From contig OZ241889.1 in the NCBI GenBank assembly GCA_965203355.1, positions 3,488,001-3,552,000 of the forward strand: a stretch of 64,000 bases of DNA, in the 5' to 3' direction. The notes beneath the pieces are model-generated. The model made no database searches. It was not told the origin of the DNA and was given only the letters and a program-made list of their open reading frames with translations. Source of the DNA: Candidatus Latescibacterota bacterium. Lineage in GTDB: Bacteria > Latescibacterota > UBA2968 > UBA8231. Position numbers and translations under genes: made by a program. Positions 1 to 64,000 of the stretch are shown in pieces. Position 1 is the first letter of the stretch; the number at the start of each line of letters is the position of its first letter.

Positions 1-1
1 G

Positions 2-1054
2 GACTTGCTGAAGCGCGGTGCGGTCCTAGTGGACGAGCGGGACTTGGGCACGAAGCCGCGGGTGCTTTTCTGTATTGAGCACGCCATCCAAGACGCTAGC
101 GTTACCAGCGCGGGCGATCGGCGCGTGATCGCCAAGCGCATGTTGTACGTCGAGCTGGAGGAATGCGGGGTCTCGCGCCACGTTCACTACGCGTCGTACC
201 TCGACTACGGTCCGCTGACCGACGGCGATCCAGCCCTCAATTCGATTCTCGATTGCCCGGCGTGTGCTTGGCTAGACCGCGACTTGGAGGCGAAGGCGCA
301 TGGCTATGCCGTGGCCCATGTCGTCCCGGAGCACTTGCAGGAAGTTCGGGACGCGAGGCTGGCGCTCATCGCCAAGACGGAAGCGGCCGTCCAGGATCGT
401 CTCACCAAGGAGATCACCTACTGGGATCACCGCGCCGAGGAGTTGAAGGTGCAGGAGCAAGCTGGCAAGACCGGAGCGCGGCTCAATTCCGGCGAAGCGC
501 GCAAGCGTGCGGACGACCTCCAAGCGAGGTTGCAAAAGCGCTTGGAGGAACTGAAACAGGAGGCGCAGATTTCGGCGTTGCCTCCGGTGGTGCTTGGTGG
601 GGTGCTCGTGGTGCCGCAGGGCTTGTTGAACAAGCTGAAGGCGGCTGAGTCGGCGCCGGTCGCCTTAACGGCCGATCCACAGGCGGCTGCGGCCCGCGCC
701 CGGGCCGTCATCATGGCAGTCGAGCGGCAGCTCGGTTTTGAACCCATAGACCGGGAGTTTGAAAAGCTGGGCTACGACATTGAAAGCCGGGTGCCGGGCA
801 CGGGTCGGCTGCGGTTTATTGAGGTGAAGGGTCGGGTGAGTGGGGCGCCGACGATAACGGTGACTCGCAATGAGATTCTCTACTCGCTCAACAAGCCCGA
901 GGACTACATTCTCGGCATCGTCGAGTTTCTAGCGGATGGTCAGCACCGGGTACACTACGTAAGGGAGCCGTTCCAACGCGAACCCGACTTTGGGGTGGCG
1001 AGTGTGAATTACGACTTCGCCGAGCTGTTGGCGCGGGCGCAGCCGCCTTCGTGA
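2..1054 (+). CDS. C-terminal part of SNF2-family helicase with DUF3883 (NOV_C-like PD-(D/E)XK nuclease) domain; 5' end lies outside the window
   Basis: Coiled-coil region then LGYDIESR...RFIEVKGR...TVTRNE nuclease motif; paralogous to the C-terminus of 54373..57795; lies upstream of a DUF1156 methylase. Confidence 0.88.
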   Translation, partial: DLLKRGAVLVDERDLGTKPRVLFCIEHAIQDASVTSAGDRRVIAKRMLYVELEECGVSRHVHYASYLDYGPLTDGDPALNSILDCPACAWLDRDLEAKAHGYAVAHVVPEHLQEVRDARLALIAKTEAAVQDRLTKEITYWDHRAEELKVQEQAGKTGARLNSGEARKRADDLQARLQKRLEELKQEAQISALPPVVLGGVLVVPQGLLNKLKAAESAPVALTADPQAAAARARAVIMAVERQLGFEPIDREFEKLGYDIESRVPGTGRLRFIEVKGRVSGAPTITVTRNEILYSLNKPEDYILGIVEFLADGQHRVHYVREPFQREPDFGVASVNYDFAELLARAQPPS

Positions 1055-1168
1055 AGCGGCATTCAAGGAGCGGGGCGGGCTGTTTTCGGGATCTGCAAGG
1101 GACGTTGGCTCGTCTGAAACCTAGGGAGATTCCCTTTGCGGAAAAGACGTTGTGAAGCGAGAGAATTC

Positions 1169-1197
1169 TTGACAGCCATGACTGGTGCTCATAGCTT
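1169..1197 (+). promoter_or_regulatory. Putative sigma70 promoter TTGACA-N17-TAGCTT
   Basis: Perfect -35, 17-bp spacer, plausible -10; AAGGAG RBS before ATG 1269. Confidence 0.6.
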
Positions 1198-1268
1198 TTG
1201 CGCGGCCACGCGACAGTTCGAGACTTGAATCATCTAACTGGTTAAGGAGGTTTTAAGGAGAAAAAGAA

Positions 1269-1589
1269 ATGACCAATCGGTATGGGTCTATGTTAGACAT
1301 GCTTTCGAGTTATGAAGACCCAGGGATTGAAGATTTGCAACAGAAGGTCGCAGAAAAATCTGCTAAAATGACGCTCGCTCGCGCCCTGTTCTGTTTGCGA
1401 AATGCACAAGGATTGACGCAGGAAGAGCTGGCGGAAAAAATGGGTCAACCCCTTAGCCTCGTCGAGAAAATTGAGCATTGCGACGACGACCAGATGCGTA
1501 TACAAGACTTAATGATATACGTTTCTGCCATGGGTTATCGTCTTTCCGTGGGGATTCCGCCGGGCAGTTTAATTCGGATGAGGTGTTAA
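1269..1589 (+). CDS. XRE-family HTH protein (HigA-like antitoxin/regulator)
   Basis: LRNAQGLTQEELAEKMG...VEKIE helix-turn-helix; C-terminal YVSAMGYRL typical of HigA-type proteins. Confidence 0.8.
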   Translation: MTNRYGSMLDMLSSYEDPGIEDLQQKVAEKSAKMTLARALFCLRNAQGLTQEELAEKMGQPLSLVEKIEHCDDDQMRIQDLMIYVSAMGYRLSVGIPPGSLIRMRC

Positions 1590-1590
1590 G

Positions 1591-2076
1591 ATGAAGTTCG
1601 ATAATCCTATATTTTTTTTATTGGCTGGATCAACGCTTGTCGGTATAGGTATTTGGATCGGTCGGACCGAATTTCTGAATAAAGCGGTCCGCGACGCACT
1701 AGAAGAAATCAAGCAAATCCTTGTAGGGTTAAAGGAAAATACGGATAAAATACTTGATAAGATCAGCTCTGGAACCATTGAAGGGGAAAGCCCTTATAGA
1801 TTAAACGATAAGGGGCTTAGTGTTTCCAATTCTATTGACGCAAAACAGTGGGCAAAAGGAAAAGCACAAGAGCTTGTCCCTCGCATAAGCGGGAAGCAGC
1901 CATTTGAAATATATGAATCTTGTAAGGATTTTGTGCGGTATGAATTTGAGCCCAACGACGCATTTCTTAAAAAAATGAAAAAGTGTGCGTATGAAAATGC
2001 GATCTCTGTTAGTGAGGTTGAGGATGTTTTAATAATAGAATTACGCGATGCAATAATAAGTATATTGCCTGATTGA
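1591..2076 (+). CDS. Hypothetical protein with N-terminal transmembrane anchor
   Basis: 161-aa ORF starting 1 nt after the HTH stop; hydrophobic N-terminus [18 protein letters not shown]; visibly AT-rich. Confidence 0.7.
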
Positions 2077-2077
2077 T

Positions 2078-2311
2078 TGTATGATAGGAGTCGGCGGTCC
2101 GTCCACGCACCAACCATCAGCCGGCTCGTCCCCGCATTCCGAAACCAAAAAAATGAAGAAAAAGTTAATTGAAGTCGCGCTGCCGCTTGATGCGATTAAC
2201 GCGGCGGCGCGGGAAAAATCCATCGGCCACGGGCATCCCCGGCAACGAGCAGGTGCTCGGCAAGGCGTGGGCCGGGATTCGCCGGAACTGGCGGCGTGCG
2301 TGCGCCGATAA
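2078..2311 (+). pseudogene. Decayed duplicate of the leader and first ~29 codons of the DUF1156 methyltransferase
   Basis: 2078-2239 aligns with 3262-3510; ATG 2153 gives [29 protein letters not shown], then unrelated sequence to a stop at 2311. Confidence 0.88.
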
Positions 2312-2426
2312 TGCCCCTTAGTGAGTATCACACGCCATACGGCAAGGCACTTGACAGGGATAAAGGGATTGCGGACGCTCTTTTTATCGTCGCAATGCGG
2401 CGCCCACAAGTAAGGGAGATTGCGCT

Positions 2427-2879
2427 ATGAACGAACCGATTACTCAAGCCCAAGATCACGACCGCCGCCTTGGACGGCTGGAAGGCATCGCCGAGCAGTT
2501 GACCGAACAGGGCCGCCAGACCAACGCTCGTTTAGACCGCATTGAACAAGCCATTGCCGAGCAAGGCTCTCGCATGGACGCGCAAAGCCACGAACTGCGG
2601 CAAGCCATTGCCGAGCAAGGCTCTCGCATGGACGCGCAAAGCCACGAACTGCGGCAAGCCATTGCCGAGCAAGGCTCTCGCATGGACGCGCAAAGCCACG
2701 AACTGCGGCAAGCCATTGCTGAGCAAGGCTCTCGCATGGACGCGCAAGGCCACGAACTGCGGCAAGCCATTGCCGAGCAAGGTCGCCGCATAGACAAGCT
2801 GACGCGCTGGCTGGTCGGCATGCAGATTGCCACCTTACTAGCCCTCGGCACACTCATTTTGTCGCGCTTGCCGGGGTAG
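2427..2879 (+). CDS. Coiled-coil repeat protein with C-terminal membrane anchor (DUF1640/CCDC90-like)
   Basis: 4+ copies of QAIAEQGSRMDAQSHELR, then LTRWLVGMQIATLLALGTLIL anchor; AAGGGAG RBS. Confidence 0.78.
   Translation: MNEPITQAQDHDRRLGRLEGIAEQLTEQGRQTNARLDRIEQAIAEQGSRMDAQSHELRQAIAEQGSRMDAQSHELRQAIAEQGSRMDAQSHELRQAIAEQGSRMDAQGHELRQAIAEQGRRIDKLTRWLVGMQIATLLALGTLILSRLPG
2547..2782 (+). repeat. 54-bp tandem repeat, about 4.4 copies, coding
   Basis: Unit CAAGCCATTGCCGAGCAAGGCTCTCGCATGGACGCGCAAAGCCACGAACTGCGG starts at 2547, 2601, 2655 and 2709, with a partial copy at 2763. Confidence 0.97.
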
Positions 2880-2896
2880 CCCAAGGCGACTGCGCT

Positions 2897-3178
2897 ATGA
2901 ACGAACCGATTACTCAAGCCCAAGATCACGACCGCCGCTTTGGATGGCTGGAAGGGATCGCCGAGCAATTCACGCACCGCTTGGACCGCCTAGAGCGAGC
3001 CATAGAGACGCAAGGTCGCGAGCTGCGGCAAGCCATCGAAGAGCAAGGCCGCCAGACCGCCGCCCGCATGGAGGCGCTGCGGCAAGAACACCGCCGTGAC
3101 TTTCGCTGGCTGGTCGGTATTCAGCTAACGACCTTGATCGCCCTCGGCACGCTCATTTTGTCGCGCTTGCCGGGGTAG
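2897..3178 (+). CDS. Short paralogue of 2427..2879 (coiled coil + C-terminal TM)
   Basis: Identical first 14 aa (MNEPITQAQDHDRR) and last 13 aa (ALGTLILSRLPG*) with a different middle. Confidence 0.78.
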   Translation: MNEPITQAQDHDRRFGWLEGIAEQFTHRLDRLERAIETQGRELRQAIEEQGRQTAARMEALRQEHRRDFRWLVGIQLTTLIALGTLILSRLPG

Positions 3179-3269
3179 GGGCGTGCTATGAGACGCCAAA
3201 AGCTAGCGTACATTTGAGGCCGCCCGCTAAGCATGGATTGACGCGCCGGCCGAAGGGCTGCTGTATGAT

Positions 3270-3362
3270 AGTGGTCAGTGGTCAGTGGTCAGTGGTCAGT
3301 CCCATCCGCTCGTAGGGTGTGGTGCGGCGACTGGTCACTGGCCACCGGCCACCGGCCACTGA
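3270..3362. repeat. Heptamer-armed inverted-repeat element, (AGTGGTC)4 - core - (GGYCACY)4
   Basis: Tandem heptamers on the left, imperfect reverse complements on the right; same family as 49593-49740. Confidence 0.88.
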
Positions 3363-3421
3363 TTGATCAGTTCACGCACCAATTATCAGTCGGCTCGTCC
3401 CCGTATTCCGAAACCATGAAA

Positions 3422-6301
<2,880 letters not shown>

Positions 6302-6304
6302 AAA

Positions 6305-6988
6305 ATGCCAACGTCCAAGCGAATAGTCTGCCTTGCTAACTCGCGAAAACTGTACGGGCGCTGCGTCGCCGGAGTCGAGCTGATTGGGAATAAGCCCTCT
6401 GGCTGGATCCGGCCGGTTAGCGCGCGCGATCATCAAGAAGTGTCTGAGTACGAGAGGCAATACGAGGACGGCAGCGATCCAATACTGTTGGACATTATTG
6501 ACATTCCGCTCTTGGAGGCGTGCCCGAAGGATTACCAACAGGAAAATTGGCTGCTGGATCATGAACACTACTGGCAGAAAGTGGATATCTTGCCGTGGGG
6601 CGAGTTGCGCCGAATTGCCGATTCGACCGGGACACTTTGGCGGAACGGAGGCCATACCTATAACGGACAGAACGATCAGATACCGCTGCCAGAAGCATGT
6701 TTGGAAGACCATTCACTCAAGCTCGTTCATGTCGATGGCATGGAGCTCCGAGTGTTTGCGCCCGGCACGGCCTTTGGAAACGCAAAACGGCGCGTTCAAG
6801 CACGGTTTCGCTTTTCGGGTGCCGACTATGCGTTGTGGGTGACCGATCCTCGAATCGAACGCGCCTATTTGGCGAAGGCAGATGGCGAACATCAGCTTGG
6901 CGAGTGTTATCTGACGGTAAGTCTTGGTGAGCCCTTCAATGAACACTGTCACAAGTTGGTCGCCGCCGTACTAGAGAGACCACGATGA
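6305..6988 (+). CDS. Dual OB-fold-containing protein (DuOB-like)
   Basis: IVCLANSRK..GRCVAG...WIRPVS...QQENW...SL.EPF..HCHKLVAAV pattern; adjacent to two DUF488 genes. Confidence 0.75.
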   Translation: MPTSKRIVCLANSRKLYGRCVAGVELIGNKPSGWIRPVSARDHQEVSEYERQYEDGSDPILLDIIDIPLLEACPKDYQQENWLLDHEHYWQKVDILPWGELRRIADSTGTLWRNGGHTYNGQNDQIPLPEACLEDHSLKLVHVDGMELRVFAPGTAFGNAKRRVQARFRFSGADYALWVTDPRIERAYLAKADGEHQLGECYLTVSLGEPFNEHCHKLVAAVLERPR

Positions 6989-7638
6989 TGAAGCAAAAGG
7001 AAGTGTCCACGATTTATACGATAGGCCACTCGTCGCACGAATTCAACCGATTTGTAGCGTTGCTAAAGCGGCATGGGATCGAAGCGGTGGCAGACGTGCG
7101 TTCGACACCCTACAGCCGCTGGCAACCGCAGTTCAATCGAGAAGATTTGGAGTCAGCACTCAAGACGAAAGGAATCGCCTATGTCTTTCTCGGCAAGGAA
7201 CTCGGCGCGAGGCGCGAGGATCCCGCGTGCTACGAAAGTGGGCGCGTCAAATTCCGAAAAATCGCTCAGACAGCGCTTTTCCAGGCTGGGCTTCAACGTG
7301 TGCGAGACGGGTCGGAACGAATGAGGGTGGCTCTCATGTGTGCCGAGAGGGAGCCGCTTGAGTGCCACCGAACCATCTTGGTCACACGCGAGCTCGTGAG
7401 AAGCGGCAGCAAGGTAGCGCACATCTTGGCGAACGGCGACGTAGAATCGCACGAGATTGCGATGAAACGGCTTTTCGCTGACATGGGGCTACCAGAACAC
7501 GAACTGTTTCGGAGTGAAGCGGAATTGTTGGATAACGCCTACGCCGAACAAGAGAAGCGAATTGCGTACATAGACGAAAACCTCGCTAAAGAAGCGGCGG
7601 GGGCGGCGAATGAGAATTCTGACCATCGGCTTCACTAA
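6985..7638 (+). CDS. DUF488 family protein (long form)
   Basis: IYTIGHS...DVRSTPYSR..PQFN...ELGAR...ALMCAEREPLECHR. Confidence 0.9.
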   Translation: MMKQKEVSTIYTIGHSSHEFNRFVALLKRHGIEAVADVRSTPYSRWQPQFNREDLESALKTKGIAYVFLGKELGARREDPACYESGRVKFRKIAQTALFQAGLQRVRDGSERMRVALMCAEREPLECHRTILVTRELVRSGSKVAHILANGDVESHEIAMKRLFADMGLPEHELFRSEAELLDNAYAEQEKRIAYIDENLAKEAAGAANENSDHRLH

Positions 7639-8047
7639 GAAGAGTGCCGAGCAGTTCTTCGAGACGCTGAAGAACGCGAAAGCCAAGCGTATCGTGGACG
7701 TTCGCTTGAATAACGTCTCACAACTCGCCGGTTTCGCGAAGAAGAAAGATCTAGAATACTTCTTGGAAAACCTATGTCACATGGAATACGCGCACGTGCC
7801 CAGTTTGGCGCCGACAAAGGAGATGCTGGATACCTATAAAAAGAACGGGGGCCGCTGGGAAGACTACGAGCAGCGTTTCATGCGATTGATGGAAGAGCGA
7901 CGTATTGAGGAGAAGCTTAAGCCGGACATGTTAGAAGACGCATGTTTGCTTTGTAGCGAGGACAAACCTCATCACTGCCACCGAAGGTTAGTCGCCGAGT
8001 ACCTAAAGGAGCACTGGGAAAACGTCGAAATTGACCACCTCGGTTAG
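7610..8047 (+). CDS. DUF488 family protein (short form)
   Basis: TIGFTKKSAEQFF...DVRLNNVSQLAGFAK...CLLCSEDKPHHCHRRLVAEYL. Confidence 0.9.
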   Translation: MRILTIGFTKKSAEQFFETLKNAKAKRIVDVRLNNVSQLAGFAKKKDLEYFLENLCHMEYAHVPSLAPTKEMLDTYKKNGGRWEDYEQRFMRLMEERRIEEKLKPDMLEDACLLCSEDKPHHCHRRLVAEYLKEHWENVEIDHLG

Positions 8048-8059
8048 GAAGAGTAACAC

Positions 8060-11000
8060 ATGGCGATTTCAAATCACGAACGAGTCGGAAAAGCACTCGA
8101 ACTGCTCAAGACAGGGCTTGGGCCTTTTGTCGAGCGCGAGATCACCGGGGCCATGGAAGCAGGCCGCGTGGATGTCAACAAACTGCGGGACGCGGCCGAG
8201 GACTTGGTGCGGGCGGACAAGCCGATTGTAGAATGGGATGTCGCCGCCTTGTTAAAGCTCATGTGGGAGACGTGGAACGATGTCTTCCGCAAGATTCTCG
8301 GACGCGCCGAGCGCAGCTTGGTCAGCGAACTCCGGGCGTGTCGCAACCAGTGGGCGCATCAGGAGCGCTTTTCGAGCGACGACGCCTACCGCACCCTCGA
8401 CTCGGTCGGACGGCTATTGGCGGCCGTGTCGGCGCCGCAGGCGGACGAGCTAGAGCGGCTCAAGATGGAATTGCTTCGGGTCCGGTTTGACGAGCAGGTG
8501 CGCGGCGAGCGGCGCAAGCAAGCGGGCACGGCGATCGAGAGCGCGGCCGCCGCGCAGCTAAAGCCGTGGCGGGAGATCGTAACGCCGCACCAGGATGTTG
8601 CGAGCGGGCAATACGAGCAGGCTGAATTCGCGGCTGACCTGTGGCAGGTCCATCTGGGCGAAGGGACGGATGAATACCGCGACCCGGCCGAGTTCTTCCG
8701 GCGCACCTATCTGACCGAAAGCCTGAAGGGGCTGCTGGTCGGGGCCATACACCGGCTGACCGGCAAGGGGGGCGATCCGGTCGTCCAACTCCAGACCAAC
8801 TTCGGCGGCGGCAAAACGCACTCAATGCTGGCGCTCTACCACCTGTTCTCCGGCGCGAATCCCACCGAGCTTGCCAATATAGACGCGATCATGCAGGAAG
8901 CCGCGGCCACCCAGTTGCCCTCAGTGCGGCGCGTTGTGCTGGTGGGCAACAAAATTTCTCCGGGCAATCCCACGACCAAGGAAGATGGCACGGTGGTCCG
9001 CACGCTGTGGGGCGAACTGGCTTGGCAACTGGGCGGGAAGAACGCCTACGCCCAAATCGCGGCCGACGATGAGCAAGCCACCAGTCCTGGCGACGCGCTG
9101 CGTGCGCTGTTCAAGGAGTACGGCCCCTGTCTCATCCTGGTCGATGAGTGGGTTGCCTATGCGCGTCAACTCCACGATCGGAGCGATTTGCCCGCGGGCG
9201 GCTTTGAAACCCAGTTCACCTTTGCCCAAGTGCTGACCGAGTCGGCCAAACTGGCCGGCAACTGCTTGCTGGTGATCAGCTTGCCCGCGTCCGACAGCGG
9301 GGATTCGCCGCACGCGCAGGCCGAAGATGTTGAGGTCGGCGGCCAGCGTGGACGGGAAGCTCTCGACCGCTTGCAAAACGTCGTGGGCCGCCTAGAGTCC
9401 TCTTGGCGTCCGGCCAGTGCCGAGGAAGGCTTTGAGATTGTGCGCCGTCGTCTTTTTGAGCCGTTATCGGATCCAGCGCAGTTCAAGGACCGCGACGTAG
9501 TGGCCCGGGCGTTTGCCGAACTGTATCGCACGCAGCACCAAGAATTCCCGCTGGAGTGTCGCGACAGTGCCTACGAGAAGCGGCTCCAGGCCGCGTATCC
9601 GATTCACCCGGAGATCTTCGATCGGCTCTACGCGGATTGGTCGGCTCTGGTGAAGTTTCAGCGCACGCGGGGGGTGCTGCGGCTGATGGCGGCGGTCATT
9701 CACAGCCTCTGGGAAAAAGGCGATCGCAATCCCCTGATCTTGCCGGCCAACATCGCTATCGACGATCCCCGGGTGCAGTTTGAGCTAACCCGCTACCTCC
9801 CGGAAAACTGGGTGCCGGTCATTGATAAGGATGTCGATGGGCCGAGCGCCCTGCCGCGGCAGCTTGACGGCGCAGTACCGAATCTCGGGAAGTTCGCGGC
9901 GTGTCGGCGGGTGGCCCGCGCCATCTACCTCGGGTCGGCACCGACCGCTGCGGCCGCGCATCAGGGGCTTGAAGACCGCCGGGTCAAGCTCGGCTGCGTG
10001 ATGCCGGGTGAGTCGCCCGCCGTGTTCGGCGATGCGCTGCGGCGGCTCGCCGGTACCGCGACCTACCTCTATCAGGATGGGCCGCGGTACTGGTACTCCA
10101 CCCAGCCGACGGTAACGAAGATCGCCGAAGATCGCGCCGAGCAGTTGAAGGACCATCCCGACAAAGTGATGCAGGAGCTCGGAGCGCGGCTCCGCGCCGA
10201 TCTGCGCGATCCGGGCGATTTTAGCCGCGTGCATCCGTTGCCTCAATCCGGGCAGGACGTGCCGGACGATCTCGATGCCCGCCTCGTCGTGCTCGGTATG
10301 GACCATCCGTATGGCAGCGAGGCCAGCAACGCGGCCGAGGTCGCAGCACAAGCCATCTGGGAGTACCGCGGCAACACCCCCCGACTTTTTCGCAACGCGC
10401 TCGTGTTTCTGGCCGCCGATAAGACGCGGTTGCAAGATTTGGATGAAGCGGTGCGCCGCTACTTGGCGTGGGAGTCGATCTTGGCCGACCGCGAGTCGCT
10501 CGATCTGTCGCCCCATCAGGTGAGACAGGCCGAGACGCAACAGGACGCGGCCGCGAGCGCGGTGACGGCCCGAGTGCCGGAGACGTACCAGTGGTTGCTC
10601 GTTCCGGTGCAGGACGCCCCACAGTCCGCGGTTAAGTGGCAGGCCATGCGCCTGTCCGGGCAAGACGCGCTGGCGGTTCGGGCCAGCAAGAAACTGCGCG
10701 GTGACGAGTTGCTGGTGACGGGCTTTGCCGCGACCCGGCTGCGGATGGATATCGACCGGATCCCGCTGTGGCGCGATGACCGGGTATCCGTGAAACAGGT
10801 GGTCGAATATTTTGCGCGGTATTGCTATCTGCCGCGGATCAGCAAACCGCAGGTGCTGCTGAAAGCGATTGAAGACGGCGTCGCCCTGCTGACGTGGGAG
10901 CAGGATGCGTTTGCTTTTGCGGACAGTTACGACGAGGAGGCCGGTCGCTATCGCGGGCTCCGCGGTGGCCAAGTCGTCGCGCTGCCGGACGCGGACGCGC

Positions 11001-11401
11001 TGGGCTGGCTGGTCAAGCCGGATGTTGCGCGCCAGCAGTTGGACGCCGAGCGCCAGGCGGCGGGGCTAGGCCAAGCAGCGGCCCCGGCAGGTGAGACCGG
11101 AACCGAGGGCCGTGTTGCGGAAACCACCGCCGCCGACCAACCAGCGCAACCGCCCAAGGCACCGCCGCCCAAGCGCTTTCACGGCACGGTGGAACTGGAC
11201 GCCACGCGCGTTGGCCGCGACGCAAGCCAGATCGCCGACGAGGTCATCGCACACTTGGCCGGGCTCGTTGGCGCGAAGGTCACCGTGACGCTGGAGATTG
11301 GTGCTGAGATTCCGGCGGGTGCGCCGGACCACGTGGTCCGCACGGTAACGGAGAACGGTCGGACCCTGAAATTCACGAGCCAAGGGTTTGAAAAGGAATG
11401 A
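8060..11401 (+). CDS. DUF499 AAA+ ATPase with N-terminal Swt1-like HEPN domain
   Basis: RNQWAH (RxxxxH) HEPN motif; EFAADL; Walker A QTNFGGGKTH; Walker B ILVDE; YPIHPE and FQRTRGVLRLMA motifs. Confidence 0.92.
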   Translation: MAISNHERVGKALELLKTGLGPFVEREITGAMEAGRVDVNKLRDAAEDLVRADKPIVEWDVAALLKLMWETWNDVFRKILGRAERSLVSELRACRNQWAHQERFSSDDAYRTLDSVGRLLAAVSAPQADELERLKMELLRVRFDEQVRGERRKQAGTAIESAAAAQLKPWREIVTPHQDVASGQYEQAEFAADLWQVHLGEGTDEYRDPAEFFRRTYLTESLKGLLVGAIHRLTGKGGDPVVQLQTNFGGGKTHSMLALYHLFSGANPTELANIDAIMQEAAATQLPSVRRVVLVGNKISPGNPTTKEDGTVVRTLWGELAWQLGGKNAYAQIAADDEQATSPGDALRALFKEYGPCLILVDEWVAYARQLHDRSDLPAGGFETQFTFAQVLTESAKLAGNCLLVISLPASDSGDSPHAQAEDVEVGGQRGREALDRLQNVVGRLESSWRPASAEEGFEIVRRRLFEPLSDPAQFKDRDVVARAFAELYRTQHQEFPLECRDSAYEKRLQAAYPIHPEIFDRLYADWSALVKFQRTRGVLRLMAAVIHSLWEKGDRNPLILPANIAIDDPRVQFELTRYLPENWVPVIDKDVDGPSALPRQLDGAVPNLGKFAACRRVARAIYLGSAPTAAAAHQGLEDRRVKLGCVMPGESPAVFGDALRRLAGTATYLYQDGPRYWYSTQPTVTKIAEDRAEQLKDHPDKVMQELGARLRADLRDPGDFSRVHPLPQSGQDVPDDLDARLVVLGMDHPYGSEASNAAEVAAQAIWEYRGNTPRLFRNALVFLAADKTRLQDLDEAVRRYLAWESILADRESLDLSPHQVRQAETQQDAAASAVTARVPETYQWLLVPVQDAPQSAVKWQAMRLSGQDALAVRASKKLRGDELLVTGFAATRLRMDIDRIPLWRDDRVSVKQVVEYFARYCYLPRISKPQVLLKAIEDGVALLTWEQDAFAFADSYDEEAGRYRGLRGGQVVALPDADALGWLVKPDVARQQLDAERQAAGLGQAAAPAGETGTEGRVAETTAADQPAQPPKAPPPKRFHGTVELDATRVGRDASQIADEVIAHLAGLVGAKVTVTLEIGAEIPAGAPDHVVRTVTENGRTLKFTSQGFEKE

Positions 11402-11435
11402 AGCTCGACCGTACAAAACCGACCGCGGATCGACG

Positions 11436-14126
11436 ATGACCGCTGCGGCGACGCATCTTCAGGCGGGTCGCATGGCGGCGGCATTGGACCTCCCAAACGG
11501 TGCGCGGCTCTACCGCTGCGCCTTGCAGGTCAATCCGTTCGCCTATCTCGGCCGGCACAACAAGCCGGCGGACTTCGCGTCGGAAGACGAGTACAACACC
11601 GCGATTGTTGACACGTGCCGGGAAGTCGGCATTGAAGTCATTGCGGTTGCGGACCACTATCGCGTGGAGGATTCAAAAAGCCTGGTACATGCGGCGCGTC
11701 AGGCAGGTCTCTATGCGTTCAGCGGCTTTGAAGCCGTCACCAAGGACGGTGTGCATTTCCTTTGCCTGTTCGACCCAGACCAGGACGACGCCTTGGAGCG
11801 ATTCATAGGCGAGTGTGGCGTCCACGATGCGGAGCACCCGTCGCCGACTGGCGCACTCGACGCCATCGACTTGCTGGAGCGTTCTAAGAACTGGGGTGCC
11901 ATCTGTATCGCCGCGCACGTGGCGTCGGATGGCGGTTTGCTGAAAACCCTTTCCGGCCAACCCGGGATCAATGCTTGGAAGTCGCCGAACCTGCTCGCCT
12001 GCGCCCTTCCCGGTCCGGTGAGCGATGCGCCGCCGGCGATCAGGCCCATTCTCGCAAACAAGAACGCTCAGTACCGGCGGGATCGGTTGCCGGCGATCCT
12101 GAATGCCTCAGACGTCAATGGCCCGGAAGACCTGAGAAAAGACCGGGCATCCTGTTTCATCAAGATGTCTAAGGTGTCTGTCGAAGGCTTCCGCCAGGCG
12201 TTTCTCGACCCACAGGCGCGAATCCGGTTGCACAGCGATCCAGCGCCAGAGCCGCATGCGGAATTTCTGGCGATGACGTGGGAAGGCGGCTTCCTGCGCG
12301 ACACGGCCGTGCATTTTAACGAGAGTCTCAATGTGCTGGTCGGCGGTCGCGGCACGGGCAAATCCACGATAGTTGAAAGCATACGCTACGTGCTCGGCCT
12401 TGAACCCCTCGGGGACGAGGCGTGCAAAGCCCATGAGGGCGTGATTCGCTACGTCCTAAAATCGGGAACAAAGGTCTCGCTATGTGTGCGCTCGCACAGG
12501 CCAGCTAAGCGCTGTTACACGATAGAAAGATCCGTGCCGAATCCGCCCGTCGTAAAGGATGAAGCGGGCGAAGTGCTGCCGCTTGCGCCGCGCGATGTGA
12601 TGCCCGGGGTGGAAGTGTTCGGCCAACACGAGATTGCCGAACTGACGAAAAGCCCCGAGAAACTCACCTTGCTGTTGGAAAGGTTCGCGGACCGCGACGC
12701 ATCGCTGGCGGACCGAAAGTCGCAAGTTCGGCGGGAACTGGAGCGTTCGCGCCACCGGATCGTCGATGTTCGGCGGGAGATGAAGAGCACGGATGAACGC
12801 TTGGCAGTGCTGCCCAGCCTCGAAGAGACGCAGAAAAGGTTTCAGCAGGCGGGTCTCGAAGAGCGGCTCAAGGAGAAAAGCCTGCTCATCCGGGAAGAGC
12901 GGCTGTTTGCCAATCTCGCGGATCGACTGGAGCAATACAGGACGCTTCAGAGCGAACTAGCAGAGGGCATGCCGATCGACGCGGTGTTCGCGTCCGCCAA
13001 AGCACTCGAAGGGTTGCCGAACGCAGACATCCTCGCGGAGATCGAGAAAATCCTTGGGACGCTGAGCACGCGGCTCAAGGTCGTCGGTGCTCAATTCGGC
13101 GAAGCGCTGGCCGAAGCCGACCGCGCGATTGCCGAGACAGAAACGCGCTGGAATGAACGCCGAACAGCGATCGAAGCAACCTACGAGAAGCTCCTGCGGG
13201 AGCTTCAGCAATCGAAGATCGACGGTGCGGAGTTTATCCAACTCCGCCAGCAGATTGAAGCACTGCGACCGCTCAAGGACAAGTCCGAGAACCTGAAGCG
13301 CGACCTCGCGGCCCATGAAGCGCAGCGACGCACCCTGTTGGCGGAATGGGAAGACATCAAGGCCAGCGAGTACCGGAAAATCGAGACAGCGGCGGAACAG
13401 GCGTCAGACAAGCTGCGCAACCGGGTGCGGGTCAACGTCGCGCTGGCTGGGAACCGCGCTCCCCTGAAGGAACTCCTGCGCGACGAGATCGGTGGCAATC
13501 TCGCCGTAGCGATTGACCGCCTGAGTGCGCGGGACCAGCTATCACTACCCGAGCTGGCGCAGCGGTGCCGGGAAGGCAAGGAGTCGCTGATCGATCATTG
13601 CGATCTGCCGCCCGGCGCAGCCGAGCGGATTGCCGGTGCCAGTCCCGAGTTGTTCATGCGAATTGAGGAACTCGATCTGTCGGCGACAACCGAGATTAAA
13701 CTAAACACCGCCCCGGAAGATGAGCCGCCGGTGTGGCAGACGCTACAAGCACTTTCCACCGGCCAGAAGGCCACGGCCATCCTGCTGCTCCTGCTGCTGG
13801 AGTCCGAAGCACCGCTTGTCGTCGATCAGCCGGAAGACGATCTCGACAACCGTTTCATCACAGAAGGCGTCGTGCCGATCATGCGACGGGAAAAGCGGCG
13901 GCGTCAGTTCGTGTTCTCGACGCACAACGCCAACATCCCGGTGCTCGGCGATGCGGACCTGATCCTCGGGCTCTCGGCGACCGGCGAAGCGAAAAAAGGC
14001 CAGGCGAGGATAACGCCTGAACATATGGGCTCGATTGACGACAGCCCAGTACGGGAACTGGTCGAGGAAGTCCTCGAAGGCGGCAAAGCCGCGTTTGAGG
14101 CGCGTCGGTCCAAATACGGATTTTGA
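11436..14126 (+). CDS. PHP phosphoesterase fused to SMC/ABC-type ATPase (TrlF/Ppl-like)
   Basis: N-terminal metal motifs (ADH, HFLCLF, AHV, ASD); Walker A GGRGTGKST; long coiled coil; LSTGQK signature; VVDQPEDDLDN; STHN. Start uncertain (11436 or 11472). Confidence 0.85.
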   Translation: MTAAATHLQAGRMAAALDLPNGARLYRCALQVNPFAYLGRHNKPADFASEDEYNTAIVDTCREVGIEVIAVADHYRVEDSKSLVHAARQAGLYAFSGFEAVTKDGVHFLCLFDPDQDDALERFIGECGVHDAEHPSPTGALDAIDLLERSKNWGAICIAAHVASDGGLLKTLSGQPGINAWKSPNLLACALPGPVSDAPPAIRPILANKNAQYRRDRLPAILNASDVNGPEDLRKDRASCFIKMSKVSVEGFRQAFLDPQARIRLHSDPAPEPHAEFLAMTWEGGFLRDTAVHFNESLNVLVGGRGTGKSTIVESIRYVLGLEPLGDEACKAHEGVIRYVLKSGTKVSLCVRSHRPAKRCYTIERSVPNPPVVKDEAGEVLPLAPRDVMPGVEVFGQHEIAELTKSPEKLTLLLERFADRDASLADRKSQVRRELERSRHRIVDVRREMKSTDERLAVLPSLEETQKRFQQAGLEERLKEKSLLIREERLFANLADRLEQYRTLQSELAEGMPIDAVFASAKALEGLPNADILAEIEKILGTLSTRLKVVGAQFGEALAEADRAIAETETRWNERRTAIEATYEKLLRELQQSKIDGAEFIQLRQQIEALRPLKDKSENLKRDLAAHEAQRRTLLAEWEDIKASEYRKIETAAEQASDKLRNRVRVNVALAGNRAPLKELLRDEIGGNLAVAIDRLSARDQLSLPELAQRCREGKESLIDHCDLPPGAAERIAGASPELFMRIEELDLSATTEIKLNTAPEDEPPVWQTLQALSTGQKATAILLLLLLESEAPLVVDQPEDDLDNRFITEGVVPIMRREKRRRQFVFSTHNANIPVLGDADLILGLSATGEAKKGQARITPEHMGSIDDSPVRELVEEVLEGGKAAFEARRSKYGF

Positions 14127-14129
14127 GGT

Positions 14130-15347
14130 ATGACGACGCGAACCGAACTGTTGGAGATCCTGGCGACCGGCGAGAATTCCGGCGTGGAATTCAAGCGGGA
14201 CGATCTCAGCACCCAGGATTTAGCGAAGGAACTGGTTGCCTTTTCGAACTTGGCCGGCGGCATGGTGCTGCTCGGCGTGGAGGATGACGGAACAGTATCG
14301 GGCCTGACTCGTGCCGATCTCGAAGAGTGGGTGATGAATGTCTGCCGCGACAAGATCAGGCCGGCGATCGTTCCCTTTTTTGAAGTGATCCGCGGCCTTG
14401 AAGAGGGCAAGGACGTTGCAATTGTGCGCGTGACCCGCGGCTATGATGTCCACGCGCTCTGGCACAGTAACAGCAACAGGTACCTGATGCGCGTCGGAAC
14501 GCAGAGCCGCGAAGCAAGCCAAGAAGAGCTGGCTCGCTTGTTCCAGCAAAGAGGCACTATTCGCGCTGAACTGCGGCCGGTCTCAGGCGCAAAGCTCGCC
14601 CACCTGGACCGGCGACGGCTGGGAAACTATTTCGGTGACATCCGCCAGCAGGACGTGCCCAATGACAAGGACGAAGATGCGTGGCAGGCTTTGCTGGTCA
14701 ATACCGAGATAATGACCGAAGAAGGCGTAACCGTAGCCGGCATGCTGTTGTTCGGCGAGACGCCGAATCGGTTTCTTCCACATGCCGGGATAGACGCCGT
14801 CGCGTATCCAGGAACGGAGCAAGACTATGATGCACAGGAGCGCACGGCGATACGCGGCCCTATGACGCCACTGCGCAACAGAGACGATGGAGTCGTTGAG
14901 AATGGGCTGATCGAACAGGCCCTGGATTTTGTGCAGCGCAACACGCGCGGGACTGTCGAGTTGGCGGGTGGGCGGCGGATGGAGCGGCCGGTGTATCCGT
15001 CCGACGCACTTCGCGAGGCTATAGTCAACGCGCTAATTCACCGCGACTACCTGCTCACAAGTACGGATATCGAGTTGGCGATATATAGTGACAGGCTGGA
15101 GATCGTCTCTCCGGGGCGGCTCCCAAACGGGATAACGCCGGCGCGGATGCGAGCCGGTACGCGGGCCGCGCGAAACCAGGTGCTCAAAGACGTCATGCGG
15201 GACTACCACTATCTGGAGCACATGGGAATGGGCATTCCGCGGAAAATCGTCAAAGGCATGATGGAACACAACGGCACGGAACCCGAGCTGATTGAGCGAG
15301 ACGAGCGTTTTGTCGTACGTCTTTATGCCCGGACGCCGGAAGCGTGA
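14130..15347 (+). CDS. Schlafen/AlbA_2 DNA-binding domain + HATPase_c_4 (RecG C-terminal-like) protein
   Basis: GENSGVEFK...AFSNLAGG.VLLGVEDDG; REAIVNALIHRDY...SPGRLP. Confidence 0.88.
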   Translation: MTTRTELLEILATGENSGVEFKRDDLSTQDLAKELVAFSNLAGGMVLLGVEDDGTVSGLTRADLEEWVMNVCRDKIRPAIVPFFEVIRGLEEGKDVAIVRVTRGYDVHALWHSNSNRYLMRVGTQSREASQEELARLFQQRGTIRAELRPVSGAKLAHLDRRRLGNYFGDIRQQDVPNDKDEDAWQALLVNTEIMTEEGVTVAGMLLFGETPNRFLPHAGIDAVAYPGTEQDYDAQERTAIRGPMTPLRNRDDGVVENGLIEQALDFVQRNTRGTVELAGGRRMERPVYPSDALREAIVNALIHRDYLLTSTDIELAIYSDRLEIVSPGRLPNGITPARMRAGTRAARNQVLKDVMRDYHYLEHMGMGIPRKIVKGMMEHNGTEPELIERDERFVVRLYARTPEA

Positions 15348-15374
15348 GAAGCTACGCGCCGCCGCGCTAAGGAC

Positions 15375-16586
15375 TCAAGACGGGCGAGAGACGCGGGCAA
15401 AGAGGCACTTGAGATAGCGTCCGTCGGGAAAGGCTGGGTCTATGGGATGGTCGGCTGGGTGTAGGTTGTAGGCGAGGATGCGGGCGCGGACTCGGGCACC
15501 AGCGGCGGCGCGGCGGATGATTTGGAAAAAATCCTCTTGGGAAATGCGCGCCGAGCACGAGGCGGTCACCAGCAGCCCGCCGTCGGCTATGAGGCGGAAG
15601 GCATTGCGATTGAGTTTGGTATAGACGCCCATGGCCTGTTTGTGCTGGCTGCGTTTCCGCATCAGCGAGGGCGGGTCGCAGACGACAATGTCATAGCTGG
15701 GGCCGCGCTCGGCCAGTGCGTCCACGAAGGAAAACACATCGGCGATCAACAGGTTGGCGTGGGTGCCTTGGGGGCGGTTGGCGTCGAGGGTGCGGCGGGC
15801 GGCGGGCGCGACTTGCGGCGCTATGTCGACGTCGAGGGTGTGGGATGCGCCGCCTTGGAGGGCGTGGGCGGAAAAGCCGCTCGAATAGGAGAAGAGGTTG
15901 AGTACGCGCTGGCCGCGGGCGAATTGCTGGAGATAGAAGCGGTTGGCGCGCTGATCGAGAAAAAAGCCAGTCTTTTGGCCGCGATAGAGGTCGGCGTAGA
16001 GGCGCGTACCGTGCTCTTCGATCTCGACGAATTCGGGCGGTGCTTCGCCCGCTAGTAGGCCGGTGGGCCGGTCGTCGAGTCCCTCGGCGCGGCGCGTACC
16101 CACATCGCTGCGTTCGTACAGGCTGCGGGGGGCGCGCAGGGATTGGAATGCGTCGAGGATGGCGGGGCGTTGTCTTTCCATGCCGGCCGTGTGGAATTGC
16201 ACTACGAGGTAGCCAGCGTAATCGTCGGCGATTAGGCCGGGTAAACCGTCGCTTTCGCCGTGGACTAGGCGCATGGCGTTGGTGTGGGCGGATAGCCCGG
16301 CGCCGCGGCGCAGGGCGATGGCTTGGGCGATGCGCTCGGTGAAGAAGGCCGCGTCAATGGGGCGGCTGGGGTCTTGAGTGAGACTGCGGACGCGGATTAG
16401 CGAGCGGGGGTTGTAGAATCCGCGACAGACAAAGCGCGCCTGCGCGTCAAAGACATCGACGATATCGCCGGTGTTGGCATCGCGGGGCGCCCGCTCGACC
16501 GCGCCCGAGAAGACCCAAGGGTGGCCGTTGCGCACGGTGCGCTCGCTGTTGGGCCGCAGGTAGAGGGGTGGATAGTGCAGGGGCAT
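15375..16586 (-). CDS. rlmI: 23S rRNA m5C1962 methyltransferase (RlmI family)
   Basis: GHPWVFSG PUA domain, GESDGLPGL, GQKTGFFLDQR, LNLFSY, DPP, YLK. Confidence 0.88.
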   Translation of the reverse strand: MPLHYPPLYLRPNSERTVRNGHPWVFSGAVERAPRDANTGDIVDVFDAQARFVCRGFYNPRSLIRVRSLTQDPSRPIDAAFFTERIAQAIALRRGAGLSAHTNAMRLVHGESDGLPGLIADDYAGYLVVQFHTAGMERQRPAILDAFQSLRAPRSLYERSDVGTRRAEGLDDRPTGLLAGEAPPEFVEIEEHGTRLYADLYRGQKTGFFLDQRANRFYLQQFARGQRVLNLFSYSSGFSAHALQGGASHTLDVDIAPQVAPAARRTLDANRPQGTHANLLIADVFSFVDALAERGPSYDIVVCDPPSLMRKRSQHKQAMGVYTKLNRNAFRLIADGGLLVTASCSARISQEDFFQIIRRAAAGARVRARILAYNLHPADHPIDPAFPDGRYLKCLFARVSRPS

Positions 16587-16595
16587 GGCCCGGGC

Positions 16596-17321
16596 CTAAT
16601 CCCAACTCGGGATCGGGGTCTGGAGCGGATCATCGATCCAGAGGAAACGCCCGTTGACGTTGCTCTCGATGATGTCGATTACGAGCTGAGCCGCCTTCTC
16701 CGGCGGATCCCCACCCGTTTGCTCCACCCATGCCACCCAGTCGGCGTAGCCACTTGCGGCGACGCGGCCCGTCTTGTCGCGGATATCCGCCCACATCGCG
16801 GTTTTGACGTCGCCGGGATGGATGACGTTGGCCGTGACGCCCGTCCCCGCCAGCTCGGCGGCCAGGTGGCGGGTGAACTGGTTGAGAGCGACCTTGGCCG
16901 TGCCGTAGGCGCTGTTCAGCCGCCCCGGAGGGTGCAGGGCCGCGGCCGACGAAAGGCTCACGATCCGGCCCCAGCCTGCGTCCAGCATTCCATTGAGGAA
17001 CGCACGAGACACCAGATAGGGGCCCACCGCATCGATCATGAGCGTTTCGATCCATGCTTGGGGGTCGCTGTCCTGTACGAGGGCGATTGGGCCGAAGACG
17101 CCGGCCGCATTGACGACAACGGTGGGCCGGCCGAGCTGGGCTTCGACCGCGATTTTGAGGCGGTCGACATCCGCTGGGTTTGAGACATCGGCCGTGAATT
17201 GCGCCGAGCGGCGCGCAACGGTTGCGACCGCCAGGCCGTGCGCGGCCAGCGCGTTTGCGATGGCCTGCCCGACGCCGCGACTGGCTCCGGTGACGACTGC
17301 GACGCGCCCTTTGCGAGGCAT
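16596..17321 (-). CDS. SDR family NAD(P)-dependent oxidoreductase
   Basis: TGASRGVG, NAAG, YGTAK; true start MPRKGRVAVV at 17321. Confidence 0.9.
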   Translation of the reverse strand: MPRKGRVAVVTGASRGVGQAIANALAAHGLAVATVARRSAQFTADVSNPADVDRLKIAVEAQLGRPTVVVNAAGVFGPIALVQDSDPQAWIETLMIDAVGPYLVSRAFLNGMLDAGWGRIVSLSSAAALHPPGRLNSAYGTAKVALNQFTRHLAAELAGTGVTANVIHPGDVKTAMWADIRDKTGRVAASGYADWVAWVEQTGGDPPEKAAQLVIDIIESNVNGRFLWIDDPLQTPIPSWD

Positions 17322-17323
17322 GG

Positions 17324-18121
17324 TCAGGCTTGGGAGGGCACGATGGGATTGTCCGAGTCGCTCAGGCGCTTCCGCTGACTGCCCCAGTTGGCGGCGCTGC
17401 CGTTCCAGTAGCGGGTATCGGCCGGGCTGTACGAGAAGAGATAGGACCAGCGCGGTTGGTCGGTGGTGTTGTCCGGGCCGCCGTGGACCGTATATCCGTG
17501 ATGCACCGTACAGTCCCCCGGCTGGTAGTGTAAGGGCGGCGAGAGCTCCAGCGCGGAGGTTAGATTCGGGAACTGCTTGAGTAGGTCGCCTTGGTCGTCG
17601 TTGAACACCGAGCCCAGCGGCCCTTCGCGATGCGAGCGGTTGACGAACCGCATGGCGCCCATCTCGGGCGTGACTTCCGCCAGGGCCAGCCAGAACTGGA
17701 GCTCGCCGACCCGGTCGGACCCATGCTCGGACGAGTCTTGGTGATAGGTGGACCCGGCGGCTCCGGGCTGCTTTTTTAGGAGAATATCTATGCGGTAGCG
17801 GAGCGGAAGGTCCACGCCCTTGAGCCGCTTCCGGTCCACGAGGCGCGTAGCGTTTTGTGCCATGCGCGCGCTGAACATGAATGAACCAAACGGCTCGGTC
17901 TCTTGATTCCGCGCTAGGCCGACCACTGGCTTGCCCTGGCCGATCTTCTGGCCGTTGCGCTCGGCCCACGCCCGTCCGACGCCCAAAAGCTGGGCGGCGA
18001 ACGCTGGATCGACCAGCCGCGGCATCATTACCCAGCCATGCTCGCGGTAGAAGGCTACCTCCTCGGCTGTGACCTCCCGGACGACGCCCTCGATCGCGCG
18101 CGCTGTCATTGCTTGTTCCAT
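17324..18121 (-). CDS. Phytanoyl-CoA dioxygenase (PhyH) family protein
   Basis: FYREHGW, HQD, WLAL...GAM.F...SH, HH..TVHG. Confidence 0.88.
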   Translation of the reverse strand: MEQAMTARAIEGVVREVTAEEVAFYREHGWVMMPRLVDPAFAAQLLGVGRAWAERNGQKIGQGKPVVGLARNQETEPFGSFMFSARMAQNATRLVDRKRLKGVDLPLRYRIDILLKKQPGAAGSTYHQDSSEHGSDRVGELQFWLALAEVTPEMGAMRFVNRSHREGPLGSVFNDDQGDLLKQFPNLTSALELSPPLHYQPGDCTVHHGYTVHGGPDNTTDQPRWSYLFSYSPADTRYWNGSAANWGSQRKRLSDSDNPIVPSQA

Positions 18122-18396
18122 CGCCTATGCTCCGCCTATTTGCGCCGCTTTTCGCGGCGGCAGGGAATAAGAAGTCTTTTGTGGCCGCGTTGTCAACCGC
18201 CGTTTAGTAATCCTGCTGATCGAAATCGCGCAAGACATAGTAAATTGCCGCAGGAAGTAAAAGCAAATTACCAGTGAATAGACATAAAACAGCCAATATG
18301 AGCCACATTTTAATGTTGCCTTTTTACAAGCCGATTTGGTGGGTTAGGTTGTTGTCTGCCGCGAAAATACGCCATGATCGCCGGGCCTGAAAACCT

Positions 18397-19740
18397 TCAA
18401 CAGAGATATTGCTTGGCCTCTTTACCCACCCATTCCCGCAGATCCGGGTCGTCGATGCAGAAGATGCGGAAAATTTTGGCTTGATCCTCGAAGTTGTGCA
18501 GGAGCGAATCGCGCAGGCGGGAGACCTCTGGATCGGCAAAGGTCAGGGGGTCGGTCTTGTCGGCGGGGAGCGTGCGGCCGTAGAAGACCCGGAGATCGAC
18601 TTCCGGGGTCTTGTTGAAGCTGGGGATGTCGATGAGGATCTCGTGGCCTTGGAGGGCGCGACCCAGCCGCTGGCCGCAGACTTGGCACAGCTCGATTTCT
18701 TTGGCGCGGCGCTTGTAGGGATGGCGGAAGAGAAAGTCGAGGCGGTGCATCAGGGATTGGGTGCGCTCGCTGGGGTGGATGACGGTGCCGACCTTGTAGA
18801 GGCGGCGGTGGATCGTGCCTTTGAGGAGTTGGGCGGACGTTTCCAGCCCTAAGCGCTGCTGCTCGCGCTGGAGGCGTGCGATCAGCCCACTTTCGGTGAG
18901 GCGGTGGAAATCGGAGAAGTCGAGCCGGTTGTGCGAGTGAAGGAGGATTTCTTGCACGGCGCGCTTGAACATGGCCGATGCCGAGCGCACCCCGTGGTGC
19001 CAGTATACGTTGCGGTACATTTGGTAATTGGTAAAGACGAGGGCTTCGACCGCGGAGACGCCCTTGCTGGTGATGGCCAGCCGCTGGCGCTCAGGGTCGA
19101 ACTGGATCGAGGCGATCAGGCGGTCGCGGTTGACGCTCTCGCCGAAGGGCACGCCGCAGAACATGGAATCGCGCAGGAGGTAGTCGATTTTGTCGGGATC
19201 GAGAGCGCTGCTGAGGATGTTGGCCAGCAGCAGGTCCTCGGGGGGAACGGCGCGGCCGCTGTTTTGGTAGTCGATTACGTTGGCTACGCGCACTGGATCG
19301 ATCTGAAATTGATCGGCGATCGTCTGGTAGAGTTCGCCGGTTTGGTCTTCGATGATCTGCCTCGCTCCCTCTTCGTGCCGCATGAAGAAGGGCCTTAGCT
19401 CTTCGAGGGTATGCGAGAAGGGGTAGTGGCCGATGTCGTGAAGCAAGGTGGCGGCGCTGAAGACGCGCACATCCTCGTCGCTCAGCACGAGGGGCGGGTC
19501 CGAGTCGAGGAGCCGCGCCAAAAACCGCTTGGCCAAGTGATAGACGCCCAGCGAGTGCTCAAAACGCGAGTGGCGCGCGCCCGGGTACACCAGATGCACG
19601 TAGCCGAGTTGGGTGATGTTGCGCAGGCGCTGAAAGGCGCGGGTGTCGACGAGGGCGAGGACGGGCGCGGGGACGTGGATGTAGCCCCAGACCGGGTCGC
19701 GGATGACCTTGCCTTCTTCGGCTAACAGCGGATGATTCAT
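18397..19740 (-). CDS. HD-domain phosphohydrolase (SAMHD1/YdhJ-like dNTPase family)
   Basis: RDPVWGYI, FQRLR..TQLG...VYPGARHSRFEHSLG, LLHDIGHYPFSH, DPDKIDYLLRDS, MY.NVYWH. Confidence 0.9.
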   Translation of the reverse strand: MNHPLLAEEGKVIRDPVWGYIHVPAPVLALVDTRAFQRLRNITQLGYVHLVYPGARHSRFEHSLGVYHLAKRFLARLLDSDPPLVLSDEDVRVFSAATLLHDIGHYPFSHTLEELRPFFMRHEEGARQIIEDQTGELYQTIADQFQIDPVRVANVIDYQNSGRAVPPEDLLLANILSSALDPDKIDYLLRDSMFCGVPFGESVNRDRLIASIQFDPERQRLAITSKGVSAVEALVFTNYQMYRNVYWHHGVRSASAMFKRAVQEILLHSHNRLDFSDFHRLTESGLIARLQREQQRLGLETSAQLLKGTIHRRLYKVGTVIHPSERTQSLMHRLDFLFRHPYKRRAKEIELCQVCGQRLGRALQGHEILIDIPSFNKTPEVDLRVFYGRTLPADKTDPLTFADPEVSRLRDSLLHNFEDQAKIFRIFCIDDPDLREWVGKEAKQYLC

Positions 19741-19750
19741 AGCATGGGCC

Positions 19751-19779
19751 AATCTAGGAGCGGCGCGCTATCCTGTCAA
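19751..19779 (-). promoter_or_regulatory. Putative sigma70 promoter TTGACA-N17-TAGATT for the HD gene (near-leaderless)
   Basis: Reverse complement of 19751-19779; -10 lies 10 nt from ATG 19740. Confidence 0.6.
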
Positions 19780-19842
19780 GAAATGTGCGCCGAACTCATT
19801 ATGAAAGCTATACTTAGGGCATTTTGTTGTGCGGGCCGTCCA

Positions 19843-19871
19843 TTGACACAAAACCGATTCGCTCCTATCTT
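19843..19871 (+). promoter_or_regulatory. Putative sigma70 promoter TTGACA-N17-TATCTT for the ndk-fab operon
   Basis: Near-consensus -35 and -10 with a 17-bp spacer. Confidence 0.68.
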
Positions 19872-19924
19872 TCAAAATTTTGTTTGACTATGGAACGCAC
19901 GTACCGAGGAAATAACCTATTGTG

Positions 19925-20326
19925 ATGGAACGCACGTTGATGATCGTCAAGCCCGATGCGGTCGCCAAAAACGCCATCGGCCAGATTATTGCCCGCGTCG
20001 AGGGCGAGGGATTTGTGGTGTGCGCCCTGCGCATGGTCGAGCTGTCCGCCGAGCAAGCGCGGGCCTTCTACGCCGTGCATCGAGCGCGCCCCTTCTACGG
20101 CGAATTGGTGGAGTTTATGACCTCTGGGCCAGCCGTGCCGATGGTGCTCGCGCGTGTGGACGCCGTGGCGCACTTGCGCGATTTTATCGGCCCGACCAAC
20201 AGCCTTGAGGCCCCGGCGGGCACCATCCGCGGCGACTTTGGCACGGACGTGCAGTGCAACGCCGTCCACGCTTCGGACTCAGTGGCCAACGCCCAGTCCG
20301 AGATCGCGTTTTTCTTTGCCGACTGA
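19925..20326 (+). CDS. ndk: Nucleoside diphosphate kinase
   Basis: ERTLMIVKPDAV...GTIRGDFG...NAVHASDS. Confidence 0.96.
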   Translation: MERTLMIVKPDAVAKNAIGQIIARVEGEGFVVCALRMVELSAEQARAFYAVHRARPFYGELVEFMTSGPAVPMVLARVDAVAHLRDFIGPTNSLEAPAGTIRGDFGTDVQCNAVHASDSVANAQSEIAFFFAD

Positions 20327-20334
20327 ACAATCCC

Positions 20335-20874
20335 ATGCCCGCTTTGCTAGTACTCGACGACCTCGCGGAAGGCCCGAATGCGCTCACCTTTGAGCTGCGG
20401 GCCGAGGACTTGGCGTTAAAAGACGAATTTTTCGCCTTTCCCTTCGTTGTTGAAACCCGCGTCGAGGTGCGGCGTGCGCTCGACAATTTCCGGCTCGACG
20501 GAGTCGTTACCTGTGGCATTGCCGGCGAGTGCTATCGCTGTTTAGAGGAAGTGCAAGAAGCGGTCACAGCGCGGTTCCGCTTGCTTTTGCAGCGCCGCCA
20601 AGCCACCCCCGAAGAGCGGGCGTCGGCCGAAAAAGACGGGTTTATCGAGATCGTCGATCGCGGGACGCGCGAGGTTGATTTGTGTGCATATATCCGCGAG
20701 GCCGTGATCTTGGACTTGCCGATGCGCATACCCACCCCGGACGCCGATGGTCGGTGCCCGCACTGTGGAGCAGAAGAGGCCGACGAACCCACCGCCAAAC
20801 AGGAACGAGCCGTGGATCCGCGTTGGGCCGCGCTCGCGCAGATCGAATTTTCGCAACCCAAAGAAGGTTCTTGA
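20335..20874 (+). CDS. yceD: DUF177/YceD 23S rRNA accumulation protein
   Basis: ECYRCL, CPHCG, DPRWAAL; directly upstream of rpmF. Confidence 0.88.
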   Translation: MPALLVLDDLAEGPNALTFELRAEDLALKDEFFAFPFVVETRVEVRRALDNFRLDGVVTCGIAGECYRCLEEVQEAVTARFRLLLQRRQATPEERASAEKDGFIEIVDRGTREVDLCAYIREAVILDLPMRIPTPDADGRCPHCGAEEADEPTAKQERAVDPRWAALAQIEFSQPKEGS

Positions 20875-20886
20875 GAGGAGTCCCCC

Positions 20887-21069
20887 GTGGCTGCAGTACC
20901 TAAGAGGAGAATTTCGCGCACCCGCCGCGACAAGCGGCGCACTCACTGGAAGATAAAGGCCGCGGCGAGGACTACTTGCTCCCACTGCGGACAGCCCGCC
21001 CTGCCCCATCGCGTCTGCCCGAGCTGCGGCTTCTATCGCGGCCGCGAATACATCGAGCCGGAAGTATAG
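20887..21069 (+). CDS. rpmF: 50S ribosomal protein L32
   Basis: AVPKRRISRTRRDKRR...CSHCG...HRVCPSCGFY. Confidence 0.96.
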   Translation: MAAVPKRRISRTRRDKRRTHWKIKAAARTTCSHCGQPALPHRVCPSCGFYRGREYIEPEV

Positions 21070-21091
21070 GCTGCTTGGGGCGGCTGCTTGC

Positions 21092-22096
21092 GTGCCTAAA
21101 GAGGGGAAAAAATTTCGGGCGACCATTACCGCCACGGCGTCCTGCCTGCCCGACAAGGTGGTCTCCAACGCCGATCTGGCGCGGTTGGTAGATACCTCGG
21201 ACGAATGGATCCGTACGCGCACTGGCATTGCCGAGCGGCGCTTTCTGCCAGCGGACGAGCCGACCTCCACCCTCGCTAGTGCTGTGGCCCAAGAGCTGTT
21301 GGCGCACCGTGGAATCGACGCGCCCGATCTCGACCTAATCATCGTCGCGACCATTACGCCCGACATGATTTTTCCGGCGACGGCCTGCTTGGTACAACAC
21401 GCCATCGGCGCCAGCGAGGTCTGGGCCTACGATCTGTCGGCGGCTTGCTCTGGCTTTGTTTTCGCCGTGGCGACCGGCGCCCAGTTTATCGAAAGCGGCG
21501 CGCATCGCCGGGTGATGGTCATTGGGGCCGACAAGATGAGCAGCATCCTCGACTTTGAAGATCGCACGACTTGTGTGCTCTTTGGCGACGGGGCGGGTGG
21601 GGTGTTGCTGGAGCGCGACGAGAGCGGTGCTGGTCTGATCGACTTTGAGCTGCACGCCGACGGGGCCGCGGTCGAATGCCTACACATCAAAGGCGGTGGT
21701 AGCCTGCATCCGCCTTCGCACGAGACGGTCGATCAGCGCATGCACTACATCCGCCAAGAAGGGCGCACGGTATTTCGGTTTGCCGTGGAAAAAATGGCCG
21801 AAGTGTCAGTCAGCCTGCTGGAGCGCAACGGTCTTACGGGCGCAGACCTCAAGCTCTTCGTGCCCCACCAAGCCAACAAGCGCATCATTGACGCGGCCGC
21901 TCAGCGCATGGACCTGCCCCCGGAAAAAGTGATGATCAACATCGACCGCTACGCCAACACCACGGCCGCGACGATTCCCATTGCTTTGGCCGAGGCCGTC
22001 GAGCAGGGCCGGTTGGAGCGCGGCGACTTGGTGCTAATGACCGGCGTCGGCGGTGGGCTCACTTGGGGTAGCGTCTTGTTCCGCTGGGGGTACTAA
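21092..22096 (+). CDS. fabH: 3-oxoacyl-ACP synthase III
   Basis: DTSDEWIRTRTGI, AACSGF, FGDGAG, PHQANKRI, NTTAA. Confidence 0.96.
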   Translation: MPKEGKKFRATITATASCLPDKVVSNADLARLVDTSDEWIRTRTGIAERRFLPADEPTSTLASAVAQELLAHRGIDAPDLDLIIVATITPDMIFPATACLVQHAIGASEVWAYDLSAACSGFVFAVATGAQFIESGAHRRVMVIGADKMSSILDFEDRTTCVLFGDGAGGVLLERDESGAGLIDFELHADGAAVECLHIKGGGSLHPPSHETVDQRMHYIRQEGRTVFRFAVEKMAEVSVSLLERNGLTGADLKLFVPHQANKRIIDAAAQRMDLPPEKVMINIDRYANTTAATIPIALAEAVEQGRLERGDLVLMTGVGGGLTWGSVLFRWGY

Positions 22097-22098
22097 GG

Positions 22099-23028
22099 AT
22101 GCGTGGGTGCGCTTTTTTGTTTCCGGGGCAAGGTTCACAGGCCGTAGGCATGGCCCGCGATCTCTACGAGCAGTACGAGTCGGTGCGGACGCGCTTTGCC
22201 GAGGCCGATCAGGTGCTGGGTTTTGCGCTCAGTGCGCTTTGCTTTGCGGGCCCGGCCGAGCCGCTAGCGCAAACCCATGTTACGCAGCCGGCGGTTTTCG
22301 TCCACAGCGTCGCCGCCAGCGAATTGCTCGCCGCGGCTGGGCTCCAGCCGGTGGCCGTAGCTGGACATAGCCTCGGGGAATACTCGGCTCTGGTGGTCGC
22401 CGGTGTGCTCTCCTTTGCCGAGGCCCTGACGCTGGTGGGGGCGCGCGGCCGATTAATGCAGGAAGCCGGCCGCCATGAGCCCGGGACGATGGCGGCGATA
22501 CTCGGTCTGGACGACGACCGCGTCGTCGCCCTGTGCCAACAGGCGGCGGATGCCGGGCGCGTCGTCGCCGCCAATTTTAACGCGCCGGGTCAAGTCGTGG
22601 TCTCGGGCGAGCGGGCTGCGGTGGCGCGGGTGAGCGAACTGGCCGCTCAAGCAGGTGCTAGGCGCGTCGTCGAATTGGCTGTCAGCGGGGCTTTTCACTC
22701 GCCGCTGATGGCGTCGGCCGCTGTGGAGATGGAGTCGCTGTTACAGGCGGTGCCCTTTGCGCGGCCTCGCGTGCCGGTGTTGACCAATGTCTCGGCGGCA
22801 CCCGTGGCAGATCCAGAAAAGTTGCGGCGGCACCTGGTCCAGCAGATGACCGCTCCGGTGCGTTGGAACGCGACCATGCGGCGGCTGGCGGCTATGGGTA
22901 TTGATCGCGCTTTTGAAGTAGGGCCGGGGGCTGTGCTAAGGGGACTGGCGCGCCGCACTGGGCCTAAACTCGCCGTCGTATTGGCCGGTACCGTGGAAGA
23001 AATCGCCGCGGCAAAAGGATTGGAATAG
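22099..23028 (+). CDS. fabD: Malonyl-CoA:ACP transacylase
   Basis: FPGQGSQ, GHSLGEY, VSGAFHS. Confidence 0.96.
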   Translation: MRGCAFLFPGQGSQAVGMARDLYEQYESVRTRFAEADQVLGFALSALCFAGPAEPLAQTHVTQPAVFVHSVAASELLAAAGLQPVAVAGHSLGEYSALVVAGVLSFAEALTLVGARGRLMQEAGRHEPGTMAAILGLDDDRVVALCQQAADAGRVVAANFNAPGQVVVSGERAAVARVSELAAQAGARRVVELAVSGAFHSPLMASAAVEMESLLQAVPFARPRVPVLTNVSAAPVADPEKLRRHLVQQMTAPVRWNATMRRLAAMGIDRAFEVGPGAVLRGLARRTGPKLAVVLAGTVEEIAAAKGLE

Positions 23029-23029
23029 A

Positions 23030-23776
23030 ATGGGACTTTTGGACGAGAAGGTCGCCTTGGTGACGGGTGGGTCGCGCGGCATTGGTCGGGCCATTGCCCT
23101 GCGCTTGGCGGAAGAAGGGGCAGACTTGGCAATCTGCGCGCGCCACGTGGCTGCGGCTGGCGAAGTGGCGGCGGCCGTAGAGGGGCTGGGCCGCCGTTGC
23201 TTGGTGCGCCAAGCCGATGTCGCCGACGCCGCGCAGGCGGCTGAGCTGGTGGCTGCGACGATGGCGGAGTTGGGCCGGTTGGATGTGCTGGTCAACAACG
23301 CCGGCGTCACCCGCGACAATTTGCTGATGCGGATGCCGGAAGCGGATTGGGACGAGGTTTTGGCGATCAATCTCAAGGGGGCCTTTAACTGCGTCCGAGC
23401 GGCGGTGCGCCCCATGCTCAAAGCCCGCAGTGGGCGGATCGTCAACATCACGTCGGTCGTGGGCTTGCTCGGCCAGGCCGGCCAAGCCAACTACGCCGCG
23501 TCCAAGGCTGGATTGATCGGCCTGACCAAGAGCTTGGCGCGGGAACTGGCCTCGCGCGGGATCACCGCCAATGCCGTGGCGCCGGGTTTGGTGCCGGAAA
23601 CGGGCATGACAGGCCGCTTGACCCAGCAGCAGCAGGAGCAGATGATTGCCACCGTGCCGCTGGGGCGAGCGGGGACGCCGGAAGACGTGGCCCACGCGGT
23701 GGCGTTTTTGGCGTCGGAGCAAGCCGCTTATATCACGGGTCAGGTCTTGTCCGTAGATGGCGGCATGGCCATGTAA
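23030..23776 (+). CDS. fabG: 3-oxoacyl-ACP reductase
   Basis: TGGSRGIG, NNAGVTRD, GQANYAASK; fab operon context. Confidence 0.96.
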   Translation: MGLLDEKVALVTGGSRGIGRAIALRLAEEGADLAICARHVAAAGEVAAAVEGLGRRCLVRQADVADAAQAAELVAATMAELGRLDVLVNNAGVTRDNLLMRMPEADWDEVLAINLKGAFNCVRAAVRPMLKARSGRIVNITSVVGLLGQAGQANYAASKAGLIGLTKSLARELASRGITANAVAPGLVPETGMTGRLTQQQQEQMIATVPLGRAGTPEDVAHAVAFLASEQAAYITGQVLSVDGGMAM

Positions 23777-23883
23777 TTTGGGTGTTAAAAATGTTGCTCA
23801 TCGCCGATTCGCCTATATTTAGACCCTGACTTGAAGGCCGCACAGCGGTAAAACATGTACTCCCATCCCAAGAGGAACAGACT

Positions 23884-24123
23884 ATGGCTTCTATTGAAGA
23901 GCGCGTGACAGATTTGGTCGTCGAGCAACTCGGCGTGAGCGAGGATCAAGTAAACCCCCAAGCGTCTTTCATCGACGACTTGGGGGCCGACTCGCTCGAT
24001 ACCATGGAGTTGATCATGGCCTTTGAAGAGGAGTTCAAGATCGACATTCCAGATGAGGACGCCGAAAAAATCGCGGTCGTAGGCGATGCGATTAAATATC
24101 TAGAAGAGAATAGCAAGGCGTGA
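23884..24123 (+). CDS. acpP: Acyl carrier protein
   Basis: DLGADSLD phosphopantetheine site. Confidence 0.97.
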
Positions 24124-25379
24124 GCAAAGCGCTCGTACCAAGGCGCCGAGTCGTCGTCACCGGCTTGGGGGTCCTAGCGCCCAATGGCCGTGATTTGCCG
24201 ACCTACTGGGACGCGCTGGTAGCCGGCCGGTCTGGGGTCGGTCCGATCACCAAGTTCGATACGGCCCACCACCGGACTACGATCGCGGCCGAGCTCAAAG
24301 GTTTTGCCCCGGAGGCGGTTCTGGACCGCAAGGACGTGCGCCGCAACGACGCCTTCACGCACTACGCGATCTGCGTGGCCAGGGAGGCGGCTAGCCGCGC
24401 CCGGCTCGACCTGGCAGCGGTTGATCCCGAGCGCGTGGGCGTCATTTGGGGCTCGGGCATCGGCGGGATTCAGACGCACGAAGACCAGCACACCATCCTA
24501 CTGGAGAAAGGCCCTAGGCGCGTCAGCCCGTTCTACGTGCCCATGATGATTTCCGACATGGCCCCGGGCATGATCTCTATGGATTTGGGTGCTAAAGGAC
24601 CGAACTACGGCACAGTGTCGGCCTGTTCGTCGTCGGCCCACGCCCTCGGCGAGTCGGCGCGCAAGATTCAGTACGGGGAAGCCGACGTGATGGTGACCGG
24701 CGGCTCGGAAGCAGCCATCACCCCCATTTCCATGGCCGGCTTTTCCTCGGCCAAGGCCCTATCGACGCGCAACCACGAGCCTGAGCGGGCCAGTCGGCCT
24801 TTTGACGCCGCGCGCGATGGCTTCGTGCTCGGGGAGGGGGCCGGAGCCATCATTTTGGAGGAATTGGAACACGCGCAAAGGCGCGGGGCCGAGATCTACG
24901 GCGAATTCCTCGGGCTGGGTTTTACGGCCGACGCCTATCACCAGACCGCGATGGCACCCGGAGCCGAGGGCGGGGTACGGGCCATGCGCATCGCCCTGCA
25001 GGACGGGGGCTTAGAGCCGGGCGACATCGGGTACGTCAATGCCCACGGCACCTCGACGCCCATGGGCGACCAGCAGGAGACCGCGGCGATCAAGACGGTC
25101 TTCGCCAGCCACACCGCCAGCATGGCCGTAAGCTCGACTAAGTCGATGACCGGGCATTTGTTGGGTGCGGCCGGAGCCATCGAAAGCATCGCCTGCATCA
25201 TGGCACTCAAAAGCGGGGTACTGCCGCCGACGATCAACTACGAGAACCCGGACCCGGACTGCGATCTCGACTACGTGCCCAACGAAGCGCGCCGCGTGCA
25301 GGTGAACTACGCCCTCAACAATTCTTTTGGCTTTGGCGGCCACAACGTGGCACTGGTATTCGGTCGCTTCACCGGCTGA
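24120..25379 (+). CDS. fabF: 3-oxoacyl-ACP synthase II
   Basis: [37 protein letters not shown]. Confidence 0.96.
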
Positions 25380-25444
25380 CGCTCTTTCCCAGCACCTCCC
25401 GTGCGCCCCGTGCAAACGAGGTTTTCAATTCGGGCCTTAGGCCG

Positions 25445-26188
25445 ATGAGCTGGATTTCAACGCTTTGGAATCGCTGCAAGCCGGCGCGCGATCGAGCCGT
25501 GCGGCACCCGCTCGAAAAGCGGTTGGGCTACCATTTCAAGGACGAGCAGCTCTTGGTCAAGGCCCTCAAGCATCGATCGTATGTGTACGTTGAAGAGGGC
25601 AAAGACCGCATTGAGTCGAACGAGCGGCTCGAATTTCTCGGCGACGCCGTGTTGGAACTGTTGGTCGCCGCCGACCTCTTTTGCCGCTTTGAAGACAAAG
25701 GCGAAGGTGAGTTGACTCAGATGAAGTCTCAGCTAGTCAACCGCAAGGTGCTGGCGCACCAAGCGGATCGTCTTGGGATAGGGGCTTTTGTGCTGCTGAG
25801 TGAGGACGAGCGCAAAGCCAACGGCGGACAGCGGCCGTCGATCCTCTGCGACACCTTGGAGTCGCTGATTGGGGCGATTTATCTCGACGGGGGTTTAGCG
25901 GCCGCCCGCGCTTGTGTTCGGCGGGCGGTGCTGGCGGATTTTGACCGAATAGTCCAACCGGACGCTAAATTCAATTTCAAGGGCAGGTTGCTCGAATACT
26001 CGCAGAGCAAGGGTAAAGGCCACCCCCGCTACGCGTTGCGGGTTGAGGATGGGCCAGACCACGACAAGATCTTCAGCGTCGCCGTGTACATCACTGGCCA
26101 GCCCATGGGTTCGGGCCGAGGGCCGAGCAAGAAGGAGGCGCAACAGATGGCGGCCAAGGACGCTCTTGAGCGTTTGGATGTGCTCTGA
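25445..26188 (+). CDS. rnc: Ribonuclease III
   Basis: NERLEFLGDAVL signature plus C-terminal dsRBD. Confidence 0.96.
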   Translation: MSWISTLWNRCKPARDRAVRHPLEKRLGYHFKDEQLLVKALKHRSYVYVEEGKDRIESNERLEFLGDAVLELLVAADLFCRFEDKGEGELTQMKSQLVNRKVLAHQADRLGIGAFVLLSEDERKANGGQRPSILCDTLESLIGAIYLDGGLAAARACVRRAVLADFDRIVQPDAKFNFKGRLLEYSQSKGKGHPRYALRVEDGPDHDKIFSVAVYITGQPMGSGRGPSKKEAQQMAAKDALERLDVL

Positions 26189-26967
26189 TGGGCCTTGCTT
26201 GGCGCGTCGTCGATACGGGTGCGAACTGTGGCGCGTACAACATGGGCGTCGATCAAGCACTCGCCGCGGACGCGGCACCCGGTCCGGTCCTGCGGTTTTA
26301 CGGCTGGGACCCGCCGGCGGTCTCCTGCGGCTGGAACCAGCAGCCCGAGCGCGAGGCCAATGTCGAAGCCTGTCGTGCGCTGGGCATTGACGTGGTGCGC
26401 CGGCCCACTGGTGGCCGGGCGGTGCTACACTGGGAGGAATTGACCTACAGCGTCGTTTGTGTCGCCGAGGTATTGGTCGCCGGCGGCGGGATAGAGGCCA
26501 CGCACCGCAAGATCGGCGTGTGCTTGGCCGAAGGGCTGCGGCTTTTCGGGGCCCCGGTCGAGTTGGAAAAAGCAAGTCGTTGCGTGGGCGGTTTGCGGTC
26601 CGGGCCTTGTTTTGGTAGTACGGCGCGCTGGGAACTCACGTGCCAGCAGCGCAAGATGGTCGGCAGTGCGCAGCGGCGCTACGGACGCCGCTTGCTGCAA
26701 CACGGGTCCATTTTGCTTGGCCGGGCCCACCAACGCCTGCCGCAACTGCTGCGCCTTGACGAGGACGTGCGGCAAAAATGGACCCGGCGAGTGCGCGCCC
26801 ACAGCACGGATTTGCAGGCCTGCATGGGGCGGCCCATCGACCGGGCCGAGTTGGTCGATTGCTTGGTTGAGGGCTTCAGGCGTCAGCTCGGCGCCAAGAT
26901 GCGCTGGGGTGTGCTGGCCGCCGACGAGAGGCGCCGGGCTACGGCTTGGGAAAGGGACCGCGCATGA
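26188..26967 (+). CDS. Lipoate-protein ligase/octanoyltransferase (LplA/LipM family)
   Basis: [31 protein letters not shown]. Confidence 0.9.
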
Positions 26968-27944
26968 TCGCGCCGGATCCCGTGTTAGAAGTCCGCGACT
27001 TGCGGACTTATTTTCATACGGAAGAGGGCGTCGCCCGCGCCGTTGATGGGGTGTCGTTTGCCGTGGGGCGGGGCCAGACGCTGGGGCTGGTCGGCGAAAG
27101 CGGCTGCGGCAAGAGCGTCAGTGCCTTCTCGATCATGCGCTTGGTGCCCGATCCACCGGGCCGGATTGAGGCCGGACGGATTCTGCTCAAGGGGCGCGAT
27201 TTGCTTGCGCTGGACGAGGAGGAGATGCGCCAAGTGCGCGGCGACGATATCGCGATGATTTTTCAAGAGCCGATGACCAGCCTCAACCCGGTGCTGACCT
27301 GCGGGTTTCAGATTGCCGAGGCTGTGGTTTTACACCAGCAGGTCCCCATGCAGGAAGCGCGCGCCCGGGCGATCGAGATGCTGCGACTGGTGGGGATTCC
27401 AGCGCCCGAACAGCGGATCGACGAATATCCGCACCAGCTATCGGGTGGGATGCGCCAGCGGGTGATGATCGCCATGGCGCTGTCTTGCAATCCAGATGTG
27501 TTGATTGCCGATGAGCCGACCACGGCGCTCGACGTGACCATCCAAGCGCAGATCCTCGCGCTGTTGGAGTCGCTGCAAGCATCCTTGCAAATGGCGATTG
27601 TGATGATCACGCACGACCTCGGGGTGATCGCCGAGACCGCCGACCAAGTGGCGGTCATGTACGCCGGGCAAATCGTCGAATACGCGGAAACGCAGGCGCT
27701 ATTTACCCACCCGAGACATCCTTATACGCGCGGCTTGCTGCGCTCGATCCCGCGGCTGGACGCCGACCAGGAGCGATTGGACATCATCCCGGGCGTGGTG
27801 CCCGACGCCCGCGTTTTTCCACCGGGGTGTCGCTTTGCCCCGCGCTGCCCGCTGGCCGACGCCCGCTGTCGGGCCGAAGTGCCGCCGTTGGAGGAGATCG
27901 AGGCCGGGCACTGGGCGAGTTGTTGGAAGGCGGAGGACGCATGA
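26964..27944 (+). CDS. oppD: Oligopeptide/dipeptide ABC transporter ATPase (OppD-like)
   Basis: [25 protein letters not shown]. Confidence 0.88.
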
Positions 27945-28972
27945 GCCAAGCTGCGCCCTTGGTCGAGGTTAAGGGCCTTAAAAAATACTTTCCCGTGCGC
28001 CAGGGGTTTTGGGGCCGGGTGCAGGCCCACGTCAAGGCGGTCGATGGGGTCGATCTGGCGATTGGACGCGGCGAGACCTTGGGCGTAGTCGGCGAGAGCG
28101 GCTGCGGCAAGACCACGCTGGGCCGGCTCATGCTGCGGCTGATCGAAGCTACGGCCGGACAGGTGCGCTTTGCCGGGGTTGACCTTTTGGAGTTGAGCAA
28201 AGAGGCCATGCGGCAACAGCGGCGGGACATGCAGATCATCTTCCAAGACCCGTATGCGTCGCTCAATCCGCGGATGACGGTGGGCGGCATCATCGGCGAG
28301 GCCCTGAAGATCCACGGCCTGGCCGTCCGCGCCGAATTGCCCGAGCGGGTGGGGGCGTTGCTGGAGATGGTCGGGTTGCCGGCGGCCAGTGCGCGGCGCT
28401 ACCCGCACGAGTTTTCCGGTGGCCAGCGCCAGCGCATTGGCATTGCCCGCGCCTTGGCGGTACGGCCGCAGTTTATTGTCGCCGACGAGCCCGTGTCCGC
28501 ACTGGACGTTTCCGTGCAGGCCCAGATCATCAATTTGCTACAAGACCTACAGCGCGACTTGGGCTTAACGTATATGTTTATTGCCCACGACCTGAGCGTG
28601 GTGCGCCACATTTCGGACCGGGTAGCCGTGATGTACTTGGGGCGCGTAGTCGAGGTGGCGGCGCGCGATCAGCTCTACCGCCAGCCGTCTCATCCCTATA
28701 CGTGCGCGCTGCTGGCGGCCGTGCCGGCGCCCGATCCGCGGACGAAGCGGCCGCGCGCCCTCTTGGAAGGCGACGCGCCCAATCCGGCGGCCGTGCCCTC
28801 GGGATGCGCCTTTCACCCGCGCTGTCCAGAGCGCGAGGCAATCTGCACCCGCGTCGTGCCACAACTCGTCGATCTGGGCGGCGGGCATTGCACGGCCTGT
28901 TTGCTTCGCTATCCGGCGGAGCTGAAAAACCGATTGGCTGCTGAGGCCAACGAAAAAAACGCAAGACCGTAG
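27941..28972 (+). CDS. oppF: Oligopeptide/dipeptide ABC transporter ATPase (OppF-like)
   Basis: [24 protein letters not shown]; ATGA overlap with oppD. Confidence 0.88.
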
Positions 28973-28986
28973 GAGTACGATAGCTT

Positions 28987-30810
28987 ATGATGACTTTGTT
29001 GCGCCAAAAGACAGTGCTCGTTTTGTGGTTTGTGATCTTCGCCTTCATCGGCTTGATCGTCGTCGAATGGGGAGCCGACTACTCGGGCCCGGGCACCAAC
29101 GCCGCTGGCGATGCAGTCGGCGTGGTAAATGGCAAGACCATTTCGCTCCAAGAGTTCCAAGACGCGCTGCGGCGGGTAGCGAGCCAGCTGCCGCAGGAGC
29201 AGCGCGCTGATCAGGCCCTGCTCGTGCAGCAGGTGTGGGACTACTACGTCCGCGAGATCATTGTGAATCAAGAATACGAGCGCTTGGGATTCGAGGTGAC
29301 CGATGGGGAAATTGCTTTTTACACGCGGAACAAGCCGCCGCCGCTCGTGTACGAATTCGAGGCTTTTCAAACCGATGGCGCGTTCGACATGGACAAGTAC
29401 GCCCAATTCATCGGCAATCCGGCCCATCTCAGCGACCCCAACAACCAAGCCTTAGTCCTGTGGATCGAGAGCGCGATCGAGCGGCAATTGCTCGAGTACC
29501 GGCTCCAGCGGCTGCTGCGAGGCACGGCGCAGGTGAGTCCGAATGAGGCGCACCAGCACTTTGCCGAGGCCAACGAAAAGGTGCGCATTGAATACGCATT
29601 TGCCGCCAGCGATACAGCGGCCGACGCGAGCGAGGTCTCGGCTGAAGATTTGGCCGCCTATTACCAAGAAAACGCGACCGACTACGAGCATCCCGATCAG
29701 GTAAAGCTGGAGTACGCGCACTTTCCCAAGGTGGCCAGCGCTGCGGATTCACTGGAAATCAAAAAGGAGATTGACCGCCTGCGCCAAGAAATTGCGGAAG
29801 GCGCGGATTTTGCCGAGTTGGCTGCGATAGTCTCGGACGACGAAGGCTCTGCTGCCCAAGGTGGCGACTTGGGGTTTTTTGGCCGCGGTCGGATGGTCGC
29901 GCCCTTTGAGGAAGCGGCTTTCGCCTTGGCCCCCGGCGAACTTTCCGCGCCGGTGCAGACGCGCTATGGCTGGCATCTGATCAAGGCGGAAGAACGCTTG
30001 GAGAAAGAAGGCGGCGAGGAGCAGGTCCACGCCCGCCACATCCTGCTCAGGTACCAGCCCTCGCGCACGACCGAGGATAGTTTGCGCCGCGCGGTTGAGG
30101 CGTTTCAAGAGCAAGCCGCCGCCGAGGGATTTGCGGCCGCGCGCGCGGCTTCTGGCACGGAGGCGACGCCCACGAATTTCCTGCGCCAGGGCCAAGCCGT
30201 GCCGGGCGTCAGCGCGAACACCACCTGGCTCGTCAACTGGTTTTTCGAGCAGGAGCCTGGTGCCGTCAGTCAGGTCATTGAAGACGACTCAGGGTTGTGG
30301 GTGGCGCAGCTGGTGGCCAAGCGTCCCGAGGGCACCATACCGCTAGCCGAGCTAAAGGACCAGCTTGAGCCGGTGGTGCGTGCGCACAAGCAGGCCGCGC
30401 GCGCCGCCGCTCGGCTGGAAAGCGTGCGGCAAGAAGTCGAAGGCGGGGTCACCTTGGCTCAAGCGGCGCAAAATGCCGGGGTGGAGTTCCACGCGCCCGA
30501 GGCTTTTATGCGCGCCGAATTCGTGGAAGGTCTAGGCCGCGCTAACGCCGTGATCGGCGCGGCCTTTCGCCTAGCCGAGGGCCAGCTCAGCGCAGTGATC
30601 GAGGTCGCCGAGGGTCGCCAGCGCGGGGCGTATTTGCTGAAGCTGCTGGAGAAGACGCCGGTAGATGAGGAGCAATTCGCCGCGCAGCGCGAGCAGATCG
30701 TCGCCCAGCTTCAAGCCCAACGCGAGCAGGAGGCTGTGCAGAACTGGCTCGCGCACCTGTACGAAACAGCCGAGATCGAAGACAACAGACATCGCTTTTT
30801 CACGTTTTAG
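28987..30810 (+). CDS. ppiD: PpiD/SurA-like membrane-anchored parvulin peptidyl-prolyl isomerase
   Basis: N-terminal TM, SurA_N domain, GGDLGFF.RG.MV..FE...YGWHLI rotamase motif. Confidence 0.85.
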
Positions 30811-30823
30811 AGGGGAGAGAATC

Positions 30824-31735
30824 ATGCCAGCCGCACCGGGACAAACGCAAATCGGCTTTATCGGCTTGGGGATCATGGGTGCGCCCATGGCAAAAAACCT
30901 GCTCAAAGCCGGTTATCAACTCAAGGTGTACAACCGCAGCGACCGGCCGCGCGTCGACGAGGTCGTCGCCGCTGGGGGCGTGCGCGTTGGCTCGCCCCAA
31001 GAGGCGGCGACCGGTGCCGATGTCATCATCAGCATCGTCACCGACACGCCCGACATGGAGGCCGTGCTGGTGGGCGAGGAGGGCGCGATTGGCGGAGCTA
31101 AAGAGGGCGCGGTCGTCATCGACATGAGCACGGTGTCGCCCAAAGTCACCCGCGCCGTGGCCGCGGCCTTGCAGGAGCGGGGCGTGGCCATGCTCGACGC
31201 GCCCGTCAGCGGCGGTGATGTGGGCGCGATCAACGGCACCTTGTCGATCATGGTCGGTGGCGACGAAGCGGTCTTTAACGAGTGCCTGCCGGTCTTTGAG
31301 GCTATGGGCACCAATATCAACTTGATCGGCCCCAACGGCGCGGGCCAAACCACCAAGCTCTGCAACCAGATCGCGGTTTCGGTCAACAACATGGCGATGG
31401 CCGAGGCCCTGATGCTGGCGGCGGCCTCGGACTTGGACGTGCAAAAGGTCATCGACGCCATCAGCGGCGGAGCGGCTGGCTCTTGGCAGCTCAGCAACTT
31501 AGGCCCGCGCATTGCCGCTGGCGATTTTGCCCCGGGCTTTATGGTCTATTTGCAGCAAAAGGATTTGCGCTTGGTCTTGCAGGCGGCCAACGATATAAAG
31601 CTGGCTCTGCCGGCCGTGAGCATCGCCCACCAGTTTTTCAACATTGTCGAGCGCGCCGGCTGCGCCGAAGAGGGGACTCAGGCGTTGATCAAAGCCTATG
31701 AGGCCCAGGCTAGCCGACAAGCGCGGGCCCAGTAG
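30824..31735 (+). CDS. 2-hydroxy-3-oxopropionate reductase / beta-hydroxyacid dehydrogenase
   Basis: GFIGLGIMG, DAPVSGG, KLCNQ, KD. Confidence 0.9.
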   Translation: MPAAPGQTQIGFIGLGIMGAPMAKNLLKAGYQLKVYNRSDRPRVDEVVAAGGVRVGSPQEAATGADVIISIVTDTPDMEAVLVGEEGAIGGAKEGAVVIDMSTVSPKVTRAVAAALQERGVAMLDAPVSGGDVGAINGTLSIMVGGDEAVFNECLPVFEAMGTNINLIGPNGAGQTTKLCNQIAVSVNNMAMAEALMLAAASDLDVQKVIDAISGGAAGSWQLSNLGPRIAAGDFAPGFMVYLQQKDLRLVLQAANDIKLALPAVSIAHQFFNIVERAGCAEEGTQALIKAYEAQASRQARAQ

Positions 31736-31744
31736 CTAGCGGCG

Positions 31745-32536
31745 GTGCAACTCGAACTGAAAAAGGTCGGGGTCCTGCTGCGCGACCAAGATTTAGACTA
31801 TCCGGTCGCCGAGGTCCGCGGCCTTTTTGCTCGGCATGGGATTGAAGTGTGCTTTATTGAAGGGGACGCGGCGCCGCCCGATTTGGATCTCATCGTCGCA
31901 CTGGGGGGCGACGGCACGGTGCTCCGTGCTTTTGCGCGTTTCCCGCAGCGGCCGGTGCTGGCGATCAATTTCGGCACTGTCGGCTTTCTGACCGCTGGCG
32001 ACCGCAAGGATTTGGCACGCATCGTCCGGCTCTTGGTCGATGGCCAGTACTTCGTCAGCGCGCGCTTGGTGCTCTCTTGCCGCCATCCCTACGGCGAGAG
32101 TCTGGCTTTCAACGAGGTGACCTTGCGGGCGCACCACAAGATGCTCTCTACCGATGTCTTTGTCGACGATGCCAAAATCCGCACCATTCGCGGCGACGGC
32201 GTGGTCGTTGGTACGCCGACGGGCAGCACCGGGCTGTTGCTGTCGATGGGGGCGCCGCTGGTCATGCCGGAAGTGCGCTGCATGTTGCTCGACGGCATCA
32301 ACGAATACAACTTCACATCGCGGACGTTGATCCTGCCGGCTGAGAAACGGGTGCGACTGCGCGTCAGTCCCGAGACTTTGGACGGCCACGTGGTGCTCAT
32401 TGCCGATGGCCGCGAGCTATGCAGTTTAGCGCCCGAGCAAGAGGTGTACGTCGGTCAAGCGGAACACACGGCGCGGCTGATTTATCTCGACGATAAGTAC
32501 TTTTTTCACAACTTGTCGGAGAAGCTGTCTTGGTAG
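31745..32536 (+). CDS. nadK: NAD(+) kinase
   Basis: LGGDGT, GTVGFL, FNE, GDGVVVGTPTGST. Confidence 0.88.
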   Translation: MQLELKKVGVLLRDQDLDYPVAEVRGLFARHGIEVCFIEGDAAPPDLDLIVALGGDGTVLRAFARFPQRPVLAINFGTVGFLTAGDRKDLARIVRLLVDGQYFVSARLVLSCRHPYGESLAFNEVTLRAHHKMLSTDVFVDDAKIRTIRGDGVVVGTPTGSTGLLLSMGAPLVMPEVRCMLLDGINEYNFTSRTLILPAEKRVRLRVSPETLDGHVVLIADGRELCSLAPEQEVYVGQAEHTARLIYLDDKYFFHNLSEKLSW

Positions 32537-32762
32537 AATTGTATTTTGCGTGTACTCTGAATATGCTGAGACAGGCTGGACTCAAAAATGACCTTTACTC
32601 CCGCAGATTTCTGCATTGGTGAGAGTGGCATTTGGTTTTATTCCCTTATGTGGGAAAATGGCAAAGAAGAAGAGCCTGTTGCTTTTTTGGACGATAGAAA
32701 TGTCACTGAGACCGTGTCGCGATGCTGAACAACACGATGACTTTCCCGACAAAGGAGACACT

Positions 32763-33374
32763 ATGCACGTGGGAATAATCGGCGCGGATCGCCCTTGGGG
32801 TGCGCTGCTAGCGGCTGAGTTGGGTGCGGAGTTTGAAGTGATGGGGCTCGGCGCGGAAGACAGAAGCGATCTAGCAAACTATCGGCAGGTTGATTTGCTT
32901 CAGCGCGAGGCACTAGAGCCGGCGTTGACAGGCGTGCATGCCATCGTCCATGCGGTGAGCGGCGATCCGGCTGGCAACGACGACGGGGTCGTGCTCGATG
33001 TGGCAGCGCGCGGGACCTACGTGGCGCTGACGGCGGCCTGTGCTATCGGCATTGAGAAAGCCGTGCTGCTGAGCAGCCTCGATTTGCTGCGCGACTACCC
33101 GGAAGAATATATGGTTGATCCGCAGTGGAATGCTTTGCCACGGGCGGAAGCCGGGTCGTTAGCACCGCTTATGGCTGAATTGGTTGGTCGCGAGATCGCC
33201 CGCACGGGTCGAATCGAGGTGCGCTGTCTGCGCTTGGGTGCGCTGGGTGCGGAGACTACGACCGACGACACGGTGGCCGCTGTGCGCCAAGCCGTTACCG
33301 CCGAGCGCGAAGGGCATCACTGGTCGCTGGCGCACGTGGCGTCGAGCGGGCGTTTCGCCTTGAAGAGGACATGA
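32763..33374 (+). CDS. NAD-dependent epimerase/dehydratase-like protein (divergent)
   Basis: Degenerate Rossmann start; AAGGAG RBS before ATG 32763; coupled to the next gene. Confidence 0.65.
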   Translation: MHVGIIGADRPWGALLAAELGAEFEVMGLGAEDRSDLANYRQVDLLQREALEPALTGVHAIVHAVSGDPAGNDDGVVLDVAARGTYVALTAACAIGIEKAVLLSSLDLLRDYPEEYMVDPQWNALPRAEAGSLAPLMAELVGREIARTGRIEVRCLRLGALGAETTTDDTVAAVRQAVTAEREGHHWSLAHVASSGRFALKRT

Positions 33375-34174
33375 TGGCAACGGTGAACGAAGGCAAGGTG
33401 GTGTTGTTTGGGGCGGGTGGTCCAGTCGGCGCGGCCGCGATTGACGCGCTCAAAGGCCATTACACGTTGCGGGTGACCGATCGGCGGCCCATGGCAGAAG
33501 TGGCGGCCGCGCCGCCGCAAAGTCCCCGTGCGCCGGTCCCGGAGGTGTTGGGGCCACCGCACGAAAATCAGGTCGTCGATATTACCGACTACGCGCAAGT
33601 GCTGGCCGCCTGCGAGGGCATGGACGCGGCGATCAATGTATCCGTCGTCCGGCCGCATCCCGTGCTGGCCTTCCAAGTCAACATGGTTGGTGCGTACAAC
33701 GTGGCCAAAGCCTGCGTCGCCTGCGGCATAAAAAGGCTGATTCACACCGGGCCTTTTCACACTTCGCTGGATCACAACGCCGACTATTGGCACGACTTCC
33801 AAGTGGAAGCCGACATCCCACTGCATCCGGGCGACGATCTCTACGCCGTGAGCAAGTACTTAGGTGGACACATTACGCGCGTGTTTGCCGAGCGCGAGGG
33901 CTTGGAGGTGCTCGCCTTTGTCTACACGCATTTTCGGCCGCGGGAAATTTTGCCCGAAGAACGTGGGCAAGGAGTGGATCCGTACGCGACTTCGTGGGAG
34001 GATACTGGGGAAGCGTTCTTGTATGGGTTGCGGGCACCCGAGATGCCGTCGCCGTACGAAAATTTCTTTATCTGTGCGAAGCTGCCGCACGACAAGTACC
34101 GGCCCGACAAAGCCAAGCGGCTCTTGGGATGGGAAGCCCAGGATCGGTTTGAGGCGTTGTATACGCGGCCTTAG
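33371..34174 (+). CDS. NAD-dependent epimerase/dehydratase (uronate dehydrogenase-like)
   Basis: GAGGPVG, YAVSK, KAKRLLGW. Confidence 0.82.
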   Translation: MMATVNEGKVVLFGAGGPVGAAAIDALKGHYTLRVTDRRPMAEVAAAPPQSPRAPVPEVLGPPHENQVVDITDYAQVLAACEGMDAAINVSVVRPHPVLAFQVNMVGAYNVAKACVACGIKRLIHTGPFHTSLDHNADYWHDFQVEADIPLHPGDDLYAVSKYLGGHITRVFAEREGLEVLAFVYTHFRPREILPEERGQGVDPYATSWEDTGEAFLYGLRAPEMPSPYENFFICAKLPHDKYRPDKAKRLLGWEAQDRFEALYTRP

Positions 34175-34379
34175 ATTGAGTGCCGCCTTAACGGGAAACC
34201 GCGGCGGCCATACCTTGGGCACAGGCTGCTTGGATGGAGAAGTTTTATAGAAGTATTGACTACTAAAAATCTAACAAGGAGCCTTTTTTATTTTACGACA
34301 CTACGGAACAAGGCCCCTCGGTTTATGGACCAACGTCGAGTTGGGCTGATGCTCCTAAATTTTCAACAAAAGGAAAGTT

Positions 34380-35942
34380 TTGGTAGTAAATGAAGAGGTA
34401 GAACAACTCCATCCGCTAGACGACGAAGGGCACGAGAAACTATTCGGTTTAGATATCTATCTGACCCCAGTATTTACAATTTCCAGTATCACCATTGTCG
34501 TTTTTGTCACTGGGGCACTCGTCTTCCAAGAAGCCGCGACGGAAGTTTTTGGCAATACCCGCGAGTGGCTGACTGTAAATCTCGATTGGTTTTTTCTAAG
34601 TACTGCTAATCTTCTCCTACTGTTTTGTCTGTATGTGGCCTTCTCGCCACTCGGTAAGGTGCGACTCGGAGGGGCCAAGGCAAAACCCGAATACTCCAAC
34701 CCAACTTGGTTCGCCATGCTCTTTGCCGCTGGCGTGGCCATTGGTTTGTTGTTTTACGGCGCCGCCGAGCCGATCTACCACTTCCAAAGCCCACCGCTTG
34801 GTCTTCCCGCCGGAACAGAAGAAGCCGCGGCCGTCGGGATAGCGACAACCGTTTTTCACTGGGGGTTGCACGCTTGGAGCATGTACGGCGTCGTTGGACT
34901 CGCCCTCGCGTACTTCGCCTATAATCGCGGATTGCCGCTCACCATTCGCTCGGCGTTCTATCCCTTGTTCGGCGACCGCATCTGGGGCTGGCCCGGCCAT
35001 ATCATCGATACATTTGCCATCTTCGCCGGTTTGTTCGGGCTTGCGACTTCGCTCGGCTTTGGCGTTAAACAGCTCGCCTCCGGGCTGCATTATTTGTTCG
35101 ATGTTCCGGCCAACAATACCACCATGGTAGTGCTGATTGTCGCGATTACGTTCTTCGCGCTGAGCTCGGTGCTGACGGGTCTCAATGTCGGCATCAAACG
35201 CCTTAGCCAATTCAATATCATTCTCGCGCTTTTGTTGCTGTTATTGGTTTTTGTGCTTGGGCCGACGGGCTACATTTTCCGCGGTATGTTCGCCGCGTTT
35301 GGTAGCTATTTCGCCAATGTTGTGTCGCTTAGCAATTGGATTGGGCGCGAGGACGCGGGTTTCCTGTACGGCTGGACGACTTTTTACTGGGCATGGTGGC
35401 TTGCGTGGGCGCCTTTTGTCGGCATGTTCATCGCCCGCATTTCCAAGGGCCGCACCGTGCGCGAATTTACGCTCTTTGTCCTCATCCCGCCGGTGGTGTT
35501 GTGCTTTCTGTGGTTTGGCACTTTTGGCGGCACGGCCCTCCATCAGCACCTCGTTGAGGGCTATTCGGGTGTAACCGAGAATGTTGCGGCGGGGAAGGAA
35601 GAAATCGCCTTGTTCAAGATGTTCGACCAACTCCCGCTGACCGGGTTGCTGTCATTGATGGCGCTCCTGTTGCTCGTCGTATTTTTTGTTACCTCGTCGG
35701 ACTCCGGCTCGTTGATCGTCGATACCATTGCAGCCGGTGGCAAAGTGGACGCCCCGGTAGCGCAGCGGGTCTTTTGGTGTGTGATTGAGGGGTTAGTCGC
35801 TATAACCCTCTTACTTGGCGGCGGGCTGAATTCGCTGCGGGCGGCCTCGATCGCGACTGGCTTCCCGTTTGCCCTGATCGTCTTGGGCATGGCCGTCTGC
35901 GTCTGGATAGGGCTGCGCCGCGAAGTGCGTGCTGTGCCCTGA
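34380..35942 (+). CDS. BCCT family (betaine/choline/carnitine) transporter
   Basis: WFAMLFAAG, HWGLHAW, WTTFYWAWWLAWAPFVG.FIARISKGRT. Confidence 0.94.
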   Translation: MVVNEEVEQLHPLDDEGHEKLFGLDIYLTPVFTISSITIVVFVTGALVFQEAATEVFGNTREWLTVNLDWFFLSTANLLLLFCLYVAFSPLGKVRLGGAKAKPEYSNPTWFAMLFAAGVAIGLLFYGAAEPIYHFQSPPLGLPAGTEEAAAVGIATTVFHWGLHAWSMYGVVGLALAYFAYNRGLPLTIRSAFYPLFGDRIWGWPGHIIDTFAIFAGLFGLATSLGFGVKQLASGLHYLFDVPANNTTMVVLIVAITFFALSSVLTGLNVGIKRLSQFNIILALLLLLLVFVLGPTGYIFRGMFAAFGSYFANVVSLSNWIGREDAGFLYGWTTFYWAWWLAWAPFVGMFIARISKGRTVREFTLFVLIPPVVLCFLWFGTFGGTALHQHLVEGYSGVTENVAAGKEEIALFKMFDQLPLTGLLSLMALLLLVVFFVTSSDSGSLIVDTIAAGGKVDAPVAQRVFWCVIEGLVAITLLLGGGLNSLRAASIATGFPFALIVLGMAVCVWIGLRREVRAVP

Positions 35943-36009
35943 ATGCTGACGGAGCAAATGTTACAAATTAGCAGATTAAATACACCCAATCTCAAATGAA
36001 GGATATCCT

Positions 36010-38556
36010 GTGATGAAACTTTTGTATAGGTGCGTCTTGGTGCTAGTCGCCGCTTTGGTTTGGGCTGTGCCGGCTTGGACGCAAGCGACAGGTACTGTCG
36101 TCGTCACCGTAGTTGACGACGACAGCGGTCAGGTGTTGGAGGCGGCCTTGGTCCATATCCCGGCCTTGGACCTAGGCGGAATGTCGGACGCACAGGGCCA
36201 GTTTACCATGACCGACGTGCCGGTGGGCGAGCACGCGTTGCGCGCCGAACAGATCGGCTACTCGCCAGCGACCACCCCGGTTGTGGTAGAGGCCGGACAA
36301 ACCGCGACCGTCGAGTTGCGGATAAAACCCGCTGCGCTGCTTCTCGAAGAGTTGGCGGTGACCGGCACGGCTGTTAAGAACTCTCCGGTCAGTTCGACCT
36401 ACGCCGTTGCGGTGACGGGGCGGGACGAGATGGCCGAACAAGGGGCGCCCCAGCCGGTTGATTTCTTCAAAAATTTGAGTGCCAGTCACGGGGTGATCGG
36501 CGAGCGCAGCAGTTGGTACAATGCCAACCAAGCCGCCACTCTTTCCGAGAGCATTGCCAATGTCAATCTGCGCGGTCTGGGTGCTTCGCGGACGCTGGTG
36601 TTGATCAACAGCCGCCGCCAAACCTACGTCCCGGCGCGCTTGATCGGCGGGCGCTTCGTCGATGTAAATGCCATTCCCGCCATCGCCGTGGACCGGGTCG
36701 AGGTGCTCAAAGAAGGGGCCGCGGCTATCTATGGTTCGGATGCGGTCGCCGGGGTCGCTAATTTCTTGACCCGCTCCGACTTTGAGGGTTTTGAGGTTTC
36801 GGGAGCGCATGAATATATCGCTGGCGCGGGCGATTCCAACGTCGGCGCGATCTGGGGTGGAAAAATCGGCGCGGCTCATGCGATCGTCGCTGGGGAATGG
36901 CGGGGACGGCAGGCGCTACCTGTTTCTGAGCGGGACTATTTGCTACAGCCGTGGCATGGCGGCGGGCAGCGCCTGGGTTGGTCGAGCTTGGGCAACCCGG
37001 GCACCTTCGCCGTTGGTGCTCCGGCTCCGTGGACCGCTGCCATTCACGCTCCGCGTTGCGAGCAGTTTGGCGGTTTCCGGGAATCTTGGACCTGCCGCTT
37101 CCGCTATCAGCAGTACGAGAATCTAATTGAGGACATGAGCCATGTACGCGCTTTTGCCGAGATCAATGGCGAATTGGGCAATGGCACGGAGTATCACTTA
37201 GAGGGGCTGTTGGCCCAAGCTGAGATCCCCGAATGGTACACGACCCCTTCGTATCCGCCTTTTCCCTTGACCGATACGAGTATCATGGAAGTCGCGCCCA
37301 ACCATCCGGGCCGGCAGGCATTCTGTGCGGACTACGGCGCTGAAGAAGGCGACCTGTACTACCGCGAATGCCAAGGCGAAGAGAACTGGTATTTCAACGG
37401 TCGCCCGTTTGGCAACTCGGGGCCCGGGCGCATACTGGGCCGGGACTCTCGCACTTTGCGCTTTGCCGTTTCCGCCCATGGTGACTTTTCGTCGTTTGGC
37501 GGTCGAGAGACTCATTTTGACCTAGGGCTGTCCTATTCTCGCACGGAGGGTAACTACAATCTGCCGGGTGTGTACATCGAGCGGCTGTTTCTTGGCTTCC
37601 GCGGGTTTGGCGGCCCGGATTGTGGTGTCGGCGTGGAGGCCGATAACACGTCTCTTGCTGGGATGCGGCTCGGTCCACGCAACGGCCAAGTGGCGGGTCA
37701 GGGCGACTGCCAGTACTACAATCCCTTTGGCAATGCCATTGAGTTCGCGGAGCAAATCGGCGCGAATTTTGCGACCCAAGCGAATCCCGATTACCGCCCC
37801 GAGCTTGCCAACAGTTCCGAGCTGCGGCACTGGCTCAATCAGGAAGTTGATATGCAGAGCACCGCGGATATGCTGGTGGCCGATGCGACTCTGACGGGAA
37901 CGTGGATCGAAAACGTCGCTAGCTACGCGGCCGGCTACCAGTTCCGTTTGCTCAATGCCAGCGGCGAGCCCAACGACGAGGGCGACGTGACCATCAATCC
38001 TTGTCCGGTGGTAGGCGATGCGAACTGCTCAGCCGAGGATATGTTCGGGCCTTATGCGTTTACCAATGTCCACCGGCCCTATGATGAATCGCAGACAGTG
38101 CATCGCTTCTTTGCCGAGATTCCCCTGAGCTTGGGCTCGCGCTTTGATACCCAACTGGCCGCCAACTACGAGTTCCACGACGTGGCGAGCAGTTTCGATC
38201 CCAAGTTTGGCTGGCGCTATCAGCTAGTGGAATCGCCGACTCAATCCTTGTTTCTGCGCGGCTCGGTGCAGACGACGTTTCGCACGCCATCGCTGGACGA
38301 CGTAAATGAAAGTCCGCTGACAACGCTGGAGTGGATCAATGAAACGGGTGCCTACCAAACGGTGGACCGATTTGGCAGCAAGGACCTCAAACCCGAACAG
38401 GCTTTCACTTATAACGCGGGATTTGTCTTGGTCTCGGAGGCGGGTTTTGATGCGACACTCGACTACTGGGGCTACGATTTCAAGGATGTCATCGGCTCCA
38501 TGCCGCACGGGGCTATTACCGCCTTAGAAGCCTTTTTAAAATTCACTTTTAGTTGA
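36010..38556 (+). pseudogene. TonB-dependent receptor with N-terminal carboxypeptidase-regulatory-like domain, 3'-truncated at an IS5 element
   Basis: Signal peptide; plug motifs NLRGLG..RTLVLIN and RVEVLKEGAAAIYGSDAVAGV; native sequence ends at 38526 and the last 9 aa are IS-encoded. Confidence 0.87.
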
Positions 38557-39454
38557 TTTTCCCTTGAAAGGACGTACCCATGAACCGACCTTTAGGTTTC
38601 ATCACAAAGCCTGAAAGGGGGGTTATATATGGGTACGCCCGGTGTAGAATATGCGACGGATTTGACCGATGCACAATGGCTGTTACTTGCTCGTCTGCTG
38701 CCTCGGGGCCGTTGGCGTCAAGGGGGTCCGGGTCGGCCACCTCGGGCGGTGCGTTTGGTGATGAATGGTCTACTGTATCGGGCTAAAACCGGGTGTCCTT
38801 GGCCGATGCTGCCGCGGTGTTTTGGGCCTTGGCAAACGGTGTATGGCTACTTCAATCGCTGGCGTCAACAAGGGGTTTGGCCACAGATACTCGACGCCCT
38901 AACCAGGCAGGATCGCATCCAGCACGGCCGGGCACCGACCCCGTCGGCGGGGATCGTGGACGCGCAGAGCGTTACCACGGCCACCCAAGGTAAAAGTGTT
39001 GGATACGATGCCGGCAAGAAGGTTAAAGGACGCAAACGCCATCTGTTGGTCGACACCGAGGGTCGTCTGATTGAGTGTGTGGTGACCGCTGCTTCGACCT
39101 CGGATGCCGACGGCTTGAAGACCTTGTTGAAAACCTACTTTTCACCCACGGTACAAAGGTTACGCAAGCTGTGGGTGGATGGAGCCTATAAAGGCGCGCC
39201 GCTTAGGCAATGGGTGGCTCAAAAAAAAAACGCACAAAATAGACCTTGAAGTCGTATCCAGACAAGGCTCCGGCTTTGAGGTGCTCCCTCGTCGTTGGGT
39301 CGTCGAACGAACGTTTGCTTGGCTACTCAACTATCGAGTCCATGCCAAAGACTACGAGCACCTAACTTGCAATAGTGAAGCCTTTATCCAAATCGCGATG
39401 ATCCATTTGATACTCAAGCGAATCGCTAAAAAAAATGAATTTTAAAAACGCTTC
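38527..39454 (+). mobile_element. IS5-family insertion sequence (IS1031-like), 928 bp
   Basis: Terminal IRs GAAGC(C/G)TTTTTAAAATTCA(C/T)TTTT, 22/24 match; TTA on both flanks (38524-38526, 39455-39457). Confidence 0.92.
38629..39445 (+). pseudogene. IS5-family DDE transposase, frameshifted at an A10 run (39221-39230)
   Basis: YATDLTDAQW, DAQS, GYDAGKKVKGRKRH in ORF1; [10 protein letters not shown] in the +1 frame; removing one A gives a single 271-aa protein. Confidence 0.88.
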
Positions 39455-39509
39455 TTAATGTTCCCGCCATGCGCCTTCTCGCCCTCTTTCATTTTTGAAA
39501 TCGCTGGAC

Positions 39510-39567
39510 ACGTACACACAAAAGCGGCGTCTGTATTTTGGCACAGGCACCGCTTTTGTGTGTACGT
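39510..39567. terminator. Long hairpin (25-bp arms, 23/25 paired, 8-nt loop); probable original terminator/stabiliser of the minus-strand ABC operon
   Basis: ACGTACACACAAAAGCGGCGTCTGT ... ACAGGCACCGCTTTTGTGTGTACGT; no clear U-tract. Confidence 0.5.
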
Positions 39568-39593
39568 ACGAGGCAGTCAAGGCCAAGTGCCGT

Positions 39594-39651
39594 GTGTTGT
39601 GCCAGTAGGCACGTTGATACACGGATTTTCCGCTGACGGCCAGTTCTGCCA
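39594..39651 (-). repeat. Decayed direct copy of the 3' part of the ABC substrate-binding protein gene (partner 40733-40791)
   Basis: 55/59 identity (3 substitutions, 1 deletion). Confidence 0.92.
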
Positions 39652-39692
39652 GTTTGTCGGAACGCCATAACGCACACGGCTGTAATCATCAA

Positions 39693-40688
39693 TCAAAGCC
39701 GTTGACAAATGACGATGTTTTCCTCTTGCATTGTGGCAGCCTTCTTACCCACAATATTGGATGGACTATTCTGTTGGGGCATGCGTTTGTTAGGTATATT
39801 CCTAACGATGGTTTCCCGATGAGAAAATCCATGTTGAGCGAAGGCAAAAACAACAAACTCATCTGTCGGCAGGATGACATCTTTAACGCGGCGATTACCA
39901 ACCACATAGCAAATCGTTGCATGTTTTGCAAGCAGCGGCGCAATGCAATCTATACTGTGCTCTAAATCAATGTAAAATGCCTCGACTTGGATAGCGCGTT
40001 TTTCATCCACGGCACGGATTTTTCCAATCGCTTCCGCAACGGGAGACGCACACAATTTTCTTTCTTTCTTTTTGCCGCCCATTGATATTCGGTCAACTTT
40101 ACGCGAATCCAGCAAGCCGATCCAGTCAGCCGATAAACGCGAAAACTGACCATACGCAACTGTTGTTTGTGAGTCGCCATACGGCGGAGATGTGATGACC
40201 AAATCGAATCCTCTCAACGGTTGTCTTTCGGGCAACTCGCCATTTGCGGTATTCTTACCCGAGACAAATATATCGACATTTTTTCTTTTATTTAGATAAC
40301 TTCCAAAACCCGACCGATTGCGGCTTAGCTTGCTCTGCAAAATACCGAAAACATCCGGCTTGAAGTTTTCCATTTTCTGAGACGATATTCTGTTCAATTT
40401 GAACTCGCTATTCTTCGTGTAGGAACATTCCCGAACTGTCTCTGAAAATGCGACCCAAAAGAAATTGCGAACTCCCTCATCTTCTATGGCGTAAATGTAT
40501 GAACGAAGAAAAGATAGGTACGTCGTAACATCTTTAGAGAACCAATAGTCCAAGTTTAGGACATCAGGAACTGATGTATAAGGTATTTGATCAGAGAAAC
40601 CAACCTTAAAAATAGTGTTATCTAAATCCCGCAAATGAAAATCGAGGATTTGTAGGGAAATCGGCGAGGTCTTAGCTATTGCGACCAG
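39693..40688 (-). pseudogene. 5'-truncated N4-cytosine (SPPY-type) DNA methyltransferase
   Basis: DLVITSPPYGDSQTTVAYGQFSRLS, VVGNRRV, RNIPNKRMP; AT-rich; no motif I or start codon; begins immediately after the SBP stop. Confidence 0.8.
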
Positions 40689-40689
40689 A

Positions 40690-42420
40690 CTACCCCGCCA
40701 CCGGCTCCAGCCCGAGCAACACCAACAGCCACGTGTTGTGCCAGTAGGCACTGTTGATATACGGGTTTTCCGCTGACGGCCAATTCTGCCAATAGGTCTG
40801 GTTGTGCGGGATGCGGTGATACCACTGAACAATGGGGATGGCGGGCAACTCGGCCAGCCAGATTTCCATGGCCTGGCGGAAGAGCGTTTGCAGCACCGGG
40901 TCGTCGGGCGCAGTCTGCCCCATCTGATCGACCAGTGCGTCAAACTCTGGATTCGACCAGCGCCAGAACCGCTCAGAATGCGTACCGGTGGGCCGGACGA
41001 AACGACTGTGGTAGAGCCGCAAGGTGAAATACGGATCGCGTACGCTCGCGCCATTGCCCATCAAGAAGGCCCGCGCCGAACCCTGCGCCATGCGCGAAAA
41101 CGCATCGGGCGTCATGCGGAAGTCAGCGTCGAAACCTGCGCGTTCCAACTGCGCCACCAAAACCGGCGTTAAGTCGGTAAAGATGTCGAAAATGTCAATG
41201 ACGATCTTGAGCCGCTCGCCCTCTTTGGTCCAGAAACCCTCGGCGTCCTTGCTCCACCCCTTGCGCTCCATAATCGCCGCGGCTTTGGCCGGATCGTGGA
41301 CGCCGATCTCGTACTTTTCCACCAAGTCTTGAATCGCGTCGGTGTATTGGCGAATGGGCGGGAAGTCCGGCAGCGGCAGATGCGATTTGGTCCCCGCTCC
41401 CTGCCAGCCAATGGCCACCAATTGGTCGCGGTCAATGGCGTAGTTAATGGCGCGGCGGATCGCCGGGTCGTTAAATGGCGGCTCCAAGTTGTTGAATCCC
41501 AAGCTCACCGGCCACCAATCGAGATACCCGAGCGGCAACGCGCGCCCGGTCCACGTGGAGACGTTGGGATTGGCGTCGAGAATCGACTGGATGTTCGGCG
41601 GTCGGATGTCGAGGCAGGTGTCCATGGCGTTGGAGATCAAGTTCTGCACCCGCTTGGTCTCCTCCATGTGCGTCAGATAGATGATGCGCTCCACCGCCGG
41701 GGGCTGGTGAAAGCCCGTCTTCTGCGCCCACCAACCCGGGCGCAAATCCCACACCCGTTGTTCGGGCACGGAAATGAAAATTTCGTACGGGCCGCTGGCC
41801 ACCGGCCAGCCTTTTTCCGGGTCGAAGTTGCTAAACGTCTGTGGGTCTTGGCCCTGCCAAATGTGCTTGGGCACGATGGGGATGCCGTTGTCGAAATTGT
41901 TGGTGAAGTAGCTGAATACAAAGCGCGGATTGGGCTTGGTCAGCGCGATTGTGGCCGTGTGGTCGTGGGTAGCTACGGCGCTTTTTACCCACGTCTGCAT
42001 GTCGGTGGAAAAAGACAGATGCGGCGCGTGGTCCTTGAGCATGTTGATCGTAAAAACCAAGTCGTGCGCCGTCCACGGCTGCCCATCGCTCCACTCAACC
42101 CCCTCGCGGATGTGAATGGTGACCGCGGTGTAATCGTCGTTGTACTCGTGCCCAGTGGCAATCCAAGGAATGATGTTGTCGGCGTGTGGGCTGTAGGCGT
42201 TGTAGAAATACAGGGGCTCGTACTGGAAGTTCCAACCCGTCTTGGAGACGCCGGTCAGCAAAAACGGATTAAACGAGTTGTAGTCCTTGATCTGGCCGCT
42301 ACAGTCCTGCAAACTGGAACAATCCATGACCAAGGTGCGATTCCGAGGCACATTCTTGTGCCCTTCGCCGCTGCAACCGACCCATAGTACACTCACTAGG
42401 CACAACAACAGAACCTGCAT
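40690..42420 (-). CDS. Peptide/oligosaccharide ABC transporter substrate-binding lipoprotein (family 5)
   Basis: Lipobox WVGC, WSDGQPWTAHD, DPAIRRAINYAIDR. Confidence 0.92.
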   Translation of the reverse strand: MQVLLLCLVSVLWVGCSGEGHKNVPRNRTLVMDCSSLQDCSGQIKDYNSFNPFLLTGVSKTGWNFQYEPLYFYNAYSPHADNIIPWIATGHEYNDDYTAVTIHIREGVEWSDGQPWTAHDLVFTINMLKDHAPHLSFSTDMQTWVKSAVATHDHTATIALTKPNPRFVFSYFTNNFDNGIPIVPKHIWQGQDPQTFSNFDPEKGWPVASGPYEIFISVPEQRVWDLRPGWWAQKTGFHQPPAVERIIYLTHMEETKRVQNLISNAMDTCLDIRPPNIQSILDANPNVSTWTGRALPLGYLDWWPVSLGFNNLEPPFNDPAIRRAINYAIDRDQLVAIGWQGAGTKSHLPLPDFPPIRQYTDAIQDLVEKYEIGVHDPAKAAAIMERKGWSKDAEGFWTKEGERLKIVIDIFDIFTDLTPVLVAQLERAGFDADFRMTPDAFSRMAQGSARAFLMGNGASVRDPYFTLRLYHSRFVRPTGTHSERFWRWSNPEFDALVDQMGQTAPDDPVLQTLFRQAMEIWLAELPAIPIVQWYHRIPHNQTYWQNWPSAENPYINSAYWHNTWLLVLLGLEPVAG

Positions 42421-42437
42421 GACATTTCTCCGGTACG

Positions 42438-43493
42438 TTATTTTTGCGCGGCGGCGGTGGCCGAAAACACTTCGTTTAGATCGCCGCTTTCCAACACCGG
42501 CGACTCCGCGTGCAGAAAACAAGCCACCGCCCGCTCGGCCTCCGGTCGGTAAAACGGCGGCGCAACCGCACACTGCGCCATGGCTTGAGGACAGCGCCGC
42601 ACATAGCGGCAGCCAGTAGCCATCTCTTCGGCTTCCATATCCTCTATATCGACTACTTCCTTTTCTTCGACCGCTTCGTCGATCCACGCACGCCCCGGCT
42701 CGGGCACGGGAATCGAGTGAATCAACTCGCGCGTATAGGGATGCTGTGGATTCTTGATCACGTTCTCGGTGCGGCCGGCCTCGGCCACGGCCCCGTGAAA
42801 CAGGATGACGATGTTCTCGCTGACTTGATAGGCGGTCGTCAGATCGTGCGTGATGTAGATAAAGGAAATGCCAAAGTTGCTATACAGCGCGTGCAGGGTG
42901 GCGAGAATGGTGGCGCGGAGCGAAGCATCGACCATGGACACCGGCTCGTCGGCGATGATCAGCTTGGGCTCGAGCAAGAGCGCACGCGCAATGGTGATGC
43001 GCTGCCGCTGCCCGCCCGAAAGCTGGTGCGGGTAGCGGCCCAACGTCTCTTCGGGCCGCAGCCCCACCGCCCGCAGTGCCTCGCGTATCTTGTCGTACGC
43101 CTCGGCCTTGGACGCCGCCAATCCAAACTTCCGCACCGGCGTCGTCAAGATGTGATCGATCTTGTAAAAGGGATTGTACACCTCAAAGGGATCTTGAAAG
43201 ATCGCCTGTACGTCCTTGCGGAATTGCCGCTGCTTCGCCTTTTGCAGGTCGTGGACATCGCGGCCTTGGTAGCGCACCTCGCCCGCACTGGGGACGAGCA
43301 CCCCGAGCAACATGCGGGCGATGGTGGTCTTGCCGCTGCCGGACTCGCCGGCAATCGTGGTAAAGGAGGGCCGATCCGCGTCAATCGACAGGGAAAAATC
43401 GTCGACCGCTACCGTCTCGGTACTAGGACCGAAGCGCTGGCCGCCGCCGCGGAAAACCTTGCGCAAATGGCGCGCCTCAAGAAGCGGGGGCAT
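42438..43493 (-). CDS. ABC transporter ATPase (OppF-like)
   Basis: GESGSGKT, LSGGQRQR, DEPVSMVD. Confidence 0.92.
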   Translation of the reverse strand: MPPLLEARHLRKVFRGGGQRFGPSTETVAVDDFSLSIDADRPSFTTIAGESGSGKTTIARMLLGVLVPSAGEVRYQGRDVHDLQKAKQRQFRKDVQAIFQDPFEVYNPFYKIDHILTTPVRKFGLAASKAEAYDKIREALRAVGLRPEETLGRYPHQLSGGQRQRITIARALLLEPKLIIADEPVSMVDASLRATILATLHALYSNFGISFIYITHDLTTAYQVSENIVILFHGAVAEAGRTENVIKNPQHPYTRELIHSIPVPEPGRAWIDEAVEEKEVVDIEDMEAEEMATGCRYVRRCPQAMAQCAVAPPFYRPEAERAVACFLHAESPVLESGDLNEVFSATAAAQK

Positions 43494-44481
43494 CGGCGTC
43501 CTCCTCGTGCAACAAACACGACGCTAAGTGGTCCGGGGCGACTGTTTTCAAGGTCGGGGTGCGCTGGCTGCACTGGGGCATGGCTTGGGGACAACGCGGG
43601 TGGAAGAGGCAACCCGATGGCGGGTCCAACAGCGACAGCGCGACCCCGGGAATGCCCTTGAACTCGCCCTTGGTCTCAAACGAGGGAATGCTAGCAATCA
43701 AAAGCTGCGTGTAGGGATGTTGCGGGTTGTGAAAAATATCCTCGACCCGGCCCACCTCGACCAGTTTGCCGCCGTACATGATGCCCACGCGCTCGGCAAA
43801 CTGCGCCATCAGGCCCATGTCGTGGCCCACCAAGAGCACGGTGGCGTTGAGCTGGTGCTGTAGCTGGCGCAAGGTCTGCATGATTTGCCGCTGCACCACC
43901 ACATCGAGGGCCGAGGTTGGCTCGTCGGCCAAGATGAGCTGCGGATTGAGCGAGATGGCCTGGGCAATGCAGGCCCGCTGTTTCATGCCGCCGCTCAATT
44001 CATGGGGGTAAAGACGGGCCACTTCTCGCTTCAGCCCGACCTTGTCCAACAGTTCGATCGCACGCTCCATTTGCGCGGCCTTCGGCGGGGGCTGGTCCGC
44101 GGCGTGCTCGCGCATCGTCAGCACGAGTTGTTCGCCGATCCGCATCACCGGATTGAGCGAGTTCATCGCGCCCTGCGGCACCATCGCTACCCGCTTGAGG
44201 CGGGCTTGCCGCACTTGCTCGCGGTTGAGCTGGATCAGGTCGGTACCGTCGTCTAAGGTCGCGCTGCCACCGGCGATGAGGCCCGGGGTCTTAATCATCC
44301 GCAACAGCGCCAAAATCAACGTGGTCTTGCCGCTGCCGGACTCGCCGACCAGGCCAAAACGCTCGCCTTTGTACAGGGTCAGATCGACCTTGTTGACAGC
44401 GCGGGCCATGCCGCGCCGGGTCTCAAAGTGGACCTCCAACGCGCGGATGTCGAGCAGCACCTCTTTGGCGGCCTTGCTCAT
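43477..44481 (-). CDS. ABC transporter ATPase (OppD-like)
   Basis: GESGSGKT, LSGGMKQR, DEPTSALD; start MSKAAK at 44481. Confidence 0.92.
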   Translation of the reverse strand: MSKAAKEVLLDIRALEVHFETRRGMARAVNKVDLTLYKGERFGLVGESGSGKTTLILALLRMIKTPGLIAGGSATLDDGTDLIQLNREQVRQARLKRVAMVPQGAMNSLNPVMRIGEQLVLTMREHAADQPPPKAAQMERAIELLDKVGLKREVARLYPHELSGGMKQRACIAQAISLNPQLILADEPTSALDVVVQRQIMQTLRQLQHQLNATVLLVGHDMGLMAQFAERVGIMYGGKLVEVGRVEDIFHNPQHPYTQLLIASIPSFETKGEFKGIPGVALSLLDPPSGCLFHPRCPQAMPQCSQRTPTLKTVAPDHLASCLLHEEDADAPAS

Positions 44482-45335
44482 ACGGCCTTGCGCTGTTTGG
44501 GGTTGGCCAATTCGTCTAAGCCCGCCGCCGTCATCAACAAGCCGACGAAGATCACGCCGATAAAAAAGATGGGAATCGCCCACCACCACCACATGCCGCG
44601 AATGAGCGCACTAAACGTAATGGCCCAGTAAATGGTCATGCCGACCGTTGGATCGTTCTGCGGCCCCAACCCGAGTGCCTCTAGACCAATCGACGAGAGA
44701 ATGGCCCAATTGACGGCATTGGTGAAATTGGCCGCGAGATAGGGCAGCAGATTGGGGAAAAGCTCCTTCCAGATGATCTCGGCATTGCTCATGCCATTGA
44801 GCTTGGCCATCTGCACGTACGCCCGCTCGCGCATGGTCAAAATCTGCGCGCGAATCGTCCGCGTGGGCCACATCCACGCCAGCGAAGCCACCACCAAGGC
44901 CATGATGTTGACGCTAATTTCCTCGCGGATCGTCGAGGCAATGGACACCAGCACCACCAGGCCCGGCACGGTGAGCAGCGTATCCACGAGGCCGCGGATG
45001 ACGGTGTCGATTTTGCCGCCCATATAGCCGCTCGTAAAGCCGAGGAAAATGCCCAGCCCCATCCCTACCGTACCGGCCAACAGACCAATCCGCATGGTCA
45101 GCGGCACCCCCACCACCATCACGGCGAAGAGATCGCGGCCGGAGTCGTCGGTGCCAAAAGGGTGTTCCAGCGAGGGGGCTTGTCGCGGTGGCGTGGCCAG
45201 CGGCTGGGCCAGCGAGGTATCGACGAAGATCGACCCCAAAACCCCAAAGAGCACCACCAACAGGATCATGCACAGGCCGGCCGCCAGCATGGGGCTTTCG
45301 CGCAAGTAGTAGAGCATTTGGTCTAAGCGTTGCAT
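44478..45335 (-). CDS. ABC transporter permease (OppC-like)
   Basis: HPFGTD..GRD, multiple TMs, EAA-like loop. Confidence 0.92.
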   Translation of the reverse strand: MQRLDQMLYYLRESPMLAAGLCMILLVVLFGVLGSIFVDTSLAQPLATPPRQAPSLEHPFGTDDSGRDLFAVMVVGVPLTMRIGLLAGTVGMGLGIFLGFTSGYMGGKIDTVIRGLVDTLLTVPGLVVLVSIASTIREEISVNIMALVVASLAWMWPTRTIRAQILTMRERAYVQMAKLNGMSNAEIIWKELFPNLLPYLAANFTNAVNWAILSSIGLEALGLGPQNDPTVGMTIYWAITFSALIRGMWWWWAIPIFFIGVIFVGLLMTAAGLDELANPKQRKAV

Positions 45336-45337
45336 CG

Positions 45338-46348
45338 CTAGTGGTGGCGGCTATGGGAAATCCGCGGGTCGAGCAGCGGATAGAAGAAATCCATCAGCAT
45401 GGTTACCAAGCCAATGGACAGGATGAGGATCAGCACCACGCCGTTGATAACCGTATAATCCGAGGCTTGGATGGCCTGAAAGAGCACGGTGCCAATCCCC
45501 GGATAGGCGAAAATCACCTCGACGATAACCTGACCGGCGACCACGTTGGCCAGCGACAGCCCCAGCGCCGTGAGCTGCGGCAGCAGGGCGTTGCGCAGGC
45601 CAAAGCGAAAAAAGATCGTGCGGTTGCGCAGGCCATTGGCCTCGGCCAGCGTGATGTAATCCTCGCCCGAGGTCGTGACCATCATCCCCCGCATCCCCAG
45701 TGCCCAAAACCCGACCTGCTGCAGGACTATGGCCAGCGCCGGCAAAATCGAATGGTGCAACACGTCGAAGACAAAAGCGGGACTCAAGATCGCCAACATG
45801 CCGGGCGAGTACCCCCCGGACAGCGGAAAGAGCCCCATCTTGAGGCCCAATATGTACAGCACAATCAGCCCCAGCAAATAGGGCGGGATCGCCGACAAGG
45901 TCATCATTGGCACCGCCAAGTTGCGCGTAAAGCGCGGTGCCGAAGGCCAAGCCGACAGCGCCCCCATGAGCGTTCCCAAGGCAAACCCGAGCAGCACGGA
46001 AACGATCATCAGCCCAATGGTCCACGGGATGGCATTGCCGATGATCTGTCCGACGCGGGCCGGATAGTTGGCCAGCGAATAGCCCAAGTCGAGCGTAAAG
46101 GTGTCGCTGAGGAAGTTGAAGTATTGGACGTGGAGCGGTTTGTCGAGGCCGAACTTGGCCTGATAGGCCTTGACCATGGCCTCAATGCCGTCTTGGCGCA
46201 ACCCCCCACTAGCGGCTAGCTGGCCGAGCTTCTCGCGGATGGGATCGCGGCCCGTACCGAGCCGCGGCACAAAGAAGTTCACGCTCGCTGCCGCCCATAC
46301 CACGATTAGGAAAAGGGCGACCCTTTTGACGACAAAATTCCAAGACAT
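45338..46348 (-). CDS. ABC transporter permease (OppB-like)
   Basis: FGLDKPL..QY, DLGYS, LRNALLP, E.IF.YPGIG, LDPRI. Confidence 0.92.
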   Translation of the reverse strand: MSWNFVVKRVALFLIVVWAAASVNFFVPRLGTGRDPIREKLGQLAASGGLRQDGIEAMVKAYQAKFGLDKPLHVQYFNFLSDTFTLDLGYSLANYPARVGQIIGNAIPWTIGLMIVSVLLGFALGTLMGALSAWPSAPRFTRNLAVPMMTLSAIPPYLLGLIVLYILGLKMGLFPLSGGYSPGMLAILSPAFVFDVLHHSILPALAIVLQQVGFWALGMRGMMVTTSGEDYITLAEANGLRNRTIFFRFGLRNALLPQLTALGLSLANVVAGQVIVEVIFAYPGIGTVLFQAIQASDYTVINGVVLILILSIGLVTMLMDFFYPLLDPRISHSRHH

Positions 46349-46405
46349 GAGTATATGCAGGTGAATTTGGCGAAACGCTAAAGCTAGGAAATAAAAATCG
46401 CCGCG

Positions 46406-48019
46406 TCAATCGCCCTCGCCCTTCACCACCACCACCGCATCCACCGGCACATCCTCCAGCCGCGCCACCGCGCCATCGGGCCACACGACCTCCACGCGCT
46501 CCACGCGCTCGGCCCGGCCCAAGCCAAAGTAGAGACGTGCATCACTGTGGCCCAAATAGCTCGCCGCGCCGCCGACCGACCGCACCTGCGTCCGCCCACC
46601 GGCCGTTAGTCGCACCCAAGTGCCGACGACCTCCGGGTCGATTTGCACCGCGAGATAGTGGCCGGTGCGCGTCTCATTGCGCAGGAGCGTTGGGCTGTCG
46701 TCGATGTTGGTCGCAAACAGATCGACATCGCCGTCTTGGTCGTAGTCGCCGCTGATGACCGCCCGGCTCGATTTTTGCACCAGCAACCCCGGACCCGCTC
46801 CTTCCACCGCCGCGAACGCGCCCCCGCCCGCGTTGGCAAAAAGCTGGTTGCGCTGGGCGTATGTGCCTCCGGTGCTGGCGCGATCGACTTGGGGATAGAC
46901 GTGGCCGTTGGCGACGAATAGATCGAGGTCGCCGTCGAAGTCAAAATCGAAAAAGCGCGTACCCCACCCGAGATAGCTCACGGTCGGAGCGGCCAAGCCG
47001 CGCTCAGTCGTACCATCAATAAAGGTCCCACGGCCCGAGTTCAAATAGAGCGTATTGGTTTCGCCGTAGAAGTTGGTCACGTAGAGGTCGAGGTCGCCAT
47101 CGCCGTCGCAATCGCCCACATCCACCCCCATGCTCGCCTCGAGTTCGCCGTCGCCGTTGTACGCCACGCCGGCCGCCAAACCAATGTCGGCCAAGCGACC
47201 CCCCTCGTTGCGGAACAGCACATTGGGCGTCTCGTCGTTGGCCACGAACAAGTCGAGGTCGCCGTCGCCATCGTAGTCCGCGGGCATCACGCCCAAGCCG
47301 TAATAGGCGTTAGCCGCGGCCACGCCGGACGCGGCCGTGGCATCGGCAAAGGTGCCGCCGTCGTTGCGGTAGAGCCGGTCGCGCCCCCCTTCCATGCCCT
47401 GGGGGCCGCAAAAGACCCGCAGCCCACCCAAATAGACGCAGGGATCCGCCAACTCCGGGTCTTGCAGCATGGGTTCCATGTCGAAGACTACGTAGTTGGC
47501 CACGTACAGGTCGAGGTCGCCATCGCCATCGTAGTCGAAAAACGCCGCACTCGCGCTGAAGTCGTCTCCAGCAACCCCCGTTTGCGCGGTTACGGCGGCA
47601 AAGGTGCCATCCCCGCGATTGCGATAGAGCGCGTTGGCTCCGTAGTTGGTCGCGTACAGATCGCGCTGCCCGTCGCCATCGTAATCCCCCACCGCCACGC
47701 CCAGACCCCAACCGCGATCCTCAACGCCCGCCGTAACCATCGCAAAAACGCCGCTGTCGTTGCGGTAGAGCACATTGCCCGGCCCGGCCCCATAGCTGGC
47801 ATACGTCGAGCCATTCACCACATAGAGATCGAGATCGCCGTCGCCATCGTAGTCGAAAAACGCCGCGCCGCTGCCGGTGGATTCGAGGATGAAGCGCTTG
47901 TGCGGACCGCCGTTTACGGTCGGCTGCGCTAAACCAGCTTCCCGCGTCGCATCCGCAAAGAAGGGATCGGCCTCAGCGCGGCCGCCGACGAGCAAGAGGG
48001 CAAAAATTAGCGCGGGCAT
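46406..48019 (-). CDS. CRTAC1-family protein (FG-GAP/VCBS repeats + ASPIC/UnbV)
   Basis: Repeated DYDGDGDLDL motifs; C-terminal LYFGLG...V.WPDG; signal peptide. Confidence 0.9.
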   Translation of the reverse strand: MPALIFALLLVGGRAEADPFFADATREAGLAQPTVNGGPHKRFILESTGSGAAFFDYDGDGDLDLYVVNGSTYASYGAGPGNVLYRNDSGVFAMVTAGVEDRGWGLGVAVGDYDGDGQRDLYATNYGANALYRNRGDGTFAAVTAQTGVAGDDFSASAAFFDYDGDGDLDLYVANYVVFDMEPMLQDPELADPCVYLGGLRVFCGPQGMEGGRDRLYRNDGGTFADATAASGVAAANAYYGLGVMPADYDGDGDLDLFVANDETPNVLFRNEGGRLADIGLAAGVAYNGDGELEASMGVDVGDCDGDGDLDLYVTNFYGETNTLYLNSGRGTFIDGTTERGLAAPTVSYLGWGTRFFDFDFDGDLDLFVANGHVYPQVDRASTGGTYAQRNQLFANAGGGAFAAVEGAGPGLLVQKSSRAVISGDYDQDGDVDLFATNIDDSPTLLRNETRTGHYLAVQIDPEVVGTWVRLTAGGRTQVRSVGGAASYLGHSDARLYFGLGRAERVERVEVVWPDGAVARLEDVPVDAVVVVKGEGD

Positions 48020-48727
48020 TTAGCGGGCGCAGCGAAAGCCTATGGTGTTGCCCTTTATATAGGAATGGGAGTCCTTGGTATTGGCCCGCTTGTCGCACTG
48101 GGTTAAGGTCGGGCCGTTGACCCACGACCCCCCGCGCAGGAACTGCATTTTCTCGCCTCCTTGCGTCCACTCCCACACATTGCCGCCCATATCCAAGAGT
48201 CCGAAAGGGCTAGCACCACGCGGAAAGGACCCCACCGGCGCGGTGCGGCCGTAGCCGTCTTGGTCGCCGAAGACATTGGCGCGGCCCTCGGCAAACTCCG
48301 CCCCCCACGGGTACTTTCGCTTTTCAGCGCCCGCGCAAGCGAACTGCCATTCCTCCTGCGTGGGCAGGCGCTTGCCCGCCCACTGGCAATAGGCCGCCGC
48401 CCCATACCACGACACCTCGATGACCGGATGCCGCGCAAACCCTTCTTTGACCTTGTACGCGCCCGCCTCTTCCGCTAGCGCCGTATATCGGCTTCCCAGT
48501 TCCACCCAGTACGCGCCCTCCACCTTGGCATTGCCTTTCGCCGTCAGAAACGCGGCGTACTCCTCGTTGGTCACCTCGTACTTATCGAGGTAAAATCCAC
48601 GATGCGGCCCTGCTATCTTCACCATTTCCCCGCCCTTGAGGGAGTCGGCCGCGGCCGGCCCTTCCTCGGCTAAAGCGGCGGCCGCAACCGCAACGCACAG
48701 CGCGATTCCGCAAAACACCGGCATCAT
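48020..48727 (-). CDS. Formylglycine-generating enzyme (FGE-sulfatase/SUMF1) domain protein
   Basis: YEVTN, HPV..VSW, RLPT..EW, DMGGNVWEW, RGGSW, GFRC. Confidence 0.9.
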   Translation of the reverse strand: MMPVFCGIALCVAVAAAALAEEGPAAADSLKGGEMVKIAGPHRGFYLDKYEVTNEEYAAFLTAKGNAKVEGAYWVELGSRYTALAEEAGAYKVKEGFARHPVIEVSWYGAAAYCQWAGKRLPTQEEWQFACAGAEKRKYPWGAEFAEGRANVFGDQDGYGRTAPVGSFPRGASPFGLLDMGGNVWEWTQGGEKMQFLRGGSWVNGPTLTQCDKRANTKDSHSYIKGNTIGFRCAR

Positions 48728-49575
48728 AGCGCGTATTCCCGCACCATCTTGGCAAATCCATCTTCGGCAAAACTCGGGCCAATCCGCACCCCATCCCCAG
48801 CTACGGCGGCCTGGACCTCGGCCTTTGCATTCCCCAGCAACACCCCGATTCCCGCCGCGCGCAACATGGGCAAGTCGTTGTTCGAATCGCCTATCGCCAA
48901 GGCGCGCTCGGCGCACCCACCGACCCGCTCGGTCAGCGTCCGCAGGGCCACGCCCTTATGTACGCCCCGACGCATAAATTCCACCATGTTAGGATGCGCC
49001 CAAGCCACGTAGATCCGATCGCCGCACAGCATCTCGATATCGGCGATGTGCCGTTCTCGCCGCTCCGGTTCTACTTCCAGCATGACCTTGGGCGGTGCCC
49101 CCAGTTCACCGCTCTGGCAGCGCGCATACAAATCGCCGTCGAGCACCATGCCCGGCTCGTCAAACGCTTCGAGGTAATCCATGGGCCGGACGAACCGGTA
49201 CTCCTCGGCGACCCCAGCCGCCGTGTGTTCAAACAGACAATAGATCAGGTTCAGTCCCTCGGCGCGGCCATATTCAACTATCTGGGCAAACGACGCCTCG
49301 TCCAACCGCTCCTCGCGCAGCACTTCGCGCTCGGTCCCCTCACCTGGGCCGAGAACCACCGAGCCATTGTAACCGCCGATGTAGAGGGCCCGCGCCAATG
49401 CTGGATAGGCTGTAAAAGGGTATTGCCCACGGCGGATGCTGCGCCCGCTAATGCTGGCGGTCGGGATGCCGTGCTCGATCAAATCCTCGATCGCCACCAC
49501 AGCCGAAGCCGCCAGCCGCCCTGTTGAGTCGAGCACGGTGCCGTCGAGGTCAAAAGCCACTAAGTCGATCATCAT
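48724..49575 (-). CDS. Cof-type HAD-IIB hydrolase
   Basis: DLDGT, KG, GDSNND. Confidence 0.9.
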   Translation of the reverse strand: MMIDLVAFDLDGTVLDSTGRLAASAVVAIEDLIEHGIPTASISGRSIRRGQYPFTAYPALARALYIGGYNGSVVLGPGEGTEREVLREERLDEASFAQIVEYGRAEGLNLIYCLFEHTAAGVAEEYRFVRPMDYLEAFDEPGMVLDGDLYARCQSGELGAPPKVMLEVEPERRERHIADIEMLCGDRIYVAWAHPNMVEFMRRGVHKGVALRTLTERVGGCAERALAIGDSNNDLPMLRAAGIGVLLGNAKAEVQAAVAGDGVRIGPSFAEDGFAKMVREYAL

Positions 49576-49592
49576 TTCTCCTTTTGTGAAGC

Positions 49593-49740
49593 GGTGGTCA
49601 GTGGTCAGTGGTCAGTGGTCAGTGGTCAGTGGTCAGTTGCCAGTGGTCAGTGGTCAGTGGTCAGTGGTCAGTTGCCAGTCCCCCGATCGCTTCTGGGGTG
49701 GGCTGGGACTGGTCACTGGTCACAGGTCACTGGCAACTGA
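49593..49740. repeat. Heptamer-armed inverted-repeat element, 12 x AGT(GGTC/TGCC) - core - 4 x GG(TC/CA)AC(T/A)
   Basis: Direct reading; core resembles that of 3270-3362; overlaps the last codons of the TPR gene. Confidence 0.9.
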
Positions 49741-51104
49741 CGCAAACGCGCCTGTGCGTGGGACAGCCGCTGCGCCTCGCGCGCGTCGTCTGCTGCCAAA
49801 GAGGCGTACGCATGCCACTCAGCCCGCGCTTGGTCCGGGTCTAATCGCTCGTAGGTCGAGGCGAGGTGGAAGCGCCACAGCGCCCGCTCGGGTTCGAGGC
49901 GCACGGCCTCTTCGCCAGCCTGCACGGCCGCCCCGAGCAAGCCCAACTGCCGATAGACATCGCCCAAGGACGCAAAAAGTTCGGCGTGGTGCGGATGCGC
50001 GGCCGCGGCTTCTTTGAACACCTGTACGGCCGCGCGCAGCCGCCGCTGATGCACGTACAGCCCACCCAACTTCAAAGCCGCGTCCCCTTCCGCTCCGCCC
50101 AACTCGATCGCCGCTTTGAACGCCGCTTCGGCCGCGTCGAGCACCCCCATGCGGCTGTGTACGATGCCGATACTTACTTGGGCGGCGGCATGGCCGGGCT
50201 GTCGGTTAGCAAACGCGGTAAACGCAGCCAGCGCCGAGTCCAGCCGCCCCTCGGCGCTGTGGATCAAACCAAGATAGCGATAAACCGGGTACAGCTCGGG
50301 GTCGGCGGCCCGGGCCTGTTCAAACTGCGCCAAGGCCCCGGCCCCATCCGCTTCTGCCCAGAGCAGGCGCCCCAACTCGCAGTGCAAGAGGGCTTCTTGG
50401 CCGCTCCCGTCGCGTACGGCCAAGCCCTCGACGAGCGCAGCGCGGGCCAATTCCCGTTGGCCGGCCTCTCGGTAGAGCGCGGCGAGGTCGGCCCGGATCC
50501 CAGCATCTTGGGGCACGGCATCAAGCGCCTGCTGCATCAGCGAGCGCGCCTGTTCGGTCTGCCCCAACCGCGCCTCTACCCTTGCTAGCTGGTAGCGCAC
50601 CTCGGCCTGCTCGGGCGCAAACCGCAAGGAAGCGCGATAGGCCGCCTGCGCTGCGTGGAGATTTTCTCGTAAGTGGCCGAGCGCCTGATAGGCATGGCCC
50701 AGCCGCGCGTAGATCAGCGCCGACTGCGCGCCCCGGCGCACGGCATCCTGATAGGCGCGCAGTGCCCCGCTATAACGCCCTTGGGCGGCGAGGCTAAGCC
50801 CCAGTTCGGCATAGACTCGCCCGTCGTCGGGGCGTGCCTCCACTAGGCGGCGGTAGAGCGCGGTCGCGTCTTCGTACGCACCGCGCGCCACGTAGAGCGC
50901 GGCCAAGATAGCAGTCGCCTCGTGCAAATCGGGGTCGAGGGTACGCGCCCGGGCGGCGAGGCGTTCAGCCTGAGCCTGTTCGGCCTGACTCAAGTTCCGC
51001 AGGGGCCGGTCGCCGATCAGCCCCTGCACTTGGCGGTACGCGGTCGGCGCATCCGGCGCGGCGCACCCAGCCAACAACAGCGCGATCGCGGTCAGCCCCT
51101 TCAC
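49713..51104 (-). CDS. TPR-repeat lipoprotein
   Basis: Lipobox LAGC; many TPR-like helices. Confidence 0.82.
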   Translation of the reverse strand: MKGLTAIALLLAGCAAPDAPTAYRQVQGLIGDRPLRNLSQAEQAQAERLAARARTLDPDLHEATAILAALYVARGAYEDATALYRRLVEARPDDGRVYAELGLSLAAQGRYSGALRAYQDAVRRGAQSALIYARLGHAYQALGHLRENLHAAQAAYRASLRFAPEQAEVRYQLARVEARLGQTEQARSLMQQALDAVPQDAGIRADLAALYREAGQRELARAALVEGLAVRDGSGQEALLHCELGRLLWAEADGAGALAQFEQARAADPELYPVYRYLGLIHSAEGRLDSALAAFTAFANRQPGHAAAQVSIGIVHSRMGVLDAAEAAFKAAIELGGAEGDAALKLGGLYVHQRRLRAAVQVFKEAAAAHPHHAELFASLGDVYRQLGLLGAAVQAGEEAVRLEPERALWRFHLASTYERLDPDQARAEWHAYASLAADDAREAQRLSHAQARLRQLPVTCDQ

Positions 51105-53167
51105 CGCGTCTCTCCCTCCCGCAGCAACAAATGCTGATCGGCCTCGACGTCCCGATACACATCAACCTGCCCACTAGGCCACTTCACCTCAATGCGGTCG
51201 GCCCGCACTCGTTGCCCCAAACCAAACTCCAACTCCAAGCTGTTGCTGTTGCCAAAGCTGTATCCAGAAGCCACTTCGGCAAACTGCACCAAGTCGCCGG
51301 CCTGCACCCGCACCTTAGCACCGATTCCGTCGCGATTGCTCTCCACGCCTTCCAACTCCAGCACCAAGTAGTGATGGCCAAAGCCTTCGCTGCGGTACAA
51401 CGCATTGGGCCACTGGTCGCCCGGCTGTGCCCCCCCCACCGGCGCGTACAGGTCGAGGTCGCCGTCGCGGTCGTAGTCGGCAAAGGTCACGCCGTGCGAT
51501 TTGCCCAAGTGCCCCAGCCCGGCCGCGACCGTCGCATCGACAAAGGTGCCATCGCCCCGATTGCGAAAAAGCACATCCGGCTCGCGCCGCCCCATCTGCG
51601 GCCCGCCGTTGCCGAGATAGATATCGACCCAGCCATCGTTATCCACATCGCCGGAAACGCCGCTCATCGTGCCCAGCGCACGCGCCAGCCCGGCCGCGGC
51701 CGTCACATCGGCAAAGGTGCCGTCGCCCCGATTGCGGAAAAGCACGGGCCGGTCGCGCTGGCTCGTGGATGTGCCAGCGACCCGATCCGCCAGCACCACC
51801 GGGTACTGGCTCCAGTTGCCCACGAAGAGGTCCAGCGCACCGTCGTTGTCGTAATCGAGAACAAACGTTATAAAGCCGTCGATGTGTTCAGCACCGACGC
51901 CAGCCACCGCCGTCGCATCGACAAACGCCCCGTCGCCCCGATTGCGAAAGAGCACATTCGGCTCGGTAAAATTACACGCGTACAAATCGGGCCAACTATC
52001 GCCATCAAAGTCGCCCCACGCCGCGCTCAACGTCTGCCCCTTGTGCGCCACTCCGGCCGCGACCGCCACATCGGCGAAGGTGCCGTTTCCTTGGTTGCGA
52101 TAGAGCACATTGGTCGAATCGCCGGTCGCACCCGTGCCGTTGGCAACGTAGATATCGAGATGGCCGTCGCGGTCGAAGTCGCTCCACGCGGCGCAAAAGC
52201 TCGACCCCGGATCGCCCGTGCCCGATGCTTCCGTCACATCGGCAAAGACGCCGCGGCCATCGTTTTGGAAGAGTGCGTTCACCCCGCCGCCAAACCACCC
52301 ATCGCGCGTCGCGTATATATCGGCGTCCCCATCGTTGTCGTAGTCGGCTGTCTGCACTCCAATTCCGCCATCGGGCAGCACCAGCCCGGCGGCCTGGGTC
52401 CGCTCGGCAAAACGCGCGCCATCGTTGCGGAAGTACGCCAGCTCTGGATGGCCGATGACGACCAAATCGAGATCGCCGTCCTCGTCGTAGTCGGCCCAAG
52501 CGCTGGCGCGGCCTCCATCGAATTTATCGACCCCGGCCTCGGCCCCAATCTCGCTAAACCGCCCGCTGATGATCCCCTGCGGCACCGCATCGGCAAATGC
52601 CTCGGTCGCCGGCCGCCCCAAGGCTTCCTGCAACCACTTGCGGTGCCAGCGCAACTCCAGCGGCTCGGGATGCAGCGCCACCGCCTGCTGCAAAATCGAA
52701 TCAGCGCGGGCGTAGTCCTCTTGCCACAGTGCGGCCATCGCCGCCCAGTAGAGCGACTCATAGCCCTCGGGATCGACGGCCAGCGCCCGCTGCAAGTACT
52801 GTTCCGCCTGCTCAAATTGCCCCTCTTCCAGCGCCTCTTTCCCCCGCCCCAAAAACGTCTCCAACACCAAAGACCGCGCCGCCGTTAATTCAGGGTCCAG
52901 GGCCGCGGCTTGTTCCAGCAACGCCACGCCTTCTTCGATGCGCCCTTGCACGAGCCGCACCCTTCCTAGCTGCCAGTAGCCCTCGGCCGCGGCCGGTTCC
53001 AGCCGGACGCAATCGGCAAAGGCACGCTCGGCCGCCCGGAGCCGATAGCGCTCCAGCAAGTCCAAGCCCCGGCGGTACGACTGATGGAACGCTTCTGAGC
53101 GGTTGGTCGGCTCTTGGCAGCCGCTTACAGAAGAGATAGCAAGGGTAATCACCAGCAGAATAGTCAT
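51101..53167 (-). CDS. TPR + CRTAC1 (FG-GAP/ASPIC-UnbV) lipoprotein
   Basis: Lipobox VSGC, N-terminal TPRs, DYDNDG repeats, SNRDGIGA...FGLG...WPSG. Confidence 0.88.
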   Translation of the reverse strand: MTILLVITLAISSVSGCQEPTNRSEAFHQSYRRGLDLLERYRLRAAERAFADCVRLEPAAAEGYWQLGRVRLVQGRIEEGVALLEQAAALDPELTAARSLVLETFLGRGKEALEEGQFEQAEQYLQRALAVDPEGYESLYWAAMAALWQEDYARADSILQQAVALHPEPLELRWHRKWLQEALGRPATEAFADAVPQGIISGRFSEIGAEAGVDKFDGGRASAWADYDEDGDLDLVVIGHPELAYFRNDGARFAERTQAAGLVLPDGGIGVQTADYDNDGDADIYATRDGWFGGGVNALFQNDGRGVFADVTEASGTGDPGSSFCAAWSDFDRDGHLDIYVANGTGATGDSTNVLYRNQGNGTFADVAVAAGVAHKGQTLSAAWGDFDGDSWPDLYACNFTEPNVLFRNRGDGAFVDATAVAGVGAEHIDGFITFVLDYDNDGALDLFVGNWSQYPVVLADRVAGTSTSQRDRPVLFRNRGDGTFADVTAAAGLARALGTMSGVSGDVDNDGWVDIYLGNGGPQMGRREPDVLFRNRGDGTFVDATVAAGLGHLGKSHGVTFADYDRDGDLDLYAPVGGAQPGDQWPNALYRSEGFGHHYLVLELEGVESNRDGIGAKVRVQAGDLVQFAEVASGYSFGNSNSLELEFGLGQRVRADRIEVKWPSGQVDVYRDVEADQHLLLREGETR

Positions 53168-53266
53168 GGCAAAAACAACATCCGCTGTCTTTTGCCTGCT
53201 GTCAATTTCTAGTTACGTTGTCACGTCTCTTTTGCCATCCCTCACCCATAAAAAGGAGCATTCACC

Positions 53267-54379
53267 ATGAGATGGGCCCTCTTTCTCGCGGCGGTCCTGT
53301 GGGCGGCTTGGCCGCTCGCGGCCGAAGACCGCCCCGGCCTCGTGCTCGACGGCCAAGCCGCCCGGCTCGTCGTCGATTTAGGCGGCGGCTCCATTGCCGA
53401 CTTCCACCTCAAAAGCAATCCGCTCAATCCCCTGCAATGGGACTCGTGGTCTTTCGGCGAGACCCCGGACCAAGCACCGCCGATAGAGCCGCGCTCCATG
53501 GGGCACTTCCTCTGCCTCGACCGCTGGGGACCGGCCACCGCAGCCGAGCAGGCGCACGGCATGGGTTGGCACGGCGAGGCCACGCGCGTGTGGTGGACCG
53601 TAGATGAAGACGTCCGCGCAGCGGACGGGCACCTCGTGGCCCAAATGTCGGCCAAGCTGCCCTTGGCCGGCCTCGAGGTCTCGCGGTCGATTCGCCTGGC
53701 TCAGGATCGGGCTGTCTTTGCAGTCGCCGAAGCCGTCGCCAATACGCGCCATTTGGGCCGCGTGTACAACATCGTCCAGCACCCGACCATTGGCCCGCCC
53801 TTTTTAGACGAGAGCACTCGCGTCGACGCCAACGGCACACGCGGCTTTATGCAGGAGACGCCCATGCCAACGCCCGAAGACCCAGCGGTGCGCTGGCCTC
53901 ACGCACGCAAAAAGGACGGCACCGAGGTCGATATTCGCTACTTGACGAGCGATGCTTCGCCAGCGGTCGTTTCGTACATAATCGAGGAAAAATACGGCTG
54001 GACCACGGCCATCAACGCCAGCAAAGGGCTGCTGATCGGCTACATCTGGCCGACGGAAGAATATCCTTGGTTCGACGCTTGGCGGCACGTCCGCGACGGC
54101 CAGCCCTTTGCCCGGGGCCTAGAGTTCGGCACGACCGGCCTGCACCAACCCACACCAGTACTCGTGCAAAAAGGCCGCATATTTGGCCGGCAAATTTTGC
54201 GTTTCATCGACGCTGACGAGACCCAAGTTTTCACCTACGCCAACTTTCTCATGGAGATTCCCACCGACTTTGCCGGCGTCGCCGATGTCGAATACGCGGC
54301 CGGCCGGCTCCTAGTGCGCGAGGACGCCGAGCCGGGCCGCGAACTGACGATGGAAGTGGGAGCGCTTTTTGCGTGGTGA
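53267..54379 (+). CDS. Secreted hypothetical protein (galactose mutarotase/aldose epimerase-like fold likely)
   Basis: Signal peptide; GHFLC...HGEA...QHPT.G.PFL...RGLEFG; AAGGAG RBS. Confidence 0.65.
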   Translation: MRWALFLAAVLWAAWPLAAEDRPGLVLDGQAARLVVDLGGGSIADFHLKSNPLNPLQWDSWSFGETPDQAPPIEPRSMGHFLCLDRWGPATAAEQAHGMGWHGEATRVWWTVDEDVRAADGHLVAQMSAKLPLAGLEVSRSIRLAQDRAVFAVAEAVANTRHLGRVYNIVQHPTIGPPFLDESTRVDANGTRGFMQETPMPTPEDPAVRWPHARKKDGTEVDIRYLTSDASPAVVSYIIEEKYGWTTAINASKGLLIGYIWPTEEYPWFDAWRHVRDGQPFARGLEFGTTGLHQPTPVLVQKGRIFGRQILRFIDADETQVFTYANFLMEIPTDFAGVADVEYAAGRLLVREDAEPGRELTMEVGALFAW

Positions 54380-57300
54380 AGTGCGCCCTCCGCCCAGGAC
54401 AGATACTGACCGGCCCGCTGTTTAGCGAGCCGATGCGCGTGGAAACGGTGCGCGCCAACGGCACTGATTATCTGGCGGTCGGCCTGGTCGGCCAACGGTC
54501 CGAGCAATTCCGTCAGGTCGTGCTCTCTCCCGCTGACATTTCCAATTTGACCATTGCCGACCCAGTGCTTTCCTACGACGGCGACGGGCGGCTTTTGCGC
54601 CTCGGCCTCCAAGCTTACGCGCTCGGCATAGCCTACGAGTTCGATCCCTATTTCGGGCTTTCCATCTCGCGCGTCGATCCGCTGCCGCACCAACTCGAAG
54701 CGGTGTACGAGCACCTCCTCAAGCTGCCCAGTGTGCGCTTCTTGCTCGCCGACGACGCCGGCGCGGGCAAGACCATCATGGCCGGGCTCTTGATCCGCGA
54801 GCTCAAGCTCCGGGGTCTCATCGAACGAGTGCTCGTCGTCTGCCCGGCCAACCTGACGTTTCAGTGGCAGCGCGAGCTCAAGGAAAAGTTCGACGAGAAG
54901 TTCCTAGTGATGAAGGGCAGCGATATCCGCGATCAATTCGGGGTTAATCAGTGGCTAGAGCAAAAGCAAATCATCACCTCGCTCGACCTCGCCAAGCGCA
55001 CCGAGATCTTGCCCGGCCTGCAACAGGTGCCTTGGGACCTGGTGATTATTGATGAAGCGCACCGCATGTCGGCGCGGGACGAGACCCACAAGAGCCAGCG
55101 TTACCGACTGGGAGAATTATTGCGCGACTGCGCCGATCACCTGCTGTTACTGACCGCCACGCCCCACCGGGGAGACCCGCAGAACTTCACCCTGTTCCTG
55201 CAACTGCTCGATCGCGATGCGTACGCCGATGTGCGTTCAATCCGCGAGGCCATGGCGCGGCGGCGCGCCCCTTTTTACCTGCGGCGCACCAAAGAAGCCA
55301 TGGTGTATTTCCCCGAGCGTCAGACCGACGGAACATGGGCTGCGAAGCCGGTTTTTACCAAACGCATCCCGCACACCGCCGAGTTCGCTATTGAAGGGGC
55401 TGAGTTCTCGCTGTACCAAAATGTCACGCGGTTTGTGAAACGGCAGAGTGCCCGCGCCGCCGCACAAGGCGACGACCCGCGCGCCCGAGCCGTTGGTTTC
55501 CTGATGTCGCTGTACCAGCGGCGGCTCGCCTCCAGCACCTACGCCATGCGGCGGTCGCTCGAAAATCGCGCCCGGCGGCTGGAGGATGGTCTCAAGCGCG
55601 CCGAGGAGTTGGCGAGGACCGCACCGCCAGACCTTTCCGATTTAGCAGAGTTGGAGGAATTGGAAGATGCCGAGCGCGAGCGTCTAGAGGCCATGCTAGA
55701 GGCCATTACGCTGGCCGGCAACGCCGCGCAGATCCGCGCCGAGATCCGCGAACTTCGCCAGTTTGCCCAAGAAGCTAAAGCCGTCGAAGACTCAGGCTGC
55801 GAGGCAAAGCTCGGACATCTGCGGAAGATCATGCGGGAGGAAGGGTTTTTCGACCGGCCCGATCAGCAACTGCTGCTCTTCACCGAATTCAAGGACACCC
55901 TCAACTACCTGATGGAGCACCTGCAAGCCTGGGGCTTCCGCGTCGGCTGCATCCACGGCGGCATGACGCCTGGCTCACGCCGCGAACCGGGCAGCCGGCT
56001 CTACACCGAACAGCAGTTCCGCGAAGGTGCCATCCAGATTTTAGTGGCCACCGAAGCGGCTGGGGAAGGCATCAATCTTCAGTGCTGCCACATCCTCTTC
56101 AACTACGACATTCCTTGGAACCCGAACCGGCTCGAACAGCGCATGGGCCGCATCCACCGCTATGGCCAGCGACGCGATTGCCTAATTTTCAACTTCGTAG
56201 CGACCAACACTATCGAGGGGCAGGTGCTCCAGCGCTTGTTGGACAAGTTGCAAGAAATTCGCGACGCCCTCGACGACGACGCCGTGTTCAACGTGATCGG
56301 CGAAGTCTTACCGTCGGTCCGCGTCGAGGGCGTACTGCGGGACTACTACGCCGGGCGGTTGGGGGACTCTGACCTTGAAGAGCGGCTCTTGCAAGACGTG
56401 GATGAAGGCCGCTTCCGCGACATCTGCCAGACGGCGTTGGAAGGGTTGGCCTCTAAGAAGATCAACCTCGACATGCTCGTCGAGCGCCGGGCCAAGGCCC
56501 AAGAGCGGCGCGTCGTACCCGAGACCATTGCGCGGTTCATCGCCGAGTGCGCCCAACACGCGGCCCTAACGCTGAAGCCGGTACACCACTTGGCGCACAC
56601 CTTCGATCCGGGGCGCACCCCGTCCAAGTTGAAGGAATACGAGCGCGAGTCGGACTGGAGGCTCTCGGAACTGGCGATGCGTTATCCACGCTTGTCAACG
56701 GACCGCGACACCGCCGAACAACACAACCTCGAATGGGTGACCCCAGGGCACCCCCTGTTTGAGGCCCTGCGCCGGCACAGTCGCCAGCTCGGCCAAGAGG
56801 CCTTTGCCAAGGGGGCCTGTTTCCATTCCCTCGCACACACCGCACCGGCGCGCCTCGACTTCTACCGGGCGCAGGTCGTCGATGGTCTCGGCCAGGTGAT
56901 TCACGAACGGTTGTTCACCGTGGAGTTGACCGATGAAGGCGCACCCAGCCTCCGCGAGCCGGATGTCCTCGGCAATCTCAGTCCGGCTCCTGCTCCGGGC
57001 GATCTCCCGCCCGTAGCGGCTCTCCCAGAGGCGACCGCTTGGCTCCGCGAAAACGCCTTGGCACCCTTTATCAACGAAGTGCGCACCGAGCGTCTGGCCG
57101 AAGTCGAGCGCATTGCCAAGCACGTCGAACTGTCCTTGACCGAGGTCATACAGCGGGCCGACGAGGAGATTGGCCGCGCCGAAGAAGAGCCGCGTAATAA
57201 CGCAATCGGTGCTGAGGGCCGTTTGGCGCAGGCCGAAGCCCGCCATGCTGAGGTAATGGCCCGCCGCGACCGTCGGCGTGAAGAGTTTGAGCGGCAGCGG

Positions 57301-57795
57301 GCCCTGACCTTACAGAGAGTCGAGCGGCTCGCCAGCGTCTTGATCCTGCCTCACCCCGAGCGCGACACCCTCGATGTCCGGCGCTTGCGTCCCCATCCCG
57401 AAACCGAGATGACGGCCATGCGGGTGGTCGTGGAGTACGAGACCGCGCAGGGCCGTCAGGTCGAAGACGTCCACGAGAAAAATCTTGGCTACGATATAAC
57501 CAGCCTCGATCCAGCGTCCGGCGCGTTGCGTCTGATCGAGATAAAAGGACTCGCCGCCGCCACCGGCAGCATTCTGCTGACGCCCAACGAGCGGCGCGTC
57601 GCCGAAGATCGCCGCGATTGCTACTGGCTCTACGTGGTCACCCACTGCGCCAGCACCCCGGAGCTTCAGGAGCCGATCAAAGATCCAGCCCGGTTTCCGT
57701 GGCGCGAATTCACCAAAGTGGAGCACTACTATCTGAGCGTTGACACGCTCAAACAGCCGATGGAAATTCGGGAAGACGAAGGGCATTACCGATGA
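54373..57795 (+). CDS. SNF2-family helicase with C-terminal DUF3883 nuclease domain
   Basis: PLPHQ, LLADDAGAGKT, DEAH, LTATPH, EGINLQ, EQRMGRIHRYGQ, LGYDITS...IEIKG; start GTG 54373 or 54376. Confidence 0.93.
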   Translation: MVKCALRPGQILTGPLFSEPMRVETVRANGTDYLAVGLVGQRSEQFRQVVLSPADISNLTIADPVLSYDGDGRLLRLGLQAYALGIAYEFDPYFGLSISRVDPLPHQLEAVYEHLLKLPSVRFLLADDAGAGKTIMAGLLIRELKLRGLIERVLVVCPANLTFQWQRELKEKFDEKFLVMKGSDIRDQFGVNQWLEQKQIITSLDLAKRTEILPGLQQVPWDLVIIDEAHRMSARDETHKSQRYRLGELLRDCADHLLLLTATPHRGDPQNFTLFLQLLDRDAYADVRSIREAMARRRAPFYLRRTKEAMVYFPERQTDGTWAAKPVFTKRIPHTAEFAIEGAEFSLYQNVTRFVKRQSARAAAQGDDPRARAVGFLMSLYQRRLASSTYAMRRSLENRARRLEDGLKRAEELARTAPPDLSDLAELEELEDAERERLEAMLEAITLAGNAAQIRAEIRELRQFAQEAKAVEDSGCEAKLGHLRKIMREEGFFDRPDQQLLLFTEFKDTLNYLMEHLQAWGFRVGCIHGGMTPGSRREPGSRLYTEQQFREGAIQILVATEAAGEGINLQCCHILFNYDIPWNPNRLEQRMGRIHRYGQRRDCLIFNFVATNTIEGQVLQRLLDKLQEIRDALDDDAVFNVIGEVLPSVRVEGVLRDYYAGRLGDSDLEERLLQDVDEGRFRDICQTALEGLASKKINLDMLVERRAKAQERRVVPETIARFIAECAQHAALTLKPVHHLAHTFDPGRTPSKLKEYERESDWRLSELAMRYPRLSTDRDTAEQHNLEWVTPGHPLFEALRRHSRQLGQEAFAKGACFHSLAHTAPARLDFYRAQVVDGLGQVIHERLFTVELTDEGAPSLREPDVLGNLSPAPAPGDLPPVAALPEATAWLRENALAPFINEVRTERLAEVERIAKHVELSLTEVIQRADEEIGRAEEEPRNNAIGAEGRLAQAEARHAEVMARRDRRREEFERQRALTLQRVERLASVLILPHPERDTLDVRRLRPHPETEMTAMRVVVEYETAQGRQVEDVHEKNLGYDITSLDPASGALRLIEIKGLAAATGSILLTPNERRVAEDRRDCYWLYVVTHCASTPELQEPIKDPARFPWREFTKVEHYYLSVDTLKQPMEIREDEGHYR

Positions 57796-58172
57796 GCGAA
57801 AAGATCAAGCATCTCGAGTTCATTCAAGGCGTGGTCAATCGTCTTGGCACCAACTCGTTCCGTATCAAGGGGTGGGCCGTCATACTCGTGTCGGCACTTC
57901 TCGCTCTGATCGTCCGGGAAGATCGGCCCGATCTCGCTTGGATCGGACTCGTCCCGGTGTTCGTTTTCTGGGGGCTCGACAGCTATTTCCTGTGGCAGGA
58001 GCGGTTATTTCGCGACCTTTATGATCACATCCGCTTGCAAGAAAACCGTGTAGATTTTTCGATGGATACCTCGGCGTTTCGCCGATCTTGGCTTGGCGCG
58101 GTATTTTCGAGGACGCTACTTCCGTTTTACGGTGCATTGGCCGTAGCGGTCGCTATAGCCCTGTTTCTCTGA
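57792..58172 (+). CDS. Small 3-TM membrane protein, probable effector partner of the TIR protein
   Basis: KHLEFIQGVVNRLGTNSFRIKGW, WGLDSYFLWQERLFRDLY; three hydrophobic segments; ATGA-coupled to the helicase. Confidence 0.75.
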   Translation: MSEKIKHLEFIQGVVNRLGTNSFRIKGWAVILVSALLALIVREDRPDLAWIGLVPVFVFWGLDSYFLWQERLFRDLYDHIRLQENRVDFSMDTSAFRRSWLGAVFSRTLLPFYGALAVAVAIALFL

Positions 58173-58199
58173 TAACCCGCCAAAAAGGAGTATGAGCAG

Positions 58200-58697
58200 A
58201 TGAAACGCAGAGTGTTTTACAGTTTTCACTACGATCAAGATAGTTGGCGAGCCGCTCAGGTACGCAACATCGGGGCGATTGAAGGAAATGAACCTGCTAG
58301 CGACAATGACTGGGAGGCAATCAAAAAGGGTGGGGATGAGGCAATCAAAAAATGGATCGCCGGACAGATGCAGGGCCGCACCTGCTGCGTTGTGCTGGTT
58401 GGTTCGAATACCGCCAATCGTAAGTGGATCAACCACGAGATCATCGAGGCATGGAACAAGGACATGGGTGTCGTCGGGATACACGTTCACGGCCTGAAGG
58501 ACAGCGATGGACACACATCATCAAAGGGCAAAAATCCATTCGACTTCATTACCTTGGGAAAGCAAGGTGAAAAGTTGTCATCCGTCGTGAGGTGTTATGA
58601 TCCATTGGGCAAGAACAGTCGCGAATGTTATGACTGGATCGCCAGGAACCTCGCGAACGAGGTGGAGGAAGCCATTCGGATTCGGAATGCACGATAA
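58200..58697 (+). CDS. TIR-domain protein (ThsB/DUF1863 MTH538-like)
   Basis: RRVFYSFHY..D.WRA.QVRN, TANRKWINHEI (catalytic Glu), GVVGIH. Confidence 0.9.
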   Translation: MKRRVFYSFHYDQDSWRAAQVRNIGAIEGNEPASDNDWEAIKKGGDEAIKKWIAGQMQGRTCCVVLVGSNTANRKWINHEIIEAWNKDMGVVGIHVHGLKDSDGHTSSKGKNPFDFITLGKQGEKLSSVVRCYDPLGKNSRECYDWIARNLANEVEEAIRIRNAR

Positions 58698-58730
58698 CTT
58701 TTCAGTCCTGTTTTCTGATGAGATGAGCCG

Positions 58731-58855
58731 ATGCCCCCCGCAACTGCAAGCGTCTGGCGGAAGTGGATTTTCCGATCGTGGTGCTGTCGCGGTACGCGAC
58801 GCGGGAAAAGTCGATTCGGCCCCCCCTCGACGCTTCGTATGTGGTGGCGCGGCGA
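58731..58855 (+). pseudogene. Decayed duplicate of the 5' end of the second DUF1156 methyltransferase
   Basis: Reads [37 protein letters not shown] versus [39 protein letters not shown] at 59706-59837; its ATG is out of frame. Confidence 0.87.
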
Positions 58856-58858
58856 TTC

Positions 58859-58887
58859 TTGACAGCATGTTTTGCTATCATTAGGCT
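58859..58887 (+). promoter_or_regulatory. Promoter TTGACA-N17-TAGGCT with overlapping operator palindrome TGACAGCA-N5-TGCTATCA
   Basis: Direct reading; the 7/8 inverted repeat overlaps the -35 and spacer upstream of the antitoxin. Confidence 0.68.
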
Positions 58888-58917
58888 CTTTCGCCTCAAA
58901 CCGATAAGGAGGCTGCG

Positions 58918-59175
58918 ATGAGTTCCACTGTCACTGTCCGCGATATTGACCCAGCAGACAAAGCCTGGCTCAAACGAGAAGCGCGCCAAGTCGGCGTGTC
59001 AATGGAAGAGTTTATCCGCCGTCTGATCCGCGAGAAGCGTGCCAAGGCCGATCACCGCACAACACCTTCCGAAGTTTTCAAGCGGTATTTTGGCCCCGAA
59101 CATGGCGTCGATCTGCCGGAGTCTGGGCACTATGTCTACCGAAAGGTCGAGTTCGCTGGTCAGAGTGAGGCATGA
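58918..59175 (+). CDS. FitA/VapB-like ribbon-helix-helix antitoxin
   Basis: TVTVRDID...WLKREA...SMEEFIRRLI; AAGGAGG RBS; ATGA overlap with the PIN toxin. Confidence 0.82.
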   Translation: MSSTVTVRDIDPADKAWLKREARQVGVSMEEFIRRLIREKRAKADHRTTPSEVFKRYFGPEHGVDLPESGHYVYRKVEFAGQSEA

Positions 59176-59615
59176 ACGCTCCTGTTGCGTGGCTCCTCGA
59201 TACGAATGTCATCTCGGAGATGATGCGCCCGCATCCAGAACCGCGTGTCGCTGCGTTTCTGGATAAGATCGCTGACCAAGGAATTGGCCTTGCATCCATT
59301 ACTGTCTGGGAAATTCTCAACGGCATTGGCCTCCTCAATGTCGGACGGAGACGTGACACCCTCGCCGAGCGGTTTCAGAACCTTCTCGACGATCTCTTTG
59401 AGGAACGGATATTCGATTGGACTTTGGACGACGCTCGAGAATGCGCCCGCATCATGGAAGCGAAGCGGCGGCGGGGCGAGGCACTCGCAGACCACCTGCC
59501 GGACGCCTTTCTCGCGGCAACGGCGATCCGACGCAGCCTCACCATCGTCACCCGAAATACAAGTGAGTTCCGCAATACAGGCGTTGAAGTTGTCAACCCT
59601 TGGGCTGATGGGTGA
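59172..59615 (+). CDS. vapC: VapC/FitB PIN-domain toxin
   Basis: LLDTNVISE, ITVWEI, DAFLAATA, IVTRN..EF...VNPW. Confidence 0.92.
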   Translation: MNAPVAWLLDTNVISEMMRPHPEPRVAAFLDKIADQGIGLASITVWEILNGIGLLNVGRRRDTLAERFQNLLDDLFEERIFDWTLDDARECARIMEAKRRRGEALADHLPDAFLAATAIRRSLTIVTRNTSEFRNTGVEVVNPWADG

Positions 59616-59705
59616 CAGGCGGTTCCACTGGCGGCGTTGCTTGGTGATCAGCCGAACGAATTTTTCAAGCACCATCCTGCCTCGGCAGAAACAGAAAGAG
59701 AATCC

Positions 59706-62700
59706 ATGATCCCCAGAAAATGCAAGCGGCTCGCCGAAGTCGATTTTCCCATCGCCGAGGTGTCGCAGCACGCGGCGCGGGAGAAGTCGATTCGGCACGG
59801 CCATCCCTCAACGCTGCACCTGTGGTGGGCGCGGCGACCGTTGGCTTCGTCGCGGGCGGTGTTGCTGGCATTGCTGCTGCCGGACCCGTGCGACGAGCAC
59901 TGCCCGGCGGGCTTTAAGGAAGCGGCGCGTCAACTGCTTCCTTCGGTCGGCGGCGGGCGGGGCGAGACCGATGAAAAGTTGCGCCAAGGCTTGCTCAAGT
60001 TCATCGCCAATTTCGCCAACTGGGACAATGCGGCGGACCGCACCCATCTCGACGTGAGCCGGGCGTTGGTGAAGGCGGCGCATGGCGAAGATCCGCCGCT
60101 CGTGGTGGACCCGTTTGCGGGCGGCGGCTCAATTCCGTTGGAAGCGTTGCGGCTGGGCTGCGAGGCGTTTGCCAGCGATCTGAATCCGGTGGCGTGTCTG
60201 ATTCTCAAGGTGATGCTGGAGGACATTCCGCGTCATGGGCCGGGGTTGGCCGAGGAGTTGCGGCGGGTCGGCGGCGAGATTAAGCGGCAGGCCGAGCGGG
60301 AATTGGCCGATTTGTATCCGAGCGACCCGGACGGAGCGACGCCGATTGCCTATTTGTGGGCGCGCACGGTGCGCTGCGAAGCGCCCAACTGCGGCGCAGA
60401 AATTCCGCTGATGCGTTCGTTCTGGCTGTGCAAAAAGGCCAAGCGCAAGCGGGCTTTGCGGCATCGCGTCGAGCGGTGCGCGGGCGGGTCGCCGAGCGTC
60501 AAATTTGAGGGGGGGGGGGGGGGTAAATAGTTGTTTTTTAACAACTTATGATAAAAATTCAAAAGAGCCGCCGAGCGTCAAATTTGAGGTGTTCGAGCCA
60601 AAAGCGGACAAGGAGGTGCGCGGCGGCACGGTAGCGCGAGCGCGAGCAACGTGTCTGTGCTGCGGCGCGGTGCTGCCGCCGGAGCGAGTGCGGACGCAAC
60701 TTGCGGCCCAACGGGGCGGCGCGGATGTGATTTTTGACGCGGAAGGGAAGCGGGCGGGCGGGGCGCGAATGACCGCGGTGGTAACGCTCAAGCCGGGGCA
60801 GGCCGGGCGGCACTATCGCTTGCCGAATGATGCGGATTACGCGGCCGTGCAAAAGGCGCAGGCGCGGATAGCGCAGATTTTGGCGGAATGGGAACGGAAC
60901 GGGAAACAGGGGCTTTGCCCGGTGCCGGATGAGCCGTTGCCGCCGATCGGTACTTTGGGCTTCCGTGTGCAACGCTACGGCATGATGGAGTGGGGGGATT
61001 TGTTCACGGCGCGGCAGAAGGTGGCGTTGGGGGTGTTGGGACGAAAAACAGCAGAGCTTAAGCCAAGCATTCATCAGACCCTAACCGCATTGCTCTTAGG
61101 CAGAATGGCGGATGGGAATAATTCACTTACTCGCTGGGAAAGCGGTGCCGAAAACCCTGTAAATCTATTTGCACGTCAAGCCATTCCTGTAGTGTGGGAT
61201 TTCTGTGAGTCATCGCCAAAAAGCAATGCACGGGGAGTTTTCCTGTCGGGTATCACCGCAGCATGTAAGGTCATAGACGCTGGTCGATCCGTGGCGGAGG
61301 GCCAAGTCCAATCCGCCGACGCCATCAACTACCCACTCCCCGATCAAACCACTAGCGTCTGGTTCACCGATCCGCCCTACTACGACGCCATTCCCTATTC
61401 CGATCTCTCCGATTTCTTCCTCGTCTGGCTCAAGCGAACGCTCCCCGATAATCCATTGCTGCACGATCCGTTCGATCCGGATAATCCGCTCTCGCCCAAA
61501 ATAGCCGAGGCCGTCCAAGACGAAGTCAAATGCGATAATGAGGGTCGCCCCAAAGACCGCGAGTGGTTTGAGGAAACCATGGCAAAAGCCTTCGCCGAAG
61601 GTCGCCGCGTCCTGACGGAAGACGGCGTCGGCTCCGTCGTCTTCGCCCACAAAACCACCGAAGGCTGGGAAGCCTTACTCTCCGGCATGATTCGCGGCGG
61701 CTGGACCATCACCGGCTCGTGGCCGATTGCGACCGAAATGGCGTCCCGTCTCCGCGCCCGCGATTCCGCCGCCCTCGCCACCAGCATCCACCTCATCTGC
61801 CGCCCCCGCCCCGCAGACGCTCCCATCGGCGATTGGGCCGATGTCCTGCGCGAACTCCCCGTCCGCGTCGCCGACTGGATCGAACGCTTGCAGAGCGAAG
61901 GCATCCGCGGCGCCGATCTGGTGTTCGCCTGCATCGGCCCGGCCCTCGAAATTTTCAGCCGCTACCGCGCCGTCGAAACCGCCGAAGGCCATATCATCGG
62001 CCTGCCCGATTACTTGGAAAAAGTCTGGGAAGTCGTCGGTCGCGCCGCCCTGCAACAGGTACTCGGCACCGCCGAAGCGCGAGCGCGCAACGGCCTGTCC
62101 GGCGCACTCGAAGAAGACGCCCGCCTGACCGCGCTCTTCCTGTGGACGCTCCAAAGCACCACCCCTGCCGAGCAACAAGCCGACGCCGCCAGCGATGACG
62201 ACGACGCCAAAGTCGCCGCCACCGGATTCGCGCTCCCCTTCGACGTGGTGCGCCGCTTCGCCCAGCCCATGGGCATTGACCTCGACACCTGGACCAACCG
62301 CATCATCGGCCAAGAAAAAGGCGTCGTCCGCCTGCTGCCCGTAACCGAGCGCGCCAAAAAGCTATTCGGCGAAGAAGGCGCTGCTGCCGCCGCCCTCGCC
62401 ATCGAACGCGACCCGCAACCGACGCTCTTCCCCGCCGACGATGCGCCCACACTCGTCCGCGAGCCGAGCGCACATTACAGCGAATCCTCCGACGACCCTC
62501 TCGCCGCAACGCTCGGCGACACCACCCTCGACCGCGTCCACACCGCCATGCTGCTCCAGTCCAGCGGCCACGCCAACGCCCTGCGGACGCTCATCGGTGC
62601 CGAACAAGATCGCGGCCCGGACTTCCTCCGCCTTGCCAACGCCCTATCCGCCCTCTATCCTCAAGGCTGCAACGAAAAACGCCTTCTCGACGCCATGTTG

Positions 62701-62718
62701 CTGGCCGTGCCGAGGTAA
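59706..62718 (+). CDS. Second DUF1156 adenine methyltransferase, out of frame at a G15 tract (phase-OFF state or pseudogene)
   Basis: ORF 59706..60530 ([22 protein letters not shown]) continues in the +1 frame to 62718 (TDPPYYD); G14 would give one 1003-aa protein. Confidence 0.88.
60490..60589 (+). repeat. 21-bp direct repeat (CGCCGAGCGTCAAATTTGAGG at 60490 and 60569) enclosing a G15 tract (60509-60523) and an AT-rich palindrome
   Basis: Direct reading; repeat offset 79 bp; AGTTGTT-TTTT-AACAACT at 60529-60546. Confidence 0.95.
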
Positions 62719-62738
62719 GAACGCAAAAAGAGGATACC

Positions 62739-64000
62739 ATGAACCAAATCACGCTCAAAAACTTTCGCTGCTTTCGGGAGGAACAGACTGCCCGCTTAGC
62801 ACCGCTGACGCTGCTCGTCGGCGAGAACAGCACCGGCAAAACCTCGTTCATGGCTATGCTCCGAGTACTTTGGGATATGGTCTGTCGAGGGGAATCTCCT
62901 GACTTCAAGGAGGATCCCTACGACCTCGGCAGCTTTGACGAAATAGCACACTTCCGCGGCGGACGGGGCGATCGGGCAACCACTATTGAGGCAGATTTTG
63001 AGATCATTCCTGTACCCAAATCCAAAAAAAATGAACGGTTTCGTTTTGAAGTAACTTTTCAAAAAAAGGGGACCGTACCAGTACCAGTACGAAGACATTT
63101 TTGGCAAGAGGATGTGTGGGTAGAGTTTTCGCAATTGGCTGGCCAATTTGAAGAAAGTGAGATTCGCTTCGGAACCAAAAGGGGCACTTGGAAGCTTGAA
63201 CATACGCATACTACCGAACTTATCAGTAGTCTGACGGGTATGAATTTTCCTCTTTTTTTATCTATTAGCCACTTAATTACAGAAAACTCTCAATGGACCG
63301 CACTGTCAGGCTCGAAACAGCCTATACCTATAGACGAAGACTTTGAACAAATCCATAAAATTTCGTCCTTTCTATTCGAACGCTATCGCTCTTACTCAGA
63401 AAGGCCGTATGCCAGCGCACCGGTCCGCTCCAAACCGCGTCGCACATACGACCCCGCACGACCAACACAGGACCCCGAGGGCAATTACATCCCCATGTAT
63501 CTGTCCAACTTGTATTTTCAAGACAAAAATAAATGGGGAAAACTCAAAGAAGCCCTCGAAGATTTCGGTAAAAACGCAGGGCTTTTTGATGAAATTTCAG
63601 TCAAACCTTTGGGAAAGAAGGAGACAGAGCCTTTTCAAATGCAGGTCCGAAAGTCCGGGAAAAGGATTAAGGGGCCACAGCGGAACTTGATTGACGTAGG
63701 TTATGGGGTAAGCCAAGTACTCCCCGTCGTCACCGAGTTACTGCGTCCCGACGCCCCGTCCATGTTTCTGCTACAGCAACCGGAAGTACATCTCCATCCC
63801 AGCGCCCAAGCCGCGCTGGGTAGCCTGTTCTGTCAAGTCGCCGATCCGCAGCGTCAGTTGGTGGTCGAGACGCACAGCGATCACCTGATCAATCGGGTGC
63901 GGATGGATGTTCGCGATGGCGATGGCAAGCTAAAACCCGAAGACGTTTCCATCCTCTTCTTTGAACGGCGAGACCTCGACGTACACATTCATTCGCTGGA
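62739..64000 (+). CDS. ABC/AAA_21-type ATPase (DUF3696-like), runs off the window end; absent from the ORF track
   Basis: Manual translation: MNQITLKNFRCF...LVGENSTGKTS...NLIDVGYGVSQVLP...LLQQPEVHLHP...VVETHSDH. Confidence 0.88.
   Translation, partial: MNQITLKNFRCFREEQTARLAPLTLLVGENSTGKTSFMAMLRVLWDMVCRGESPDFKEDPYDLGSFDEIAHFRGGRGDRATTIEADFEIIPVPKSKKNERFRFEVTFQKKGTVPVPVRRHFWQEDVWVEFSQLAGQFEESEIRFGTKRGTWKLEHTHTTELISSLTGMNFPLFLSISHLITENSQWTALSGSKQPIPIDEDFEQIHKISSFLFERYRSYSERPYASAPVRSKPRRTYDPARPTQDPEGNYIPMYLSNLYFQDKNKWGKLKEALEDFGKNAGLFDEISVKPLGKKETEPFQMQVRKSGKRIKGPQRNLIDVGYGVSQVLPVVTELLRPDAPSMFLLQQPEVHLHPSAQAALGSLFCQVADPQRQLVVETHSDHLINRVRMDVRDGDGKLKPEDVSILFFERRDLDVHIHSL

Follow-up and report, generated by a model that had tools for sequence, protein, structure and literature searches.

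An embedded defence cassette in an Hma locus is preceded by a 125-nt relic of the 5' end of the neighbouring methylase gene hmaB (58731-58855); the relic is non-functional and has no evident function today. Stubs of this kind recur across related loci. The reading that we favour, with a probability of roughly 0.7, is that the stub is the scar of an earlier hmaB displaced by a cassette together with a fresh hmaB start, that Hma loci stack such stub-delimited cassettes, and that stubs are subsequently reused as homology.

Anatomy of locus 2 and of the hmaB stub

The window (the whole 64,000-nt stretch of contig OZ241889.1 that was analysed) carries two loci, here locus 1 and locus 2, of the system named Hma in PADLOC, a type-1 BREX-related system consisting of the SNF2 helicase HmaA, the DUF1156 methylase HmaB and the DUF499 ATPase HmaC (Rakesh & Krishnan 2026, PMC12839542). 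Both HmaA and HmaB were identified in locus 2, the sequence of which stops at 64000 inside a cargo gene. The features of locus 2, and HmaC of locus 1, are listed in Table 1.

Table 1. Position, strand and supporting evidence of the features of locus 2 and of HmaC of locus 1.
Feature	Position	Strand	Evidence
hmaA, SNF2 helicase with NOV_C nuclease-like C-terminus	54373..57795	+	PADLOC HmaA PDLC00659, E 1.4e-171; Pfam SNF2-rel_dom, Helicase_C, NOV_C
PDC-M50A, embedded cargo, small protein without Pfam family	57792..58172	+	PADLOC PDC-M50A, E 8.2e-45
PDC-M50B, embedded cargo, ThsB-like TIR protein	58200..58697	+	Pfam ThsB_TIR, E 3.6e-27; PADLOC ThsB 3e-70, PDC-M50B 8.1e-65
Native spacer, PDC-M50B to former hmaB start	58698..58730	+	Collinear with spacer before intact hmaB in L010, L056
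hmaB 5' stub, pseudogene fragment of hmaB nt 1-132	58731..58855	+	77.2% identity to 59711-59837, E about 4e-21
Left end of vapBC cassette: TTGACA (58860-58865), imperfect inverted repeat, Shine-Dalgarno	58856..58917	+	Left boundary conserved in relatives; no promoter called by scan
vapB, FitA-like ribbon-helix-helix antitoxin	58918..59175	+	Pfam PF22513, E 2.2e-9
vapC, PIN-domain toxin	59172..59615	+	Pfam PF01850, E 1.4e-12; ORF coordinates
Tail of vapBC cassette	59616..59667	+	Homology with L090, L091 extends to 59667; L004/L007 retain 59571/59575-59667/59676
Leader travelling with resident hmaB allele	59668..59705	+	L002 and L011 resident-gene alignments begin at 59668
Resident hmaB, DUF1156 N6-adenine methylase	59706..62718	+	PADLOC HmaB PDLC00661, 7.1e-51 (N-terminal part), 2.4e-63 (C-terminal part); PF06634, 1.3e-23
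NsnB-like ABC ATPase, next embedded cargo, cut at window end	62739..64000	+	PADLOC NsnB, 3.1e-47
HmaC of locus 1	8060-11401		PDLC00662, E 0

The earlier note, made from the DNA letters, had described a 125-bp remnant of the methyltransferase start, and local alignment and blastn bore this out. Positions 58735-58855 pair with 59711-59837 with 98 matches in 127 columns (blastn E = 3.8e-21 to 4.7e-21), and the ATG of the stub at 58731 aligns with the resident ATG at 59706 once a 1-nt deletion is allowed. Homology stops at the WWARR codons, and the order of remnant, vapB, vapC and full start of the DUF1156 gene was likewise as the note had given it. The run of synonymous differences that it quoted was also correct, RLAEV being encoded by both copies. 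The 5' 90 nt of the stub are without indels, while the final 35 nt are full of them. Six more bases have been lost towards the 3' end, in four small gaps, and no reading frame is left: translation in the homologous frame yields 28 residues, and the 43-codon ORF that remains lies in another frame and stops 55 nt before vapB. Over 86 indel-free nucleotides the stub and the resident gene differ at 16 sites, distributed 4/3/9 by codon position, a third-position bias that is suggestive but by simple arithmetic not significant alone.

The vapB and vapC genes would by their sequence form a type II VapBC pair, with a small DNA-binding antitoxin, a PIN toxin and overlapping genes (4 nt, 59172-59175, belong both to the end of vapB and to the beginning of vapC). 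The imperfect inverted repeat in front of vapB may be a VapB operator. The TTGACA hexamer that the note had taken for a promoter is present, but the promoter scan made no call and the best -10 candidate matched at 3/6 positions, so that the proposed promoter consists of its -35 hexamer only.

As assembled, the resident hmaB is not one frame but two ORFs (59706-60530 and 60505-62718), broken at a run of 15 G (60509-60523) with a 58-nt insert, 60509-60568; removal of one G gives a single ORF of 1003 codons. The homologue of the NsnB-like gene that follows is preceded, in L001 and L011, by a stub of the hmaB 3' end.

Independent contigs from Logan, belonging to two runs of a single study, spanned 57700-59019 with zero differences, and the stub is thus not the artefact of one assembly. 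Those of run X6 leave 58710-59012 uncovered, a hole that carries no weight. One X1 contig joined 58684 to 59700, i.e. PDC-M50B followed by hmaB without vapBC; as a single contig with a shorter side of 29 letters it is a lead rather than evidence.

The stub-vapBC junction in related genomes

The same junction between stub and vapB was present in L004, L007, L089, L090 and L091, with matches of 93% over 757 nt including an intact vapBC in L089 and of 88% in L090. The left boundary of the cassette (58854-58859) was conserved in L004, L007, L089, L090 and L092; the last of these keeps the left end of the cassette, but next to a different and longer stub with a Schlafen fragment upstream. Pieces of the vapBC cassette occur in L009 and L014. 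Where the relatives have a gene upstream of the junction it is a Schlafen/AlbA_2 gene, and in the window it is the PDC-M50A/B pair. The orthologous copies of the window stub differ in their deletions. These comparisons show that the junction is old, inherited and common to six other genomes of one phylum. All genomes sharing it are metagenome-assembled and belong to one phylum-level group, and shared descent of the whole array accounts for part of the sharing.

Since the window and most of its relatives are metagenome assemblies, a fusion of two strain variants of the locus during assembly was considered. Its probability is negligible: the Logan contigs of both runs cross the junction, several independently assembled genomes carry it at 83-93% identity, and the stub has indels of its own.

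Recurrence and end points of stubs across Hma loci

When each locus was compared with itself by unbiased blastn, 16 of 80 related loci showed direct repeats with a second copy starting at most 3 nt from where hmaB begins. In 14 of them the extra copy is a truncated stub, and the other two have a near-full pseudocopy and a second full copy. Counted by tblastn, start-anchored extra copies of hmaB were present in 13/80 loci. In the distant family of locus 1, 4/20 loci had such copies. The architecture, with the extra start upstream of cargo, therefore recurs as the earlier note had supposed. The note had also named a lack of such scars in other DUF1156 loci among the findings that would speak against it; the two surveys (16/80 and 4/20) gave the opposite. 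A candidate promoter or stub common to locus 1 (about 1164-1180) and locus 2 (58855-58870) was rejected, as it amounts to a 16-nt match that was equalled in 2/500 shuffles, and positions 1055-1270 of locus 1 had no significant similarity to either hmaB 5' end.

Stubs were found at other gene ends as well. Mirror-image hmaB 3' stubs that reach the last residue lie on the downstream side in 8/69 loci, and L002, L046 and L049 have hmaA 3' stubs, directly upstream of which no hmaB stub was found. In L022 the order is an hmaB stub (nt 1-281), joined directly to the final 42 codons of an hmaA, then SIR2-HerA and then intact hmaB. The hmaB and hmaA homologies overlap at this join by up to about 9 nt. 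A linear donor fragment of another Hma locus would be expected to leave such a footprint.

Junctions near nt 121-132 of hmaB, just past the WWARR codons, occur in the window, in L004 (8849-8980), in L011 and perhaps in L049. These several independent junctions, and the integron-like growth of arrays beside the intact gene, would suit an integron- or phage-like recombinase inserting at a defined site in DUF1156 genes, with the cassette supplying a substitute for the start of the gene. Phage 21 integrates into icd in this manner. We regard site-specific capture as very unlikely, and the data had already weakened it. Stub ends are spread from about nt 26 to 589, and the WWARR end point is thus not general. 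Defence genes make up the 71 cargo ORFs of 14 loci, which include no integrase and, as their sole mobility gene, a single IS transposase (two ORFs, L003). No integrase was found among the window proteins scanned either (locus 1 complete, locus 2 from position 53267 onwards). A repeat common to the cassette ends was not visible in the alignments. The mirror-image stubs at the hmaB 3' and hmaA 3' ends likewise argue against one defined site. As a point against the displacement favoured here, third positions are conserved to much the same degree all along hmaB (identity 0.41-0.64), with nt 91-135 at 0.64, a value equalled in two other intervals; the 5' end of hmaB is not marked as a dedicated recombination site, and a DNA 'docking site' conserved beyond the rest of the gene was not seen there.

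Other features of the stubs raise the question of whether they are retained for a function, either as a bridging ORF that provides a stop codon and translational coupling or as a regulatory leader of vapBC. The motif (A/G)TGA opens 16/18 stubs, and in at least 10 of them the upstream cargo ORF terminates at this TGA. In L003, L007, L018 and L023 the stub ORF stops at or beside the following gene's start codon. The stub of the window does not conform to this pattern: PDC-M50B has its own stop 33 nt upstream, the stub opens with ATGC, its frame is broken, its one ORF is out of frame and ends short of vapB, and its orthologous copies bear differing deletions. Retention for function appears to us as improbable as site-specific capture.

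Origin of the stub allele

In two related loci the same genes lead into an intact hmaB. The hmaA gene, PDC-M50A/B, the spacer and the stub of the window are collinear with L010 (alignment of 4499 nt, 71.6%) and with L056 (4299 nt, 71.0%), and the stub has synonymous variants in common with these PDC-M50-linked alleles. Third positions also predominate among the differences pooled over 13 longer stubs (88/57/184 by codon position). The earlier note had derived the remnant from a separate, once-functional allele, and the collinearity and the pooled differences make this source likely. The intact allele closer to the remnant that it had suggested searching for was not convincingly found, however: of 81 alleles none clearly surpassed the resident gene in similarity to the stub. 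L007 came first with 74/86 matching nucleotides, as compared to 70/86 for the resident, which ranked 3 of 81. Furthermore, the own resident gene was the nearest allele for 7 of the 13 longer stubs, which fits in-place duplication, gene conversion and exchange of near-identical alleles as well as foreign origin. A metagenome scan with PDC-M50B for the pre-insertion allele yielded no close 'before' state (best of 80 loci, 72% protein identity), and tblastn with the HmaB N-terminus gave no match among these 80 loci. The impression that the 3' stub of L007 is nearer to the window allele than to its own resident proved wrong at the nucleotide level (94.9% to its own versus 92.6% to the window).

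The nearness of those seven stubs to their residents, together with the near-full or full extra hmaB copies in L072 and L073, would fit a duplication of the first ~130 nt of hmaB in place, by slippage or unequal exchange, with later arrival of a cassette between the two and decay of the upstream one. For the window such a duplication is unlikely. Stub and resident are 81% identical over the clean 86 nt and are thus as distant as random alleles (between-allele median 79%), the synonymous variants are shared with L010 and L056, and the junction also occurs in genomes with other upstream genes. Duplication in place cannot produce the join of hmaB stub and hmaA fragment in L022, and the pooled third-position excess (184/329) is above that expected from one decaying copy, an expectation that was estimated and not computed.

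Proposed mechanism

In the displacement that we favour, a former hmaB would have begun directly after the embedded PDC-M50A/B pair. The donor, presumably DNA of another Hma locus, would have brought the vapBC cassette, the leader and a new hmaB 5' end; its right side would have recombined through homology within hmaB, and its left end, which had no homology, would have entered the old hmaB by an illegitimate join at the WWARR codons. The process would thus be homology-facilitated illegitimate recombination, with one anchor in a core gene and one illegitimate join. The old first 132 nt would have been left upstream to decay, while hmaB itself remained intact. To judge from the breakpoints, the stub may later have served as homology for a swap of the upstream cargo (Schlafen-type in the relatives, PDC-M50A/B here), and an exchange with its breakpoint in or at the stub is probably the reason why the 5' 90 nt are clean and the last 35 nt decayed. 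The replacement of methylase specificity that the earlier note had suggested may or may not have been part of the event: visible displacement is confined to the 5' end of hmaB, and the earlier target-recognition region is gone. Among present alleles, hmaB varies in a central region (about 61040-61300). More generally, defence cassettes would pile up beside the core genes, each bounded by an hmaB 5', hmaB 3' or hmaA 3' stub. A circular intermediate integrated by a single crossover (Campbell type), instead of the linear one-ended join, would give the same end products; L022 hints at the linear model, and the other data fit both equally.

The cargo consists of separate defence operons (vapBC, the TIR pair, SIR2-HerA, HEC-01 and Schlafen-type genes), and the arrays of related genomes differ at breakpoints inside stubs. 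L003 corresponds to L007 minus the segment between two stubs, with the switch point inside a 28-33-nt stub, and the junction of the MNT-HEPN cassette at hmaB nt 174 is constant in L003, L004 and L007. We tentatively suggest, as a possibility falling somewhat short of even odds, that Hma loci are integrase-free cassette arrays, in which RecA-type recombination inserts, excises and reshuffles cassettes between the Hma loci of distant bacteria. Each cassette would carry a specific piece of hmaB on its left (to nt 132 for vapBC, nt 174 for MNT-HEPN and about nt 30 for PDC-S02) and an hmaB start on its right, and would be exchanged by double crossover or via a circle formed between both direct repeats.

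Comparison with known systems

Embedding of defence genes in Hma, BREX and restriction-modification operons is an established route to new defences; how the genes enter has so far been unexplained. The accessible text of Payne et al. (2024, bioRxiv 10.1101/2024.01.29.577857) describes the embedding of genes in systems of the Hma, BREX, DISARM and type I RM types, with embedded genes in about 63% of Hma systems (its set numbers 1,485 systems), filters out loci bearing pseudogenes, and leaves the origin of embedding open while offering the idea of a 'genomic sink'. The words remnant, truncated and recombination are absent from its main text, and its supplements may bear on the question. The stubs of Hma loci offer a mechanism for embedding, which that text does not give: core-gene stubs at cassette borders point to a concrete, testable process in which core-anchored recombination displaces the old gene end. 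They further reveal in which order cassettes were acquired relative to each other, and their simple signature in the sequence delimits cassettes in any genome. If Hma loci are indeed integrase-free arrays, this would account for the about 63% of Hma systems with embedded genes, and stubs would be a genome-wide marker for new defence cassettes and their order of acquisition.

Like integrons, Hma loci have promoter-proximal cassette arrays that grow at one end and are reshuffled between hosts. They differ in that the 71 cargo ORFs lack an intI-type integrase, repeats resembling attC were not seen, and the joints are pieces of protein genes of variable length.

Homology-facilitated illegitimate recombination was reportedly described by de Vries & Wackernagel in 2002, Prudhomme in 2002 and Meier & Wackernagel in 2003. 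It combines one anchor with one illegitimate join and deletes the recipient stretch in between, and thus predicts a recipient stub followed by donor DNA, as in L022. It is known from transformation and conjugation (available part of PMC3240628). The experiments used selected markers in few species, whereas the Hma case is derived from comparative anatomy.

Earlier work on displacement-type orphan arrays of Rhs and CDI is said to include that of Jackson (2009) and Koskiniemi (2014). Displacement has been proposed for Rhs tips, for orphan modules of CdiA-CT/Rhs and for the effector-immunity arrays of the Vibrio cholerae T6SS, according to the available part of Kirchberger et al. (2017, PMC5361080). 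As described there, and as proposed here for Hma loci, incoming DNA finds its anchor in a conserved stretch of a gene, its variable module settles beside the active gene, and the old end is displaced as a truncated orphan that retains a conserved piece. [quoted passage not shown] The Hma arrays differ in several respects. A defence system supplies their conserved genes, hmaA and hmaB, and what is displaced is a gene end, short and useless, where the other arrays displace a toxin tip together with an immunity gene. The variable modules stand by themselves, as defence cassettes outside the core ORF, and displacement is seen not just at 3' ends but at a 5' end too. Core-gene ends were found at the native junction, distal to the active gene (start-anchored copies in 16/80 and 4/20 loci, stop-anchored stubs in 8/69), but the conserved ORF contains no toxin tip with cognate immunity, the cargo being separate operons. 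On this comparison the Hma locus is not a member of the displacement-type arrays but behaves like one, and the proposed process ties the evolution of defence islands to that proposed for Rhs, CDI and T6SS arrays.

Layout of the Hma loci

The window holds two Hma loci, whose core genes bear the PADLOC names HmaA (helicase), HmaB (DUF1156 methylase) and HmaC (DUF499 ATPase); the available sections of Rakesh & Krishnan (PMC12839542) call loci of this type type-1 BREX-related systems. The HmaC of locus 1 has an N-terminal Swt1-like HEPN domain (window 8060-8430, E 5.8e-35), matching a HEPN-DUF499 fusion cited in the same sections. A tandem gene pair (2427-2879 and about 2898-3179) encodes a coiled-coil protein with a hydrophobic C-terminal tail, the first gene containing 54-nt tandem repeats at 2547-2795. 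Directly 5' of the locus-1 hmaB leader are short tandem repeats (3270-3360; 7 and 6 bases), which the locus-1 stub copy lacks.

Features of the two Hma loci, in window positions
Feature	Locus	Position	Remark
hmaB 5' stub	1	2098-2238 + 2239-2314	counterpart 3367-3765
hmaB	1	3278-6301	
PDC-M45A/B/C	1		listed between hmaB and hmaC
hmaC	1	8060-11401	
hmaA	2	54373-57795	
PDC-M50A + PDC-M50B	2	57792-58697	small protein + ThsB-like TIR protein
hmaB 5' stub	2	58731-58855	
vapB	2	58918-59175	
vapC	2	59172-59615	
resident hmaB	2	59706-62718	
NsnB-like ATPase	2		after hmaB; incomplete at window end

A decayed hmaB start precedes vapBC

The earlier note had described a remnant of the hmaB start upstream of vapBC, ending at the WWARR codons, and this was confirmed by local alignment and blastn: 58735-58855 matches 59711-59837 in 98 of 127 columns (E about 4e-21), and the ATG of the stub is the counterpart of the resident ATG once a 1-nt deletion is allowed. 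Six bases have been lost in four small gaps, all within the last 35 nt, so that the reading frame is destroyed. The 86 indel-free bases contain 16 differences from the resident gene (4, 3 and 9 at the first, second and third codon positions), and the RLAEV run offered as an example of synonymous change reads correctly in both copies. Homology to hmaB extends as far as the WWARR codons. Next comes a TTGACA hexamer, which had been taken for an abutting promoter. The hexamer is present, but a promoter scan made no call at this site because the -10 candidate is weak. The region also contains an inverted repeat, perfect in three related loci from other genomes (L007, L089 and L090), which would suit a putative VapB operator.

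Independent contigs built from public sequencing runs (Logan) bridge 57700-59019 with zero differences in two runs from a single study, so that both the stub and its junction belong to the DNA sampled there. A lone contig from a different study's run connects 58684 with 59700, which would place hmaB after PDC-M50B without vapBC; with a short side of just 29 letters, it is treated as a lead. In runs X3 and X4, the same samples contain a second vapB-type cassette, about 91% identical over window 58840-59019; it is homologous from 58840 onward, which takes in the final 15 nt of the stub, and is preceded by different sequence.

Stubs recur among Hma loci

The stub architecture is general among Hma loci, as the earlier note had anticipated from two cases. 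When each of 80 related loci was compared with itself, without any hmaB query, 16 had a direct repeat whose downstream copy began within 3 nt of the hmaB start, and tblastn recovered 13 of these. They comprise truncated stubs in 14 loci (L003, L004, L007, L011, L018, L020, L022, L023, L033, L049, L053, L057, L066 and L071), a near-full hmaB pseudocopy (L072) and a second full copy (L073). This count is a lower bound, since the loci include short contigs and very small stubs detected by eye (for example L011 near 4083-4110) were left out. Such stubs also occur in 4 of 20 further loci of the distant locus-1 family, whose HmaB shares 34% protein identity with that of locus 2. The locus-1 stub of the window takes in about 50 nt of 5' leader and extends beyond its first apparent end, as the sequence resumes after a 179-nt internal deletion and reaches hmaB nt ~350.

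Mirror-image 3' stubs, running to the last residue or stop codon of hmaB and situated downstream of cargo, were found between hmaB and hmaC in 8 of 69 loci (L001, L002, L003, L007 [e.g. 13621-13756], L011, L017, L022 and L065); in L001 and L011 they precede a homologue of the NsnB-like gene of the window. Stubs of the hmaA 3' end are present in L002, L046 and L049. The 5' stubs end anywhere from about nt 26 to 589, with three or four independent ends at nt 121-132, which makes WWARR at most a mild hot spot; these codons fall within one of the three best-conserved 45-nt windows in the first 810 nt of hmaB.

Origin and age of the locus-2 stub

In two loci, L010 and L056, collinearity with the window extends through hmaA, PDC-M50A/B and the spacer into an intact hmaB, the alignments ending at window 58854 (4499 nt, 71.6%) and 58847 (4299 nt, 71.0%), respectively. 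The stub is thus the start of the hmaB that natively followed PDC-M50B. The vapBC cassette has its left end at the same base (window 58854-58859) in L004, L007, L089, L090 and L092, aligning at 93% over 757 nt in L089, where vapBC is intact, and at 88% in L090; the alignment of L091 begins at 58905, and cassette fragments remain in L009 and L014. Directly 5' of the cassette, L004, L007, L089, L090 and L091 carry an hmaB stub more decayed than that of the window, preceded in all but L091 by a Schlafen/AlbA_2 3' gene end, which takes its stop codon from the GTGA of the stub. L092 has another, longer stub and a Schlafen fragment upstream of the cassette's left end. Because several loci have the stub-vapBC junction in common, it goes back to a single old event, inherited by loci of one phylum.

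Among loci with this junction, the window alone has a long stub copy. The right junction is common to these loci and the left neighbour is not, so the upstream cargo must have been exchanged through a breakpoint located at or within the stub. Such a breakpoint would account for the first 90 nt being clean, with synonymous variants in common with L010, and the last 35 nt decayed. The stretch is an old displacement scar without evident present function.

The search for intact genes nearer to the remnant than the resident allele, proposed as a check, yielded no source that stands out among 81 resident alleles: L007 came closest (74/86), and the window's own gene ranked third (70/86). With a median identity of 79% between hmaB alleles, stub and resident are as distant as two unrelated alleles. 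A metagenome scan with PDC-M50B found nothing above 72% protein identity, and none of 80 PDC-M50B metagenome loci gave an HmaB N-terminal match.

The resident hmaB is itself broken at 60490-60589 by a G15 run (60509-60523) and an AT-rich 45 nt with a short hairpin; this insert is bordered by a 21-nt direct repeat (60490-60510 and 60569-60589) and is missing from relatives. Removing one G restores a single 1003-codon ORF. Logan contigs over the run have the window length in one run and one G fewer in two, and three G fewer in a related organism from another study. Contigs of four runs have loose ends at 60509-60512 and 60542-60551, which suggests that copies of the insert core exist elsewhere as a repeat. 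The run and insert may form a phase-variable methylase switch, or may reflect a homopolymer sequencing error. The central part of the gene (about 61040-61300) aligns among close relatives only with L001, L011 and L014 and is replaced in the others; it is probably a variable target-recognition region, which would make hmaB alleles mosaic.

Proposed cassette exchange anchored in core genes

Between hmaA and hmaB, the 14 stub-bearing loci contain 71 ORFs, most of which are defence genes, known or candidate (Schlafen/AlbA_2, PDC-S02, Ppl-like and HEC-01 ABC ATPases, HEC-05/GmrSD, SIR2-HerA, AbiU-like, TIR effectors, MNT-HEPN). Mobility genes among them amount to one IS (two ORFs, L003), and no integrase was found in this set. 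An (A/G)TGA marks the start of 16 of 18 stubs, and in at least 10 of these its TGA terminates the cargo ORF that comes before; the cargo gene therefore physically overlaps the hmaB start.

Each cassette type has a constant junction position wherever it is found: hmaB nt 132 for vapBC, nt 174 for MNT-HEPN (L003, L004, L007), near nt 30 for PDC-S02 (L003, L007) and nt 391 for KTSC-type cargo (L007, L033). Where the arrays of related genomes differ, the difference consists of units running from stub to stub; in one alignment of such loci (A3), L003 matches L007 except that it lacks the segment between two stubs, the switch falling within a 28-33-nt stub. In L022 (6689-7085), an hmaB 5' stub (nt 1-281) runs straight into the final 42 codons of an hmaA gene; SIR2-HerA and an intact hmaB come next, and the stub and hmaA homologies overlap at the join by up to about 9 nt. 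This is the footprint expected of a linear donor piece (hmaA 3' end, cargo, hmaB) from another Hma locus, which would recombine via hmaB on one side and by an illegitimate join on the other. A circular cargo-plus-arm intermediate integrating by a single crossover would leave the same structures as this linear route.

Pooled over 13 stubs, differences from the resident gene are distributed 88/57/184 by codon position (chi-square about 80), so that much of the divergence arose under selection for coding. The nearest allele is the stub's own resident gene in 7 of the 13, which does not agree with a simple foreign-allele story. The stub architecture points to recombination anchored in core genes as the route for stacking and reshuffling cassettes. 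Specificity replacement, coupled to cargo capture in the earlier note, would be a hypothetical part of this process.

Comparison with known systems

Payne et al. (2024 preprint, bioRxiv 10.1101/2024.01.29.577857) report, in the main text, defence genes embedded in 931 of 1,485 Hma systems and leave the cause open; the words 'remnant', 'truncated' and 'recombination' do not occur in that main text. The available sections of Rakesh & Krishnan make no mention of remnants or pseudogenes, and a literature search found no paper describing stubs of core genes at Hma loci. Among known processes, displacement at Rhs, CDI and T6SS loci comes nearest; Kirchberger et al. (PMC5361080), in the portion available, put forward homology-facilitated illegitimate recombination as its mechanism.

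Follow-up and report, generated by a model that had tools for sequence, protein, structure and literature searches.

The DNA analysed here, which we call the window, is a stretch of 64,000 nt whose housekeeping DNA is 84–91% identical to that of ten genomes titled Candidatus Latescibacterota. Near its right end lies a methyltransferase gene, which is preceded by a helicase gene and a group of accessory genes and is directly followed by an ATPase gene (Table 1). The methyltransferase matches Pfam DUF1156 (E 1.3e-23) and, with its two halves, the PADLOC model HmaB (E 7e-51 and 2e-63). The helicase contains the Pfam domains SNF2-rel_dom, Helicase_C, and NOV_C and is recognised by PADLOC as HmaA (E 1.4e-171). 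The accessory set comprises a small membrane protein together with a TIR protein (PDC-M50A/B or ThsB-like) and a FitA/PIN toxin–antitoxin pair.

Two features that mark BREX-related type 1 or Hma systems are present, namely a DUF1156 methyltransferase with motif I and DPPY and a SNF2 helicase with a nuclease domain. The PLD Pfam domain, a mark of MANTIS (BR type 2), is absent from the window helicase, which carries a C-terminal NOV_C domain instead. By its domain content the locus is assigned to the Hma/type-1 BREX-related systems, with a predicted role in anti-phage defence. According to the accessible parts of the respective descriptions, the DUF499-centred Hma or BREX-related type 1 system (PMC12839542, PMC11232893) and MANTIS have in common with the window a SNF2 helicase–nuclease, a DUF1156 N6-methyltransferase, and accessory defence genes between the core genes; MANTIS (Gao_RL) differs in having a PLD-helicase and MtsB (10.64898/2026.09.23.753747). 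For the DUF499 ATPase the comparison draws on loci orthologous to that of the window: the window ends 1.3 kb past the methyltransferase gene, and in three of three orthologous loci an ORF of 918–925 aa follows, the one scanned being DUF499/HmaC. With the HmaB model a full-length orthologue scored about 370 bits as compared to 1535 bits for the other HmaB of the window; judged by these scores the methyltransferase belongs to a divergent HmaB subfamily.

An earlier note on this DNA, made from the letters alone, had described a 79-bp insert between 21-bp direct repeats within the methyltransferase gene, and its anatomy was reproduced in every detail. The repeat CGCCGAGCGTCAAATTTGAGG is present in two exact copies spaced 79 nt apart. 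The left copy runs into a G15 tract, the sole run of more than six G's in the 64-kb window, which is directly followed by TAAATAG. The palindrome AGTTGTT-N4-AACAACT turned out to be the core of a larger imperfect palindrome of 25 nt, inside which both off-frame stops are situated (TAA at 60524–60526, TAG at 60528–60530). The 45 nt after the tract have a GC content of 0.20 and are the joint-lowest 45-mer of the window. The insert ends with the G run on one side and with AAAAGAGC on the other, and terminal inverted repeats were not found among the listed repeat pairs.

The length of the tract sets the reading frame. Products computed from the ATG at 59706 are 274 aa long with G15, 272 aa with G13, and 273 aa with G16, whereas with G14 the AT-rich insert is read through to give 1003 aa (1002 aa with G11, 1004 aa with G17). 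The short products end ahead of the catalytic DPPY motif, which is encoded at 61369–61380, past the frame break. Removal of one repeat and the 58-nt core in silico, 79 nt in total, restores the frame on paper (977 aa). The locus thus shows what is expected of a switch of the pglX or mod type, that is, a long homopolymer within an ORF and upstream of the catalytic motif whose length determines the frame.

Table 1. Features of the locus and of the insert (positions in the window)
Feature	Position	Strand	Basis or remark
SNF2 helicase with C-terminal NOV_C nuclease-like domain (HmaA-like), putative system effector	54373..57795	+	Pfam, PADLOC
Accessory genes between helicase and methyltransferase	57792..59615	+	Pfam, PADLOC
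DUF1156 N6-adenine methyltransferase gene (HmaB-like, putatively BREX-related type 1)	59706..62718	+	Pfam, PADLOC
Left repeat copy	60490..60510	+	3' end AAATTTGAGG (60501–60510) resembles donor flank AATTTTGA-G(n)
G15 slippage tract	60509..60523	+	first two G's are part of the left repeat
AT-rich imperfect palindrome, 25 nt, part of the donor module	60524..60548	-	pattern matches to donor copies
Donor-type distal flank, 20 nt	60549..60568	+	last letters GAGC-C match the ancestral target
Right repeat copy	60569..60589	+	exact 21-nt match
AAA_21/AAA_15 ATPase directly downstream, runs off the window	62739..64000	+	Pfam, PADLOC
Donor signature: palindrome + TGATAAAAATTCAA flank			

The gene was matched in 22 of 75 family genomes. 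In 16 of these the match spans the insert site, and all 16 are empty, so that the earlier view of the insert as an acquisition holds. Among 119 homologous proteins other than self, of which 116 were inspected at the site and three were not, the peptide encoded by the module does not occur, nor does it occur at the site in any of 80 metagenome loci, 70 of them anchored and ten read by eye. Most orthologues read GGGGAGCC(G/A)CCGAGCGTCGAGTT(T/C)GAGG or nearly so at this position. The AAATTT of both window repeats was found in none of 86 DNA homologues; a lysine at the corresponding position is seen in the proteins P0060 and P0112. The insert is derived and was acquired in the lineage of this methyltransferase. 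At the right junction the orthologues read GGGGAGCCGCCGAGC, to be compared with the GAGC-C that closes the distal flank of the window, and orthologues have GAGC ahead of the repeat, the same as the second copy of the window. Since GAGC is ancestral, either the true duplication is probably about 25 nt long or the right junction contains a microhomology of 4 nt.

An empty orthologue was modelled with AlphaFold, and the landing site forms a strand–turn–strand motif there (residues 244–267, local pLDDT about 60–74). The model as a whole is poor (mean pLDDT 46) and only the local secondary structure was used; a Foldseek search with it gave no match at E ≤ 0.001, and a sequence relative was not found in the PDB. 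The same turn carries natural in-frame insertions in other homologues: P0096 has 63 additional residues there, and L163 and L195 have a piece resembling a transposase. Taken with the modelled fold, these insertions suggest that the landing turn is tolerant of insertions.

Six public sequencing runs, designated X1 to X6, contain the region. Four of them were compared (X1, X3, X5, and X6, with X2 and X4 left out); they derive from three studies, X3 being another sample, X6 another study, and X1 a sponge metagenome. The comparison made use of Logan contigs, in which rare variants are dropped and for which the library types are not on record. Insert-bearing contigs were found in all four runs. A contig of 608 nt from X5 is identical to the window over 60191–60798, including the G15 tract. 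The contigs of X3 and X6 show no substitution relative to the window and have one G fewer, which brings the gene into frame. Run X5 may be the source of the window itself. A mixture of tract lengths within one sample was not seen in these contigs. In X1, contigs end at 60512 and 60548, the tract and the palindrome being found there in other contexts.

The repeat length equals a common k-mer size, and poly-G is a known sequencing artefact. An assembly artefact was named in the earlier note as a result that would speak against its reading; it could be a k=21 loop or a poly-G chimera. Short of one artefact common to all the runs concerned, we regard this explanation as practically eliminated, since both junctions are crossed without a substitution by single contigs in three runs, which come from two studies, and the letters of the insert are those of a native repeat family (see below). 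The insert is real.

The other outcome that the earlier note had named was a tract of uniformly 14 G's. Here the contigs differ, with G15 in X5 and G14 in X3 and X6, homopolymer miscalls being possible. Because the library types are not on record, the one-base difference in a 15-mer can be a platform error. It could accordingly be argued that the true tract is G14 everywhere, making a fixed in-frame insertion, and that the G15 of the window and of X5 is a miscall. Two of the three contigs of the same sequence do have the in-frame G14, and X5 may be the source of the window. Nevertheless, we consider this improbable in view of the diverged alleles. A second allele, diverged by about 8–10%, spans the site in X5 and X6 and extends into the tract in X3; relative to the empty allele its net length is +64 nt in X5 and +62 nt in X6. 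A third allele in X1 is 76 nt longer than the empty allele and has 8 substitutions in 235 nt. By net length two of the six spanning insert-bearing contigs are in frame and four are out of frame, and all three diverged contigs are among the latter. For the two-base difference of the second allele a technical error is harder to invoke than for a one-base shift. The tract lengths of the donor family described below, 6–26 nt and different between matching loci, also argue against a fixed G14.

The earlier note had further held that precise excision between the repeats restores the frame. As a natural event this was not supported: among the listed joints in the Logan contigs of the four runs there is no excised form of the window allele, i.e. 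no empty allele of the same strain. Joints 79 nt shorter in X3 and X1 were considered as the excised allele and rejected as distant homologues with 53–61 substitutions over 300–360 nt.

We then asked where the inserted letters come from. The pattern G8-TAA-N4-TTG-N6-AA-N2-ACTTA has 70 matches in contigs representing one genome per species, and 50 of these matches are titled Latescibacterota. With one mismatch allowed the module pattern occurs in 14 of the 75 family genomes with up to 34 copies, whereas the reversed pattern, used as control, has none. When the palindrome was searched without the tract in five genomes, 65 of 70 matches adjoined a G tract (compared by hand), and tract and palindrome therefore form one unit. 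The tract is 6–26 nt long in the donors and differs between loci with matching flanks (14/12, 12/15, and 9/13). Two of these length-differing loci lie on contigs with k141 names, which judged by name are assemblies of the short-read type. Judged by its letters, the source of the insert is this multicopy Latescibacterota module consisting of a poly-C tract and a 25-bp palindrome, of which the window holds a fragment in reversed orientation; the G tract of the insert is poly-C in the donor's own orientation. The closest donors by sequence are L041, L101, L019, L057, and L036. Eight of 90 donors carry AATTT(T)GA or AATTGA directly before the G run, as does the target in the window, and these eight include four of the five nearest in sequence. 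A search for the exact donor was unsuccessful: none of the 75 family genomes contains the distal flank at three or fewer mismatches, and an exact 27-mer of the insert has no match in metagenome_contigs. Two degenerate module patterns gave no match in viral_contigs.

In the donors the genes downstream lie on the C strand and mostly begin like signal-peptide or lipoprotein sequences (by eye). An in-frame ATG is present upstream of the tract in 81 of 90 donor copies. In 66 of 90 copies, or 12 of 17 clusters, this ATG lies 25–40 codons upstream with an open frame (shuffle mean 4.7, maximum 12). In 58 of 76 copies a frame extends as far as the first ATG, as compared to 15.5 expected; over 15 clusters the figures are 10.7 and 4.0. 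The raw counts are inflated by paralogues, and the shuffles preserve base composition only. After the tract the frame ends at the start of the next gene in 40 of 90 donors, often with an ATGA overlap (coupled), runs into the protein in 14 of 90 (fused), and does neither in 36 of 90. As assembled, eight of the 40 coupled and seven of the 14 fused copies are in the ON frame. We infer that the tract length in the donors gates the downstream gene via translational coupling or fusion; Rho polarity is a possible contributor in the OFF frames. The donor module thus appears to be a poly-C leader that gates secreted repeat proteins, its leader frame being coupled to the main start codon. A description of such a module was not found in the open-access literature.

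Homopolymer contingency loci are well known from Campylobacter, Neisseria, and Bordetella, where many poly-G/C tracts lie in or before genes for surface proteins. The Latescibacterota donors differ from these in sharing a conserved palindrome and a leader frame of 30–36 codons, which in the ON frame ends at the start codon that follows. This family of donors is a result in its own right and offers a testable model of possible surface variation in host-associated uncultured bacteria.

On the C strand the palindrome of the donors reads H/R-K-S-L-K-N-N-x-L-P(n), and the minus strand of the window palindrome reads KLLKNNYL, corresponding to K-S-L-K-N-N-x-L. A conserved RNA hairpin was rejected as explanation for the palindrome: 30 of 62 distinct sequences have A-C as the innermost pair, Watson–Crick pairing at pairs 4, 6, and 7 is seen in just 19–24 of 62, and folding is weak (-5.8 kcal/mol). 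Compared with the IHF consensus, which we take to be WATCAANNNNTTR, none of 90 palindromes has a perfect half and 89 of 90 have one to two mismatches per half; the halves of the window palindrome have two and one. Our best guess is a putative protein-binding site combined with a coding constraint. For one of the donor families an upstream sigma-54 promoter was considered by eye and rejected because of the spacing.

The earlier note had taken the stops in both off frames and the read-through in the third frame for a design of the insert. This view was not supported, as these properties derive from the donor. The TAA after the tract is fixed in the donor palindrome, 76 of 90 donors are open in the same G-strand frame, and L036, an intergenic donor, likewise contains TAAATAG. 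Both other frames are stopped within four codons in just four of 90 donors.

Nor was the idea of a purpose-built mobile cassette with target duplication upheld, for among 110 further copies of the module just two are flanked by direct repeats comparable to those of the window. These two, L112 and L115, are paralogues from one genome and contain the module and about 260 nt more between repeats of 75–80 nt that end with G7–8, in the same polarity as in the window. We considered whether a dedicated element, MITE-like or a retro-copied unit, moved by an enzyme that makes long target duplications, could be at work. The exact 21-nt duplication, the second case of like polarity, and the tandem arrangement palindrome-G21-palindrome in L101 would fit, and the variable distal length would resemble 5'-truncated target-primed copies as we understand them. 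A dedicated element is nevertheless very unlikely: terminal inverted repeats are absent, 108 of the 110 other copies are without comparable flanking repeats, the L112/L115 repeat partly resembles what we presume to be a REP-like repeat, and a comparable insert in a mod gene (see below) is a replacement. The narrower reading as an IS or MITE was rejected on the missing terminal inverted repeats and on the scarcity of duplications around other copies.

The junctions are most simply accounted for by a template-switch graft with microhomology at both ends. The insert would be a reversed fragment of 58–60 nt from a resident contingency module. A growing strand would have copied the gene up to ...AAATTTGAGG, annealed to the donor at ...AATTTTGAGG, and copied from it the G run, the palindrome, and 20 nt more. 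It would then have returned to the gene 21–25 nt upstream at GAGC, leaving the duplication. A DNA template switch or a target-primed copying of RNA could both proceed in this manner, and such events seem to be rare. A similar junction signature, to judge from the accessible part of the paper, is known for microhomology template switching (MMBIR) in E. coli, in which a duplication is accompanied by short microhomologies and its junction contains foreign sequence (PMC3161906). The case described here differs from it in that the captured piece is only tens of bases long and is a hypermutable tract that would create a switch, and in being reconstructed from its junctions.

The question remains what the insert does in the gene. 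The reading that we favour, and regard as probable, is that it forms a working ON/OFF switch grafted from the resident family of poly-C leader modules. At 3n+2 G's (11, 14, 17) an enzyme of 1002–1004 aa with 25–27 extra residues could form, because the β-hairpin turn in which the insert has landed is expected to tolerate insertions. At all other lengths translation would stop within three codons of the tract, ahead of the recognition region and DPPY. As the tract length sets the frame, slipped-strand mispairing would turn the Hma system ON and OFF within the population, as in Streptomyces pglX. This supposes that the ON protein is active, that switching is reversible within the lineage, and that it is of benefit. 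An OFF state should be viable if the behaviour of MANTIS can be carried over, where deleting the methyltransferase reportedly caused no toxicity and removed restriction (10.64898/2026.09.23.753747). Polarity in the OFF state could extend to the downstream ATPase. Of the ON/OFF module postulated in the earlier note, the acquisition of the insert and a tract whose length sets the frame found support, as did, short of homopolymer miscalls, tract lengths that differ between samples; reversible switching within one lineage and a phasevarion would go further.

Alternatively the graft could be an accident without an adaptive role, the tract slipping as any G15 would and the gene being tolerated in this state or on its way to being lost. 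The insert is reversed relative to the working frame of the donor, its read-through frame (open in 76 of 90 donors) and its TAA are inherited and need no selection, it occurs in just one lineage of the gene family, and broken copies of the gene that lack any tract exist among relatives (L073, L075, L076, and L081). We still consider an accident rather unlikely. The diverged insert-bearing alleles coexist in three runs, and the insert has therefore persisted or recurred at this site. Signs of decay are missing, as dN/dS is 0.16 and 0.11 in comparison with 11 orthologues (orthologue pairs 0.04–0.21; the power is low for a recent insertion) and the FAGGG and DPPY motifs are intact. In addition, long G tracts lie in two other methyltransferase genes of a relative.

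The switching principle as such is known. In Streptomyces coelicolor, expansion and contraction of a G tract in pglX switches the Pgl/BREX system, according to the part of PMC4365076 accessible to us, which cites Sumby and Smith 2003. There, too, the tract lies inside the methyltransferase of a BREX-type defence system; the window methyltransferase differs in being of the DUF1156 BR type and not PglX, its tract is not native coding sequence and came in with an insert that shows a duplication and can be traced to a donor family, and its switching is predicted from the DNA. Poly-C/G tracts in mod genes are mentioned in the accessible part of PMC3711429. The type III mod phasevarions likewise put a DNA adenine methyltransferase under ON/OFF control by homopolymer frameshift. 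In contrast to these, the present case belongs to uncultured Latescibacterota and to a BR/Hma system, and its tract was supplied by a reversed fragment of another locus family.

The accessible parts of three texts on BR, Hma, and MANTIS systems (PMC12839542, PMC11232893, and 10.64898/2026.09.23.753747) do not mention phase variation of the DUF1156 family. A search of the open-access literature found no paper describing the insert or phase variation in DUF1156 genes, in agreement with the earlier note, which had called it undescribed for this family. As far as our searches reach, a switch in this gene family, the visible origin in one step, and the donor module have not been described.

The origin of contingency loci is usually ascribed to the growth of repeats in place. 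In the present case the ancestral empty site can be seen together with the family of donors and the junctions, and this suggests that a ready-made switch was grafted in one event. If this is true, the methyltransferases of BREX-related/Hma systems join the phase-variable defence genes, and they do so in an uncultured lineage.

We also looked for long G tracts elsewhere. In 19 genomes 165 tracts of at least 11 G's were counted, many of them already known as module copies, and 40 others were examined. In one relative, a type III mod gene (PADLOC E 4e-209) is broken by a G14 tract. In this gene an AT-rich stretch ending in GTGCAAAATTTGCA-G14-AGAA takes the place of the ordinary sequence and is absent from 21 of 21 spanning orthologues. 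The product is 652 aa long with G14 and 930 aa with G13. A near-identical piece occurs in a second genome, where an unrelated gene for a membrane protein begins with it (two of 75 genomes in total), and a flanking duplication is missing at the G14 stretch of the mod gene. By comparison of these sequences the G14 of the mod gene would be acquired as well, comparable to the case in the window.

These cases permit a wider reading, which we offer tentatively and with more doubt than belief. A genome-wide pool of poly-C leader modules, which gate secreted repeat proteins through frame-dependent translational coupling, would serve as a portable switch that is recurrently copied into new genes, especially defence methyltransferases, and makes them phase-variable in one step instead of by growth in place. 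Copying would be primed at the AATTT-GA/G-run microhomology, and the window gene would have been caught in the act. Further examples would be L112/L115 and L101 as well as the type III mod gene.

Not every long tract can be seen in this way. A G11 tract in the type II methyltransferase of G049 was considered as a further graft and rejected: the one orthologue has an equally long but interrupted run, and the G11 therefore arose in place.

The poly-C leader module, in which a poly-C tract (poly-G on the other strand) is joined to a 25-bp palindrome, is spread genus-wide (loci L001-L070 and L101-L140, e.g. L126, L127, L111, L133, L114, and L138) and can number as many as 34 in a single genome. 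An ATG lies 30-36 codons upstream, and the encoded peptide has the form K-S-L-K-N-N-x-L-P(n). Where genes for secreted repeat proteins follow the module, one leader frame ends at an ATGA overlap or fuses into them.

Some copies are arranged unusually. At the loci L112 and L115, both in the genome G005, direct repeats of 75-80 nt flank the module plus about 260 nt; these repeats end in G7-8, and the polarity is that of the window insert. The locus L101 shows a tandem of palindrome, 12 nt, G21, and palindrome, and the tract of the first module has decayed.

The pattern of tract plus palindrome was also found beyond Latescibacterota (L042, L069, L053, and Bacteroidales loci): as G16 preceding a PEP-CTERM-like gene in Thermoguttaceae, with G19 in Vicinamibacterales, and with G11 at an ORF start in Holosporaceae. 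Four loci (L238, L240, L244, and L245) possess the same kind of palindrome but on the opposite side of the tract; here the palindrome is followed by an overlapping ATG and then by G11-G26, which falls within the opening codons of membrane-protein genes that are related to one another. A third family (L230-L232, L253, L254, and L257) consists of a degenerate AT-rich element, TGC, G12-G18, and TACA. It lies within the 5' region of genes that encode large secreted proteins and are read on the C strand.

A type III mod gene (L264/L226, G049:C1:1055675) has its frame broken by an acquired AT-rich piece with G14, and the same piece recurs in another genome (L233, G052), where a membrane-protein gene begins. 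At G049:C1:592994 (L225) a G13 lies within an apparent CRISPR spacer, between 41-nt repeats.

The hairpin turn of the DUF1156 methyltransferase that carries the window insert is also interrupted by in-frame insertions in homologues from other habitats (L163, L195, and P0096). Transposase-like insertions are among them, and presumably REP-like ones as well. The loop at this turn may be an insertion hotspot.

In three public sequencing runs a diverged insert-bearing allele (contigs X3 c10, X5 c16, and X6 c25) was found alongside the window allele. The depth ratio between the two alleles was steady at about 1.5-1.7 across the three runs. The diverged allele may be a paralogue or belong to a co-resident strain.

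Further features of the window, including a second Hma (BREX-related type 1) system
Feature	Position	Remark
Second Hma system, intact	1-11401	HmaA (helicase) end; HmaB (methyltransferase), 1535 bits; HmaC (ATPase), 1161 bits
Truncated short duplicate of hmaB start	~2150-2260	Inside second Hma system region
Two small paralogous genes	2421-3180	Some five tandem repeats of 54 nt in the first gene, resembling a coiled coil
AGTGGTC heptamer tandem array	3270-3300	Directly upstream of hmaB of second Hma system
AGTGGTC heptamer tandem array	49594-49680	
TonB-receptor-like ORF	within 38556-41054	End adjoins IS5-like transposase ORF; identified by eye
Methyltransferase-like ORF	within 38556-41054	Odd N-terminus; after IS5-like transposase ORF; identified by eye
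19-nt repeat pair	39594/40733	Within 38556-41054, with the TonB-receptor-like, IS5-like, and methyltransferase-like ORFs
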